Part shown: piece after piece, positions 1-64,000 of the stretch
How positions within the stretch are numbered: the stretch's first letter is position 1
How the letters are laid out: each line of letters starts with the position of its first letter
Origin: Macrostomum lignano
Lineage: Eukaryota
DNA length: 64,000 bases
Assembly (NCBI GenBank): GCA_002269645.1
Contig: NIVC01000461.1
Location: 248,001-312,000, forward strand
Reading direction: 5' to 3'
Program-made: the position numbers and the translations under genes
The notes under the pieces: generated by a model
What the model was told of the DNA's origin: nothing
Seen by the model: only the letters and a program-made list of their open reading frames with translations
The model's database searches: none

Positions 1-1880
1 CGAGGGTTTTTTCTGTTGCTATGACAATCAGATACAGTTGCTATTAGCAACTTGCATGCCTACAGTTGCTATGACAACCTACATTTTCTCTAGACACATT
101 GATGCCAGGCTGGGTTGCAACGTCGCGGGCTTTTTCTGTTGCTATGACAATCAGATACAGTTGCTATAGCAACCTGCATGCCTACAGTTGCTATGACAAC
201 CTACATTTTCTCTAGAAACATTGATGCCAGGCTGGGTTGCAACGTCGAGGGTTTTTTCTGTTGCTATGACAATCAGATACAGTTGCTATTAGCAACCTGC
301 ATGCCTACAGTTGCTATGACAACCTACATTTTCTCTAGACACATTGATGCCAGGCTGGTTTGCAACGTCGAGGGTTTTTTCTGTTGCTATGACAATCAGA
401 TACAGTTGCTATTAGCAACCTGCATGCCTACAGTATCTGATGACAATCAGATACAATTGCTATTAGCAACCTGCATGCCTACAGTTGCTATGACAATCAC
501 ATACAATTGCTATTAGCAACCTGCATACCTACAGTTGCTATGACAATCAAGATACAGTTGCTATAGCAACCTGCATTCCTACAGTTGCTATGTCAATCAA
601 GATACAGTTGCTATTAGCAACCTACATACCTACAGTTGCTATGACAATCAAGATACAGTTGCTATAGCAACCTACATACCTACAGTTGCTATGACAATCA
701 AGATACAGTTGCTATTAGCAACCTACATACCTACAGTTGCTATGACAATCAAGATACAGTTGCTATAGCAACCTACATACCTACAGTTGCTATGACAATC
801 ACATACAGTTGCTATTAGCAACCTACATACCTACAGTTGCTATGACAATCAAGATACAGTTGCTATAGCAAACTACATACCTACAGTTGCTATGACAATC
901 ACATACAGTTGCTATTAGCAACCTACATGCCTACAGTTGCTATGACAATCAAGATACAGTTGCTATAGCAACCTACATACCTACAGTTGCTATGACAATC
1001 AAGATACAGTTGCTATAGCAACCTACATACCTACAGTTGCTATGACAATCAAGATACAGTTGCTATAGCAACCTACATACCTACAGTTGCTATGACAATC
1101 ACATACAGTTGCTATTAGCAACCTACATGCCTACAGTTGCTATGACAATCAAGATACAGTTGCTATTAGCAACCTACGTACCTGCAGTTGCTATAGCAAC
1201 CTACATGCCTACAGTTGCTATGACAACCTACATTTTCTCTAGACACATTGATGCCAGGCTGGGTTGCAACGTCGCGGGTTTTTTCTGTTGCTATGACAAT
1301 CAGATACAGTTGCTATAGCAACCTACATGCCTACAGTTGCTATGACAACCTACATTTTCTCTAGACACATTGATGCCAGGCTGGGTTGCAACGTCGAGGG
1401 TTTTTTCTGTTGCTATGACAATCAGATACAGTTGCTATAGCAACCTACATGCCTACAGTTGCTATGACAACCTACATTTTCTCTAGACACATTGATGCCA
1501 GGCTGGGTTGCAACGTCGAGGGTTTTTTCTGTTGCTATGACAATCAGATACAGTTGCTATTAGCAACCTGCATGCCTACAGTATCTGATGACAATCAGAT
1601 ACAGTTGCTATTAGCAACCTGCATGCCTACAGTTGCTATGACAATCAGATACAGTTGCTATTAGCAACCTGTATGCCTACAGTTGCTATGACAACCTACA
1701 TTTTCTCTAGACACATTGATGCCAGGCTGGGTTGCAACGTCGCGAGTTTTTTCTGTTGCTATGACAATCAGATACAGTTGCTATAGCAACCTACATGCCT
1801 ACAGTTGCTATGACAACCTACATTTTCTCTAGACACATTGATGCCAGGCTGGGTTGCAACGTCGAGGGTTTTTTCTGTTG
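1..1880. repeat. Composite minisatellite: 50-51 bp basic unit plus a 122-123 bp unit containing a ~68 bp cassette
   Basis: Basic unit gcaacctacatacctacagttgctatgacaatcaagatacagttgctata. The cassette acaacctacattttctctagacacattgatgccaggctgggttgcaacgtcgagggttttttctgttgc occurs at about 74, 196, 319, 1223, 1345, 1467, 1691 and 1813. The array runs off the window start. Confidence 0.95.
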
Positions 1881-1905
1881 CACTTTCAAACAGCACGACA
1901 GGCAG
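1833..1905 (+). CDS. Possible internal exon (HIDARLGCNVEGFFCCTFKQHDRQ), gene unidentified
   Basis: Acceptor ttttctctag at 1823-1832, donor gtcagt at 1906, open frame. No convincing in-frame downstream exon was found. Confidence 0.3.
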
Positions 1906-2248
1906 GTCAGTCCTAAAACTGGAGCAGAAGCCCCTCAGGTCTTGAGTAGCTGTCAAAAAATATTTTCTGATTTTACAGGCTCACTGTCAGTTTTCTGGGC
2001 TAATAGCCGCTAAATATTGAGTAAGTCTTTAATGATCTTGGCTCGTCTGCTCAGAGGGAAAATAAGGCAGATCAGTCTCGAATGTGCGCCTAAAAAGGAG
2101 TAAAACACAGGATTTATGATAAATATGTTTGTACAAGCAGAGACATTGTAGCACATGCGGGCAGAAGGGAAGAAAGAATGGCATTTAATTAATAAGAAAG
2201 TCGTTGATTCACACAATGCGGCCAAATAAATATGACTCAACATGGTTG

Positions 2249-2937
2249 AATCAGTCAGTGACTCAAGTTGGTCAAAATCAGTCAGTGACTCAAGTTGGTC
2301 AAAAATCAGTCAGTGACTTAAGTTGGTAAAAAAACAGTCAGTGACTCAAGTTGGTCAAAAATCAGCCAGTGACTCAAGTTGGTCAAAAATCAGCCAGTGA
2401 CTCAAGTTGGTCAAAATCAGTCAGTGACTCAAGTTGGTCAAAAATCAGCCAGTGACTCAAGTTGGTCAAAAATCAGTCAGTGACTCAAGTTGGTCAAAAA
2501 TCAGCCAGTGACTCAAGTTGGTAAAAAATCAGTCAGTGACTCAAGTTGGTCAAAAATCAGTCAGTGACTCAAGTTGGTAAAAAATCAGCCAGTGACTCAA
2601 GTTGGTCAAAAATCAGCCAGTGACTCAAGTTGGTCAAAAATCAGCCAGTGACTCAAGTTGGTCCAAAATCAGTCAGTGACTCAAGTTGGTCCAGAATCAG
2701 TCAGTGACTCAAGTTGGTCAAAAATCAGTCAGTAACTCAAGTTGGTCCAAAATCAGCGAGTGACTCAAGTTGGTCCAAAATCAGCGAGTGACTCAAGTTG
2801 GTCCAAAATCAGCGAGTGACTCAAGTTGGTCCAAAATCAGCGAGTGACTCAAGTTGGTCCAAAATCAGCGAGTGACTCAAGTTGGTCCAAAATCAGCGAG
2901 TGACTCAAGTTGGTCCAAAATCAGCGAGTGACTCAAG
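2249..2937. repeat. 28-29 bp minisatellite, about 24 copies
   Basis: Unit aaaatcag(t/c)cagtgactcaagttggtca, drifting to aaaatcagcgagtgactcaagttggtcc at the 3' end. Confidence 0.95.
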
Positions 2938-2939
2938 AG

Positions 2940-4285
2940 CCCACAGTCAAAGCTACCCGTTATGAAAAGCAAGTCCGCCATTTCCAAGAACACATGACGG
3001 TCAGCAGCCCTACCCTCCCAATCAGTCACTCGTCCTTCGGACAGCCAGCTTATCGAGAAGCAAAAAGTTTGGGTCAAGATCGAATCTTTGGCTGAATGGT
3101 CGTTCTCGAGAATCGGAGGAGAGGAGGCCAGGCTGCTACAGTCTCTAAGATTGTGTACAGAGCGGGAGAGAGAGGGAGAGAGAGCGCCCTTAACTGCATG
3201 CGTTTCCGGCGCTCGCCTAAAAATACGAGGGTACTGTTGTAGCCGAACTGTGACTGGCCAGTTTTCTATGTCAGCGAGTTGGATTCGTCTGAAGGAGGAG
3301 TACATGTAGGTGGGGGGAGGGGGCAGACTTTGACGGGACCTCCGTACCCCCCTCATCCGGACCCCCACTTCATCCCCCACCGCCAAAAATGTAACGCGGT
3401 GGGTGGACTAGCGAATTCGCAAGCTTATAAACTAAGGTTCTACATGACGACTTCATTCGCTGTACCCAATAGTTTGATAAATTCTTGCGTTAGTAGCTGG
3501 CGGACTTGAATTACGACTGTGCTTTCATTGCATCGCTGAACTTCTGGGTGAGTTATGGAAAAGCTATGCACTGCGACTGAATGGGAACGGTGAGGATAGA
3601 GGAGGGCGATGTGTAAATGGGGAGCTGTGTGAATGGGGAGCTGTGTGAATGGGGCGCTGTGTGAATGGGGAGCTGTGTGAATGGGGAGCTGTGTGATGGG
3701 GAGCTGTGTGAATGGGGAGCTGTGTGAATGGGGAGCTGTGTGAATGGGGAGCTGTGTGAATGGGGAGCTGTGTGAATCGGGGCACAGTGAATAGAGAAGG
3801 GCAATGTGTGAATGCAGTGCTGTGTGAATGGGGAGTGGTGTTAAAGGGGCGCTGTGTGAATGGGGCGCTGTGTGTGAATGAAGCGATGTGTGAATCAGGG
3901 GCACAGGGAATAAAGGAGAGCACTGTGTGAATAGGGGCGCTATGAATTGTATGGGCACTGTGAATAAAGGCACTGTGAATGGGTCAAAAGCATCGCTTCA
4001 GCACCCTGTCAGTCTGAGCTCTCGAATATTCTCAGCAGTGAGCTGAAGGTCTTTGCAGTAAGCCCGGGGCAGAGCGAGATAAGGGCAGGGAATCTTAGGG
4101 TCAAGTGTGTTTCTGTGTCCCCAACTGCAGCAGGGTTGAGTGATAAAAAAAGTTTGCAGACTGAGGGAGGGGAGGAGAATGCTGCATACAAACTTACAGA
4201 GTGGGTCTTTGGTTCACTGAAATAGTAGAATTTCTAATGAATGCTCACCAAGATGACGGACAGAGCGAGTTCTTTGCATTAGCTT
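2940..4285. other. Unique GC-moderate sequence with splice-like signals on both strands; possible small exons of an unidentified gene
   Basis: Open minus-strand segments (EVQRCNESTVVIQVRQLLTQEFIKLLG near 3551-3464; RIQLADIENWPVTVRLQQYPRIFR near 3287-3215) and gtgagt/gtaagc motifs. No consistent phase chain could be built. Confidence 0.25.
3608..3982. repeat. 16 bp minisatellite with degenerate edges
   Basis: Unit tgtgaatggggagctg. Confidence 0.9.
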
Positions 4286-4288
4286 TCT

Positions 4289-5250
4289 AACCCGGGTGAT
4301 CAATTAGCTACGAGTACATGACTCACAACCCGGGTGATCAATTAGCTACGAGTACATGACTCACAACCCGGGTGATCAATTAGCTACATGACTCATAACC
4401 CGGGTGATCAATTAGCTACATGACTCATAACCCGGGTCATCAATTAGCTACATGACTCATAACCCGGGTGATCAATTAGCTACATGACTCATAACCCGGT
4501 TAATCAATTAGCTACATGACTCACAACCCGGGTGATCAATTAGCTACGAGTACATGACTCACAACCCGGGTGATCAATTAGCTACATGACTCACAACCCG
4601 GGTGATCAATTAGCTACATGACTCACAACCCGGGTGATCAATTAGCTACATGACTCACAACCCGGGTGATCAATTAGCTACATGACTCACAACCCGGGTG
4701 ATCAATTAGCTACATGACTCACAACCCGGGTGATCAATTAGCTACGAGTACATGACTCACAACCCGGGTAATCAATTGGCTACATGACTCACAACCCGGG
4801 TGATCAATTAGCTACATGACTCACAACCCGGGTGATCAATTAGCTACATGACTCACAACCCGGGTGATCAATTAGCTACATGACTCACAACCCGGGTGAT
4901 CAATTAGCTACGTGACTCATAACCCGGGTGATCAATTAGCTACATGACTCATAACCCGGGTAATCAATTGGCTACATGACTCATAACCTGGGTGATCAAT
5001 TAGCTACATGACTCATAACCCGGGTGATCAATTAGCTACATGACTCATAACCCGGGTAATCAATTGGCTACATGACTCATAACCCGAGTGATCAATTAGC
5101 TACATGACTCATAACCCGGGTAATCAATTAGCTACATGACTCACAACCCGGGTAATCAATTAGCTACATGACTCATAACCCGAGTGATCAATTAGCTACA
5201 TGACTCATAACCCGGGTAATCAATTAGCTACATGACTCATAACCCGGGTG
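4289..5250. repeat. 32 bp minisatellite (38 bp variant), about 29 copies
   Basis: Unit acccgggtgatcaattagctacatgactca(c/t)a; the variant inserts cgagta. Confidence 0.95.
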
Positions 5251-5907
5251 ACTAGATAGCTGCGATGCTCAAGTCTAAGGTGACACTATTGGTTGGAGCA
5301 CTAGCTATAAGCAAATAACGAAGCAATCATAGGTTGCATAAATAATTTTACAAATTGGTGATGAATTTTACATCACGCACAGCTAGCCTCAAATCTCAAA
5401 TTCGGTTCCCTCATGCTCTTCAACAAGACTCGGCCACCCATTGCGTGCCCTGTTTTGTTGTCGATTTGCCTTCACTCAGTTTCCCTCGCTGCGTCGCCAT
5501 CTCACATTTTTGCATTGAAATTCTTTTCGATAGGCTTGTCCCATTGGAATCTGGGACACGGCCACCCTGCAGTTGAAAAAAGGACGAGGGAGACAGAGAG
5601 AGAGAGGGAGGTGCGAAAGGCGAGGAGAATTAGGAATTTAATTCCCCCGAGGGGAGCGGCGGGCTGTGCGCGGCTCTTGCAGTCTTCGAGCTGGCTGTTT
5701 AACCCACCCCTATGGGGTTGGGGGATGAGATGCTGGGGCAAAGCATGGTACGAGTATGGGTGGGCGCAGATTTTCGACTTAAAAAAATTCGCTCTCCCGC
5801 AGCCACTCACAATTGGATTCGAAGCATTTAGAGGATCAGCTGCGATCAGAAATTTTTGCATTCAAATGCAACGTATTAGCGTAGCAACTAAACGACAAAG
5901 CGACGTG

Positions 5908-6168
5908 TAGCAACCGATTGGCAACCGACGCATCCTGTATAGCAACCGATTGGCAACCGACGCATCCTGTATAGCAACCGATTGGCAACCGACGCATCCT
6001 GCTTAGCAACCGATTGGCAACCGACGCATCCTGCTTAGCAACCGATTGGCAACCGACGCATCCTGCTTAGCAACCGATTGGCAACCGACGCATCTTGTAT
6101 AGCAACCGATTGGCAACCGACGCATCCTGCGTAGCAGCTAATTGGCAACCGACGCATTTTGCATAGCA
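5908..6168. repeat. 32 bp minisatellite, about 8 copies
   Basis: Unit tagcaaccgattggcaaccgacgcatcctg(ta/ct). Confidence 0.95.
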
Positions 6169-6226
6169 ACCAAAATACAAAAGTGACGCGTTTCCATAGC
6201 GACCAATCCAAACTACACGTAGCCAA

Positions 6227-6877
6227 ATGGACGACAATTCGTATCCGGCATTTCATCGCAAACAACAGCGGCGCACTTCTTCCCTGGAGGATCTGCTGCT
6301 GCGCCAGAACCAACAACAGCAGCAACAGCAGAAGCAGCAACTGACTCTGCTGCACAATCGCGAACTGAGAGCTTCGGGCAACATTCGGCGGAACGTCTCA
6401 AGCCCGGTGGTGGAAGACAGCGGCAGCCTCAGAGGCGGCTGTTCGCCAGCCGCGAAGAAGCTCGGCCGCTACGTCGACGAGGAGGTGTACAGCGCCTTCA
6501 GCTCGATTGTACCCGACGTTGACAACCGGCGCCGGTGCATCGGTCACGTGATCAAACGCCTAGACGAGGAGATACTGTGCTCAGCCAAGGTGCGCAGCGA
6601 CCTGCAGGCCTACCAGTTAGATTTGTGCGGCTTCCTGTGGCCAAAAGACGGCGAGACTAGCGGAGAAGACGGCGATGCAGCCAGACGGATGCTGGGCAAC
6701 CTGGAGTACAGAGTGGCCACCCTGCGCGACCGACTGCTGTATCCGCTGCACTATCAGCAGCTGATTGACCTCAGCCACCTGTGCGGCTGCATTCATGCGG
6801 TCAGAATGCGCCTGGGCTTTGTTGGCGCCGCCAAGCAGCAGCAGGTGGAAGCAGCGCCGAAGGAAAAGCTGACTTAG
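6227..6877 (+). CDS. Hypothetical protein, 216 aa, poly-Q N-terminus and predicted helical C-terminal domain
   Basis: Non-repetitive ORF with A at -3 (ccaaATGg), GC3-rich codons like the confirmed exons and AT-rich flanks. No family recognised; could also be the last exon of a larger gene (acceptor cacgtag just upstream). Confidence 0.7.
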   Translation: MDDNSYPAFHRKQQRRTSSLEDLLLRQNQQQQQQQKQQLTLLHNRELRASGNIRRNVSSPVVEDSGSLRGGCSPAAKKLGRYVDEEVYSAFSSIVPDVDNRRRCIGHVIKRLDEEILCSAKVRSDLQAYQLDLCGFLWPKDGETSGEDGDAARRMLGNLEYRVATLRDRLLYPLHYQQLIDLSHLCGCIHAVRMRLGFVGAAKQQQVEAAPKEKLT

Positions 6878-7985
6878 TGTGCATTTCGAGCGCCAAGGAG
6901 TGCAAATTTCGCGAGACAGGAGGCTTTCAGTTTTCTAAACGGATTTCGCTAAAGATTTGTTTTTTTTGCAAAGCGCTACAGACAGTCAGGGCCGCTGTAC
7001 ACACTCAAGTAGAAGGACGGGAAACCTCGTTTCTTAGAAAATGTTTATAAAGGCTGGTTTATGCCGGAAGATACACTACAGAGATAGCAAGTTCACTTTT
7101 TCAGCACAAAAATGGTTATTGCTTTTGATTGGAGGCAGATCCAGTGTTCATATTTTGATATGCTGTGCCTTTCTTATTGCTCTATTGAAATTTATAAAGC
7201 TTTTAGTTTAGAAAACAAGAACTCTATGTCAATATTTTATTCCATGTGCATTTATCTGTACCTAAAAATCATAAAAATGCATGGCACAGCTCAAATCTTT
7301 GGTTCTATGAATCTGTTTTATCATCTCTGTGACATAGTCAGCTAAGACTGATAAAGTAGATCCATAAAACCAATGAGCCGAGCCGTGTCATTTTAATGGT
7401 TTTTAGGCACAGGACATGCAATTGTACGTAGAATAAGAAATTACCACAGAATTCTAATTTTCTGAACGAAAAGCCTTATGAATATCAAAAACAGCCATAA
7501 AAAATGCAAAACATATCAAAAGATTACATTTTCTAAGAAAACGTATAGTTTCCCATTCTTCTACTTGAGTAGTCTTGGAGCTTGTAAGTGCATGCTCAGG
7601 ATTCAGCGGAACGGGCCAGAATTTCCACCAGCGCAAGGTGGTGGGACCAGGGAGTTTTACCATAGACAATACAATCGTGGAGAATCTTGTTCAGAAAAAA
7701 TGCACCCAAAAGAGACAGGAGACACAGAAAAACGGACCTGTTAAATTTGCACAACTTGCGAGTGCAGCGTTCTGCTTCAGAGGAGATCAGTTGGAAGCTT
7801 CGGTTTCTCAATACTAAACGCTTAATTTTTCGCCAAGCCACCATGCAATCAGATTTATTGGTAGCAATTAAAAATAACTAAACATTATTTGTTGTTCACT
7901 GCCACGGCCTCTCGTGCCTGTCCAGTCCAAGTCTGTAAATCACTTGATGTACATAGATAACTATTTATCAAACCGCTTCGCTTCG

Positions 7986-9797
7986 CTGTGTCTGTGTATG
8001 TTTGAGTTTTTGTGTACCTGTGTATGTCTGTATTTTTGTGTCTGGATGCATCTGTGTATGTCTGTGTGTATGTCCGTGTATTTCTGTGTGTGTGCCTGTA
8101 TGCATCTGTGTATGTCTGTGTATTTCTGTGTGTGTGCCTGTATGCATCTGTGTATGTCTGTGTGTTTGTGTGTGTGCCTGTATGCATCTGTGTATGTCCG
8201 TGTATTTGTGTGTGTGCCTGTATGCATCTGTGTATGTCCGTGTATTTGTGTGTGTGCCTGTATGCATCTGTGTATGTGTGTGTGTTTGTGTGCCTGTATG
8301 CATCTGTGTATGTCTGTGTGTTTGTGTGCCTGTATGCATCTGTGTATGTCTGTGTGTTTGTGTGCTTGTATGCATCTGTGTATGTCTGTGTGTTTGTGTG
8401 CCTGTATGCATCTGTGTATGTCCGTGTATTTGTGTGTGTGCCTGTATGCATCTGTGTATGTCTGTGTGTTTGTGTGCCTGTATGCATCTGTGTATGTCTG
8501 TGTGTTTGTGTGCCTGTATGCATCTGTGTATGTCTGTGTGTTTGTGTGCCTGTATGCATCTGTGTATGTCCGTGTATTTGTGTGTGCCTGTATGCATCTG
8601 TGTATGTCTGTGTGTTTGTGTGCCTGCATGCATCTGTGCATGTCCGTGTATTTGTGTGTGTGCCTGTATGCATCTGTGTGTATGTCCGTGTATTTGTGTG
8701 TGTGCCTGTATGCATCTGTGTATGTCTGTGTGTTTGTGTGCCTGCATGCATCTGTGCATGTCCGTGTATTTGTGTATGTGTCTGCATGCATCTGTGTATG
8801 TCCGTGTATGTGTCTGCATGCATCTGTGTATGTCCGTGTATGTGTCTGCATGCATCTGTGTATGTCCGTGTATGTGCCTGCATGCATCTGTGTATGTCCG
8901 TGTATGTGTCTGCATGCATCTGTGTATGTCCGTGTATGTGTCTGCATGCATCTGTGTATGTCCGTGTATGTGTCTGCATGCATCTGTGTATGTCCGTGTA
9001 TGTGTCTGCATGCATCTGTGTATGTCCGTGTATGTGCCTGCATGCATCTGTGTATGTCCGTGTATGTGTCTGCATGCATCTGTGTATGTCCGTGTATGTG
9101 TCTGCATGCATCTGTGTATGTCCGTGTATGTGCCTGCATGCATCTGTGTATGTCCGTGTATGTGTCTGCATGCATCTGTGTATGTCCGTGTATGTGTCTG
9201 CATGCATCTGTGTATGTCCGTGTATGTGTCTGCATGCATCTGTGTATGTCCGTGTATGTGTCTGCATGCATCTGTGTATGTCCGTGTATGTGTCTGCATG
9301 CATCTGTGCATGTCCGTGTATGTGACTGCATGCATCTGTGCATGTCCGTGTATGTGTCTGCATGCATCTGTGTATGTCCGTGTATGTGTCTGCATGCATC
9401 TGTGTATGTCCGTGTATGTGTCTGCATGCATCTGTGTATGTCCGTGTATGTGTCTGCATGCATCTGTGTATGTCCGTGTATGTGTCTGCATGCATCTGTG
9501 TATGTCCGTGTATGTGTCTGCATGCATCTGTGTATGTCCGTGTATGTGTCTGCATGCATCTGTGTATGTCCGTGTATGTGTCTGCATGCATCTGTGTATG
9601 TCCGTGTATGTGTCTGCATGCATCTGTGTATGTCCGTGTATGTGTCTGCATGCATCTGTGTATGTCCGTGTATGTGCCTGCATGCATCTGTGTATGTCCG
9701 TGTATGTGTCTGCATGCATCTGTGTATGTCCGTGTATGTGTCTGCATGCATCTGTGTATGTCCGTGTATGTGTCTGCATGCATCTGTGTATGTGTGT
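7986..9797. repeat. TG-rich minisatellite, 32-40 bp units
   Basis: The 3' half is a clean gtatgtccgtgtatgtgtctgcatgcatctgt; the 5' half has longer variant units. Confidence 0.95.
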
Positions 9798-10460
9798 GTT
9801 CTCGTCAGGGTTTGAGCAAAACAATATCAGTTAAAGTACAAGAAAAGTAAGCCGTTTCAGAGGATATAAAAAAGCTACTCTTATGGCTTCTGCAGCCTCA
9901 GTTTTGGTCTTTCCGGCACGCTATTTCTATCCCAATGGATTGGCAACAAAACTCTCGCCAGTCCATTATTGAATTCTTGGATACAGTGGTGCAGAAAAAT
10001 GTCATAAATTTGCTCAGCACATTTCAAATCGATACTGCGTGACAACTCTTAATCTCTTAGAATTGCAACGGGTTTGTGCGCTTATATTCTCGATTCGATT
10101 ATTCTCGTTCGAAAATTAGACAAGCAGCCAGAATAGAGTGACAACTAATGCCTTGATTAGCAATTTATACCGATATGATTTCTGTTTCGAGTTTGTCTGA
10201 GACACTTATCGATTGCATAGTAGCTGGCAAAGCAGTTTCCGTTTTTAATATTAAGTTAGAGATTTAAAAAATATTTTCCTCAACAGGATTATCCAATTAC
10301 TTTGAAGTTGAATCAATTTCCTCGAATCCCATTCGCATTGGCCTCGTGTCAGTGTATAACGATTATTCCAATATATTTTGTCTACACGATAAGCTGCTAA
10401 TACTTAGTAAAGACAGACCGGGTTTTATATAGCATTGCATAGTAATAGTAGTATAGTATT

Positions 10461-10677
10461 GGGGGTTGTAGCCTAGTGGTCAGAGCGTCGGACTCACGAC
10501 TGAAAGGTCGGGGGTTCGATTCTCGACCCACTCGGAACAATTTGTGTCTTTGAGCAAGACACTTAACTCAGCATTGCTTCAGTTCTCCCAGCTGTAAAGT
10601 GGGCGCCAGCATTAGCTGGGGTAATTGAGGGTGTGTGTGGTGACCCCCCCAGTCCTTGGACTGAACAGCCGTACGCA
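10461..10677 (+). mobile_element. tRNA-derived SINE with CORE-like domain, 3' truncated
   Basis: A box TAGCCTAGTGG, B box GGTTCGATTCT, then ctttgagcaagacacttaac...cagttctcccagctgtaaagtggg resembling the MIR/CORE motif. Near-identical to the copies at 34212 and 48122. Confidence 0.85.
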
Positions 10678-10984
10678 GTTTGGAGTTTGTGCAGTTTGGA
10701 GTTTATGCAGTTTGGGGTTTGTGCAGTTTGGAGTTTATGCAGTTTGGAGTTTATGCAGTTTGGGGTTTGTGCAGTTTGGAGTTTATGCAGTTTGGAGTTT
10801 GTGCAGTTTGGAGTTTATGCAGTTTGGAGCTTGTGTTTATGCAGTTTGGAGTTTGTGCAGTTTGGAGTTTATGCAGTTTGGAGTTTATGCAGTTTGGAGT
10901 TTATGCAGTTTGGGGTTTGTGCAGTTTGGAGTTTATGCAGTTTGGAGTTTATGCAGTTTAGAGTTTGTGCAGTTTGGAGCTTGT
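10674..10984. repeat. 16 bp minisatellite abutting the SINE
   Basis: Unit gcagtttggagttt(a/g)t. Confidence 0.95.
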
Positions 10985-12589
10985 GAAACGATCCAAGCAG
11001 TTGTAATTTGGCACACAAGTACTTGGCCTTGCACTCAACTTGAAAGTAAAAAACGCATTAAAATTCCTTACAATCACCATAAATAAGGGTTCAAACTTGG
11101 CAGACAGGGCCCAGTCCAAAACGCACAGAAATGAACACACATATTTCATTACAAACGCAAGTTTATTTCTGTGGGAGAAAGTGCAGGAATTACAGAAATA
11201 ACAGACTGAGCTGATGCGGATGAAATGTGACTGTTTCAAAGAAAAAAAAGAGCAAAAAAAGAACGCACGAGAAAAATGCCCGATTTGTTTTCTTATTCTC
11301 GTATTACACAAAAGTGACAGTTAAAGACCAAAGAATGCTACTAACAGAAGTAGCAAGTTGAAGATGGATGATGTGAATAGCGAGTACGCCCTATATTTGC
11401 TTGAAACCAATCAGTCAATTTAAGTAGCAGCAGATTGGCCTCACTTGTCAAGCACGCTTGGCTTTTTACAGAATACCGCAAAAATAAATTTTTACGCAAC
11501 CAACCAATTAAAGCAATAAAATTCGCTTCTTGTCTACTGAAACTAGCAATAGAAAAGTAGGCTATCTAGCGCATGACATATATTCTGTGGTATTCTGTAA
11601 ATTAAGTTAACGCGAGTTTAGTAACAAATTTATATTAAACAGCAGATTATAGACAGTATCATCAGAAAAAGTAAAAGAGGACGAAGTTACACTGGGAGAG
11701 GGGAAAAAGTACAAGTAATTGTAGAAAAAATAAAGACTAATGCACTTAGCAGTCAACTGGGGTTTGAGAGGGGGCTGAGTTGAGAAGCTGGGACTAAGAG
11801 ATTAAGTTGAAAGATTGCACAAAGGCCAGGTGTCAGTCAGCTTTTCTGTTCCAAGCGCATACAAAGCAGTAATACATGATGCTGTACAATTGAGCACTAC
11901 AATAGCAGAGGATGATGGATAACCGCTAAATCCTAGCAGCAAGAAATGCCGTCTGTCAAAGCCGATGCACTACTACCAAACAGCAGTAGTGCAACTAGCA
12001 TATTAACCAACAAATTATTTTGATAATGCAGATTTTTGTTATAAGATAATTGAGAACAAAAATAGAGAATATTATTACAGACAAACAGAAAAGGTCAATC
12101 AACGAGTAACTACTATATGTTAGCATGCTAAACAAGTAGTATCGAAAGCGTACTATAGCTATTATATACAGATATAGTATGATTATTCAACAGATACGCT
12201 ATGCATCACTGTTTTTATCATAACGACGCGAACACGAAAATTAAAGCTGCCAGGTTTTTTAAAGTACAAAAAATAATTATTATAATAATAGTAGTAATAT
12301 TAGTAGGCTAGCAAAGAAACGAGTTCAATTTATTAACAGTAGCAGTGTGTATATCTGTAAGAAATAACAGGCCACTTATGAGCAAGAGGCTTATATCTTA
12401 GAAGAATAAATAGTTTGCTTCATAGCTGTCAGACAGGGATGGCAATTCTTATAATTATTTCTAAGAAACGGATAAGCCCGTACTTTTAATTCTGTGCGAA
12501 AAAAGGTCAATTTACAAAAAATTGTACTTAAATTTCTGTAATTGTTTTGCAATAATGCTAACTATAGAATATCTCACGTCAACTGTAAA

Positions 12590-12790
12590 TACGTCACTTG
12601 CGTCGCCCTAAAGGCGTTTCAGAGTCCTTTAAGAGTCAATTTGAGACGTTTTGATTGTTTTGAGTCGTATCTGAGGCGTCTAAAGCGCATCTGCGTCACG
12701 TATTGATGAAAACTCTATTTGATCTACTTGAGTTAGTAGAAAGTTAAGCGCTAACACAACGACTCTTGGACAACTAGTAAAAGCTAATTT
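12590..12790. repeat. Dispersed repeat, copy 1 of 3 (unclassified)
   Basis: gagttagtagaaagttaagcgc(t/c)aacacaacga(c/t)tcttggac is shared with 47940-47982, and tttaagagtcaa(t/a)ttgag is shared with 14655-14676. Confidence 0.6.
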
Positions 12791-12919
12791 ATCGATTAGT
12801 TTGTGAAGCCGCCTGACCCAAACGACTCCCACATTTGTTTAGACACAGCAAAATACAAATAAATGGCCAGTTGAATTATCCATTATCCCCAAAGCTTGGT
12901 GCACATGGGCCAAAGCTAA

Positions 12920-14572
12920 CTATAGATACCTCCGCTTCTTGAAGCCGGGCGGGGCCAGGCTAGTGTTATTGTTGTTATTGACGCCCAGCCGGTCCCGCAG
13001 GCCGGCCAGCTCGGCCTCATAGGCAGCCAGCATTTCCGCGCCGGCGCCTTTCATCAGCCGGACGTCGGCGTCCAGCTCCTCTAAGGCGCGGTACTCGCCG
13101 GCCAGCAGGCGGGCCCGAATCCCAGCCAGTCCGCCTGCGGTTGGGCGCCGACTGTCCGGCCAGCGGGCCAGCCGGTCCAGCAGGTCGAGCGCCGAGGCGC
13201 GCCAATCCGTCGCCGACGCCGATGGTGATGATGTTGGCGCCAGTATCATTGTTGACGACGCGTTGCTCGAGGCCGAGCTGGCGGCAGCGAGAGTCAGAGC
13301 CATCGACATTGAGATTGACGAGACCGGCCCGGCCATATGCGGCGGCTGAGGCGCCTGCGGCTGCTGAGGCGGCGGCATCGGCGGTTGCTCCTCGTCGAGA
13401 TCAACGCCGTGCACGGGTAGCGACGGGGCAGCGGCGGCGCCGGAGGCGGCGGCAACGGAGGTGTTGGTCTGCGTTCTGGCAGTGGGCGCTGTAGCGAACA
13501 GCAGCTGATGGTGCTGCTGATGAAGCTGCGGCTGCTGGCCTGGGCTGGCCACAATCTTTGAGGCGCCTGACATTGCCGGCTTTTGAACTACAATCACCGG
13601 CTTGCCGAAGCCTGATGTGTTCGGCCGGCTGATGACTCGGACAGTTTGCTGCTGCTGTTGCTGTTGGGTGTGATGAAGCAACGGCTGCTGCTGATGCTGC
13701 TGTTGCTGGGCGTGATGAAGCATCGGCTGATGCTGATGCTGCTGTTGCTGGGTGTGATGAAGTACCGACTGCTGCTGCTGATGCTGCTGTTGCTGGGTGT
13801 GATGAAGCACCGACTGCTGCTGATGCTGGATTCCGCGCCCAGTATCGGCTGTATGCGGCGGTCCGGCGACAATATAGATTGGAGTCTGAACTGACTCGGA
13901 TGTCTGCACCAGCACGGGCGGCCGGGTAGGGGTCGACAAGGCCTGATGCTGCTGCTGAGGCTGCTGAGGCTGCAAAGGCGGCACCTGAGCAGCTTGCGGC
14001 TGCGGCTGAGACGGCGGCGGCAGGGCCGACACGGCAACATTGGCCAGCGTCACCAAGTCCTCAGCGATGGCTGCCGCGGTGGCTTGCGCCAGAGGATCGT
14101 CGTTAGACTCGCAAGCTGGAGCGGCGGCTGGAGCTGCAGCGTCAGGCATTTCTGCATCCTTCTGATCGTCTTCAGCCTGCTGCTGCGAAGTGGAGGCCAG
14201 CAGCTGGCGCCGGAACTCCTCTGCGGCGGCTAGGAGCTCCTCCTGGCGTTGCGTGGCCCGAGACAGCAGCTGTTGATTGGGCTTACTGGGCAGGGCGGCG
14301 GCCGCGGGAGTCTTGGATGCCCGGCCGGCCGCAGGGGGCTTCACCTTGGCCCGGTCCGGCTCTCGCTGCTGCTGCTCTTTCAGCATCGCAGCTGGCGGCG
14401 CCTCCGTTTCGCTTCCGTTAGCCGTCTGCTGCTTCCGGCGCAGTTCAACCGCCACAGCGTCGGCCCGCCTGCCAGCCTCGGTAAGCGCGGCTGCGTCGTT
14501 CGCCCAGTCCAGGGCGGGCACCACGCAGCGGCCTTCCTCGCGCCAGTCGCCACCGGTGTCCCGGCCGAACAC
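12920..14572 (-). CDS. EMSY: EMSY-like exon 2 (A/Q/P-rich linker, degenerate bromodomain-like C-terminus, KKRR)
   Basis: Acceptor catcccag/gtg on the minus strand, open to TAG at 12920-12922. Confidence 0.85.
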   Translation of the reverse strand: MFGRDTGGDWREEGRCVVPALDWANDAAALTEAGRRADAVAVELRRKQQTANGSETEAPPAAMLKEQQQREPDRAKVKPPAAGRASKTPAAAALPSKPNQQLLSRATQRQEELLAAAEEFRRQLLASTSQQQAEDDQKDAEMPDAAAPAAAPACESNDDPLAQATAAAIAEDLVTLANVAVSALPPPSQPQPQAAQVPPLQPQQPQQQHQALSTPTRPPVLVQTSESVQTPIYIVAGPPHTADTGRGIQHQQQSVLHHTQQQQHQQQQSVLHHTQQQQHQHQPMLHHAQQQQHQQQPLLHHTQQQQQQQTVRVISRPNTSGFGKPVIVVQKPAMSGASKIVASPGQQPQLHQQHHQLLFATAPTARTQTNTSVAAASGAAAAPSLPVHGVDLDEEQPPMPPPQQPQAPQPPHMAGPVSSISMSMALTLAAASSASSNASSTMILAPTSSPSASATDWRASALDLLDRLARWPDSRRPTAGGLAGIRARLLAGEYRALEELDADVRLMKGAGAEMLAAYEAELAGLRDRLGVNNNNNTSLAPPGFKKRRYL

Positions 14573-16521
14573 CTGGGATGTCAGGTGCATAGGGGGATAT
14601 GGGTATTAGATGGCTCTCAAAATGACGAGATGTCGAGATACAGGTCGCCAAAAAGTCGTTTAAGAGTCAAATTGAGGCGCTTATTGTCTGCGACTCTGAA
14701 ACGCTGCACCCTCAGATACCCCTCGGGAGGTCGCTCCATACTCCAAGTATACTCCCATACTCCCATGGGAGGTCGCTGCACCCTCAGATACCCCCGGGAG
14801 GTCGCTCCATACTCAGATACCCCCGGGAGGTCGCTGCACCCTCAGATACCCCGGGAGGTCGCTCCATACTACAAGTATACTCCCATACTCCCATGGGAGG
14901 TCGCTGCACACTCAGATACCCCCGGGAGGTCGCTGCACCCTCAGATACCCCGGGAGGTCGCTCCATACTCCAAGTATACTCCCATACTCCCATGGGAGGT
15001 CGCTGCACCCTCAGATACCCCGGGAGGTCGCTCCATACTCCAAGTATACTCCCATACTCCCATGGGAGGTCGCTGCACCCTCAGATACCCCGGGAGGTCG
15101 CTCCATACTCCAAGTATACTCCCATACTCCCATGGGAGGTCGCTGCACCCTCAGATACCCCGGGAGGTCGCTCCATACTACAAGTATACTCCCATACTCC
15201 CATGGGAGGTCGCTGCACCCTCAGATACCCCCGGGAGGTCGCTGCACCCTCAGATACCCCGGGAGGTCGCTCCATACTCCAAGTATACTCCCATACTCCC
15301 ATGGGAGGTCGCTGCACCCTCAGATACCCCGGGAGGTCGCTCCATACTCGAAGTATACTCCCATACTCTCATGGGAGGTCGCTGCACCCTCAGATACCCC
15401 TCGGGAGGTCGCTGCACCCTCAGATACCCCCTGGGAGGTCGCTGCACCTTCAGATACCCCCGGGAGGTCGCTTCGCCCTCAGATACCCCCGGGAGGTCGC
15501 TCCATACTCAGATACCCCCGGAAGATCGCTCGCTCCCTCAGATACCCCCGGGAGGTCGCTGCACCCTCAGATACCCCCGGGAGGTCGCTCCATACTCAGA
15601 TACCCCTGGGAGGTCGCTCCATACTCTAAGTATACTCCCATACTCCCATGGGAGGTCGCTGCACCCTCAGATACCCCTGGGAGGTCGCTCCATACTCCCA
15701 GTATACTCCCATACTCCCATGGGAGGTCGCTGCACCCTCAGATACCCCCGGGAGGTCGCTCCATACTCAGATACCCCGGGGAGGTCGCTCCATACTCAGA
15801 TACCCCGGGAGGTCGCTCCATACTCAGATACCCCGGGGAGGTCGCTCCATACTCAGATACCCCCCGGAGGTCGCTCCATACTCAGATACCCCCGGGAGGT
15901 CGCTCCATACTCAGATACCCCCCCGGAGGTCGCTCCATACTCAGATACCCCCGGGAGGTCGCTCCATACTCAGATACCCCCGGAAGGTCGCTCCATACTC
16001 AGATACCCCCGGGAGGTCGCTCCATACTCAGATACCCCCGGGAGGTCGCTCCATACTCAGATACCCCTGAGAGGTCGCTATACCCCAGAAGCCTTTCAGA
16101 AACCACTGTAATAAAACTCTTGTAAATCGTATTGATAGGCTGCCTTAGGAGTGTATCATAAATTGCATTTGTCTGATAAGCCACTGCAATCCGAACAAAT
16201 ACAACTCAGCAATACCAACATACCCAGTCAGCAATACCAACATACCCAGTCAGCAATGGCAGACAATTCCTCGTCAAGTGCGGCCCGGCGGCACTCGCAG
16301 CGATGTCGGGTCTCCGAGACGCCCAGGGCGGCGCGCAATCCGCGCAACAAGTCGCGCTTAGCCTCGGTGAGGGCGCCCTGGGCGCGCATTACAGACACGG
16401 CGTCGCCATATAGGCGAAGCTCCTTCCTACGCAGCAGGCCGAGGCACTCCTCCCTAGTCAGGTCCAGCAGGGAGGGGCCGCTGCTTCCACTGCCGCAGGC
16501 TTTCAGTGCGTTGTTCAGCAT
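12920..16521 (-). CDS. EMSY: EMSY-like ENT-domain chromatin protein, 2 coding exons (16521-16246, 14572-12920), about 642 aa
   Basis: Exon 1 SLLDLTREECLGLLRRKELRLYGDAVSVMRAQGALTEAKRDLLRGLRAALGVSETRHRCECRRAALDEELSAIA matches the EMSY ENT domain. A phase-0 GT-AG intron (16245-14573) joins it to VFGRDTGGDWREEGRCVVPAL, equivalent to the EMSY segment EWSIEGRRLVPL. An alternative in-frame ATG lies at 16548. Confidence 0.85.
14620..14702. repeat. Dispersed repeat, copy 2 of 3 (fragment)
   Basis: gacgagatgtcg...gtcgccaaaaagtcgtttaagagtcaaatt aligns with 47800-47850. Confidence 0.55.
14703..16086. repeat. Modular minisatellite in the EMSY intron
   Basis: Three modules share the head gggaggtcgct: A (gcaccctcagatacccc), B (ccatactccaagtatactcccatactcccat) and hybrid C (ccatactcagatacccc). 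Confidence 0.95.
16246..16521 (-). CDS. EMSY: EMSY-like exon 1 (ENT domain)
   Basis: ENT motif; donor gactgg/gtatgt on the minus strand. Confidence 0.9.
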
Positions 16522-18805
16522 TGATAATATAATCTGTTGGATCAGCATTTTGTGGGCTTATAATAATAAAGTTATTTTTTTCATATTTTCACTTTATAAC
16601 TGTCGATTTCACATTGAGCTTTTTGTTTACTTTTTAACTTAACTAGTCCAAGAATTCTTATTGCAATAATAAATGCAACACTATAGTGAAAAGGCAATAT
16701 TTAGTAGGGTAACTTACTTTTTAATATTTAAAATAAACTTCACTAGGTTTTAATAGCATTATATATATATATATATATATATTTTACTGCAAATTGATAT
16801 TTTTTAACATGGGTCTATACTATAAGCTATATGATACATATAGATATCATTATATTTTCTTATCTATCAGTGTTAAATGTACAAATCAATGACAATTAAC
16901 TAAATGATAGACTGATGGTTTATGTAGAAATTTTTTTTCATTATCTTTTACTCTTTTACTTTGTTCTTTAGATATATCCATATCGGAGTCTAGTTTTACT
17001 ACCTTACAAATAAAGAAATAACAAAATTCATTTTGACACTTGTCAAGTTAAGATCTAGGTCTAAAAATTAGTCCAGATTTGTCTATTTATCATTTTTATA
17101 GCAAATAAAGATAGATAAAGACAATTCATTTTTAATATATAGGAAGGAAACAATAGATATAAATAGACCAAGATGGCATAGTATAGCAAATTAATAAATA
17201 ATAGCCAATTATCGGCCTTTTTTAGTTTTTTTCAACATATTGAATCACTTTGACAAGGTTTGTCTTTTTGACAAATCATCTAATAGCTAGCTACAATATG
17301 GCTTATAATATGGGTACAATGTAGATATCTCAATTGTAGCCAATGGCCATTATTGCAGATAGTGTCTAGTGCAAAGACTGGCCCTTGGTAGTGCAATAGG
17401 GATAGATATTGCTATATCCATATGACATACAGCAATTTTTGATATGCATCTATATATGCTCATAATAGCATAGATAATGTTTATCCATTAGAAGTCTTTT
17501 TTACTCTATCTATAACCTTTTGACATAGCCTTTATGCTAGGCTTTAATAGGCCAATGCATTTGCATATTTATAAAATTTATTCTAATAAGGGACTATGTC
17601 TATAGAGATAAGCTAGGCATATAAAATATCTTTTACTTTCTATAAATGCTAAGAAAAGATACCTTATCTAATCTATATTAGATTTTTATATGTTTATACT
17701 AAAAAATTATCTTATATACTAAAATATGGCTTATTTAATAAAAAGTATAAAAATAGATACCTTGTTTTGCACTGTCTAGGACTAGGCCTTTGTTATGGAT
17801 TGCAATTATTGTCTAGACAAAAATTCAGATTTGTCACCATTGTCAGACCTATGCTATAATATAGTATCCAATTAGCAATCTTAATCTTGAAAAAAATTCT
17901 CAATCCTTATCTTGCCTAATGATTTCAATCCTGTCTAACCTCTAATGTCAACCCAAACTTTCTCTACTACTACTGCTGCCTGGTCCCTTAAAAAAGGATC
18001 AAGATGCTAATACAGGCCTTTGAGAAGCTATAATGCTATAACACTTAGAGGCAATTATAAAAAAGCTACACAATAAGCTAGCCAATGGATTCTATGGACC
18101 ATGTATTCTTAAAACTTAGCTTAGGCCTAGGCCAATTACAAAAGGGACCATTTAACAGATAGCAGAACTTGGCTATCTTCTAGAGTTTAGTTTTATATAT
18201 TTAATAATTTTAAAAAAATAATGATTTCCTTAGTAACTGCAATTACTTGTAAACATTCATTGGTTTAGACTTGGTAGTTTGTCAATTTATGTTTATATCT
18301 ATTAGTTTGAGATGGCTATTGGCTATGTCTATGGCCAAAACCTGCAACCACTCCCTGTTTTTTGAAAGGACTTAGGGTAGAAGGGACTGGGATTCTGAGA
18401 GATTTCTTACCTTGCTTGCTTTTTTTGTCAATATTGAGCAACAACTCTTTTTCTAATCTAAGCAATCATGGCTAGATACCCTACAGCACCTACTTTGATA
18501 ATTCCTATTGCTATACCTAATGTATATCCTATGGGCTATAGCAGACCTCTGCAACTTCAACCTTATATTGCGCAAATTGAATACAAGCCAAGGCCCTGTT
18601 TGACACCTATCTTAACAAATTTCTGTGGTATCATTACTATCTACGCAATACCTTTGAGCTTTGGCAACATCCCATTCTAGGTGGCACATTACTAAAATGT
18701 CTAAAACTCTTTATTTAGTAGTTTAACAAACTGTCTATTGTTTTCCAATGTTATAACTTAATTAAAAGTTTTAAAAAAAATTTAGGGAGTGCTTATCCAC
18801 ACAGT

Positions 18806-19221
18806 CCCATGCCAATAATTCCAATTTTATCTACATGGATCCATGTAGATAATTTATAGCTTATCCTCATGGCAGTTTATTGAAATAGCTACCACCATTC
18901 AAGTTTATAGGCCATGCCAATAATTCTAATTTTATTCACACAGATCCATGTTGGTAATTTTTAGCTTATCCCTATGGCAGCTTATTGGAATAGAGAACCT
19001 TAAAATAAATCTACTCAAAAACTGTCTAATTGTTTATTATTTTACAAATCTTCCAAATAAACTACTGAATACTAAATAGTATTGAGTGACTTTGCTAAAA
19101 CTTTTTGTCATTAAAGGGTTAGTTTTAAATAGTTGACTAGCTGCCAGCTTCGCTTAGAAATGATGAACAACCCTAAGATCAAGGTGAATAAGACTTACAA
19201 AATTCAAAAGTCAATATGTAA

Positions 19222-19252
<31 letters not shown>

Positions 19253-19459
19253 GACAATATTGATTAAGTCAGTAACAAAACTAGACATAAGCAACTGCAC
19301 AATCTTAGCTATAGGGATAAGCTGAAAATTATTGACATATCTATATGGATAACATTGGAATTATCGACATAGCCTATAGACTTGAATGGTGGAAGCTATT
19401 TCAATAAGCTGCCATGGAGATAAGCTGGAAATTATCAACATGGACCTATATGGATAAAA
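18806..19459. repeat. Old inverted repeat: arms about 18826-18975 and 19310-19459, each with a ~105 bp internal duplication
   Basis: The reverse complement of 19310-19459 aligns with 18826-18975 (e.g. gaaatagct(a/t)ccaccattcaagt(t/c)tatagg). Differences are mostly transitions. Confidence 0.75.
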
Positions 19460-19758
19460 GGTATTGTCCACTTTGGTAATGGCCATTTTGGTAATAGCCA
19501 TTTTAGTAACAACAACAAGTGAGAATAATATAATACATTAATTGATATGCTCCAAAAGAATGTGTGAACAAACTTTAAGAAAGAAGGACAAAATACATGT
19601 GTACCTGCATGTGTTTAACTTGTTTTAAAGTGTTTTAACCAATTTATTTTAATTTCCTGATCTATGAGTTAGATTACATGCATTTTGTAATTGACCAAAT
19701 TTTGTGTACCATTTATATTAGAATCTCTGATACTAATTAGCAAATAGTGACTTAAAAT

Positions 19759-20964
19759 ACGAGTATAACTTTGGCCGTCAACTATTCCGTCAACTTTTCG
19801 TGTTAGTAGGATAAATAACTTTTTCCGTTAACTATTCCGTCAACTTTTCCGTCAACTTTTCCGTTAACTTTTCCGTTAACTATTCCGTCAAGTATTCCGA
19901 TAAATTTTTCCATTCTCTTCCGTCAACATTTCCGTTTACTATTCCGTTAACTTTTCCGCCAAATATCTCATCACTTTTACGTTAACTATATGAGCCTCTT
20001 CATATCGCCGGTTCGAAAAACGGAACCGGTTCCGAACCAGTTTGACGCTCTTCATATCAATGGTTCGAAAAACAGAATCAGTTCCGGAACATGGTTCTGG
20101 TTCTAGAATATGGTTCGAGAAATTTTCTCGAACCGTTGTCATGTTTACACGTTAACAGTAAAATTTGAAATCGTCAATTTTTTATTATTGTTATATAATT
20201 ATTCCTTTTTTGTCATATCCAAGAGGAAACAAAGTCAAAGAACGAAAAAATCAAATTGTAAAGACTGTCAAACATAAAATGGGTTCGAAGCTCCTCATTT
20301 CACACTGGTTCTGGTTCTAGAACTTGAATTTATTCTGGTTCTAGAACCGATTGCCGTGAAGAGGCTCTATTTCATCAACATTTATGCAAGTCCATAAAAT
20401 ATATTCTATCAAATTTTTTGTGTACTCTGAATGGAAAGTGATAATTTTTTGCATAAGTGCAGTTTCCTTAGTTCCTTATACATGCTTTAAGTTTGTTGAG
20501 TATATACACATGCACATGTATAAATTAGAAATAAAAAACACACGCAAAAATTTCCAGCGTGACATGTTCCAGAATTTAATTGGTATTGCTGCACTACCGG
20601 CACTATAACATCTGCACTTGTTCATTGATTTATCTTTGTGAAATAAAGCGCTGGTACTAGGGAAAATGGAAAAGATGTACGTTGTTACTAACGCAGGCTT
20701 GTTTTTTCATCAATATATAAGCATGCAAACACAATAAATGATCAAAGAGCTACTCGCATGATGATCCTATTTGAGAAAGTCACATATGTTTTTTCAGAAC
20801 AATAAATTGTTGATGGAAAATTTGACAGAATACTTGACGGAAAAGTTGATGGAATACTTGACAGAAAAGTTAATGGAAAAGTTGACGGAAAAGTTAACAG
20901 AAATGTTGACGGAAAAGTTAACGGAAAAGTTGATGGAAAAGTTGACAGCCAAAGTTATACTCGT
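19759..20964. mobile_element. Non-autonomous DNA transposon with 24 bp TIRs, 12 bp subterminal tandem repeats and an 8 bp TSD
   Basis: TIR acgagtataactttggc(c/t)gtcaac at 19759-19782 and 20941-20964. TSD cttaaaat at 19751-19758 and 20965-20972. Arms consist of ttttccgtcaac / gttgacggaaaa units. Confidence 0.9.
19992..20367. mobile_element. Nested MITE, PIF/Harbinger-like
   Basis: TIR gagcctcttca (19992-20002) / tgaagaggctc (20357-20367), 3 bp TSD tat on both sides, palindromic ggttc/gaacc-rich interior. Confidence 0.7.
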
Positions 20965-22226
20965 CTTAAAATTATAGTATCTATTTTTTTCTTCATTAAT
21001 TATTTAGATTTTTTCAACTTCAATATGTGTATAGCCTATACTTATAAGAGCTTGCTTTGCTTAATTTAACAGTTTAACTACAAAGTTTAATGATATGTGC
21101 AATAAGATATTTGAGATGTTAATTATTAAACTAATTATTGCTAAACTTTATTATCATAAAAATAAAGTGTTGACAGTCATAAATCTGCTTTGTTACCAAA
21201 ATGGCTGTTCCCAAAGTAGATTGTATTAGGATAAAATTGGAATTACTGGCATAGAACCATGGGGATAGGCCTAAGCACTTCCAATAATTAAATGTGCAAA
21301 ACTAGAAGATAGCCTAGAGGATAAATCAATTTATTTTTGGTTAGGCCTAAAGTGGTCTGTCACCAAAGAAAAGGCCTGATGCCCTGAAACCCTGACAATG
21401 ACAAATATGGCCTAACAATAACCAGTTAGGCCTAAGCCTAAATAAAACATTTTGTATAAAACTTTAAAAACTATGTCTTTCTTTTTTAAGAAAGACATTC
21501 TTTTTTATTCTTGTCTGTCTTTCTGCCGATAGGGTTGAACTTGAATCTTGGAAGTTAGTTCAACTAGGCCTAATGCATTTAGGCCTAGGCCCCTACCTCA
21601 GATTTGAACTTTGACGTTTAGCAAAAGCCTTAAAGATATTTCGCACAAATAGCGTGGGCATAATCTATATAACGTAGAACATTTAGAAAAGAGAATCAAT
21701 ATCTTTTGTTATCTATTTGGGACTAGTCTAAGCTACCTAATACCTACGTTGTATGACTTACTATAGATATGAGTAAAGGCAAGGGCAAGTGCCGAGCTGC
21801 AAAAACGAAAGAGAAAGCTGTATTAGAATTATATTTACAGCACTTGACTGATGCCTGTTGTGATGAAGAATAATTTTTTAAACGCTACAACTCGATAATT
21901 TTTATACAAATTTTGAATCCGTTAAAAACAATAAATTTGTCTTTATTTTCTGGAAATTGAATCTTTGTTAAAATTTGCTAAAAGTAATTCGCCTTAACAA
22001 AGTAAAATCAATTATTGTCCTTCTATAGAAAAATTACCTGAAAATGTTATTATGGATGTAATTATAACTTTTTATTAGCTAATATCAATTTATACTGATT
22101 TTTCTCTTTGGCTCTATTGACTCTTACAATTTTGGCCCAGTTTAATTTGACAATATAAAGTTGAAATATTAGGCACGCTGGCCCAGCATTCGTTCGGGCC
22201 TCATTTCGCCTCAAATGGATTTAGTG

Positions 22227-22374
22227 CAGTGGCGCAGCCGAGGACAAAGGGGCACAGTTGCCCGCTGCCCTTCAAAATTAATATTTTTTATCTTTACGTA
22301 CTTTTAACACTTTTCCGTGCAATTTTTCTTATTTTGAGATGCAGAACCACGAGAAAATATTTACTGCGCCAGTG
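22227..22374. mobile_element. Possible short hAT-like MITE
   Basis: Ends cagtggcgcag / ctgcgccagtg form an 11 bp imperfect TIR; no TSD was found. Confidence 0.3.
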
Positions 22375-23088
22375 AATAAATTAGTTTAAGTTTTAGTTGA
22401 TTAGTTTTAAAATCTGTTTGATAAGTGAAATACATAAATTTTTAAATTCCTGTGTTTATATACATCCTTTCATTCACTATGACGTAAATTATATTTTATT
22501 TCCAAGTAATATGAGTTTCTACCTTACTCTTTCTACACACCGCTACACATGATGCCGCTGCTATTTATGTCAGTAATTTCCTTAGTGAAGCAAAACAGCG
22601 TTTTATAATCGATATGTATATTTTTTGTTTACCTTATGATTTATTTAGGTTAACTTAACTACCAATAAATGGCATAATCCTTAAACTAGGACCTTTGCTA
22701 GATAACTATAACAATGTGTTTTTCGTCATATTTGATAATTTGGGCGTATTAGAGCCCATGCAGTTTAGTTTGTAAATTAGACATTAAAACTATGTGTAAA
22801 AACTATGCAACTTGTGACTTTGATACCAATTCAAGTTCTGCCAATTTTAGTACTACCCGGTAGAGTTATGAATTTTAACAATATGAAATATTTAAATGAC
22901 ATCAGCTTCTTCCCTACTGTGAATCTATATGCACTGTATATTTTCTTTATGCAATAATATTTTATTCATATTATAAAAAAATCCACCACAAGTAAATATT
23001 TATGATACACTCTTCTACATTTACCACAATTTTATCATATAAACCATATCATACCATCCTGCTGGGTTAAATTATTTTTTCAGGCTCA

Positions 23089-23454
23089 ATGCTAGATGGC
23101 GGGGATATTAAAGCTGATGCTGGGAGCATACCCAGCATAACAGTGAGCAATCCGGTGCTGCAGTCAGAGGCTGTCAACGCCGCAGCTTCTCGAACTCCGT
23201 TCCGATGGGAGGAGACCAGGCTGCCGCACATTGACTACGTGCTGGTCTACAAACGCGACGGAAATGAAAGAAACGAAAAACTCAGAGAAGCCTTTCTGGA
23301 CGTGCTGAAAATCAAGCGGCCCGGCATCGACACGGAGGAATTTGAATATGACGGGGAATTCGGGCAAAGTCTGGTTTTTCTTAAAGTCTACACACCTTTT
23401 CACGTTTTGGCCAGGGAAGCAGAACGATTAAAACTGGAGATGGCTCTCGACAAG
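23089..23454 (+). CDS. Anoctamin exon 1
   Basis: Contains IDYVLVY and FLKVYTPF; donor aag/gtaagt. Confidence 0.85.
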
Positions 23455-26400
23455 GTAAGTTTTTTCAATATTTTATTTGTTTTTTTTAACTTTATTGTAA
23501 TTAAAAGTAAGTGTTACAATTTTTAAGATGTGTTAATATATATGCAAGCAGGAGTCTCCAGCTGCCACTGTACTGTCTGACGAGGAAGAGGAAACTCAGT
23601 TCATCCGCTGGGTAGGCAGGCCCAGGCTTAGTAGAGAGCTGTCAATTCTGCTAGACAGAATTTATTAGTTTGACTAATTAGCCAATCATGCTTCGTTTCA
23701 GCACAGTAGAGTACACAGGGCGCCAGGAGTTCCTCTCTGTGTCAGCGGGGCCAGTTTGTGTGTCAGGAGTTCCTCTCTGTGTCAGTGAGGCCAGTTTGTG
23801 TGTCAGGAGTTCCTCTCTGTGTCTGTGGGGCCAGTTTGTGTGTCAGGAGTTCCTCTCTGTGTCAGTGGGGCCAGTTTGTGTGTCAGGAGTTCCGCTCTGT
23901 GTCAGTGGGGCCAGTTTGTGTGTCAGGAGTTCCTCTCTGTGTCAGTGGGGCCAGTTTGTGTGTCAGGAGTTCCTCTCTGTGTCAGTGGGGCCAGTTTGTG
24001 TGTCAGGAGTTCCTCTCTGTGTCAGTGAGGCCAGTTTGTGTGTCAGGAGTTCCTCTCTGTGTCAGTGGGGCCAGTTTGTGTGTCAGGAGTTCCTCTCTGT
24101 GTCAGTGGGACCAGTTTGTGTGTCAGGAGTTCCTCTCTGTGTCAGCGGGACCAGTTTGTGTGTCAGGAGTTCCTCTCTGTGTCAGCGGGACCAGTTTGTG
24201 TGTCAGGAGTTCCTCTCTGTGTCAGCGGGACCAGTTTGTGTGTCAGGAGTTCCTCTCTGTGTCAGCGGGACCAGTTTGTGTGTCAGGAGTTCCTCTCTGT
24301 GTCAGTGGGGCCAGTTTGTGTGTCAGGAGTTCCTCTCTGTGTCAGTGAGACCAGTTTGTGTGTCAGGAGTTCCTCTCTGTGTCAGTGGGGCCAGTTTGTG
24401 TGTCAGGAGTTCCTCTCTGTGTCAGTGAGGCCAGTTTGTGTGTCAGGAGTTCCTCTCTGTGTCAGTGGGGCCAGTTTGTGTGTCAGGAGTTCCTCTCTGT
24501 GTCAGCGGGACCAGTTTGTGTGTCAGGAGTTCCTCTCTGTGTCAGCGGGACCAGTTTGTGTGTCAGGAATTCCTCTCTGTGTCAGTGAGGCCAGTTTGTG
24601 TGTCAGGAGTTCCTCTCTGTGTCAGTGGGGCCAGTTTGTGTGTCAGGAGTTCCTCTCTGTGTCAGTGAGGCCAGTTTGTGTGTCAGGAGTTCCTCTCTGT
24701 GTCAGTGGGGCCAGTTTGTGTGTCAGGAGTTCCTCTCTGTGTCAGTGGGGCCAGTTAGTGTGTCAGGAGTTCCGCTCTGTGTCAGTGGGGCCAGTTTGTG
24801 TGTCAGGAGTTCCTCTCTGTGTCAGTGAGGCCAGTTTGTGTGTCAGGAGTTCCGCTCTGTGTCAGTGAGGCCAGTTTGTGTGTCAGGAGTTCCGCTCTGT
24901 GTCAGTGGGGCCAGTTAGTGTGTCAGGAGTTCCTCTCTGTGTCAGTGGGGCCAGTTTGTGTGTCAGGAGTTCCTCTCTGTGTCAGTGGGGCCAGTTTGTG
25001 CGTCAGGAGTTCCTCTCTGTGTCAGCGGGACCAGTTTGTGTGTCAGGAGTTCCTCTCTGTGTCAGCGGGACCAGTTTGTGTGTCAGGAGTTCCTCTCTGT
25101 GTCAGCGGGACCAGTTTGTGTGTCAGGAGTTCCTCTCTGTGTCAGCGGGACCAGTTTGTGTGTCAGGAGTTCCTCTCTGTGTCAGCGGGGCCAGTTTGTG
25201 TGTCAGGAGTTCCTCTCTGTGTCAGCGGGACCAGTTTGTGTGTCAGGAGTTCCTCTCTGTGTCAGTGAGGCTATTTTGTGTGTCAGGAGTTCCTCTCTGT
25301 GTCAGTGAGGCTATTTTGTGTGTCAGGAGTTCCTCTCTGTGTCAGCGGGACCAGTTTGTGTGTCAGGAGTTCCTCTCTGTGTCAGCGGGACCAGTTTGTG
25401 TGTCAGGAGTTCCTCTCTGTGTCAGTGGGGCCAGTTTGTGTGTCAGGAGTTCCTCTCTGTGTCAGTGGGGCCAGTTTGTGTGTCAGGAGTTCCTCTCTGT
25501 GTCAGTGGGGCCAGTTAGTGTGTCAGGAGTTCCGCTCTGTGTCAGTGGGGCCAGTTTGTGTGTCAGGAGTTCCTCTCTGTGTCAGTGGGGCCAGTTTGTG
25601 TGTCAGGAGTTCCTCTCTGTGTCAGTGGGGCCAGTTTGTGTGTCAGGAGTTCCTCTCTGTGTCAGTGGGGCCAGTTTGTGTGTCAGGAGTTCCTCTCTGT
25701 GTCAGTGGGGCCAGTTAGTGTGTCAGGAGTTCCGCTCTGTGTCAGTGGGGCCAGTTTGTGTGTCAGGAGTTCCTCTCTGTGTCAGTGGGGCCAGTTTGTG
25801 TGTCAGGAGTTCCTCTCTGTGTCAGTGGGGCCAGTTTGTGTGTCAGGAGTTCCGCTCTGTGTCAGTGGGGCCATTTTGTGTGTCAGGAGTTCCTCTCTGT
25901 GTCAGTGAGGCCAGTTTGTGTGTCAGGAGTTCCTCTCTGTGTCAGTGAGGCCAGTTTGTGTGTCAGGAGTTCCTCTCTGTGTCAGTGAGGCCAGTTTGTG
26001 TGTCAGGAGTTCCTCTCTGTGTCAGCGGGACCAGTTTGTGTGTCAGGAGTTCCTCTCTGTGTCAGCGGGACCAGTTTGTGTGTCAGGAGTTCCTCTCTGT
26101 GTCAGTGAGGCCAGTTTGTGTGTCAGGAGTTCCTCTCTGTGTCAGCGGGACCAGTTTGTGTGTCAGGAGTTCCTCTCTGTGTCAGCGGGACCAGTTTGTG
26201 TGTCAGGAGTTCCTCTCTGTGTCAGCGGGACCAGTTTGTGTGTCAGGAGTTCCTCTCTGTGTCAGTGAGGCCAGTTTGTGTGTCAGGAGTTCCTCTCTGT
26301 GTCAGCGAGGCCAGTTTGTGTGTCAGGAGTTCCTCTCTGTGTCAGCGGGACCAGTTTGTGTGTCAGGAGTTCCTCTCTGTGTCAGCGGGACCAGTTTGTG

Positions 26401-29400
26401 TGTCAGGAGTTCCTCTCTGTGTCAGCGGGACCAGTTTGTGTGTCAGGAGTTCCTCTCTGTGTCAGTGGGGCCAGTTTGTGTGTCAGGAGTTCCTCTCTGT
26501 GTCAGCGGGACCAGTTTGTGTGTCAGGAGTTCCTCTCTGTGTCAGTGAGGCCAGTTTGTGTGTCAGAAGTTCCGCTCTGTGTCAGTGGGGCCAGTTTGTG
26601 TGTCAGGAGTTCCTCTCTGTGTCAGTGGGGCCAGTTTGTGTGTCAGGAGTTCCTCTCTGTGTCAGCGGGACCAGTTTGTGTGTCAGGAGTTCCTCTCTGT
26701 GTCAGCGGGACCAGTTTGTGTGTCAGGAGTTCCTCTCTGTGTCAGTGGGGCCAGTTTGTGTGTCAGGAGTTCCTCTCTGTGTCAGCGGGACCAGTTTGTG
26801 TGTCAGGAGTTCCTCTCTGTGTCAGTGAGGCCAGTTTGTGTGTCAGGAGTTCCTCTCTGTGTCAGTGGGGCCAGTTTGTGTGTCAGGAGTTCCTCTCTGT
26901 GTCAGTGGGGCCAGTTTGTGTGTCAGGAGTTCCGCTCTGTGTCAGTGGGGCCAGTTTGTGTGTCAGGAGTTCCTCTCTGTGTCAGTGGGGCCAGTTTGTG
27001 TGTCAGGAGTTCCTCTCTGTGTCAGTGGGGCCAGTTAGTGTGTCAGGAGTTCCTCTCTGTGTCAGTGGGGCCAGTTTGTGTGTCAGGAGTTCCTCTCTGT
27101 GTCAGTGAGGCCAGTTTGTGTGTCAGGAGTTCCGCTCTGTGTCAGTGGGGCCAGTTTGTGTGTCAGGAGTTCCTCTCTGTGTCAGTGAGGCCAGTTTGTG
27201 TGTCAGGAGTTCCTCTCTGTGTCAGTGAGGCCAGTTTGTGTGTCAGGAGTTCCTCTCTGTGTCAGTGGGGCCAGTTAGTGTGTCAGGAGTTCCTCCCTGT
27301 GTCAGTGGGGCCAGTTTGTGTGTCAGGAGTTCCTCTCTGTGTCAGTGGGGCCAGTTAGTGTGTCAGGAGTTCCGCTCTGTGTCAGTGGGGCCAGTTTGTG
27401 TGTCAGGAGTTCCGCTCTGTGTCAGTGAGGCCAGTTTGTGTGTCAGGAGTTCCTCTCTGTGTCAGTGAGGCCAGTTTGTGTGTCAGGAGTTCCTCTCTGT
27501 GTCAGTGAGGCCAGTTTGTGTGTCAGGAGTTCCTCTCTGTGTCAGTGGGGCCAGTTTGTGTGTCAGGAGTTCCTCTCTGTGTCAGCGGGACCAGTTTGTG
27601 TGTCAGGAGTTCCTCTCTGTGTCAGCGGGACCAGTTTGTGTGTCAGGAGTTCCTCTCTGTGTCAGTGAGGCCAGTTTGTGTGTCAGGAGTTCCGCTCTGT
27701 GTCAGTGGGGCCAGTTTGTGTGTCAGGAGTTCCTCTCTGTGTCAGTGGGGCCAGTTTGTGTGTCAGGAGTTCCTCTCTGTGTCAGTGGGGCCAGTTTGTG
27801 TGTCAGGAGTTCCTCTCTATGTCAGTGAGGCCAGTTTGTGTGTCAGGAGTTCCTCTCTGTGTCAGTGGGGCCAGTTTGTGTGTCAGGAGTTCCTCTCTGT
27901 GTCAGTGGGGCCAGTTAGTGTGTCAGGAGTTCCGCTCTGTGTCAGTGGGGCCAGTTTGTGTGTCAGGAGTTCCTCTCTGTGTCAGTGAGGCCAGTTTGTG
28001 TGTCAGGAGTTCCTCTCTGTGTCAGTGGGGCCAGTTTGTGTGTCAGGAGTTCCTCTCTGTGTCAGTGGGGCCAGTTTGTGTGTCAGGAGTTCCTCTCTAT
28101 GTCAGTGAGGCCAGTTTGTGTGTCAGGAGTTCCTCTCTGTGTCAGTGGGGCCAGTTTGTGTGTCAGGAGTTCCTCTCTGTGTCAGTGAGGCCAGTTTGTG
28201 TGTCAGGAGTTCCTCTCTGTGTCAGTGGGGCCAGTTTGTGTGTCAGGAGTTCCGCTCTGTGTCAGTGGGGCCAGTTTGTGTGTCAGGAGTTCCGCTCTGT
28301 GTCAGTGAGGCCAGTTTGTGTGTCAGGAGTTCCGCTCTGTGTCAGTGAGGCCAGTTTGTGTGTCAGGAGTTCCGCTCTGTGTCAGTGGGGCCAGTTTGTG
28401 TGTCAGGAGTTCCTCTCTGTGTCAGTGAGGCCAGTTTGTGTGTCAGGAGTTCCTCTCTGTGTCAGTGGGGCCAGTTTGTGTGTCAGGAGTTCCTCTCTGT
28501 GTCAGTGAGGCCAGTTTGTGTGTCAGGAGTTCCTCTCTGTGTCAGCGGGACCAGTTTGTGTGTCAGGAGTTCCTCTCTGTGTCAGTAGGGCCAGTTTGTG
28601 TGTCAGGAATTCCGCTCTGTGTCAGTGGGGCCAGTTTGTGTGTCAGGAGTTCCTCTCTGTGTCAGTGGGGCCAGTTTGTGTGTCAGGAGTTCCTCTCTGT
28701 GTCAGTGGGGCCAGTTTGTGTGTCAGGAGTTCCTCTCTGTGTCAGTGAGGCCAGTTTGTGTGTCAGGAGTTCCGCTCTGTGTCAGTGAGGCCAATTTTTG
28801 TCAGAAGCTGAGCTTTAAGCATCAAGGATGTCAATTTTTGTTGTCACTGGAAACAGAAGTCTCATCAGTCGTAATACAGTATTTATATTTTGTACCATCG
28901 TCCAGTCACTCTCCAGTACTCTGTACGCACAGAACGTACCTTTTTTAAATTATCGCGCGTCTATTTTTGTTAATATTATGTGCCTTTTCTTTCAAAATCC
29001 AACTGAACAGTCGATTTCGCCGTTGGAGAGTTTCAATCTTTCTAAGAAAATCGGCCAGTGCCTGGGCCTTATCGAGGACGATGAACGTGAGTTCAGGAGT
29101 TTGCAGATAGAGTTTTTGCACGAGATTGATTCAATAAATTGAAAACTCAAAACGAATTATTCATAGCGGACTACATCAGTGGGCCATTCACGCGAAATCG
29201 GCTGCACCTGTTCAAGGGACACGAGAACACTGAGACGTTCTTCCGGCCGGCTCTGAGATCGTACTTGGTGAGCTGGACTTCATTTCAGCTACTTGTAATA
29301 TCCTGCTTTTAATACTCGCGACATCGAAGCTAAGATAGATTGGTCTCTTGCAGACCTACAATATCCTGATCAACGCTGATATTGGCTCCAATGTGCCGGA

Positions 29401-32400
29401 TGTGGATAAAGACGTTTCTAAGACTGGTGAGTTCAATATCAAAGCATGTAGATCAAAGCACAGCGGGAGATGGCGGCACATTAAAGTACAACAGGGGATG
29501 GCGGCACATCAAAGCACAGAAGGGGATGGCGGCACATCAAAGCACAGCAGGGGATGGCGGCACATCAAAGCACAACAGGGGATGGCGGCACATCAAAGCA
29601 CAGCAGGGGATGGCGGCACATCAAAGCACAGCAGGGGATGGCGGCACATCAAAGCACAGCAGGGGATGGCGGCACATCAAAGCACAACAGGGGATGGCGG
29701 CACATCAAAGCACAGCAGGGGATGGCGGCACATCAAAGTACAACAGGGGATGGCGGCACATCAAAGCACAGCAGGGGATGGCGGCACATCAAAGCACAAC
29801 AGGGGATGGCGGCACATCAAAGCACAACAGGGGATGGCGGCACATCAAAGCACAGCAGGGGATGGCGGCACATCAAAGCACAGCAGGGGATGGCGGCACA
29901 TCAAAGCACAGCAGGGGATGGCGGCACATCAAAGCACAACAGGGGATGGCGGCACATCAAAGCACAGCAGGGGATGGCGGCACATCAAAGTACAACAGGG
30001 GATGGCGGCACATCAAAGCACAGCAGGGGATGGCGGCACATCAAAGCACAACAGGGGATGGCGGCACATCAAAGCACAACAGGGGATGGCGGCACATCAA
30101 AGCACAGCAGGGGATGGCGGCACATCAAAGCACAGCAGGGGATGGCGGCATATCAAAGCACAGCAGGGGATGGCGGCACATCAAAGCACAGCAGGGGATG
30201 GCGGCACATCAAAGCACAACAGGGGATGGCGGCACATCAAAGCACAACAGGGGATGGCGGCACATCAAAGTACAACAGGGGATGGCGGCACATCAAAGCA
30301 CAGCAGGGGATGGCGGCACATCAAAGCACAACAGGGGATCGGATGGCGGCACATCAAAGCACAACAGGGGATCGGATGGCGGCACATCAAAGCACAACAG
30401 GGGATCGGATGGCGGCACATCAAAGCACAACAGGGGATCGGATGGCGGCACATCAAAGCACAACAGGGGATCGGATGGCGGCACATCAAAGCACAACAGG
30501 GGATCGGATGGCGGCACATCAAAGCACAACAGGGGATCGGATGGCGGCACATTAAAGCACAACAGGGGATCGGATGGCGGCACATCAAAGTGCAACCCTT
30601 GGTGGTACATCAAAGTGCAACCCTTGGTGGTACATCAAAGTGCGAGGTAATCTTCTACCAAAGTCATCCGCCCTCTCTCCCGTCGCTACGGCAACGCAGC
30701 CCTGCCAAAGCTGTTGCACCGGGGCGCCTTCATAGACGCGTTCATTCTGCACGACCCGTCAGCCGACGACCCCTGGGTCTCCAGTCTCAAAGCCGCTTGG
30801 TTCAAGCGCCATCCGGACGACTTAGAAACATCAACGGCTAATCTGCCGAATCTAACAACGTTAAGGCGAGCCTCAACCCCGGTTGCCAGGCTGTTGAAAT
30901 CAGTTCGGCGAATCGGCGAGTGCCGGTTCGATTACAGCTACGAGCCTGACGAGCGCAGACGACTCGGCCAGGTATGGAGCAGCCTGGTGAAGTACCAGCC
31001 ATTGGACAGGGTGCGGAACTACTTTGGAGAAAAGGTCGCCTTCTATTTTGCCTGGTCGGGTCACATGATCAGCATGCTGTGGGCTCCCATGCTGATTGGT
31101 CTGGCAATCTTTTTGTACGGGCTGGCGCTCAGGTAAGCTGAATCTTGTTGACACCTGGAATGTAGGGTCACGATCGAATAGTGCCAAATACCTAAGCCGT
31201 TTAATATTTTATAAAATATTAAATTTTCAGTATCGAAAGGCACATAATCAACGGTGGGACGTCTCCAGCCTCAAAGAATAGAACTGCTGATGCAGTTGAA
31301 CAGTAAGTTAGTTCCATTTCCCAGGCCTGTGCACGGCTTGTAAAGTGCTGGCACTGTTGGGGTCGCACTGCCACTCAATCGCAGCGGAAGTGAACCCTAA
31401 CCGCCTCTAACCCAACCGAGACACATTGAGACTAGCAAATGTAATAAAACCACGGCAACCAGTCTAGCGAGGGTAATAAACCCGCACACAGGGAGACTAG
31501 CAAATGTAATAAAACCACGGCAACCAGTCTAGCGAGGGTAATAAACCCCCACACAGGGAGACTAGCAAATGTAATAAAACCACGGCAACCAGTCTAGCGA
31601 GGGTAATAAACCCGCACACAGGGAGACTAGCAAATGTAATAAAACCACGGCAACCAGTCTAGCGAGGGTAATAAACCCCCACACAGGGAGACTAGCAAAT
31701 GTAATAAAACCACGGCAACCAGTCTAGCGAGGGTAATAAACCCCACACAGTGAGACTAGCAAATGTAATAAAACCATGGCAACCAGTCTAGCGAGGGTAA
31801 TAAACCCCACACAGTGAGACTAGCAAATGTAATAAAACCATGGCAATCAGTCTAGCGAGGGTAATAAACCCCCACACAGGGAGACTAGCAAATGTAATAA
31901 AACCACGGCAACCAGTCTAGCGAGGGTAATAAACCAGACACAGGGAGACTAGCAAATGTAATAAAACCACGGCAACCAGTCCAGCGAGGGTAATAAACCC
32001 CACACAGTGAGACTAGCAAATGTAATAAAACCATGGCAATCAGTCTAGCGAGGGTAATAAACCCCCACACAGGGAGACTAGCAAATGTAATAAAACCACG
32101 GCAACCAGTCTAGCGAGGGTAATAAACCAGACACAGGGAGACTAGCAAATGTAATAAAACCAGGACAATCAGTCCAGCGAGGGTAATAAACCAGACACAG
32201 TGAGACTAGCAAATGTAATAAAACCAGGACAACCAGTCTAGCGAGGGTAATAAACCCGCCATTGCAAAACCGCCACTCACCTTATATCCTGAAATCGCAG
32301 AATGATGGCCCTAGTAGACGACATGCTTGCCACAGTGAAAGAGGCATTCGACAACCTGTTAACTCCCATATTTGCCATCATTATCTGCCTGTGGGGCACT

Positions 32401-35400
32401 CTGCACACGGAGATGTGGAAGCGCTACAGAGCCACCCTGGCCTACGAATGGGACGTGAACAATTATAAGCACGCCGAGCCTGACAGGCCGGAGTTTGTTG
32501 GAACCATGGAGAGACCGGTAATTCTGTCGTTTCACACTTGATCTCAATTCTAATTGAGTAGTGTTCGCCAATATATATTAAACTCATGGCAAAATGATCT
32601 TCGCAGGATCCAATTACTGGCAAGAGCGACTCCTACTACCCTGGCCACTATCAAGCCATGAAATTTGTCACCTCATTTATCATCCTGCTGCTGATGGTGC
32701 GTTCGCTTGCTTTGAAACAGTGTAGCTCTAATCATAGCTCTAGTTTCAATTGGTAGCTATAGTAGTGGCTCTAGTAAAAGCTCTAGTAGTGGTTCTAGCA
32801 GAAGCTCTAGTAGTTGGTTGCCCTAGTAGTGCCTGTAGTAGTGGCTCTAGTAGTAGCTCCAGTAGTGCCTGTAGTAGTGGCTCTAGTAGTAGCTCTATTA
32901 GTGCCTGTAGTAGTGGCTCTAGTAGTAGCTCTAGTAGTGCCTGTAGTAGTGGCTCTAGTAGTAGCTCTAGTAGTGCCTGTAGTAGTGGCTCTAGTAGTAG
33001 CTCTATTAGTGCCTGTAGTAGTGGCTCTAGTAGAAGCTCTAGTAGTGGCTCTAGTAGTGGCTCTAGTAGTGGCTCTAGGCCCCAATAATAGCTCTAGATT
33101 ATGGTAGCGGCTCTTCACAACGCAGCCAATGCCGGATGCAGACTAGAGTGCACCCCTTCCACCCGCTGCAGATCTGCGTAGTGTTCATCGGCGTTGCCGC
33201 AGTTATCGTCTATAGAATCTTTGTGACCATTCGCGTCTGCCCGAACGTCACCAGCTCCAGCTGCCTGCTACTGAATGCAGTCGTCAGCTCCCTGCTAAAC
33301 GCCGTCTTCATTATCGTGATCGGAAAGGTGGGCGCCTTGGTAACTGAGCTGAATTCGGATTTGCTTAATACATTAATCCGTGTGCATTGGCTAGATTAGC
33401 AATCCATTCTATTCCTTAATTCTGAAGTCCGGACTAGTCTTAATCAATCAATTCCCACCGTATTTACAAGGCAGAGCCCATCCGAACAAAAGTGCAAATA
33501 CGTGGGCCATAATGACTTCCACACAGAACTAAATGCCATCAGCTCACAGTCCCTATTCAAATTGACTGTCAAAGCTCTCTGTAATCATTCTTATCCCCTC
33601 ACCCGATTATTACCTTTGCAGGTGTACAACAATATTGCGTACGCCTTAACTAACTGGGGTAAGTGGGGCGAATGTTTGCTCAGGGAAGAATTCCCAACCT
33701 GCGCAGTGCAGGTGCAGGCAAGCATTCAGTCAGTTAATTTCCACCAGCTGACTCAGATTATTGCCAATGCCCGCAGAGAACCACCGCACGCAGAGCGACT
33801 ATGACAATGCCCTCATTCTGAAGCTGTTCGCCTTTGAGTTTGCCAACTCCTACAGTTCGCTGTTCTACATTGCCTTCTTTAGAGACGTAAGAAGACTTTA
33901 GAAATCGATCGATGGAGGTTGAGTCAATATTAAAAATACAAAATGCCTATTTTTAAAGCCGTTTTATATGAAGTATCATCGCCAGTAGCTTTGCTTTTTG
34001 CTCAAGACAATGTACAGTTGGTTCAGACCCATTTTAAAACTGATTTAACCAGGGGCAGAGCAAAAACGGCTCTGATTCAGGCACCACAAAACCTCTGGTT
34101 CGTTTCCATGTGCGGCCACTTTCATTTGGCCTGTGAGTTGTCTTTGCATTTCACATCCGTGAAGACCAACCCCAAGGCACAGAGACTGTACATGCCATGT
34201 ACATAAACAACGGGGGTTGTAGCCTAGTGTTCAGAGCGTCGGACTCACGACTGGAAGGTCGGGGGTTCGATTATCGACCCACTTGGAACAATTTGTGTCC
34301 TTAAGCAAGTCACTTAACTCTGCATTGCTTCAGTTCACCCAGCTGTAAAATGGGTGCCAGCATTAGCTGGGGTAATTGAGGGTGTGTGTGGCGACCCCCC
34401 AGTCCTTGGACTGAACAGCCGTACGCAGCCTTCAGATGCGCAGCGCAATAGCTGCGGCTGAGCTGTCGGTTGCACATCTGCCCATTGGGGCTGGTGTAAT
34501 CACATTATTATTTTTTATAATTTTAAGTGCATATTGCAATCGCTAATCCAAGCACAGTTTTCAGCCCCTACCCGCCGCCTGATCCTTGCAGAAGAACATG
34601 TTCACACCGGAGAACGGCATCTTCAATTTGGGCAAAGAGTTTGTTGACACCTGCGGCTCCGACGGCAACTGCATGTCGATGCTGTCTCTGCAGGTGCTCA
34701 TCCTGATGATTGCCAAGCCGATGCCAAAACTGTTCACGGATCACGGGCTGCCGTGAGTGCAGAAGGGATATAGTGCTGTTTCTTTGAAAATACATGTATA
34801 GAGTTCTTTTCTATAGGCAATTAGTTCTTAGAAATAATCTTAGAAATCTTTTTCTTATAAATCTTAGAAAATTTACATTGTTACATTTACTGTGTAACAC
34901 TGTTTCTTGAAAAATTTACCATTGGTTCTTGGAAAGTGTAGCACTGTTTCCCAGGAAGTATTATGCGGTTTCTTGGAACGTATAAGACTGTTTCTTGGGA
35001 AATTTATCATTGTTTCTTGCACTGTTTCTCAGGAAATATTATGCGGTTTCTTGGAACGTATAACACCGTTTCTTGGAAAATTTACCTGTCTTTCTTTGTA
35101 AGTCGATCACTGTTACTCAGGAAGTAATATGTGGTTTCTTGGAAAGTAAAACATTGTTTCTTTGTTCTGAAACTTTCTAATTGTTTCTTGGAAAATGTAG
35201 CACTATTTCTCAGGAAATATTATGCGGTTTCTTGGAAAGTATAACACTGTTTCTTGGAAATATTAGCTATGTTTCTTGGAAAACGTGTAGCACTGGTTTT
35301 AAGGAAGTATTATGCGGTTTCTTGGAAAGTGCAGTCCTTATTTCTTGCAAAGGGTAGTGCCATTTCTTGGAAAGTCGACAAGGGCCAGGCTTTTCTGCTA

Positions 35401-38400
35401 ATTCTACGTAGTATTCGCGTATAAATCTCCAAAACTAAAAAATTTTTTTCGATATTACGATATTATGACAGACAGCTCTGAGCGCTACCCGAGCAGCCAC
35501 AGTCCGGACACCTGTCCATCTCAGGTCAGGTCAGGCTCAGGTCTCATCTCAGGACACCTGTCCATCTCAGGTCAGGTCAGGCTCAGGTCTCATCTCAGGA
35601 CACCTGTCCATCTCAGGTCAGGTCAGGCTCAGGTCTCATCTCAGGACACCTGTCCAGCACTGAAAATAAGAAACCAATTATAATTGAAATGAAATAAAAT
35701 GCAGCTCAAAGTCCAAACTATAGAGGGAAGAGAGGGACTGAGGACAGGGAGAGGTTTGAAGGGCTGCGTCTCCATGACAACGAGTGAGACAAAGTTATGA
35801 GTATTTGCCAAAGCAAAGGCATACAGATGAGAGTTAAAAGGATTGAAGGATTTTCGATTAAACAATTTGCAATCCCGTGCAGTGCAGAATATGCCAGTGT
35901 TCAATGCTCCATCGCTAGCACTGCTAGTGCATATTTGTGTGACTCTTGCCTTAGTTAAAATCTGCCAGCTTGGAGACTGCAACATCCATAGAAACTCACT
36001 GCATTACCCCTTTGATGGGGAAGTCGAAGTGGGAAAATGGCCTGGGATTTGGCCCTCGCTCAGGTGGGGAACTGTTTGCCCCTGATGCGGGTTAGTTGAC
36101 AGAGTGATTCCTGTCGTGTGCACCTCAACAAGGCTCCGCTACTCGTACCTCTGTCCTGTGCAGTTCTCGGTCTGGTGTACTTTTTTTCTGAGCCGCTCTG
36201 GCTTATCACTTTCTGGCTAAATACCCAAAAAACTCCTGCGACATCTCAATTTTAAAAGTACAAGCGTAGTTGGACTCACGAATCGTTCAAATTTTAGTTT
36301 TTGTACTGCAAAATTCATTGGCGATAGATGGAGAGTTTTCTAGGGATCCACTAGAAGTTATCTACATATTTAAAGCTATGCTTTTATATTTAAACCTTGT
36401 AATGATTTACCAGACCAGGATTTCTAACTAATTTAATGATACAGACACATCGGTAACTTCTAGTGGTCCTTGTATCTCACATTCTGGACTTCTGAATTCC
36501 AAATAAAGCAAACATGTTTCGTTCGAGATGCGCTCACAAGTTTGTAAGACAGTCATAGACGGGGGGAGCATCACAAACCCGAAATATCACAAACCCGAAA
36601 TATCACAAACCCGAAATATCACAAACCCGAAATATCATAACTCCGAAAGTTCTAGCAATGTCCAACGCTATGTTGGTTTTCGGAGTTATGATATTTCGGG
36701 TTTGTGATATTTCGGGATTGGGATATTTCGGGTTTGTGATATTTCGGGTTTGTGATATTTCGGGTTTGTGATATTTCGGGTTTGTGATATTTCGGGTTTG
36801 TAATACTTCGGGTTTGTGATATTTCGGGTTTGTGATATTTCGGGTTTGTGATATTTCGGGTTTGTGATATTTCGGGTTTGTAATACTTCGGGTTTGTGAT
36901 ATTTTGGGTTTGTGATATTTCGGGTTTGTAATACTTCGGGTTTGTGATCTTTCGGGTTTGTGATCTTTCGGGTTTGTGATCTTTCGGGTTTGTGATCTTT
37001 CGGGTTTGTGATATTTCGGGTTTGTGATATTTCGGGTTTGTGATCTTTCGGGTTTGTGATCTTTCGGGTTTGTGATATTTTGGGTTTATTATGGGAAGTG
37101 ATTTCGGAGTTGCGATTTTTCTGGTTTATGATGGCGACCCCCATGGACTACTAAGTCACTGACGCGTTCGCCCCATTTGGCCCATGACTGCAATTTCAAT
37201 ATAGAGAGCGAGTGTAAAGTCTCAATAAACATAAATTCCTACGTCATTTATATTCGCATATTTTAATTATGACAAAAGTAACTGTTTCTGCTTCTGTTCT
37301 GAAACAAGGCTGTGTTATACTGTTGGCTTTGCAAAAAAAGACTCGAGTGTGGCGGCACGCGCGTGAGAATTCTGCAAGGGATTGGGATTCTGGCATAGCA
37401 ACAAGCTGCAGAGCAACAGCGAACAGGTTTTGCTGCTCCTGGCTGGCGAGAACCGGTTGCCCGAGCTATTCTGAGAGCAGCTTTATCTCCTCTGTTTTCT
37501 TACTCAAGATTCTTTTGTACCTTCGGGTTTACTTGTGCATCGCTGATTGCCCGTGATGAAGCCAGTGAGGCTGTCTCTGGGCGCGACTGGGGCTGCAGAA
37601 TTAATTATTGAGTATTTGAGTAAGCGAATGAAGTGAGTGAGCTTATGAGTGAGTTCATGAGTGACTTAATAAATGGGTTTATAAGCGAGTTTTATGAGTG
37701 AGTTTTATGAGTAAGTTCATGAGTTCATGAGTTCATGAGTGAGTTCATGAGTTCATGAGTGAGTTCATGAGTGAGTTCATGAGTTCATGAGTGAGTTCAT
37801 GAGTTCATGAGTGAGTTCATGAGTGAGTTCATGAGTGAGTTCATGAGTGAGTTCATGAGTGAGTTCATGAGTTCATGAGTGAGTTCATGAGTGAGTTCAT
37901 GAGTTCATGAGTGAGTTCATGAGTTCATGAGTGAGTTCATGAGTGAGTTCATGAGTTCATGAGTTCATGAGTGAGTTCATGAGTGAGTTCATGAGTTCAT
38001 GAGTTCATGAGTGAGTTCATGGGTTCATGAGTTCATGAGTGAGTTCATGAGTTCATGAGCTTATAACTGAGTGAGTTCATGAGTGAGTTCATGAGTTCAT
38101 GAGCTTATAAGTGAGTGAGTTCATGAGTGAGTTCATGAGTTCATGAGTTCATGAGTGAGTTCATGAGTTCATGAGCTTATAAGTGAGTGAGTTTATGAGT
38201 GAGTTCATGAGTTCATGAGCTTATAAGTGAGTGAGTTTATGAGTGAGTTCATGAGTGAGTTTATGAGTGAGTTTATGAGTGAGTTTATGAGTGAGTTCAT
38301 GAGTGAGTTCATGAGTGAGTTCATGAGTTCATGAGTTCATGAGTTCATGAGTGAGTGAGCTCATGAGCTTATAAGTGAGTGAGTTTATGAGTGAGTTCAT

Positions 38401-41400
38401 GAGTGAGTTCATGAGTGAGTTCATGAGTTCATGAGTTCATGAGTGAGTTCATGAGCTCATGAGCTTATAAGTGAGTGAGTTTATGAGTGAGTTCATGAGT
38501 GAGTTTATGAGTGAGTTTATGAGTGAGTTCATGAGTGAGTTCATGAGTGAGTTCATGAGTGAGTTCATGAGTTCATGAGTTCATGAGTTCATGAGTTTAT
38601 GAGTGAGTGAGCTCATGAGCTTATAAGTGAGTGAGTTTATGAGTGAGTTCATGAGTGAGTTCATGAGTGAGTTCATGAGTTCATGAGTTCATGAGTGAGT
38701 TCATGAGTTCATGAGTTCATGAGTGAGTTCATGAGTTCATGAGTTCATGAGTTTATGAGTGAGTGAGCTCATGAGCTTAAAAGTGAGTGAGTTTATGAGC
38801 GATTTCATGAGTGAGTTTATGAGTGAGTTCATTAGTGACTTCATGAGTGAGTTCATGAGTTCATGAGTTCATGAGTGAGTTCATGAGTTCATGAGTTCAT
38901 GAGTTTATGAGTGAGTGAGCTCATGAGCTTATAAGTGAGTGAGTTTATGAGCGAGTTCATGAGTGAGTTTATGAGTGAGTTCATGAGTGAGTTTATGAGT
39001 GAGTTCATTAGTGACTTCATGAGTGAGATCATGAGTGAGTTCATTAGTGAGTTCATGAGTGTGTGTCAGTAAGTTTATGAGTGAGTTTATGAGTGAGTTC
39101 ATGAGTGAGTTCATGAGTTCATGCGTTTATGAGTGAGTGAGCTCATGAGCTTATAAGTGAGTGAGTTTATTGTTGAGTTCATGAGTGAGTTCATGAGTTC
39201 ATTAGTGAGTGAAAATGCAGCAACTTAATTAGAATCAAAACAGCCGCTTTCCCGCCGCCTTCCAGTCTCCTTATCCGACTGTATCGGTATACCCGTCGAC
39301 GCCTCAACCGCGGCCGGCAGGTGAACTCAGCTGAGGCGGCTCCGCCCCGGCCCACGGACGTGAACGCGTACATTGTGCACGAGTACAACAAATTCTCATT
39401 GGATAATTTCACCACAGAAGAGTACATGGAGAAAATTATCCAGTTTGGCTTTCTAATGGTACGGCACGCATGCGCACTGCGGCTGTGTACATTGACACTG
39501 TGTTGCCATATTTAGCTTGGCCTTGAGATTTAATAGGTCCGCCCGCCACGTACAGGTCGCATGCGGCAGAGAGATTTTAGCTCTCCTGACCTTGAGAGAT
39601 TTCGTATTGCTTGTCACGATATATTAGCATGAATACTTGACGGCTGAAATATTGTTTAGGGTAAGGGTTAGGGTTAGGGTGCGCCCCTCGCCGTTTCTAA
39701 TAGCAACAGGTGCGCGTTTGCCAGATTGGCTCAGATTGGCTCAGATTGGCTCAGATTGGCTCAGATTGGCTCAGGTTGGCTCAGGTTGGCTCAGGTTGGC
39801 TCAGGTTGGCTCAGGTTGGCTCAGATTGGCTCAGATTGGCTCAGATTGGCTCAGATTGACTCCGATTGGCTCAGATTGGCTCAGGTTGGCTCAGGTTGGC
39901 TTATTTCGCGTGAAAACTCAACGTCCCAAAATCTCGCTATCAGTAAGAAACTCCAATCCCGAACTTGAGCAGTTGTTCGCGGCCTCATTTCCGCTGGCTC
40001 CGCTGATCGCGCTGCTCACCAACCTGTTCGACAACGCTACCGACGCGCACCGGATGCTCTGGAACTTTCGTCGTCCAGTCGCCATGATGGCGCAGAACAT
40101 CGGCATGTGGCACGACATCGTGGAGTTTCTCAACGTTGCCGGCGTCATTAGCAACGCGTGCATCATCGCGTTTACAGCCTCGTGGGTGAAACTGCCGCAG
40201 TTTGAGGAGATGTTGAACAATCTGCCAGCAAAACTCTGCATTGTGCTCATTGTTGAGGTGAGGTTTGAGATCAGGCGATTTAAGCATTTGTGACCCATTG
40301 TGAATTAAATAAGAGTTGAAACGATCGATCCTACAGAACGTGGTCCTTGGCTTGAAGTATTTCATCAGTGCTGTCATTCCGGACGTGCCGTCTCAGGTGC
40401 ATCTGCAGATGAGACGGGTGAGAAAGTCGTGCGATAAATCGGTTAATTTTCTGCATTCTGTCATGACAGTTCTCTTAAAGCATTCAATTTACACTTGTAG
40501 GAACGTTATCGAGTGCCGAAGATTCTCAACTCTGGGAACATTAAGTGAGTTTATTTGTCAATTTGTGTATAATGGGAACCTTTGTAGTCTCGGTTGTGGA
40601 TTTTTTGTGCCAATGTCAGGCTCTCCAATCCAATCCATAGTGAGAGGCTCTCCAATCCAATCCATAGTGAGAGGCTCTCCAAACCAATCCATAGTGTGAG
40701 GCTCTCCAAACCAATCCATAGTGTGAGGCTCTCCAATCCAATCCATAGTGAGAGGCTCTCCAAACCAATCCATAGTGTGAGGCTCTCCAAACCAATCCAT
40801 AGTGTGAGGCTCTCCAACCCAATCCATAGTGTGAGGCTCTCCAATCCAATCCATAGTGAGAGGCTCTCCAAACCAATCCATAGTGTGAGGCTCTCCAAAC
40901 CAATCCATAGTGTGAGGCTCTCCAACCCAATCCATAGTGTGAGGCTCTCCAACCCAATCCATAGTGAGAGGCTCTCCAACCCAATCCATAGTGAGAGGCT
41001 CTCCAACCCAATCCATAGTGTGAGGCTCTCCAACCCAATCCATAGTGAGAGGCTCTCCAACCCAATCCATAGTGAGAGGCTCTCCAAACCAATCCATAGT
41101 GTGAGGCTCTCCAACCCAATCCATAGGGAGAGGCTCTCCAAACCAATCCATAGTGTGAGGCTCTCCAATCCAATCCATAGTGAGAGGCTCTCCAAACCAA
41201 TCCATAGTGTGAGGCTCTCCAAACCAATCCATAGTGTGAGGCTCTCCAATCCAATCCATAGTGAGAGGCTCTCCAAACCAATCCATAGTGTGAGGCTCTC
41301 CAAACCAATCCATAGTGTGAGGCTCTCCAACCCAATCCATAGTGTGAGGCTCTCCAATCCAATCCATAGTGAGAGGCTCTCCAAACCAATCCATAGTGTG

Positions 41401-44400
41401 AGGCTCTCCAAACCAATCCATAGTGTGAGGCTCTCCAACCCAATCCATAGTGTGAGGCTCTCCAACCCAATCCATAGTGAGAGGCTCTCCAACCCAATCC
41501 ATAGTGTGAGGCTCTCCAACCCAATCCATAGTGAGAGGCTCTCCAACCCAATCCATAGTGAGAGGCTCTCCAACCCAATCCATAGTGTGAGGCTCTCCAA
41601 CCCAATCCATAGGGAGAGGCTCTCCAAACCAATCCATAGTGTGAGGCTCTCCAATCCAATCCATAGTGAAAGACTCTCCAACCCAATCCATAGTGAAAGG
41701 CTCTCCAACCCAATCCATAGTGAAAGACTCTCCAACCCAATCCATAATGTAAGGCTCTCCAACCCAATCCATAGTGAGAGGCTCTCCAACCCAATCCATA
41801 GTGAGAGGCTCTCCAACCCAATACAGTGTGTCTCAGTGTAAGGCTCTCCAACCCAATCAATAGTGTGAGGCTCTCCAACCCAATCCATAGTGAGAGGCTC
41901 TCCAACCCAATCCATAGTGAGAGGCTCTCCAACCCAATACAGTGTGTCTCAGTGTAAGGCTCTCCAACCCAATCAATAGTGTGAGGCTCTCCGACCCAAT
42001 TTAATGTGTCACAGCGTGAGGCTCTCCAATCCACGCTCATATTGTTATTTGGTGTGAGGCTCATGAGGTGTCCCAGCTGAGTACAGTATTTCACAAGTTA
42101 TAAATGTACTATATTCTTGGTGGTAGCAGAAAGTTGGCTATACAATAAAAGAATAGATTTATTTACAGCTGGAATCAGCATTACCAATCTGAAACATTTC
42201 CGCTGCTATTTTCGCACCCTGTATCGCAGCGCCATATCCGACGGAGAGGAATCCATAGCCAGCATGGTCAGCCTCGGCTCCCAGCTGCCATCGTATGTTA
42301 TTTTGCGATTTTATCCCAATGATGGGAATATGTGTGTATCTTTTGTTTTCTAGACACGATTGTATTTCCTTTTTGTTGTGCTATTTTCACTGTCCCGTGA
42401 CAAGGACGACTTAATTAGGACGTGGAAACATCGCTTTTTAGAAAAGTCAAGGAAAACTAGAAATTAGTACAATTATTTCTATTATAATTTAATAGATAAC
42501 GTCGCGATAAAAGGAAGAACCAAACAGAAAGCCATTTTGTTATCCTCTACTCATTTTTTGTTCTACATTTTTTTAAATTCTGGACGAAAAAAACAATTTT
42601 AGTATCTAATTTCTACGAATAAAGCCTTACAAAAATCAATGGAACAATAAAACAACCAGGCTATACTAAAAGATTTTTGTGCCGATAAAATTAAAAGTTC
42701 CTACCTATAATCTCCGTAGTGTGTTTTTTTCGCACGCCTATGCATTTTCTAAGAAACATTTCATTAACGTACTCGTATAAGTGCGTCTGTATTATATATT
42801 TTTTAAAAACCCTGCAAAGATATTGTTATAACTATTTTTGACCACTTTGTTTAAATGCAGTCCTTTAACTAGCACTAGCTAATCCTAATCCATCAGGAGT
42901 TCTGTGTTATAAACTAATCAACTAAATGCGATAAAACGAATAATTGAGACGTTTGCAATAAAAAACTATTTAAAATGAAATTAAAATTTCAGATTCTTTC
43001 ACATGCATGAATCTTCGTAAGTATATAACTAGTCTGAGTTAGTATGGATGATTTAATAATAGATAGATAAGTTCTTAAATAGGTAGCACATTAACTTTTT
43101 AAATTCAACAATAGTGCACGATTGTCTGTTTGAGATGTCTGGTCTTTAATTTCCGGATCTTTTTTCTCAGACTGTCTTAGATGTCTATATCATTATACGC
43201 AGTACATCCTTAATATAATGTATATTACTAGCAGAAATTCTAAATATTTAACTATTAGTAGAGAATATAACAGCAAAAAGCTGTTTATATGGCCTGCGCT
43301 TTTGAATGAGTGGTACGCTCGTACATTGTATTTTCGTCCAATATTGTCCCCGGGTAAATGTTTTGTGGCTAATTTTAAAAAGAAAACAAATACCCTTCTA
43401 TAGATAATAGTCGAGTACTGCATTTTTGGGATTACAATGTGAGCTATGAAAAAATTATTTTCTCAAAATTAATTTTATACATGCAAATATTCTTGAATCG
43501 AGAATATATGATCGAACTTTTATAGCTTTTTATGCTATCATTTCGTGGCGATACATTCAATGCAACTCTTATCTCAAAAATCTGTCCCCAAAAAGCATTT
43601 TTACAGTAAATCTATATTTTCACAACTGGTGGTGGCCAGCAGTTTTACTCATCCATTTCCTCTTACTATCTCTATTGTATTTTCAAGGCCAAAAATATTC
43701 CTGCAGTCTCGTCTAAAATTATTATACCTACTGCCTGCTTACGTTTCAGTGACGGCAGTGATGGATCGGTACCCAGGTATGCAAGTTAATAATTGTTGCA
43801 ACCATGAAGTTCAATACAAGACTAGGATATGGAGAAAACTCTAGAGATTCTGCAAGGCAGGAAGTGAAATGGCTGTCGGGACGGATTTCAGGACAGAGAT
43901 TTCTGGGGTAGTTTGGGGCAGGGAGTGGGGTGGCTGTCGGGACGGATTTCAGGACAGAGATTTCTGGGGTGGTTTGGGGCAGGGAGTGGGGTGGCTGTCG
44001 GGACGGATTTCAGGACAGATTTCTGGGGTAGTTTGGGGCAGGGAGTGAGGTGGCTGTCGGGACGGATTTCAGGACAGAGATTTCTGGGGTGGTTTGGGGC
44101 AGGGAGTGGGGTGGCTGTCGGGACGGATTTCAGGACAGAGATTTCTGGGGTGGTTTGGGGCAGGGAGTGGGGTGGCTGTCGGGACGGATTTCAGGACAGA
44201 TTTCTGGGGTAGTTTGGGGCAGGGAGTGGGGTGGCTGTCGGGACGGATTTCAGGACAGAGATTTCTGGGGTGGTTTGGGGCAGGGAGTGGGGTGGCTGTC
44301 GGGACGGATTTCAGGACAGAGATTTCTGGGGTGGTTTGGGGCAGGGAGTGGGGTGGCTGTCGGGACGGATTTCAGGACAGAGATTTCTGGGGTGGTTTGG

Positions 44401-47400
44401 GGCAGGGAGTGGGGTGGCTGTCGAGACGGATTTCAGGACAGAGATTTCTGGGGTGGTTTGGGGCAGGGAGTGAGGTGGCTGTCAAGACGGATTTCAGGAC
44501 AGAGATTTCTGGGGTAGTTTGGGGGAGGAAGTGGGGTGGCTGTCGGGACGGATTTCAGGACAGAGATTTCTGGGGTGGTTTGGGGCAGGGAGTGGGGTGG
44601 CTGTCGGGACGGATTTCAGGACAGAGATTTCTGGGGTGGTTTGGGGCAGGGAGTGAGGTGGCTGTCGGGACGGATTTCAGGACAGAGATTTCTGGGGTGG
44701 TTTGGGGCAGGGAGTGAGGTGGCTGTCGGGACGGATTTCAGGACAGAGATTTCTGGGGTGGTTTGGGGCAGGGAGTGGGGTGGCTGTCGGGACGGATTTC
44801 AGGACAGAGATCTCTGGGGTGGTTTGGGGCAGGGAGTGAGGTGGCTGTCGGGACGGATTTCAGGACAGAGATCTCTGGGGTGGTTTGGGGCAGGGAGTGA
44901 GGTGGCTGTCGGGACGGATTTCAGGACAGAGATTTCTGGTGTGGTTTGGGGCAGGGTGTGAGGTGGCTGTCGGGACGGATTTCAGGACAGAGATTTCTGG
45001 GGTAGTTTGGGGCAGGGAGTGAGGTGGCTGTCGGCAAGGTTTGGAGGACAGGGAGTGGGGTGGCTCTCTGGAGGGGTTTCTGGACTGGGAGTGAGTGGCT
45101 GTTGAGAGAGTGTGGAGGTGTTTTTGACTTTAATTCCTTCTCCCGAGTTTGAATTACTTCGAAAAAATTCTTTTTTTGAAAAACAGGAGACAGCCGAAAA
45201 GGCGCCGCCGACGGCCCAGAGGCGACGCGCCTCGAGCGAACGCTGCTGCCGATGCAGCCGACACCGAGGAGTCGCCCGGACTGCTCAGTTCCGACTGTTC
45301 AGCAGCTGACGCTGCCGGTGCCTCCGCCGTCGCGCCCTTTACAGCAACGGCGCTGTTCCACAGCGACGAGACCCGGGCGCCGGATGAGCGCCAGCGGTCG
45401 CCCCCGCGCGTCCACCCCCGGCCCGTCGTGCCAGAGGGTAATTATTTTTGGCAACTCCGACTTCATTTTAATGAGAGGCTAATAGATACTAAATATCTCT
45501 TAGAGCCTACTATAAGTAGGAAACATAAAGAAGTGTAAAGCGAAACAGCAAAAAGTCCACTAAATTAGTTAGCTAACCTAAAAACCTATATAAATATCTC
45601 AATTTTAATGCAGAATATTGCCTATTGAATTCACAGCAATAATTTTAATCACACCTGCCTCTACAGCAGGGGCCCGCAAACTCCGGACCGCGGGCCACAG
45701 GTGGCCCTCAAAGCCCTTCTATCCGGCCCTCGGGTCCTTTGAAACTTCACAATAGCAGTCTGGCCCGCTCAGTGTTTGTGTCTCTTCTCAGCTGTCTTCT
45801 CTTCTCTCTTCTCTCCTCTCCTCCCTCCTCTCTTCTCCTCTTCTCTCCTCTCCTCTCCTCTCCTCTTCTCTCTCCTCTCCTCTCCTCTCCTCTCCTCTTC
45901 TCTCCTCTCCTCTCCTCTCCTCTCCTCTCCTCTCCTCTCTCCTCTTCTCTCCTCCCTCCTCTCATCTCATCTACTCTCCTCTCTTCTCTTCTCCTCTCCT
46001 CTCCTCTCCACTCCTCTCCTCTCCTCTCCTCTCCTCTCCTTTCATCTCCTCTCCTCTCATCTCATCTCCTCTCCTCTCCTCTTCCTTCTCTCTCTTCTCT
46101 CCTCTCATCTCCTCTCCTCTCCTTTCATCTCCTCTCCTCTCCTCTCCTCTCCTCTTCTATTTCATCTTTTTTCTATTCCCCTCTCTTCGCCTTTATATTC
46201 CCTTGCCTCTGCTTTCTCTTATCTCTCTTCTCAATTCCCTCGCTTTTCTCCCCTCCTCTAGCCCACAGCCATGCGCTTGGTTTTCCATCTGGCCCTTGAG
46301 ATAAAAAAGCTTGCCGATCCCTGCTCTACAGGGTAGATGTATAAGGTATTTCAGAGAATTTTAACCCAAAATATTATAATTGTAAAAGTCTCATTTTTAC
46401 CGGTGAAACAAAACAATGCGCATAGTTACTAAATCCAGCATTGGGAATTGAGACTTGCATGCGCCATGCCGTATCTTATTGATCACGGCTTTACAAGAAT
46501 AAACTTCTTACGCATATTATTAGACGTTGTACTATTATTAAACCTTCAGAGACTTTCTCAGATTTTCTGATGAAGAATTCTCATACTACCAGACTCTCAA
46601 ATCTCATACTTTCCGTATACTAAAAATCAGACTCTAAAATCTCAGATTCTCAAATCTCAGACTCTCGGATCTCAGACTCTCAAATCTCAGACTTTCAAAT
46701 TTAAGACTCTCAAATCTCAGGCTCTCAGATCTCAGACTCTTAAGTCTCAGACTCTCAAATCTCAGACTCTCAAATCTCAGACTCTCAGATCTCAGACTCT
46801 CAGATCTAAGAATCTTAAATCTCAGACTCTCAGATCTCAGACTATCGGATCTCAGCATCTCAAATCTGAGATTCTCAAGTCTCAGACTCTCAGATCTCAG
46901 ACTCTCAGATCTCAGACTCTCAGATCTCAGACTCTCAGATCTCAGACTCTCAGATCTCAGACTCTCAGATCTCAGACTCTCAGATCTCAGATCTCAGACT
47001 CTCAGATCTCAGACTCTCAGATCTCAGACTCTCAGATCTCAGATCTCAGATCTCAGATCTCAGAGTCTAAGACTTACCGAACTTTCATTCCTATCTAAAT
47101 GGAACTACTCCAAGTTATCAAGATATTTCTTAAATTATATAGGGCCTCAGCATGTGCTTCGGGTATAATTAGCATGTCCCCGCATGATGATTCCATTGGC
47201 TGATATCAGACTCAAAGTTAAGTTTTAATGACAAAAACGATGAAAATACTTGTCATGCATACGAATCAGGCTTTCGACTGCCCAGCTTGAGATTGGCGCC
47301 AGCCAAGCTGACCCCAATTGATCAGGACAATGGTTTGTACTTTTCCTAATCGCGTCTCTCTCTCTCTATGCCGCCTCTGTTTTGCTTCTGTGTGTGTGCA

Positions 47401-47431
47401 TTTTTTTCATTCCTTAGATCTGTTCTGTTGA
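23089..47431 (+). CDS. Anoctamin (TMEM16) family protein, about 998 aa over 21 exons in the preferred model
   Basis: Phase-consistent GT-AG chain. Hallmarks include IDYVLVY, LLHRGAFIDAFILHD, VRNYFGEKVAFYFAW, WENHRTQSDYDNALILKLF, EEYMEKIIQFG, FAASFPLAPL, WNFRRPVAMMAQNIGMW and IPDVP. Paralog not assigned; an upstream exon is possible (acceptor at 23083); the last 4 exons are tentative. Confidence 0.9.
23552..23611 (+). CDS. Anoctamin exon 2
   Basis: ESPAATVLSDEEEETQFIRW, phase 0/0, cag/ and /gtaggc. Confidence 0.6.
23724..28793. repeat. 40 bp minisatellite, about 127 copies, intronic
   Basis: Unit caggagttcctctctgtgtcagtggggccagtttgtgtgt, with register-preserving point variants. Confidence 0.98.
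29011..29086 (+). CDS. Anoctamin exon 3
   Basis: SISPLESFNLSKKIGQCLGLIEDDE, phase 0/1. Confidence 0.7.
29167..29267 (+). CDS. Anoctamin exon 4
   Basis: PDYISGPFTRNRLHLFKGHENTETFFRPALRSYL, phase 1/0. Confidence 0.85.
29354..29426 (+). CDS. Anoctamin exon 5
   Basis: TYNILINADIGSNVPDVDKDVSKT, phase 0/1. Confidence 0.8.
29452..30645. repeat. 28 bp minisatellite switching to a 33 bp unit near 30320
   Basis: Unit ggggatggcggcacatcaaagcaca(g/a)ca; the last copies carry an extra atcgg. Confidence 0.95.
30700..31132 (+). CDS. Anoctamin exon 6
   Basis: LPKLLHRGAFIDAFILHD...RNYFGEKVAFYFAW, phase 1/2. Confidence 0.92.
31231..31302 (+). CDS. Anoctamin exon 7
   Basis: IERHIINGGTSPASKNRTADAVE, phase 2/2, ttttcag and gtaagt. 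Confidence 0.75.
31428..32258. repeat. 64-65 bp minisatellite, about 13 copies
   Basis: Unit gagactagcaaatgtaataaaaccacggcaaccagtctagcgagggtaataaacccccacacagg. Confidence 0.95.
32301..32517 (+). CDS. Anoctamin exon 8
   Basis: FDNLLTPIFAIIICLWGTLHTEMWKRYRATLAYEWDV...PDRPEF, phase 2/0. Confidence 0.92.
32607..32696 (+). CDS. Anoctamin exon 9
   Basis: DPITGKSDSYYPGHYQAMKFVTSFIILLLM, phase 0/0. Confidence 0.9.
32727..33100. repeat. 12 bp-based minisatellite with a 36 bp higher-order unit
   Basis: Subunits ctctagtagtgg / ctctagtagtag / gcctgtagtagt. Confidence 0.9.
33172..33327 (+). CDS. Anoctamin exon 10
   Basis: ICVVFIGVAAVIVYR...LLNAVFIIVIGK, phase 0/0. Confidence 0.9.
33622..33658 (+). CDS. 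Anoctamin exon 11
   Basis: VYNNIAYALTNW, phase 0/1. Confidence 0.9.
33777..33886 (+). CDS. Anoctamin exon 12
   Basis: ENHRTQSDYDNALILKLFAFEFANSYSSLFYIAFFRD, phase 1/0. Confidence 0.93.
34212..34515 (+). mobile_element. tRNA-derived CORE-like SINE, apparently full length
   Basis: A and B boxes, CORE-like domain, 3' segment ctgaacagccgtacgcagccttcagatgcgc...tgcacatctgccc, and an (att)-like tail. Confidence 0.88.
34592..34752 (+). CDS. Anoctamin exon 13 (TM6 region)
   Basis: KNMFTPENG...CGSDGNCMSMLSLQVLILMIAKPMPKLFTDHGLP, phase 0/2. Confidence 0.9.
34920..35375. repeat. Degenerate 22 bp-period array around ttcttggaa
   Basis: About 11 TTCTTGGAA and 4 TTC-N4-GAA motifs, many spaced exactly 22 bp apart. 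Confidence 0.75.
35506..35655. repeat. 46 bp tandem repeat, 3 copies plus a partial
   Basis: Unit ggacacctgtccatctcaggtcaggtcaggctcaggtctcatctca. Confidence 0.95.
36561..37140. mobile_element. Foldback/MULE-like element, copy 1
   Basis: Inverted arms of the 16 bp unit cacaaacccgaaatat (about 4 on the left, about 25 on the right) around a short spacer. The ends match the 56737-57450 copy; TSD degenerate (catagac / catggac). Confidence 0.75.
37628..39212. repeat. gagttcat / gagt 8-12 bp mosaic satellite
   Basis: Long array with recurring gagcttataagtgagt variants, ending about 50 bp before exon 14. Confidence 0.95.
39266..39458 (+). CDS. Anoctamin exon 14 (TM7)
   Basis: LLIRLYR...FTTEEYMEKIIQFGFLM, phase 2/0. 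Confidence 0.9.
39656..39679 (+). repeat. Short interstitial telomere-like tract
   Basis: ttagggtaagggttagggttaggg. Confidence 0.6.
39722..39902. repeat. 10 bp minisatellite
   Basis: Unit ggctcag(a/g)tt. Confidence 0.95.
39973..40257 (+). CDS. Anoctamin exon 15 (TM8-TM10 region)
   Basis: LFAASFPLAPLIALLTNLFDNATDAHRMLWNFRRPVAMMAQNIGMW...CIVLIVE, phase 0/0. Confidence 0.93.
40337..40417 (+). CDS. Anoctamin exon 16
   Basis: NVVLGLKYFISAVIPDVPSQVHLQMRR, phase 0/0. Confidence 0.9.
40501..40544 (+). CDS. Anoctamin exon 17
   Basis: ERYRVPKILNSGNI, phase 0/2, cttgtag and gtgagt. Confidence 0.8.
40617..42030. repeat. 27 bp minisatellite, about 50 copies
   Basis: Unit ggctctccaa(t/a/c)ccaatccatagtg(a/t)ga. 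Confidence 0.96.
42179..42292 (+). CDS. Putative anoctamin exon 18 (alternative acceptor at 42169)
   Basis: ITNLKHFRCYFRTLYRSAISDGEESIASMVSLGSQLPS, donor gtatgt. The frame depends on which AG is used. Confidence 0.55.
43868..45100. repeat. 61 bp G-rich minisatellite, about 20 copies
   Basis: Unit gggcagggagtggggtggctgtcgggacggatttcaggacagagatttctggggtggtttg. Confidence 0.95.
45187..45437 (+). CDS. Putative anoctamin exon 19 (low-complexity cytoplasmic tail)
   Basis: GC-rich, RQPKRRRRRPRGDAPRANAAADAADTEE...PVVPE, phase 2/1, donor gtaatt. Confidence 0.55.
45667..46323. mobile_element. hAT-like MITE with an internal CT-rich tract
   Basis: Ends caggggcccgcaaact / ttgccgatccctg; perfect 8 bp TSD ctctacag at 45659-45666 and 46324-46331. 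Confidence 0.88.
46590..47072. repeat. 15 bp (7+8) minisatellite
   Basis: Unit ctcagactctcagat. Confidence 0.92.
47270..47332 (+). CDS. Putative anoctamin exon 20
   Basis: GFRLPSLRLAPAKLTPIDQDN, phase 1/1. Confidence 0.45.
47418..47431 (+). CDS. Putative anoctamin terminal exon (DLFC-stop)
   Basis: Strong acceptor tttttttcattccttag after an 85 nt intron; the phase fits. Confidence 0.35.
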
Positions 47432-47794
47432 TCTTCAACTTTGCCGTTCACCTTTTTTCAATAGAATAGCAGACAGTTTTTTTATATTTAATTTACCATT
47501 TATTCGTTGCTAAGTACATGTATTTGGTCGAATAAGTGCAGCGGGAACTGATTTTACAACCACAGACCGCTGCAACAGAAGGATTTGTGCGAATTTCGCT
47601 GCGAAAAGCATTGGCGAGATAGGCAAGTTTTTCCGCTTTTTAAGCACCGAATTCGCAGCATCTCACCTGATAAAAACGCTACTCAGGGCAAGAAGTGTCC
47701 CAGAGTCACTTGCGTCCTTTGCAGGGTCGTTTCAGGTGCGTTGCAGGTAACACCAGGTAAAAAAGGAAAGAAGTGACACATTCTTAGAGGATTC

Positions 47795-47990
47795 TAAATC
47801 GACGAGATGTCGCCGTAAGAGTCGCCAAAGAGTCGCCTAAGAATCAATTTCTGCTCTGGATGCGCAACAGAGTCGAGAGTTACAGTTACGCAATAAACAC
47901 TCAGTGTGACGTATTTATTTGAACTCTAACAAGCCTACTGAGTTAGTAGAAAGTTAAGCGCCAACACAACGATTCTTGGACGACTCTTTC
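47795..47990. repeat. Dispersed repeat, copy 3 of 3
   Basis: Contains both segments seen at 12590-12790 and 14620-14702. Confidence 0.6.
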
Positions 47991-48121
47991 GTGACTGTTA
48001 CGATTCTACAACTCATTTGACGCACGTGCTTTTGACGCAACAGTCGCCTTTTTGTCGCATCAACTCAACTCGTGGATCAACTCTGATGAAGCACATACTT
48101 GCTCCGTTTGCAATTGAAATA

Positions 48122-48358
48122 GGAGTTGCAGCCTGGGGGTTAGAGCGACCTACTCGGAACAATTTGTGCAAGACACTTCACTCTGCATTGCTTCAGTTCA
48201 CCCAGCTGTAAAATGGGTGCCAGCATTTGCTGGGGTAATTGAGGGTGTGTGGCGACCCCCCAGTCCTTGGACTGAACAGCCGTACGCAGCCTTCAGATGC
48301 GCCGCGCAATAGCTGCGGCTGAGCTGTCGGTTGCACATCTGCCATTTGGGCAGGTGCA
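48122..48358 (+). mobile_element. CORE-like SINE, copy 3, with an internally deleted tRNA head
   Basis: Body and 3' part nearly identical to the 34212 copy; the B-box region is missing. Confidence 0.85.
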
Positions 48359-48824
48359 GTCAATTACAGTGTATAATTATCGATTTAATATGCAATTCGG
48401 AAGTCCAATAGGCGAGATATTGGGAATTCAGTGCTAAAAAACTTGAAACCTTCCCATCTCGACAATTACGCTCGTAAGTTTTGCAGCCTCCAGCAAAAAT
48501 TAATTGTACGATTCCCGAGTGCAAGCGTTTATAGATTCAATATGTTTTCCTACTATTTTTTCATATCTTTAACACGTGCCTACAAACGTATTTTGAACTA
48601 TTTTTTCGCTGCGCTCTACTTGTGTGCTCAGCAGTAGTCTGCTTCGGACATTGAATGTTAGTGTAGTTTGATTTTTTGTTTGACTTGTTCAATTACGTGT
48701 TTTCATACAAACTGTTTGATATAATACGTTAAAAATTGTGAAAGTGACCCCCTTCTTTACGGCAACCCAGTGCTGCCAGGTAGGCTTTGTATACATCCGA
48801 ATCGACCCCCCATCAAAATTGCAG

Positions 48825-49402
48825 ATCCGCCTGATTTCGGCATCGGGATGCGGCTTATTGGCGCTGAGAAGTCTGACAAGGGGATTGAAGAACAGACTGA
48901 GGTTTGAAACACCTTTGATGGCTTTAAACGGTGGATTATTTATCTTTGTATGATTGAGCAATTTCTTAGAAATGAGAAATCTCTTGAAGACGATATGATA
49001 GTGAGTCATTTTCTTAGAAAGAAAATTCTCAGCTGTGTAATTCTAAGAAAGTAGATTATTTTGTGCACGTTTCTACGAAATGACACTTTTATGTGAACAG
49101 TTCTAAGAAACTAGACTCTCACTTGCATGATTCTTAGAAAGTTGATTAGCTTGTGCAACGGTTCAAAGAAATCCGACTAGCAGTCTTCGTCCCGTTATAA
49201 ATGACTTTAAGCAATGATAAGAATCTCAGTGACGTGGTTATTACTCACGTCAACTGTTGTCCTCGGATGTACAACTTTATGAAACCAGATAGTATTTAGT
49301 ACAACTATATAGAATGCCAATATCGCGTCGATGCCGGCAAAAGAAGTGAAGCTCATTCTGCTGGAGGAATTGGTCGACTACTCCACGGCCACAGACATAT
49401 AA
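48825..49402 (+). CDS. Two exon-like segments (48825-48901, 49313-49402); possible alternative anoctamin C-terminus or a separate gene
   Basis: DPPDFGIGMRLIGAEKSDKGIEEQTE then NANIASMPAKEVKLILLEELVDYSTATDI-stop. Phases 1/0 and 0 fit exon 20 or the in-frame segment ending at 48779. Confidence 0.35.
49011..49171. repeat. Degenerate 30 bp-period array of TTC-N3-GAAA
   Basis: Motifs at 49011, 49041, 49071, 49101, 49131 and 49162. Confidence 0.75.
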
Positions 49403-52400
49403 CGGTCGCCAAAATTAAGTCGCTGGGGCCTTAATCTTTTTGTCGTACTGTTTTTTTAACTCGCTGGTTATTCTACAGTTGCTTTGTTCAGACTTTTGAC
49501 TGCGTCTTCGGTCAGCAGTTCAGTTGCTTTCCACGCAATGTGCGAATTGTACTCTCGAAGGTCCTCCTCAGACCTCCTCTGATACTGACCATCGCTTCGT
49601 TTGTCGGGTTACACAAAGTTTTTTTTTGCGGCTGCTATAATCTTTGCCTTGATTTATCTGGTGTTCAAATCGCTACATTGCACTCCAATGGACACTACAG
49701 TTACGCCAGTTGTTGCGGGATCGCATGCTTCGATGATAGGTTGTTGCTTCGTGCATCGATCGAATGGCTCATCATAGTTGATTAGCACTTTTCTACCAGT
49801 CCTTGTATTGAATTTGAACGTTTGCTAAAGTGCAGCTTGCAAATTCGTGTGCTTCTTACGCATTAACATCAGATTGACAGGAAACCTTTTCCACATGACA
49901 TGTAGCAAAGGTTACGCAGTTCTATAGCAGACATCGATTTTTGTAAAGCGTGGTACCGATGGCCAAAACTCTTTTATGGAATGCACCGCTCTTATAGTCG
50001 ACCATTTCCTGACGCAGAATGAGCTTCACTTTTAGCGGCGACGATGGCGTTCTATACATGCACTAAATATATTCTCTTTTGATAAAACAATATACTCAGC
50101 CTTTTAATTGTTCATTTATTTGCTTTTTACTTTTTTGTGCGCGATTTTAAATTTCAATAACAATCTATGGATCATGTACCTCCCCAGTTTCCATATTCGT
50201 GCACTTCTGTGATTTTTATTCTTCTCTAGTCAGCACTTCAGACATTGGGATGCCAAACTATATGCTTATTCTACTTATAATTATGGTATATCTGTGGAAT
50301 ATTTTTAATATTTTCGCTTTTTTACTTATAAATTGTTGCCTGCTTAATTCATTTTTTCCTTCTTGGCTTGATTTACGATTTCTTAAAAAACAGCTCTGCA
50401 TACGTTTCAAAATATTTTATTGCATCCACTTTGAGCACAGATTTTTCTGCTTTTACAGGAAAGCTTTCGGGGTAAAAAGCTTTTCTTTCACTGCAATTCC
50501 ATGTACAGTAGATTATACTGATACAATCTAGTCATATTACAAGCTATATAATTTCTGATGCAATTCTCTCAGATCTCTTTTACATTTCTAGCCGCTTTAA
50601 TGCTTCTTTTTAACTCGTAATTGTGGCATTCAAACTGGACACAGTTTAGAAATTGCTTAATTTAATTGGCACCTTCCTTTGACTTTGCATTAATTGGCAT
50701 GTACTAGTGCGCTCGTACTCGTATCATAACTAACTCAGTGCACCAGTTAATAAAAATTTGCCAAAGAAACAATGTTTTCTATGGTTGTTCAATGCTGACG
50801 CCCGTTAACGTATTTAAATATTTGTACTAAAAACTAAATACATATTCTATCTTTTGCTTTATTTCTTTGATTTTCTATCTAAACATGTAAGTCGTACATG
50901 TTTATCTATAAATGATTTTAATACAAATATATAAATTATTCTATGTGGCTAAATCTGTTTTTGCTAACGCTAACGCTTATTGTTTTTTATACTACTATAT
51001 TATTTATCGTATACTGCATGTACATGTAGCTCGAACAATTAAATTGGTTTGGCTGCTGAAATTTTACTGAAAATCAATACCTACATGTACATTATGGACA
51101 TACATACACGTGTATTTATTGAACGCGTGAACTTCAAGGATTACTTAAGGCAGATACATACATGTAGTACGAGCAGTGTGATGTGTTGCATTCTCAGGCC
51201 GCCGCTTTGCCGAGACCCAGTCCCCGGAAAGTACCAGAGGCCAAGCGAGTTTTCGTAAAAATATAGGCCTGCCCTGTGCCCCCATGGGTCTTCACCCCCG
51301 GAATCCAGTTGCGGAACTGAGTACTAGTAGATAGTTGAGTGCATGCTAGCTTTGGGAAGCTTTTCTGCGACGCAGGCCCCAAGATCAGTGTAAGGATATA
51401 ACTCTAATGTATAAATATTTAAATGGGGTATAAAGTAAGAAGAAATGAAGTTTAGGATGTTTCAGTTTTCCTTCAAAGCTAAAATTCAAGTCTTAAGTAT
51501 TTTACTTTGTTACTTTACTTATACAATGCTTATTTAACTTAGCATTCTCAGCTGATTTTTAACGAAAAATTTGTTTACCTGGGTTGTTTGGCTATAATAA
51601 TCAAGTGTATTAGCAGCATATTGCAGTAAATTTCGTTTTCGCAAGTGGATCTCTAATGAAATAGAATAGAAATAAATCTTTTATTACTGTCGAACAATAT
51701 TTTGTACGTTTATAGGATTCTACACAACAAACAATACTTCATATAGATAATCGTTCTTCAATAGTTTATACAATTATACTTTATAGTCGTAGGTGCTGTT
51801 GTAGAGCAAAAAAACTGCTTCATTGATAACGTACAAATATGTTAAATATCTTGTCGCTGAAAAATCAGCGAATTATATTAGACATTTTGATGTGTGTAAT
51901 TTTCTTTTAGTTTAGTTTTAGTGTACCCTAATTTTCACATTGTCATTATTATTTCACAAAATAATAATTGGATCCTAGAATATTTTCATGACATAATAGT
52001 GTCATAGTAATCCGTTTAGACTGTTATGCTTATGTAATATATAAAATAAACTTGCTTTATTTTGTATAACTATTTGAACTTTTGGATAATCAAAAAGAAA
52101 ATTCTATATGCCTTTGGCTTTGATTATTTATAAAGAAACCTTTTAAAACATAAATCCTTTATTATAAATATTGACATATTGTGAGTAGCTATTTATATAA
52201 TGTTATGGACTATTGTCTAATAATATATATTAATCAATGAATAGATGTTTATAAACATTGAGATCTTTCATTAATAAATGTTAATAGACAATTATTGTTA
52301 TATAGAAATTTTCCTTGCTAGCAACACATTTTGCATTCATTTTTTTCAAAAAGAGCAAAGTTTTCTCTTGATTTTAATTCTAAAGTTTTCTAACAATAAA

Positions 52401-53090
52401 TATTAGCAATAGTAAATGTCATAAAAGTTCATAAATAATAAATAAGATATTTAGAATAGGGCTACCATTTCTAGGGGTGCCATCCTTTTTCAAGGGCAAT
52501 ATCACAGGGGTATAAATTTGTTTTCAAATAGGCATTTTCTTAGGGGCCTTTGTATGATAGTTTTTTTAAGGGGTATTATTCCTAGGTTCTCAAAATTAAA
52601 GCACTTTTCCTAAGATGCCAAAGTTGCAAAAAAGGGGAAATCATTTTTTACTAATGCTACAATGCAATTTTACTAAATGATAGATTCTGTGGTTTCTTAG
52701 AAAGTTTCAAAAATTGAATATAGTCAGTCAATAAAGTTATAGCAGTGTTATCATTTCAAAAATATTGTCTTCAAGGACAAAAATCAGTATATTTTTATTT
52801 AATTCTTACAGATTACTTTGTTTAACCTTTTGTTCTTGTTTTTGTTCTGAAAATAATTTTTATGCTAATGCTTTGGATATTAATGGAAGCTAAGATTTTA
52901 ATCAATAATACCCATGCTCAATATAGCATTTAAATATCAAAGTTATTTAAAACTTTAAAACTATTATAATTAAATAGTTAAAATGTGTTAAAGAGTCAAT
53001 TTCACTACTTATATCGTTCATGTAGCCACAAAGACAACTGCATTTAACGCCAAAGGTCGCCAATCCGCTAAGCCAGCCAAGCCGTCCCCC

Positions 53091-54256
53091 ATGAGCTCCT
53101 CGCGCAAGTCCAAGGCCCAGGAGAAGCCGTTCTACGAGGCGCCAGAGAGTCGCCCGACCAGCGCGCAGATCATTGAGGAGACGCGCACCTGGCTGCGCGA
53201 GGTCAAAACTAAGCGCCCGTTCACGCCGCGCGATGGCGAACGGTCGCTCTTCGCCAGCCGGCAGGTGTCCGCCGACTTCTCCGAGATCGGCGCCGGCGTC
53301 GCCGCTCCAGTTGGCCGGCCGCCGAGCGCCGTCAGTCTGGGCGGTCGGCAGTTCGAATCCGAGAGCCGGCCGGTGTCGGGCAGCGCGGTGGCCACCCGGC
53401 TCAGCCCCATCCGGGCTGGTAGCGCTGGCAGCGGCAGCGGCAGCGGCGCCGAAGCGTCCGGCGGCCTCCCGCCGAAGCCACCGTCGGCGGAGCGGCGCCG
53501 GCCGCGCGGCTCAGCCTCGGAGCAGCAGCGGAGCTCCCAGCAGCCGCATCGCTCCTCAGCCGGCAGTCGTGTTCAGCGCAACGGCTCCGTTGGCGAGCTG
53601 CCCGCTGAGGACTCAGCGGCTGGCGACCCCGGCCGGCGTCGGGACTCGGCGCCGCAGCCGCCGGCGATGAGTGAGGACGCCGAAACTGAGTGGTTCAACA
53701 AGACCCTGGCCCCGCTGTCGACCTGCTCAGCGTGGCCGAGCAGACCCCGGAGTCCGCGGACAACACTCTGGAGCTCGTCCGTCACCTGCACTCGGAGCTG
53801 CAGGCAGCCGGGATGCTCGGCCGCAACTGCCGGCGCCATCGCTCCCGAATCCTTCGCGCCGTGTTTCGCCTGCTCGACTGGCCGCAGCCGCGCCTCCAGC
53901 TGGCCTTGGCCGGCCTTTGCCTGGACATGCGCGTCTCGGCCGGCAACCTTGCCTGCGTGGCCAAGCTGCTGTTCCGTGTGGCCAAGCTCGAGGCCAACGA
54001 TGCGCTGTTCCTGGCGCAGCCCGGCCTGCTGGCCGGCATCAGCGACACCCTGGCCGGCGCCGACCCGGCCGCCAGCCACGAGGCCCTGGTCTACCTGGCC
54101 GGCGCTTTAAAGTTCCTCACCGGCGGCGCCGCTGGCGTGTCCCGCGAGCTGCTACGAAGCGGCTGCTTTGAAGCCCTGACCACCTGCCTCGGACGGGCCG
54201 TCGAGTGGAACAGGCAGACTGGCGGGCGAGCAGCTGAGTCCCTGGCACACGTGCTG
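53091..54256 (+). CDS. ARMC2: ARMC2 exon 1 (contains the frameshift)
   Basis: The frame of ORF 53091 is coding up to about 53717, then the frame of ORF 53690; donor ctg/gtgagt. Confidence 0.85.
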
Positions 54257-55504
54257 GTGAGTTGGATAGTTCCGCCTTCCCTGATCCCCTGGACTTGATT
54301 ATCACCCTCTCTGATCCTCATGGTGCAATTTTTATCCACCCTGACTGTCAGAGATTGAATCATCACCCACCCTTCCTGACTGTCAGACATTGAATCATCC
54401 ACCCTCTCTGACTGTCAGACATTCAATCATCATCTACCCTTCCTGACTGGCAGACATTGAATCATCATCCACCCTCCTTGACTGTCAGACATTGAATCAT
54501 CCACCCTCCCTGACCGTCAGACATTGAATCATCCGCCCTCCCTGACTGTCAGACATTGAATCATCCACCCTCTCTGACTGTCAAACATTCAATCATCATC
54601 CACCCTTCCTGACTAGCAGACATTGAATCATCATCCACCCTCCCTGACTGTCAGACATTGAATCATCCACCCTCCCTGACCGTCAGACATTGAATCATCC
54701 GCCCTCCCTGACTGTCAGACATTGAATCATCCACCCTCCCTGACCGTCAGACATTGAATCATCCGCCCTCCCTGACTGTCAAACATTGAATCATCAGTCG
54801 AGCCTTGACACGGATTTTCACTCCCCTTTCCAGGTGCAGGTCCTCGGCTCCCTCCGCAACCTGGCCGAGCAGCCGGGCACCCGGCAGCAGTTCGTGGCCA
54901 CTCCGGCCTGCCTGGCGGGTGTCTGCGCGGCCATGCAGCAGTACCCGGCCGACTACGAACTGCAGCTGAACGCCTCTCGTCTGTTGTCGAAGCTGTCACA
55001 GCACGCGGACGTCTGCGCGGCGCTTTGCAGCAACGACGATGGCGGCGGAGGCGTTGGTAGCAGCGGCCAGAGCGCTCTGCTGCCCTCGGCGGCCCGGGAG
55101 CTGCTGGCCAGGCACCGGTCACGCGAGGACCTGGTGCTCCGACTGGCCTTCGTGCTGGGCAACCTGGCCGGCCGGGCAGAGGAAGCCAGGACGGCGATGT
55201 TCCCGGACAAGCCGGCCTTGGATAGCGTGCTGGCCGTGCTGAAGTTCTACCAACAAGAGAGCGAGGCCGCAGCAGCAGCAGCCGCGAGCGGCGAAGCCAG
55301 TCAGCCGGCGCCAAGGCGAGATCCCGGCAAAGTGCGGGACTGCCTGGTGAAGCTCGTTCGCTTGCTGGCCAATGCCGCCATCTCGGCCGAGGTTGGCCGC
55401 ATGTGCGCCGGCTCCAGGACCTGTCTGAGGCTGCTGGTCACCTTTGTCGGTGAGTTTAAATTTAATTAGCCACTAGCTAGTCAGTTAGTTAGTTAGTTAG
55501 TTGA

Positions 55505-55589
<85 letters not shown>

Positions 55590-55590
55590 C

Positions 55591-55648
<58 letters not shown>

Positions 55649-55659
55649 CTAGTCAGTTC

Positions 55660-55692
<33 letters not shown>

Positions 55693-55733
55693 CTAGTCAG
55701 TTCGTTAGTTAGTTAGTTAGTTAGTTAGTTAGC

Positions 55734-55793
<60 letters not shown>

Positions 55794-55810
55794 CAGTTAG
55801 TCAGTTAGTC

Positions 55811-55881
<71 letters not shown>

Positions 55882-55907
55882 CAGTTAGTCAGTTAGTTAG
55901 TTAGTTG

Positions 55908-55948
<41 letters not shown>

Positions 55949-55949
55949 G

Positions 55950-55989
<40 letters not shown>

Positions 55990-55998
55990 CAGTTAGTC

Positions 55999-56033
<35 letters not shown>

Positions 56034-56050
56034 CAGTTAGTCAGTTAGTC

Positions 56051-56084
<34 letters not shown>

Positions 56085-56136
56085 GTAGTTAGTTAGTTAG
56101 TTAGTTAGTTATTTAGTTAGTTAGCTAGTTAGTTAT

Positions 56137-56169
<33 letters not shown>

Positions 56170-56175
56170 CAGTTC

Positions 56176-56208
<33 letters not shown>

Positions 56209-56246
56209 GTAGGTAGTTAGTTAGTTAGTTAGTCAGTCAGTCAGTC

Positions 56247-56277
<31 letters not shown>

Positions 56278-59223
56278 CAGTCAGTCAGTCAGTCAGTCAG
56301 TTAGTTAGTCAGTTAGTTAGTTAGTTAGTAACCTACCGAATACCTACCGAACTGCGCAGAGAGCAAGTCGATTGCGGACAACCGCGAACTGGTCAGCAAC
56401 TCTGTGGCGGCAATAAACAATCTCACTTACTACATGTCAACCGAGCTGGCGTCCGATATGCCGGAACGGATGCTGCGCGTTGCTCAGGGTGAGTTTCTGT
56501 GGCACAGTTTGACCTGTACGAGATCAAATGAAACAAAAGAAGACTCTTACCTTGGAATTGCAGCCCTGTCACTGCTGATTCAGCGCGCTGACACTGACTT
56601 GCTTGTGGAGGCAATCCGGCCGTTCGGCAATCTGTCGCGAGAGAAGGCCGTACGCGACTGGATTGTGACCAGCCGCATCGATGAGGTGAGGGGCTTTTTG
56701 TTAAAGCAGCCGGTTATTAGAGTAGAAGGCGCAAAAAGGGGGCATCACAAACCCGAAATATCACAAACCCGAAATATCACAAACCCGAAATATCACAATC
56801 CCGAAATATCACAATCCCGAAATATCACAATCCCGAAATATCACAATCCCGAAATATAACAATCCCGAAATAACACAATCCCGAAATATCACAATCCCGA
56901 AATATAACAATCCCGAAATATCACAATCCCGAAATATCACAATCCCGAAATATAACAAACCTGAAATATCACAAACCCGAAATATCACAAACCCGAAATA
57001 TCACAAACCCGAAATATCACAAACCCAAAATATCACAATCCCAAAATATCGCAAACCCGAAATATAACAAACCTGAAATATCACAAACCCGAAACATCAC
57101 AAACCCGAAATATCACAAACCCGAAATATCACAAACCCGAAATATCACAAACCCGAAATATAACAAACCTGAAATATCACAAACCCGAAATATCACAAAC
57201 CCGAAACATCACAAACCCGAAATATCACAAACCCGAAATATCACAAACCCGAAATATCACAAACCCGAAATATCACAATCCCGAAATATCACAAACCCAA
57301 AATATCACAAACCTGAAATATCATAACTTCGAAAACCAAAATAACGTTGGGCGTTGCGAGCACTTTCGCGGTTATGTCTGTATGATATTTCGGATTTACG
57401 ATAGAAAGTGCTTTCGGAGTTGTGATTTTTCGTGTTTATGGTGGCAACCCGGCGCAAAATGTAAACGCCCCACCTGTGTGCTCCAATGAAATATTTAGAG
57501 GTAAGGAATGGGGGGGTAGGAAAGGGGTGAGTGGCTAGCATCGGTGAGTCAAGAAGGGAGTGGGGCGATCGATAAAGCGGTCAGGGGCAGGTAAATGGTG
57601 CATTACTTTGATATTGAATATGAGCGTATCAGCGCCTGATCGGCCTGAACCAAAGTTCCAATAAACCGTTTCCCGCGGTTTTCCTACGTTTCCTGAAATT
57701 CCGATTCGAAGCCTGATTAGTGCTGTCACTGCCTTTCCCTGCAAAACCAGGTGTTAATTACTCTGTTGGATTCGAGTCACGAGGCCGTGTACTCTGCGGC
57801 CGGGATCCTGCTCAATCTGGTGGCCGATCCCGACAAGCGCCAGGTGCTAAAGAAAGATGGAGGAGTCGAGAAGTGAGTTCTAGAGGATGCGATGGACCAA
57901 TACGAGGTACCCAAGTGTCTCAACCTCAATTCCCTCATTTTTAAATCCCATTTCTTAACCACCACACACTAACCCTGATTTTCAAACTTTAATTCCCCAA
58001 TCGTATTTCCCCAACAATAATTTCTCAATCCACATTCCACAACCCCACTCCCCCAACCCCACTCCCCTAGCCCCACTCCCCCAACCCCACTCTTTAACCC
58101 CACTCTCCCAACCCCACTCCCCAACCCCACTCCCCGAACCCCATTCCCCCAACCCCACTCTCCCAACCCCACTCCCCCAACCCCACTCCCCCAACCCCAC
58201 TCCCCCAACCCCACTCCCCCAACCCCACTCCCCGAACCACACTCCCCCAACCCCACTCCCCCAACCCCACTCCCCGAACCACACTCCCCCAACCCCACTC
58301 CCCCAACCCCACTCCCCCAACGAACCCCATTCCCCAACCCCACTCCCGAACCCCACTCCCCCAACCCCACTTCCCGAACCCCACTCCCTAAACCCCACTC
58401 CCCCAACCCCACTCCCCGAACCACACTCCCCCAACCCCACTCCCCAACCCCACCCCCCCAACCAACCCCATTCCCCCAACCCCACTCCCCGAACCCCACT
58501 CCCCGAACCCCACTCCCCGAACCCCACTCCCCAACCCCACTCCCCGAACCCCACACCCCAACCCCACTCCCGAACCCCACTTTCCCAACCCCACTCCCCC
58601 AACCCCATTCCCCCAACCCCACTCTCCCACCCACTCATTCAGCTGGGATCATAACCCCGCATGAAACTGGCCTTTCAGGCTGATCTCAGCTCTGACAGAT
58701 CTGGGCCAGAGCGACTGGCAGCTGGCCTGCGTCATCTGTCAGGCCCTGTGGAACTTCACCGAGGGCATGACGAGCTGCGCCGACTCGTTCGGCAGCGAGC
58801 AGACCGCACAGGAGCTCATCAGCTGCTTGGAACTCTTCACCGGTGAGTGTCTCTGCTGGACTGGCGAATCCTTACAATGTCTTTGTGCAACAGGGCCCAG
58901 ACAAAGATTTACCGAAAACCACAATCATATTCAAGCTTCAAGCAATCGTTGGATACTTCCGAGATAAATATCTATAACTGATTTTTTAAGAGACAAGCAT
59001 TGAAAGTACAATACATTACTAAAGTAGGATGTGGGTGGAATAATTGATTATCTGTCCATTCACAGATGAGGAGGCCGTAGAGGAATCGAACCGCCTCGCC
59101 GCCGGGTCAGACGAGGACACGTTCCAACACCTGCAGGACGTGTGGGAGTCCGACTTTGCCTACATTGGGACTCACCTATTGAAGCGACTCCGCCGGCACC
59201 AGAGCCAGTTCGAGCCGCTCTGA
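53091..59223 (+). CDS. ARMC2: Armadillo repeat-containing protein 2, 7 exons, about 825 aa if the 1 bp frameshift near 53710-53719 is corrected
   Basis: N-terminal TSAQIIEETRTWLREVKTKRPFTPR, ARM motifs (LRNL, LLANAAI, INNLTYY, FGNLSR, GILLNL, ALWNF) and C-terminal WESDF...LLKRLRRHQSQFEPL all match ARMC2. The GT-AG chain is phase-consistent. Confidence 0.9.
54340..54796. repeat. 32-35 bp minisatellite
   Basis: Unit ccaccctccctgactgtcagacattgaatcat. Confidence 0.93.
54834..55449 (+). CDS. ARMC2: ARMC2 exon 2
   Basis: VQVLGSLRNL...LRLLVTFV, phase 0/1. Confidence 0.9.
55473..56330. repeat. (TTAG)n microsatellite, about 200 units
   Basis: ttag with tcag, gtag and ctag variants. Confidence 0.98.
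56360..56488 (+). CDS. ARMC2: ARMC2 exon 3
   Basis: ESKSIADNRELVSNSVAAINNLTYY...RVAQ, phase 1/1. Confidence 0.88.
56564..56685 (+). CDS. ARMC2: ARMC2 exon 4
   Basis: ALSLLIQRADTDLLVEAIRPFGNLSR...SRIDE, phase 1/0. Confidence 0.88.
56737..57450. mobile_element. Foldback/MULE-like element, copy 2, with a 9 bp TSD
   Basis: TSD ggcgcaaaa at 56728-56736 and 57451-57459. The left arm has about 35 copies of the 16 bp unit, and the right end is an imperfect inverted copy of the left end. Confidence 0.85.
57751..57872 (+). CDS. ARMC2: ARMC2 exon 5
   Basis: VLITLLDSSHEAVYSAAGILLNLVADPDKRQVLKKDGGVE, phase 0/2. Confidence 0.9.
58030..58635. repeat. C-rich 14-15 bp minisatellite
   Basis: Unit ccccaaccccactc. 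Confidence 0.93.
58679..58842 (+). CDS. ARMC2: ARMC2 exon 6
   Basis: LISALTDLGQSDWQLACVICQALWNF...CLELFT, phase 2/1. Confidence 0.92.
59066..59223 (+). CDS. ARMC2: ARMC2 exon 7 (terminal)
   Basis: DEEAVEES...VWESDFAYIGTHLLKRLRRHQSQFEPL-TGA. Confidence 0.92.
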
Positions 59224-59626
59224 TTGACAGCTCGAAGATTGATAGCGTTAATATTGCTCACCTCTCGAGTTCTTGCTAATCACCATAGAAGCCTAAATTT
59301 CTAAAACATCGCGTGTGTCTCTTCACCTTTATTCTGTGTTTTTTACTTCACTAAAACAGTCCAAGCTAAAACAAAAACTGTTGCAAAACAATTCCGTCCT
59401 GAATTTTCCACTTTTTTGTGCACTTTTTGTCTGCTTTTTTCTCGCTCGCCTGCTTTCGCCAGCTGCAGTCGGTTGCAGTTTCTTAGTAGCTTACGCAAAT
59501 TGCTTTATTGCTGGACAGTCCTGCGTGCCTTTTCATTTGTTCTTCGTTTTTGCCTTGGCGAGGTTGCTAACCAATGCTTTCTTCATCGGGATGTGCAGTC
59601 AGCGATTCCTTGTGCGTGACAGGTCT

Positions 59627-60508
59627 GCTCTCTTAGATACCAGCTCCCTTAGATAGCAGCTCCCTTAGATAGCAGCTCCCTTAGATACCAGCTCCCTTAG
59701 ATACCAGCTCCCTTAGATACCAGCTCCCTTAGATAGCAGCTCCCTTAGATACCAGCTCCCTTAGATACCAGCTCCCTTAGATACCAGCTCCCTTAGATAC
59801 CAGCTCCCTTAGATACCAGCTCCCTTAGATACCAGCTCCCTTAGATACCAGCTCCCTTAGATAGCAGCTCCCTTAGATAGCAGCTCCCTTAGATACCAGC
59901 TCCCTTAGATACCAGCTCCCTTAGATACCAGCTCCCTTAGATAGCAGCTCCCTTAGATAGCAGCTCCCTTAGATAGCAGCTCCCTTAGATAGCAGCTCCC
60001 TTAGATAGCAGCTCCCTTAGATAGCAGCTCCCTTAGATAGCAGCTCCCTTAGATAGCAGCTCCCTTAGATAGCAGCTCCCTTAGATAGCAGCTCCCTTAG
60101 ATAGCAGCTCCCTTAGATAGCAGCTCCCTTAGATAGCAGCTCCCTTAGATAGCAGCTCCCTTAGATAGCAGCTCCCTTAGATACCAGCTCCCTTAGATAG
60201 CAGCTCCCTTAGATACCAGCTCTCTTAGATACCAGCTCTCTTAGATAGCAGCTCTCTTAGACAGCAACTCTCTTAGATAGCAGCTCCCTTAGATACCAGC
60301 TCTCTTAGACAGCAACTCTCTTAGATACCAGCTCTCTTAGATACCAGCTCTCTTAGATACCAGCTCTCTTAGACAGCAACTCTCTTAGATAGCAGCTCTC
60401 TTAGATACCAGCTCTCTTAGATACCAGCTCTCTTAGATACCAGCTCTCTTAGACAGCAACTCTCTTAGATAGCAGCTCTCTTAGATAGCAGCTCTCTTAG
60501 ATAGCAGC
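59627..60508. repeat. 16 bp minisatellite, about 55 copies
   Basis: Unit cagctc(c/t)cttagata(c/g). Confidence 0.97.
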
Positions 60509-60887
60509 CCTCAAATCTTCTGGGATAATAGCAGACCTCTAAAATAGTTATCTTCTTAGGGAACCTCATAGATGACAAGCCTCTGATTTTGCAATAAGAA
60601 AAATGTCAATCTGACCAACAAATTTAAACTAACAGACAGCAAATCCATTAACAGAAGACCATGCATATACCATGGACGAATCAGCAGAATTAGTCGTTCG
60701 CTTATTTGTAATTAAGTGTAGCCTATTTTCAGTAGTATAAAAGTACTTTGCATCGCTTTTTTAGTGTAAAATGATACTTAATTGTTGTATTTATTTGTCT
60801 GTTTTGATCCTTTTTTACCAGTAAACTTCACGTTTTTGCGAGAGTGTCGATAATATTTTTGTTCGCCTAAAAAGTGTGATTTTATTC

Positions 60888-61419
60888 CAGGGGTTGGCAA
60901 ACTATTTTATCTCCAGGGCTAAATAAAAAATCTAGCTCATGGCTGTGGGTCAGATGAGAGAGGAAAGGAGAGGGAACAGAAGAAAAAGAGGAATGAGAAT
61001 GCTCAAATGAGAGATGAAAGGAAAGTACGCTCGTAGAGAGAGGAGAGGAGAGCGGAGAAGGAAGCGAGAAGAGGGGAGAGAGAAGTGGGGAGAGAGAGAA
61101 GAGGGGAGAGAGAGAGAAGAGGGGGAGAGAGAAGAGGGGGAGAGAGAAGAGGGGAGAGAGATGAGGGGAGAGAAGAGGTGGGGAGAGAAGAGAGAGAGAA
61201 AGAAAAGGGAGATAGAAAATAGGGGTGAGAGAGAAGAGGGGTGAGAGAAGAGAGGAGAGAGAGATGAGGAGAGAAGGGGAGAGAGAGAAGAGAGGGAGAG
61301 AAGAAGGGAGATAGAATAGAGAAGAGAAAAGAGGGAGAAGAGAGCAGAGCTGATATGAGACACAAACCCAGAGCAGGTCAAATTGAGAGGCTTGGCCGGC
61401 AGGACTTTGCCGATCCCTG
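60888..61419. mobile_element. hAT-like MITE of the same family as 45667-46323, opposite orientation, with a GA-rich interior
   Basis: The start caggggttggcaaactattttatctccagggc...catggctgtggg matches the reverse complement of 46261-46323; the end is ttgccgatccctg. No clean TSD. Confidence 0.75.
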
Positions 61420-61852
61420 ATTTCTACACTAAGAATCTATGGCCCGAACCGGATTCTGTGGCGCCACATTCCAATTGGAATTACATGTGATACGGCTGTG
61501 AAGCGCTTTTAATCCGTTAATAATTCACTCGGCTTAACGTCCCTCCCTCCATTTAAGCTTCCTTTGTTAGATAATTAATTCTGCAATTCGAAAACTCTGC
61601 CCTCGCACAGACGCATTCGTGTTTATAGCTTGCATCGCACACTACTGGCATGCTAAGATTGACTCCGTCCACTCCGATAAAACAATTCCAACGGTTAGCT
61701 GCATCTATTTCGCTTCTGCATAGGCATATCTGATTGGACAGATATTTTTTTCTAAACAAAAATTTTATCGGCATATCATTGGCTTTTATTTTTGCCTCCT
61801 ATATGCGTGTGTTCGCTTCTCTGCTTGTTGCTGTTGTCAATTGCTTGAGTGG

Positions 61853-62425
61853 TTAGTGTGTGGGATAGAGTGGATAGTGTGTGGGATAGAGTGGGTAGTG
61901 TGTGGGATAGAGTGGGTAGTGTGTGGGATAGAGTGGTTAGTGTGTGGGATAGAGTGGGTAGTGTGTGGGATAGAGTGGGTAGTGTATGGGATAGAGTGGG
62001 TAGTGTGTGGGATAGAGTGGGTAGTGTGTGTGGATAGAGTGGGTAGTGTGTGGGATAGAGTGGGTAGTGTGTGGGATAGAGTGGGTAGTGTGTGGGATAG
62101 AGTGGGTAGTGTGTGGGATAGAGTGGGTAGTGTGTGGGATAGAGTGGGTAGTGTGTGGGATAGAGTGGGTAGTGTGTGGGATAGAGTGGGTAGTGTGTGG
62201 GATAGAGTGGGTAGTGTGTGGGATAGAGTGGGTAGTGTGTGGGATAGAGTGGGTAGTGTGTGGGATAGAGTGGGTAGTGTGTGGGATAGAGTGGGTAGTG
62301 TGTGGGATAGAGTGGGTAGTGTGTGGGATAGAGTGGGTAGTGTGTGGGATAGAGTGGGTAGTGTGTGGGATAGAGTGGGTAGTGTGTGGGATAGAGTGGG
62401 TAGTGTGTGGGATAGAGTGGGTAGG
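61853..62425. repeat. 21 bp minisatellite, about 27 copies
   Basis: Unit gtgtgggatagagtgggtagt. Confidence 0.97.
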
Positions 62426-63076
62426 ATTTGGATATTTCGTGGTGACTGAGGCACTGTGTACAACTTTGAGATGGGTTGGCTAGGGTGTTAGGTGGTGTGT
62501 AGCGTAGGTAAGTTAGTATTATGGGTTGGATTGAATATTTCCATAGTTTAGATTGTCCCCACCTGCAGCCCAGGTGCCCAGCTGTTAATGTTACGAGTAT
62601 TGTAATAATGTAAAAGCAGAACAAAACTTTCTGCTCTATTTCTTAACTTAGATTTTTGTGTGCATAATTTTTTCTCACGTTGCGAGCTAAATAAGCGTGT
62701 AACTCGTAAGATATATAAAAGGAAAGTAAAAGGAAAGTAAAAAGCGAAAATCTGGCCTTCTTAAAAGGTAAATCTTAACTTTGAGTACTTTCCGCAGAAG
62801 AAATACAAATTTTCGTTTGTTAAAATGTTTTTTTAATAATAAATAATTACTTTGTCTTGTAAATGCCTACTTTGCCACCTTAAACTAAACTATATACTAA
62901 GCTAAACTAAATCATCAGACTCTAAAGGCATCGTCTACTAGGCTTACAGTTTCATATAAATGCTGAAGTGCAAAAATTGCGTTTCTGAGAAATACTCGTA
63001 CATATGTGTACACGCGAAGTTAATCTAGTAGAATCGATAGCACCAAAAAATGAATTAAAAACTCAAACAGCCGGCC

Positions 63077-63373
63077 TCAGCTCTCGGCAGTCAGGAAGTC
63101 ATCTGACTCAAAGGACCCGTCTTTCTCATCGTCTTCGACCATCTTGTCGTCGGCGTTGTGCTGGTTGCCAGCTGCAGCAGCGGCGGCCGCGGCCTCCAGG
63201 CGGGCTACGCGGCTGCGCAAGTCGGCGCCCTCGGCGGCCAGGAGGCGCACAGTGTCGGCCAGGCGGTCAACTCGGTCGGACAGCCGAGCCAGGGGCGGTG
63301 AGGACCTCCGCGAGGACGACGACAAGTAGGTCGCGATCGGTGCAGCGGCCTGCGGCGATGGTGGCGACAGAAT
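63077..63373 (-). CDS. Probable terminal exon of an unidentified gene: short coiled coil, poly-A and acidic tail
   Basis: GC-rich open frame ILSPPSPQAAAPIATYLSSSSRRSSPPLARLSDRVDRLADTVRLLAAEGADLRSRVARLE...LTAES-stop with a cag acceptor at 63376-63374. The upstream exon was not resolved. Confidence 0.55.
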   Translation of the reverse strand: MLSPPSPQAAAPIATYLSSSSRRSSPPLARLSDRVDRLADTVRLLAAEGADLRSRVARLEAAAAAAAAGNQHNADDKMVEDDEKDGSFESDDFLTAES

Positions 63374-64000
63374 CTGTTTTTTTTTACTAATTCAACAGGT
63401 TTTTTTATTTTACGAGTATATGGGCTTCTCTATGTTCAGCCGAGATTGGGAATCGAACTTGGGACTTCCAATCGTCCAGGACTACTGGCAGGGGAAGCAA
63501 GAGAATTTCCGCCCGTGGGAGGGAAACCTCCCGCGGGAAAAGCTCAGCTCGCGCGGGAAATTTTCATAGGACTACCGGTGTCTGAGTCTTCATTTACATG
63601 TAATTCTGCACGTTTTTAACCATTGAACCAGCATTAAATGCGTTAGAAGTTCTATTTAACTACATGTATCAATTAGCATTTTTCTTGATTTCCGAGTAGA
63701 ACAGATGGCAACTGACTACGGAAAGATTAGCCTAAATTAATTCATCATCGCGCCGCAGGGGATGCTGCAATGGCGCGGCGCACCTGAGGTCTGCGAGCAG
63801 CTTGTCCATCACAGGACGGGGGGTAAAATGAGGCTCACTGTTGCTGCTTTTAGAACTCAGATTTTTATACACAGGTTGTTTATAGGTTGTTCAAAAGTTC
63901 ACACAGAACTTTAACAAAGTTGTACAACTAGTAAAGTAGCTCAAATCAATTGTACATCCGTTTTGGCCAGCAGAGCTGGCAGGGATAATGTGAACGGGAC

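Follow-up and report, generated by a model that had tools for sequence, protein, structure and literature searches.

A bounded domain of ongoing, cytosine-specific germline mutation upstream of EMSY in Macrostomum lignano

The intergenic DNA directly upstream of the EMSY gene of Macrostomum lignano contains a bounded domain that is subject to a cytosine-specific, heritable mutational process, which acts in the germline and is still ongoing. The domain lies in a stretch of 64,000 nucleotides of contig NIVC01000461.1 (hereafter the window; contig position = 248000 + window coordinate), where it extends from 16534 to 21527 (NIVC01000461.1:264,534-269,527) and comprises 3.78 kb of ancestral sequence plus a 1.2 kb transposon inserted later. 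We consider it likely that this tract is a discrete island whose cytosines carry 5-methylation in the lineage of germ or stem cells.

A CpG-depleted tract between EMSY and the anoctamin gene

Within 16621-19758 there are exactly six CpG dinucleotides (at 16984, 17213, 18571, 18644, 19151 and 19365) where 68.6 are expected (GC 29.6%, o/e 0.087), which agrees with the original prediction of six sites against several tens. Six CpGs have a Poisson probability of 2.5e-22 if the o/e is taken as 1, and of 2.9e-18 if it is set to the baseline of the neighbourhood, 0.85. AT-rich controls have CpG o/e values of 0.78-0.97, compared with 0.09 in the tract. Segment 42301-43300, for which more than 20 CpGs per kb had been claimed, contains 26 (o/e 1.16), and the EMSY exons, described beforehand as CpG-rich, range from 0.85 to 0.95. 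Two further compositional claims stood in part: GpC is indeed common (o/e 1.6), but this is a general trait of the genome's AT-rich DNA (1.3-1.6 in AT-rich controls), and the reported abundance of cta, tag and ggccta reflects a real but modest enrichment over those controls (CTAT/ATAG 2.1x, TAGG/CCTA 2.3x, AGGCCT and GGCCTA about 5x). The GC content of the tract is the lowest in the neighbourhood (22-36%). TpA is at an o/e of 1.03, with controls slightly lower at 0.93-0.97; TG stands at 1.14 and CA at 1.03, with controls at 1.03-1.15 and 0.98-1.20, respectively. The smallness of this TG/CA excess speaks against methylation, although CpA>TpA decay would erode it.

The tract was expected to have sharp borders. 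This holds for the left one, which falls exactly at the trans-splice acceptor of EMSY, but not for the right one: the apparent border at 19758 arises because a MITE-like insertion begins at 19759, beyond which the tract resumes at 20965 and ends near 21527. There, the sites at 21015, 21258, 21481 and 21496 are copy-specific, and the first CpG preserved in all three paralogous copies of the locus (below) is at 21527, about 1.5 kb before the acceptor of the anoctamin gene. The coordinates of all features are collected in the table.

Features of the EMSY-anoctamin intergenic region and of the second CpG-free tract (window coordinates)
Feature	Coordinates	Strand	Remarks
EMSY exon 1 (ENT domain)	16246-16533	-	CpG-normal; 5' end = trans-splice acceptor; 3' end approximate (16246 presumes a junction after ...ADW; one codon later, after V, is equally possible)
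CpG-depleted, C>T-hypermutable domain, main left part	16534-19758		6-7 CpG vs ~69 expected
Decayed U4 snRNA-like sequence, possible pseudogene	17787-17923	-	Rfam RF00015, weak
Foldback repeat core, ~105-bp units	18786-19500		Two direct (18786-18995), two inverted (19290-19500)
Copy-specific MITE-like DNA transposon insertion, ~1.2 kb	19759-20964		Terminal inverted repeats; TSD TTAAAA
Right part of the ancestral domain	20965-21527		565 bp CpG-free in the window copy
CpG-normal AT-rich flank, internal control	21528-23083		CpG o/e 0.78; reaches the anoctamin acceptor
Second CpG-free tract	52013-53015		Ends 76 bp upstream of ATG 53091 (plus-strand gene)

EMSY lies on the minus strand and is annotated as SL trans-spliced at 16533. 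Its acceptor CAG occupies 16536-16534 (minus), the exon starts at 16533 and the ATG lies at 16521-16519; the annotated proteins P0001-P0003 all begin with IILSMLNN, which corresponds to window position 16533, directly 3' of ccaaCAG. The M. lignano SL ends in ...TTGCATG (PMC8629364), which would give EMSY an in-frame AUG. The anoctamin gene diverges from EMSY and starts at 23084, with the acceptor TTTTTTCAG/G at 23083/84 and an ATG at 23089. Both genes are apparently SL trans-spliced and divergent, with the island between them; the tract may be the EMSY outron, transcribed and then discarded, and the flank that follows it probably holds promoter sequence.

Three kinds of element were found inside the tract. 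The MITE-like insertion has 44-nt terminal inverted repeats of 91% identity and subterminal TTCCGTCAACTT arrays; it is missing from both paralogous loci (L002 and L003), where the empty site reads GTGACTTAAAATTATAG. It is a young transposon outside the ancestral domain, and its CpG o/e of 1.29 in the middle of the island means that it is either very young or escaping methylation. An Rfam match to mir-9428 in this element was rejected as palindrome-driven. The foldback, which has a fifth, partial unit of ~105 bp at 21190-21290, possesses inverted arms of 121-154 nt with 82-83% complementarity and, as RNA, is predicted to form a stem of ~190 bp with a minimum free energy of -247 kcal/mol, compared with -141 +/- 6 kcal/mol for shuffled sequences (z = -18). 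It sits inside the stretch with the highest C>T (18520-21220). The U4-like match is weak (24 bits against a gathering score of 46, E = 0.002-0.03) and spans model positions 1-138 of 138; the sequence keeps the AUUGCUAAUUG core and an Sm-like site. Apart from the U4-like and mir-9428 matches, the Rfam scan returned nothing, nor did a tRNA/SINE scan, a comparison with phage DNA or a six-frame Pfam scan at E <= 0.1 of the tract. No terminal inverted or direct repeats occur at its ends (16.5 and 21.5 kb), and no second copy was found in the 64 kb window by self-BLAST, which returned only the internal ~105-bp units, or elsewhere in L002 and L003.

Ongoing CpG loss and the C>T spectrum in three paralogous copies

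The mutation analysis covers this one locus in three paralogous copies (the window, L002 and L003), with changes polarised by majority rule. Since the relationships of the copies are mosaic along the locus, a fixed three-taxon tree was rejected, and we used tree-free and branch-specific tests. The tract is found in all three copies at 90-97% identity and with 6-9 CpGs in each, but the CpG sites are hardly ever common to the copies. In the tree-free test, a single CpG of the tract is intact and 20 are variable, compared with 95 intact and 36 variable GpC sites (OR 53, p = 2.5e-9). Elsewhere in this alignment, seven regions comprising flanks, introns and exons gave odds ratios of 1.3-6.1, none of them significant. 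CpGs are retained in EMSY exon 1 and its intron (28 intact, 4 variable) to an extent similar to GpC (47 and 2), they behave like GpC in the large EMSY exon (148 and 12), and in the flank 21528-23083, 26 of 34 are intact in all copies, similar to 50 of 58 GpCs. Comparing the mutation spectrum inside and outside the tract had been proposed in the original prediction, which would have given way had variants shown no excess of CpG transitions; run on the three copies, this comparison was strongly positive, and the predicted germline cytosine-modification domain finds its counterpart in a bounded, cytosine-specific and heritable mutational process.

At the variable CpG sites, the alternative states are nearly all TG or CA. 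Two sites show CG, TG and CA in the three copies and must each have been lost twice independently; overall, we infer at least eight CpG losses since the copies split. Many copy-specific CpGs are no proof in themselves, since neutral gain alone (kappa = 1) is expected to produce about 12 new CpGs over the three branches. In the simulations, the target pattern was zero or one intact site, at least five doubletons and three or four three-state sites. Without a CpG effect (kappa 1), 0 of 300 runs matched this pattern, whatever the ancestral CpG number. The best fit was obtained at kappa 10-20, where CpG transitions exceed the background 10- to 20-fold, with a predicted equilibrium o/e of 0.05-0.1, a range that contains the observed value. 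Other dinucleotides vary at 24.7% in the tract vs 13-19% in the flanks, so that the tract as a whole diverges faster. Two alignment methods agree, and the results repeat on a second alignment with the adjacent flank as the sole control.

The duplicated DNA covers at least 23 kb, and the C>T effect is limited to 3.8 kb within it. Per G/C site, C>T amounts to 4-20% in 16534-19758 vs about 1-3% outside; on the far side of the insertion, it is 17% in bin 20920 and declines to 4% by 21220-21520, and the flank from 21528 to 23083 displays no C>T excess. A seeming hot spot in bin 12520, where every substitution class is elevated, was attributed to faulty alignment and discarded. The effect extends to non-CpG cytosines, where C>T is about 3-fold raised (8.7% in the tract vs 2.8%, OR 3.3, p = 7e-11), but not to T>C or any transversion, all of which are flat between tract and flank. 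Per site, C>T in the tract reaches 59% at CpG, 11.4% at CpA, 7.8% at CpC and 6.5% at CpT, giving the order CG >> CA > CC~CT. Restricted to W and L2, the branches for which polarisation is proper, the analysis still gives odds ratios of 27 for CpG and 4.7 for CpA. The original prediction had CpG decay through TG or CA and finally to TA; the gain of TpA instead comes from a separate CpA>TpA change at non-CpG cytosines, not from a two-step decay of CpG.

Under closer inspection, the C>T changes depend on their neighbours, with a strong dependence on a 3' G or A. C>T at ACA is 16% in the tract vs 0.9% in controls, whereas TCA is not raised and TC[H] (5.4% vs 3.9% in controls) is not enriched. The pentamer TACAN has changed in 9 of 31 instances (29%) in the tract vs 0 of 68 in equally AT-rich controls (24-38% GC), the motif resting on these nine events and having been recognised post hoc from the data. 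Within the tract, TACAN exceeds other NNCAN (OR 4.3, p = 0.002) and CAG exceeds CAH (OR 2.6, p = 0.017), the C>T fractions by +2 base being 19.6% for CAG, 14.9% for CAC, 8.7% for CAT and 6.9% for CAA. T occupies position -2 in 0.47 of the events vs 0.30 of the background and A position -1 in 0.42 vs 0.29, while the events tend to avoid G at -1 and A at -2. Read from mutations rather than from methylation, this context matches the flanking preference of DNMT3: among CpH sites, DNMT3A/3B prefer CpA with T at -2, A at -1 and C or G at +2 (PMC7797059), and TACAG ranks first in methylation among the non-CG motifs of human ES cells (PMC3218824).

Probable germline 5-methylcytosine and competing explanations

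M. lignano has been reported to keep DNMT1 and DNMT3, with low-level 5mC (PMC11292947, PMC9246332). The low global level of 5mC reported for the species weighs against a methylated tract. With both enzymes reportedly kept and the C>T context matching the known DNMT3 preference, canonical methylation suffices as an explanation, and the suggestion of an undescribed system was not upheld. The modification on the tract would presumably be 5mC, deposited by DNMT3 and DNMT1. The island would be a persistent target of a de novo methyltransferase of the DNMT3 type, methylating CpG and, less efficiently, CpA in the preferred T-A-C-A-(G/C) context, and DNMT1 would maintain the CpG methylation. Deamination of 5mC to T would then remove CpGs some 10-20 times faster than C>T proceeds at nearby non-CpG cytosines, which would bring CpG to an equilibrium near o/e 0.09, and non-CpG cytosines would disappear about three times faster than in neighbouring DNA, lowering the GC content of the tract. 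On our best reading, the unusual aspects are the intergenic position on the outron side, the unmethylated gene bodies and the non-CG footprint; the machinery is canonical. As to how the island might be targeted, it is tempting to speculate, at somewhat less than even chances, that the foldback nucleates silencing via hairpin-derived small RNAs or heterochromatin, which would spread until it reaches the active 5' end of the gene. Alternatively, though this seems rather doubtful, the EMSY outron may be marked in a manner linked to its transcription.

Could the same footprint arise without methylation, from the enzymes of an AID/APOBEC-like or RIP-like genome defence that deaminate cytosines specifically in a duplicated, repeat-bearing tract? 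The changes are C>T only, strand-symmetric and inclusive of CpA>TpA as in Neurospora RIP, and they are strongest around the inverted repeat in a region present in at least three copies. We nevertheless regard this as improbable. CpG is favoured about 5-fold over CpA, whereas Neurospora RIP prefers CpA; TpC is not preferred, which does not resemble APOBEC; the bias against A at -2 and G at -1 does not fit the WRC motif of AID; only 3.8 kb of the duplicated DNA is covered; and the T-A-C-A-G/C context is the DNMT3 motif. Spontaneous deamination of unmodified cytosines in exposed single strands, whether in melted or cruciform AT-rich DNA or in an R-loop of the outron, appears just as improbable. 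It would draw on the low local GC and the strong palindrome, on possible transcription of the tract as the EMSY outron and on the greater breathing that a C beside a TpA step could undergo. However, the equally AT-rich controls are unaffected, with no TACA changed, and deamination of unmodified C would not prefer CpG 20-fold. Moreover, neither the substitutions (52 plus, 44 minus) nor the balanced composition of the tract (AT skew -0.017, GC skew -0.043) display a strand asymmetry that would be a sign of transcription, which argues against R-loop or transcription-coupled exposure.

It is very unlikely that the tract is a neutral relic, i.e., an old decayed or CpG-poor insertion (transposon or foreign DNA) or a trace of past methylation. 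The repeat fragments in it (foldback and U4-like pseudogene), the MITE insertion it has attracted and the dozen new CpGs expected from neutral gain would suit such an origin; against it stand the failure of the kappa = 1 simulations at every ancestral CpG number, the CpG losses since the split of the copies and the non-CpG C>T that is raised now. The original prediction had itself considered one old, uniformly decayed transposon, but the tract has no transposon protein remnants in six frames, no terminal repeats and no other copy in the window, and its CpG loss is ongoing. An artefact of misalignment, consensus errors or collapsed haplotypes in low-complexity AT-rich DNA is equally remote. M. 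lignano is a hidden polyploid, and its draft assembly, built on PacBio reads, is known to be redundant (PMC10468722); bin 12520 illustrates an excess driven by alignment. The CpG count, however, is independent of alignment, and the excess concerns one class (C>T) in specific contexts and survives a change of alignment method, with T>C and transversions matching the flank. PacBio errors are, in addition, mostly indels. The least probable option is that the DNA upstream of EMSY is regulatory and under selection against CpG, for instance to avoid a CpG-binding factor: the tract adjoins a gene start, as does a second CpG-free tract, but it diverges faster than its flanks, and the raised C>T at TACA and the repeated independent losses would go unexplained.

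A second tract and known methylation systems

The second CpG-free tract, 52013-53015, holds no CpG vs 14.9 expected, and its TAC/(TAC+TAT) ratio is 0.13 vs 0.35 in controls (p = 6e-4). A protein search with the gene at 53690-54298 for a paralogue of this tract found no match, as did one with anoctamin exon 1 aimed at extending the paralogous loci towards it, and an exact look-up of ORF 53091-54110 gave no record. No repeats were found in the second tract, which implies that repeat-triggered targeting is not the whole story. In the window, two of four gene starts (EMSY and the gene at 53091) adjoin such a desert; the starts of the anoctamin and of a 216-aa gene do not. A broader reading, which we hold to be unlikely, is that the sparse 5mC of M. 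lignano is concentrated in discrete islands directly upstream of trans-splice acceptors or first exons, on the outron or promoter-distal side, rather than in gene bodies, and that in the germline these islands are methylated both at CG and, in the manner of DNMT3, at non-CG sites. If true, this would be an animal methylation landscape so far undescribed, of which the two tracts would be the first examples, with a possible tie to SL trans-splicing through the silencing of cryptic starts or repeats in outrons.

To our knowledge, the methylation map of M. lignano is undescribed. The species is the flatworm model in which DNMT1 and DNMT3 reportedly persist. The locus makes a concrete, testable prediction about where 5mC is placed: a sharply limited intergenic island next to a trans-spliced gene, surrounded by gene bodies free of methylation. 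The footprint suggests that the T-A-C-A-(G/C) preference of mammalian DNMT3 enzymes goes back far enough for a flatworm to share it, and that non-CG methylation in an invertebrate germline can be strong enough to leave a mutational scar. In a recently duplicated genome such as this one, germline methylation, and even the sequence preference of the enzyme, may be readable from paralogues alone.

Mosaic invertebrate methylation resembles the tract in that domains of CpG o/e far below 1 lie beside domains near 1, and it shares with our reading the deamination of germline 5mC and the pair DNMT1 and DNMT3. Classically, however, invertebrate methylation covers the bodies of genes with broad expression and spares the flanks. 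At this locus, no depletion is seen in the exons and introns of EMSY, in the first anoctamin exon tested or in an anoctamin intron control, nor are CpGs hypermutable where the paralogues cover EMSY and the first anoctamin segments. The depleted DNA is intergenic and lies 5' of a trans-splice acceptor; the predicted difference from gene-body methylation is thereby borne out for the gene bodies examined. Repeat-directed methylation in vertebrates, plants and some invertebrates, guided by piRNA or siRNA or, at inverted repeats, by plant RdDM, likewise affects non-coding, repeat-bearing DNA, a long inverted repeat of the perfect-hairpin type lies where decay is fastest, and methylated plant TEs also lose cytosines in more than one context. 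Unlike such targets, most of the 3.8 kb lacks recognisable TE features (Pfam matches, terminal repeats or a second copy in the 64 kb), and the second tract is repeat-free.

Mammalian DNMT3A/3B carry out non-CG methylation at the motifs TACAC and TACAG, in neurons and ES cells as well as in oocytes, and the C>T footprint agrees with it in the order CG >> CA > CT/CC and in T at -2, A at -1 and G/C at +2. The present signal, unlike the mammalian one, is deduced from mutations and in a flatworm; being heritable, it must arise in the germline lineage, and we know of no comparable regional mutational trace of non-CG methylation in mammals. Fungal RIP also turns duplicated DNA AT-rich by C>T, including CpA>TpA, but the main target of the tract is CpG (59% vs 11% for CpA per site), a small share of the duplicated segment is hit and the host is an animal with canonical DNMT1/DNMT3. 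Vertebrate low-CpG methylated promoters share with the tract CpG-poor DNA directly 5' of a first exon. Rule and exception are reversed, however: vertebrate genomes are depleted throughout apart from their islands, whereas here a depleted tract stands out from a CpG-normal genome background.

CpG depletion in the spacer between EMSY and anoctamin

A recount of the stretch originally predicted to be a CpG desert (16621-19758; 3138 bp, 29.6% GC) returned exactly the 6 CpG claimed for it (16984, 17213, 18571, 18644, 19151, and 19365), against 68.6 expected (o/e 0.087). The Poisson probability of this count is 2.5e-22, or 2.9e-18 for the depletion relative to the local baseline o/e of 0.85. The comparison segment 42301-43300, said to have more than 20 CpG per kb, indeed contains 26 (o/e 1.16); in the EMSY exons, CpG o/e is 0.85-0.95. 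Long CpG-free runs of unique sequence occur at two places in the window, the tract 16534-21527 and 52013-53015; the remaining long ones are mostly minisatellite arrays built from a unit devoid of CpG. In the paralogue comparison, neither a C>T nor a CpG-turnover signal was seen at a third unique run, which is short (314 bp at 7065-7379, 8.6 CpG expected). Across the window, introns and spacers are extremely dense in minisatellite arrays, which have periods of 12-200 bp, reach 5 kb, and differ in length among paralogous copies. Because several arrays are CpG-free by repeat unit alone, unmasked window-wide CpG o/e maps are misleading.

The large exon of EMSY (12920-14590, minus strand) matches PAA82606.1 at 100% identity (Macrostomum lignano GCA_002269645.1, NIVC01000461.1; contig position = 248000 + window coordinate). 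EMSY has three annotated proteins, each 5'-partial and starting with IILSMLNN; this start of the annotated CDS maps to 16533, directly after the acceptor-like ccaaCAG. The spliced leader (SL) of M. lignano has the 3' end ...TTGCATG, and trans-splice acceptors carry [T/C]TNCAG (PMC8629364); since the EMSY CDS is in frame with the terminal ATG, the SL would bring along an AUG in the right frame. EMSY is annotated as SL trans-spliced, and its acceptor is where the desert begins. Both diverging genes have splice-acceptor-like start sites and, with EMSY on the minus and anoctamin on the plus strand, the desert sits in their 6.5 kb spacer, where no gene was called at any of the three loci and within which both promoters must lie.

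Two paralogous loci, L002 and L003, align to the window at 90-97% identity from EMSY through the spacer to the first exon of anoctamin. They share one contig in opposite orientation, with about 130 kb between them. The most similar pair among the three copies switches along the locus (window copy = L003 at 9920-10420, L002 = L003 at 5920-6420, window copy nearest L002 at 17.4-22.9 kb), a pattern that suggests gene conversion or recombination among the copies. Both paralogue alignments jump straight from 19758 to 20965 (empty site GTGACTTAAAATTATAG); the intervening segment is therefore a copy-specific MITE-like element and, being in the window copy only, a recent insertion. It has terminal inverted repeats of 44 nt, (T/G)ACGAGTATAACTTTGGC, subterminal 12-mer arrays TTCCGTCAACTT in both arms, a target-site duplication TTAAAA (6-7 bp), and a palindrome at about 20092-20159 with a weak mir-9428 match on both strands; its CpG o/e is 1.29 despite its position inside the decaying domain. 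The sharp right border once placed at 19758 is the left end of this insertion. Without it, the ancestral CpG-poor tract measures 3.78 kb, its limits being 16534 and about 21527, and is found in all three copies, with 6-9 CpG apiece.

Features of the EMSY-anoctamin locus, its paralogues, and example arrays (window coordinates unless a contig is named)
Feature	Position	Strand	Description
EMSY acceptor-like start	16519-16536	minus	ccaaCAG then ATTATATTATCAATG
Anoctamin acceptor-like start	23078-23091	plus	TTTTTTCAG then GCTCAATG; junction 23083/84, ATG 23089
MITE-like DNA transposon	19759-20964		terminal inverted repeats, target duplication, empty site in L002/L003
Foldback of ~105-bp units	18786-19500		two direct and two inverted; fifth partial unit 21190-21290
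Decayed U4 snRNA-like sequence	17787-17923	minus	RF00015, full-length weak match, 24 bits vs gathering score 46
Example minisatellite arrays	23724-28801, 8037-9793, 40614-42000, 14767-16079
L002	NIVC01000903.1:205014-228451	reversed	further EMSY-anoctamin locus copy
L003	NIVC01000903.1:54434-77695		further EMSY-anoctamin locus copy

CpG turnover and non-CpG C>T changes

Inside the tract, 23 positions carry a CpG in at least one copy, only one of which is common to all three, and the non-CG states are almost all TG or CA. At 19151 and 19741 the three copies read CG, TG, and CA, so that an ancestral CpG was lost twice. In a tree-free test with GpC as control dinucleotide of the same base composition, the ratio of intact (kept in all copies) to variable sites in the tract was 1/20 for CpG vs 95/36 for GpC (OR 53, p = 2.5e-9). 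The adjacent AT-rich flank gave 26/8 vs 50/8, and in EMSY exons and intron, downstream non-coding DNA, and other regions CpG behaved like GpC (OR 1.3-6.1, none significant). Since a CpG-free relic regaining CpGs would also yield copy-specific CpGs, we simulated three branches with empirical non-CpG rates and varied ancestral CpG number. Such a relic without a CpG effect matched the data in 0 of 300 runs per setting, whatever the ancestral number. The best fit has CpG transitions at 10-20 times the non-CpG C>T rate, which leads to an equilibrium o/e of 0.05-0.1, agreeing with the observed value. CpG depletion is still under way, and only within the tract. Empirical rates in 16560-21527 give an equilibrium GC of about 21% vs 29.5% today; the tract is therefore still losing G+C, its age being sufficient for CpG equilibrium and short of full compositional equilibrium.

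As the original prediction proposed to check, the mutation spectrum differs inside and outside: C>T is raised at both CpG and non-CpG sites in the tract only. Non-CpG C>T affects 86/991 sites vs 45/1607 in CpG-normal non-coding DNA of the same alignment (OR 3.3, p = 7e-11), while T>C (OR 1.5) and all transversion classes are unchanged. Per site, C>T reaches 59% at CpG, 11.4% at CpA, 7.8% at CpC, and 6.5% at CpT. On the window and L002 branches, properly polarised by L003 over most of the tract, the OR is 27 for CpG (p = 9e-6), 4.7 for CpA (p = 1e-4), and 1.1 for T>C. The context is specific: ACA changes in 16% of cases vs 0.9% in controls, TCA is not raised, and tract events are enriched for T at -2 (0.47 vs 0.30 background), A at -1 (0.42 vs 0.29), and G at +2. 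TACAN sites changed in 9/31 cases vs 0/68 in controls, and within the tract the preference holds for TACAN over other NNCAN (OR 4.3, p = 0.002), TACH over other NNCH (OR 3.0, p = 7e-4), and CAG over CAH (OR 2.6, p = 0.017). An independently built alignment, with the adjacent flank alone as control, replicated the CpG effect (OR 80), non-CpG C>T (OR 2.75, p = 4e-4), and TACH (16/77 vs 0/41). Changes are strand-symmetric (52 plus, 44 minus), and the tract lacks base skew (AT skew -0.017, GC skew -0.043; TG 217, CA 207), which some neighbouring segments do have.

The C>T frequency per G/C site changes with position: it is 4-8% at 16.7-18.5 kb, 11-20% at 18.5-21.2 kb, 2-5% past 21.5 kb, and about 1-3% elsewhere, bin 12520 excepted. 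In this bin (12520-12820, 300 bp, just 3' of the EMSY stop) every substitution class is raised and the L003 alignment is poor (88% identity over 347 columns); a patch that is rich in indels or rearranged is the probable explanation, not a second hypermutable domain.

The tract is without coding potential (one frame holds 85 stops; no Pfam match in six frames), and a tRNA scan and a phage similarity search returned no match. No terminal repeats mark either end, and it is not demonstrably one transposon. The U4-like sequence retains the AUUGCUAAUUG core and an Sm-like site, with many consensus G/C positions reading A/T; it is possibly a U4 pseudogene eroded by the tract's own C>T process. The foldback lies within the stretch of fastest C>T and, folded computationally as RNA, forms a stem of ~190 bp (MFE -247 vs -141 kcal/mol for shuffles, z = -18). 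In L003 this foldback has internal deletions.

Probable germline methylation and alternative explanations

Outside CpG, both mammalian de novo methyltransferases act preferentially on CpA, with T at -2 and A at -1; at +2, DNMT3A favours C and DNMT3B favours G (PMC7797059). The non-CG motif with the highest methylation in human ES cells is TACAG (PMC3218824). The tract's C>T footprint, read from substitutions, has the same CpA, T -2, and A -1 preference. M. lignano reportedly still has DNMT1, DNMT3, and low-level 5mC, and the genomic 5mC pattern in free-living flatworms is said to be unknown (PMC11292947, PMC9246332, PMC10658182). Given this footprint and these reports, germline 5mC is the parsimonious mechanism, and the tract is probably a germline-methylated island, as judged from substitutions at one locus in three copies with mosaic relationships and few motif events. 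The original interpretation is partly supported: the domain-restricted C>T speaks for a germline cytosine-modification domain, and the sharp right border is an artefact of the insertion. An undescribed system is not called for, as known machinery would account for it: DNMT-dependent 5mC with CpG decay, i.e., mosaic methylation.

Structure-driven deamination of unmodified C is at odds with the unaffected, equally AT-rich controls and the absence of strand bias, a RIP-type process would affect CpA above CpG and the whole duplicate, and neither the TpC pattern of APOBEC-type nor the WRC pattern of AID-type deamination fits the context. Under germline methylation, mCG would be maintained by DNMT1, mCA would be a by-product of persistent DNMT3 activity, and both would deaminate to T in the germline. 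It is tempting to speculate that the hairpin repeat serves as nucleation site for silencing, with methylation spreading from it as far as the active 5' ends of both genes, which is our preferred view. Alternatively, the marking might depend on EMSY outron transcription (the outron being the discarded RNA 5' of the acceptor), an option mildly disfavoured by the missing strand skew. Such an island would be unusual in where it lies (between genes, on the outron side and directly at a trans-splice acceptor, the gene bodies examined being seemingly unmethylated), in its apparent non-CG methylation at a DNMT3-like motif in the germline of an invertebrate, and in its species, the methylation pattern of M. 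lignano being undescribed in the literature within our reach.

A second CpG-free tract

The second tract (52013-53015, 24% GC, unique sequence) has 0 internal CpG vs 14.9 expected and stops 76 bp short of the start codon, at 53091, of a gene on the plus strand; a search for repeat structure found none, and searches for paralogues yielded no match. Its composition bears the trace known from the main tract: TAC/(TAC+TAT) is 0.13 vs 0.35 in controls (p = 6e-4) and TACA/(TACA+TATA) 0.11 vs 0.38 (p = 0.007), with the TCA/TTA context little altered. Two of the four gene starts in the window abut a CpG-free tract; those of anoctamin and a 216-aa gene do not. The gene downstream (53091-54298) matches no protein on record in the collections searched. 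Its reading frame switches between two overlapping ORFs (53091-54110 and 53690-54298), owing either to a frameshift of 1 bp in the assembly or to a very short intron.
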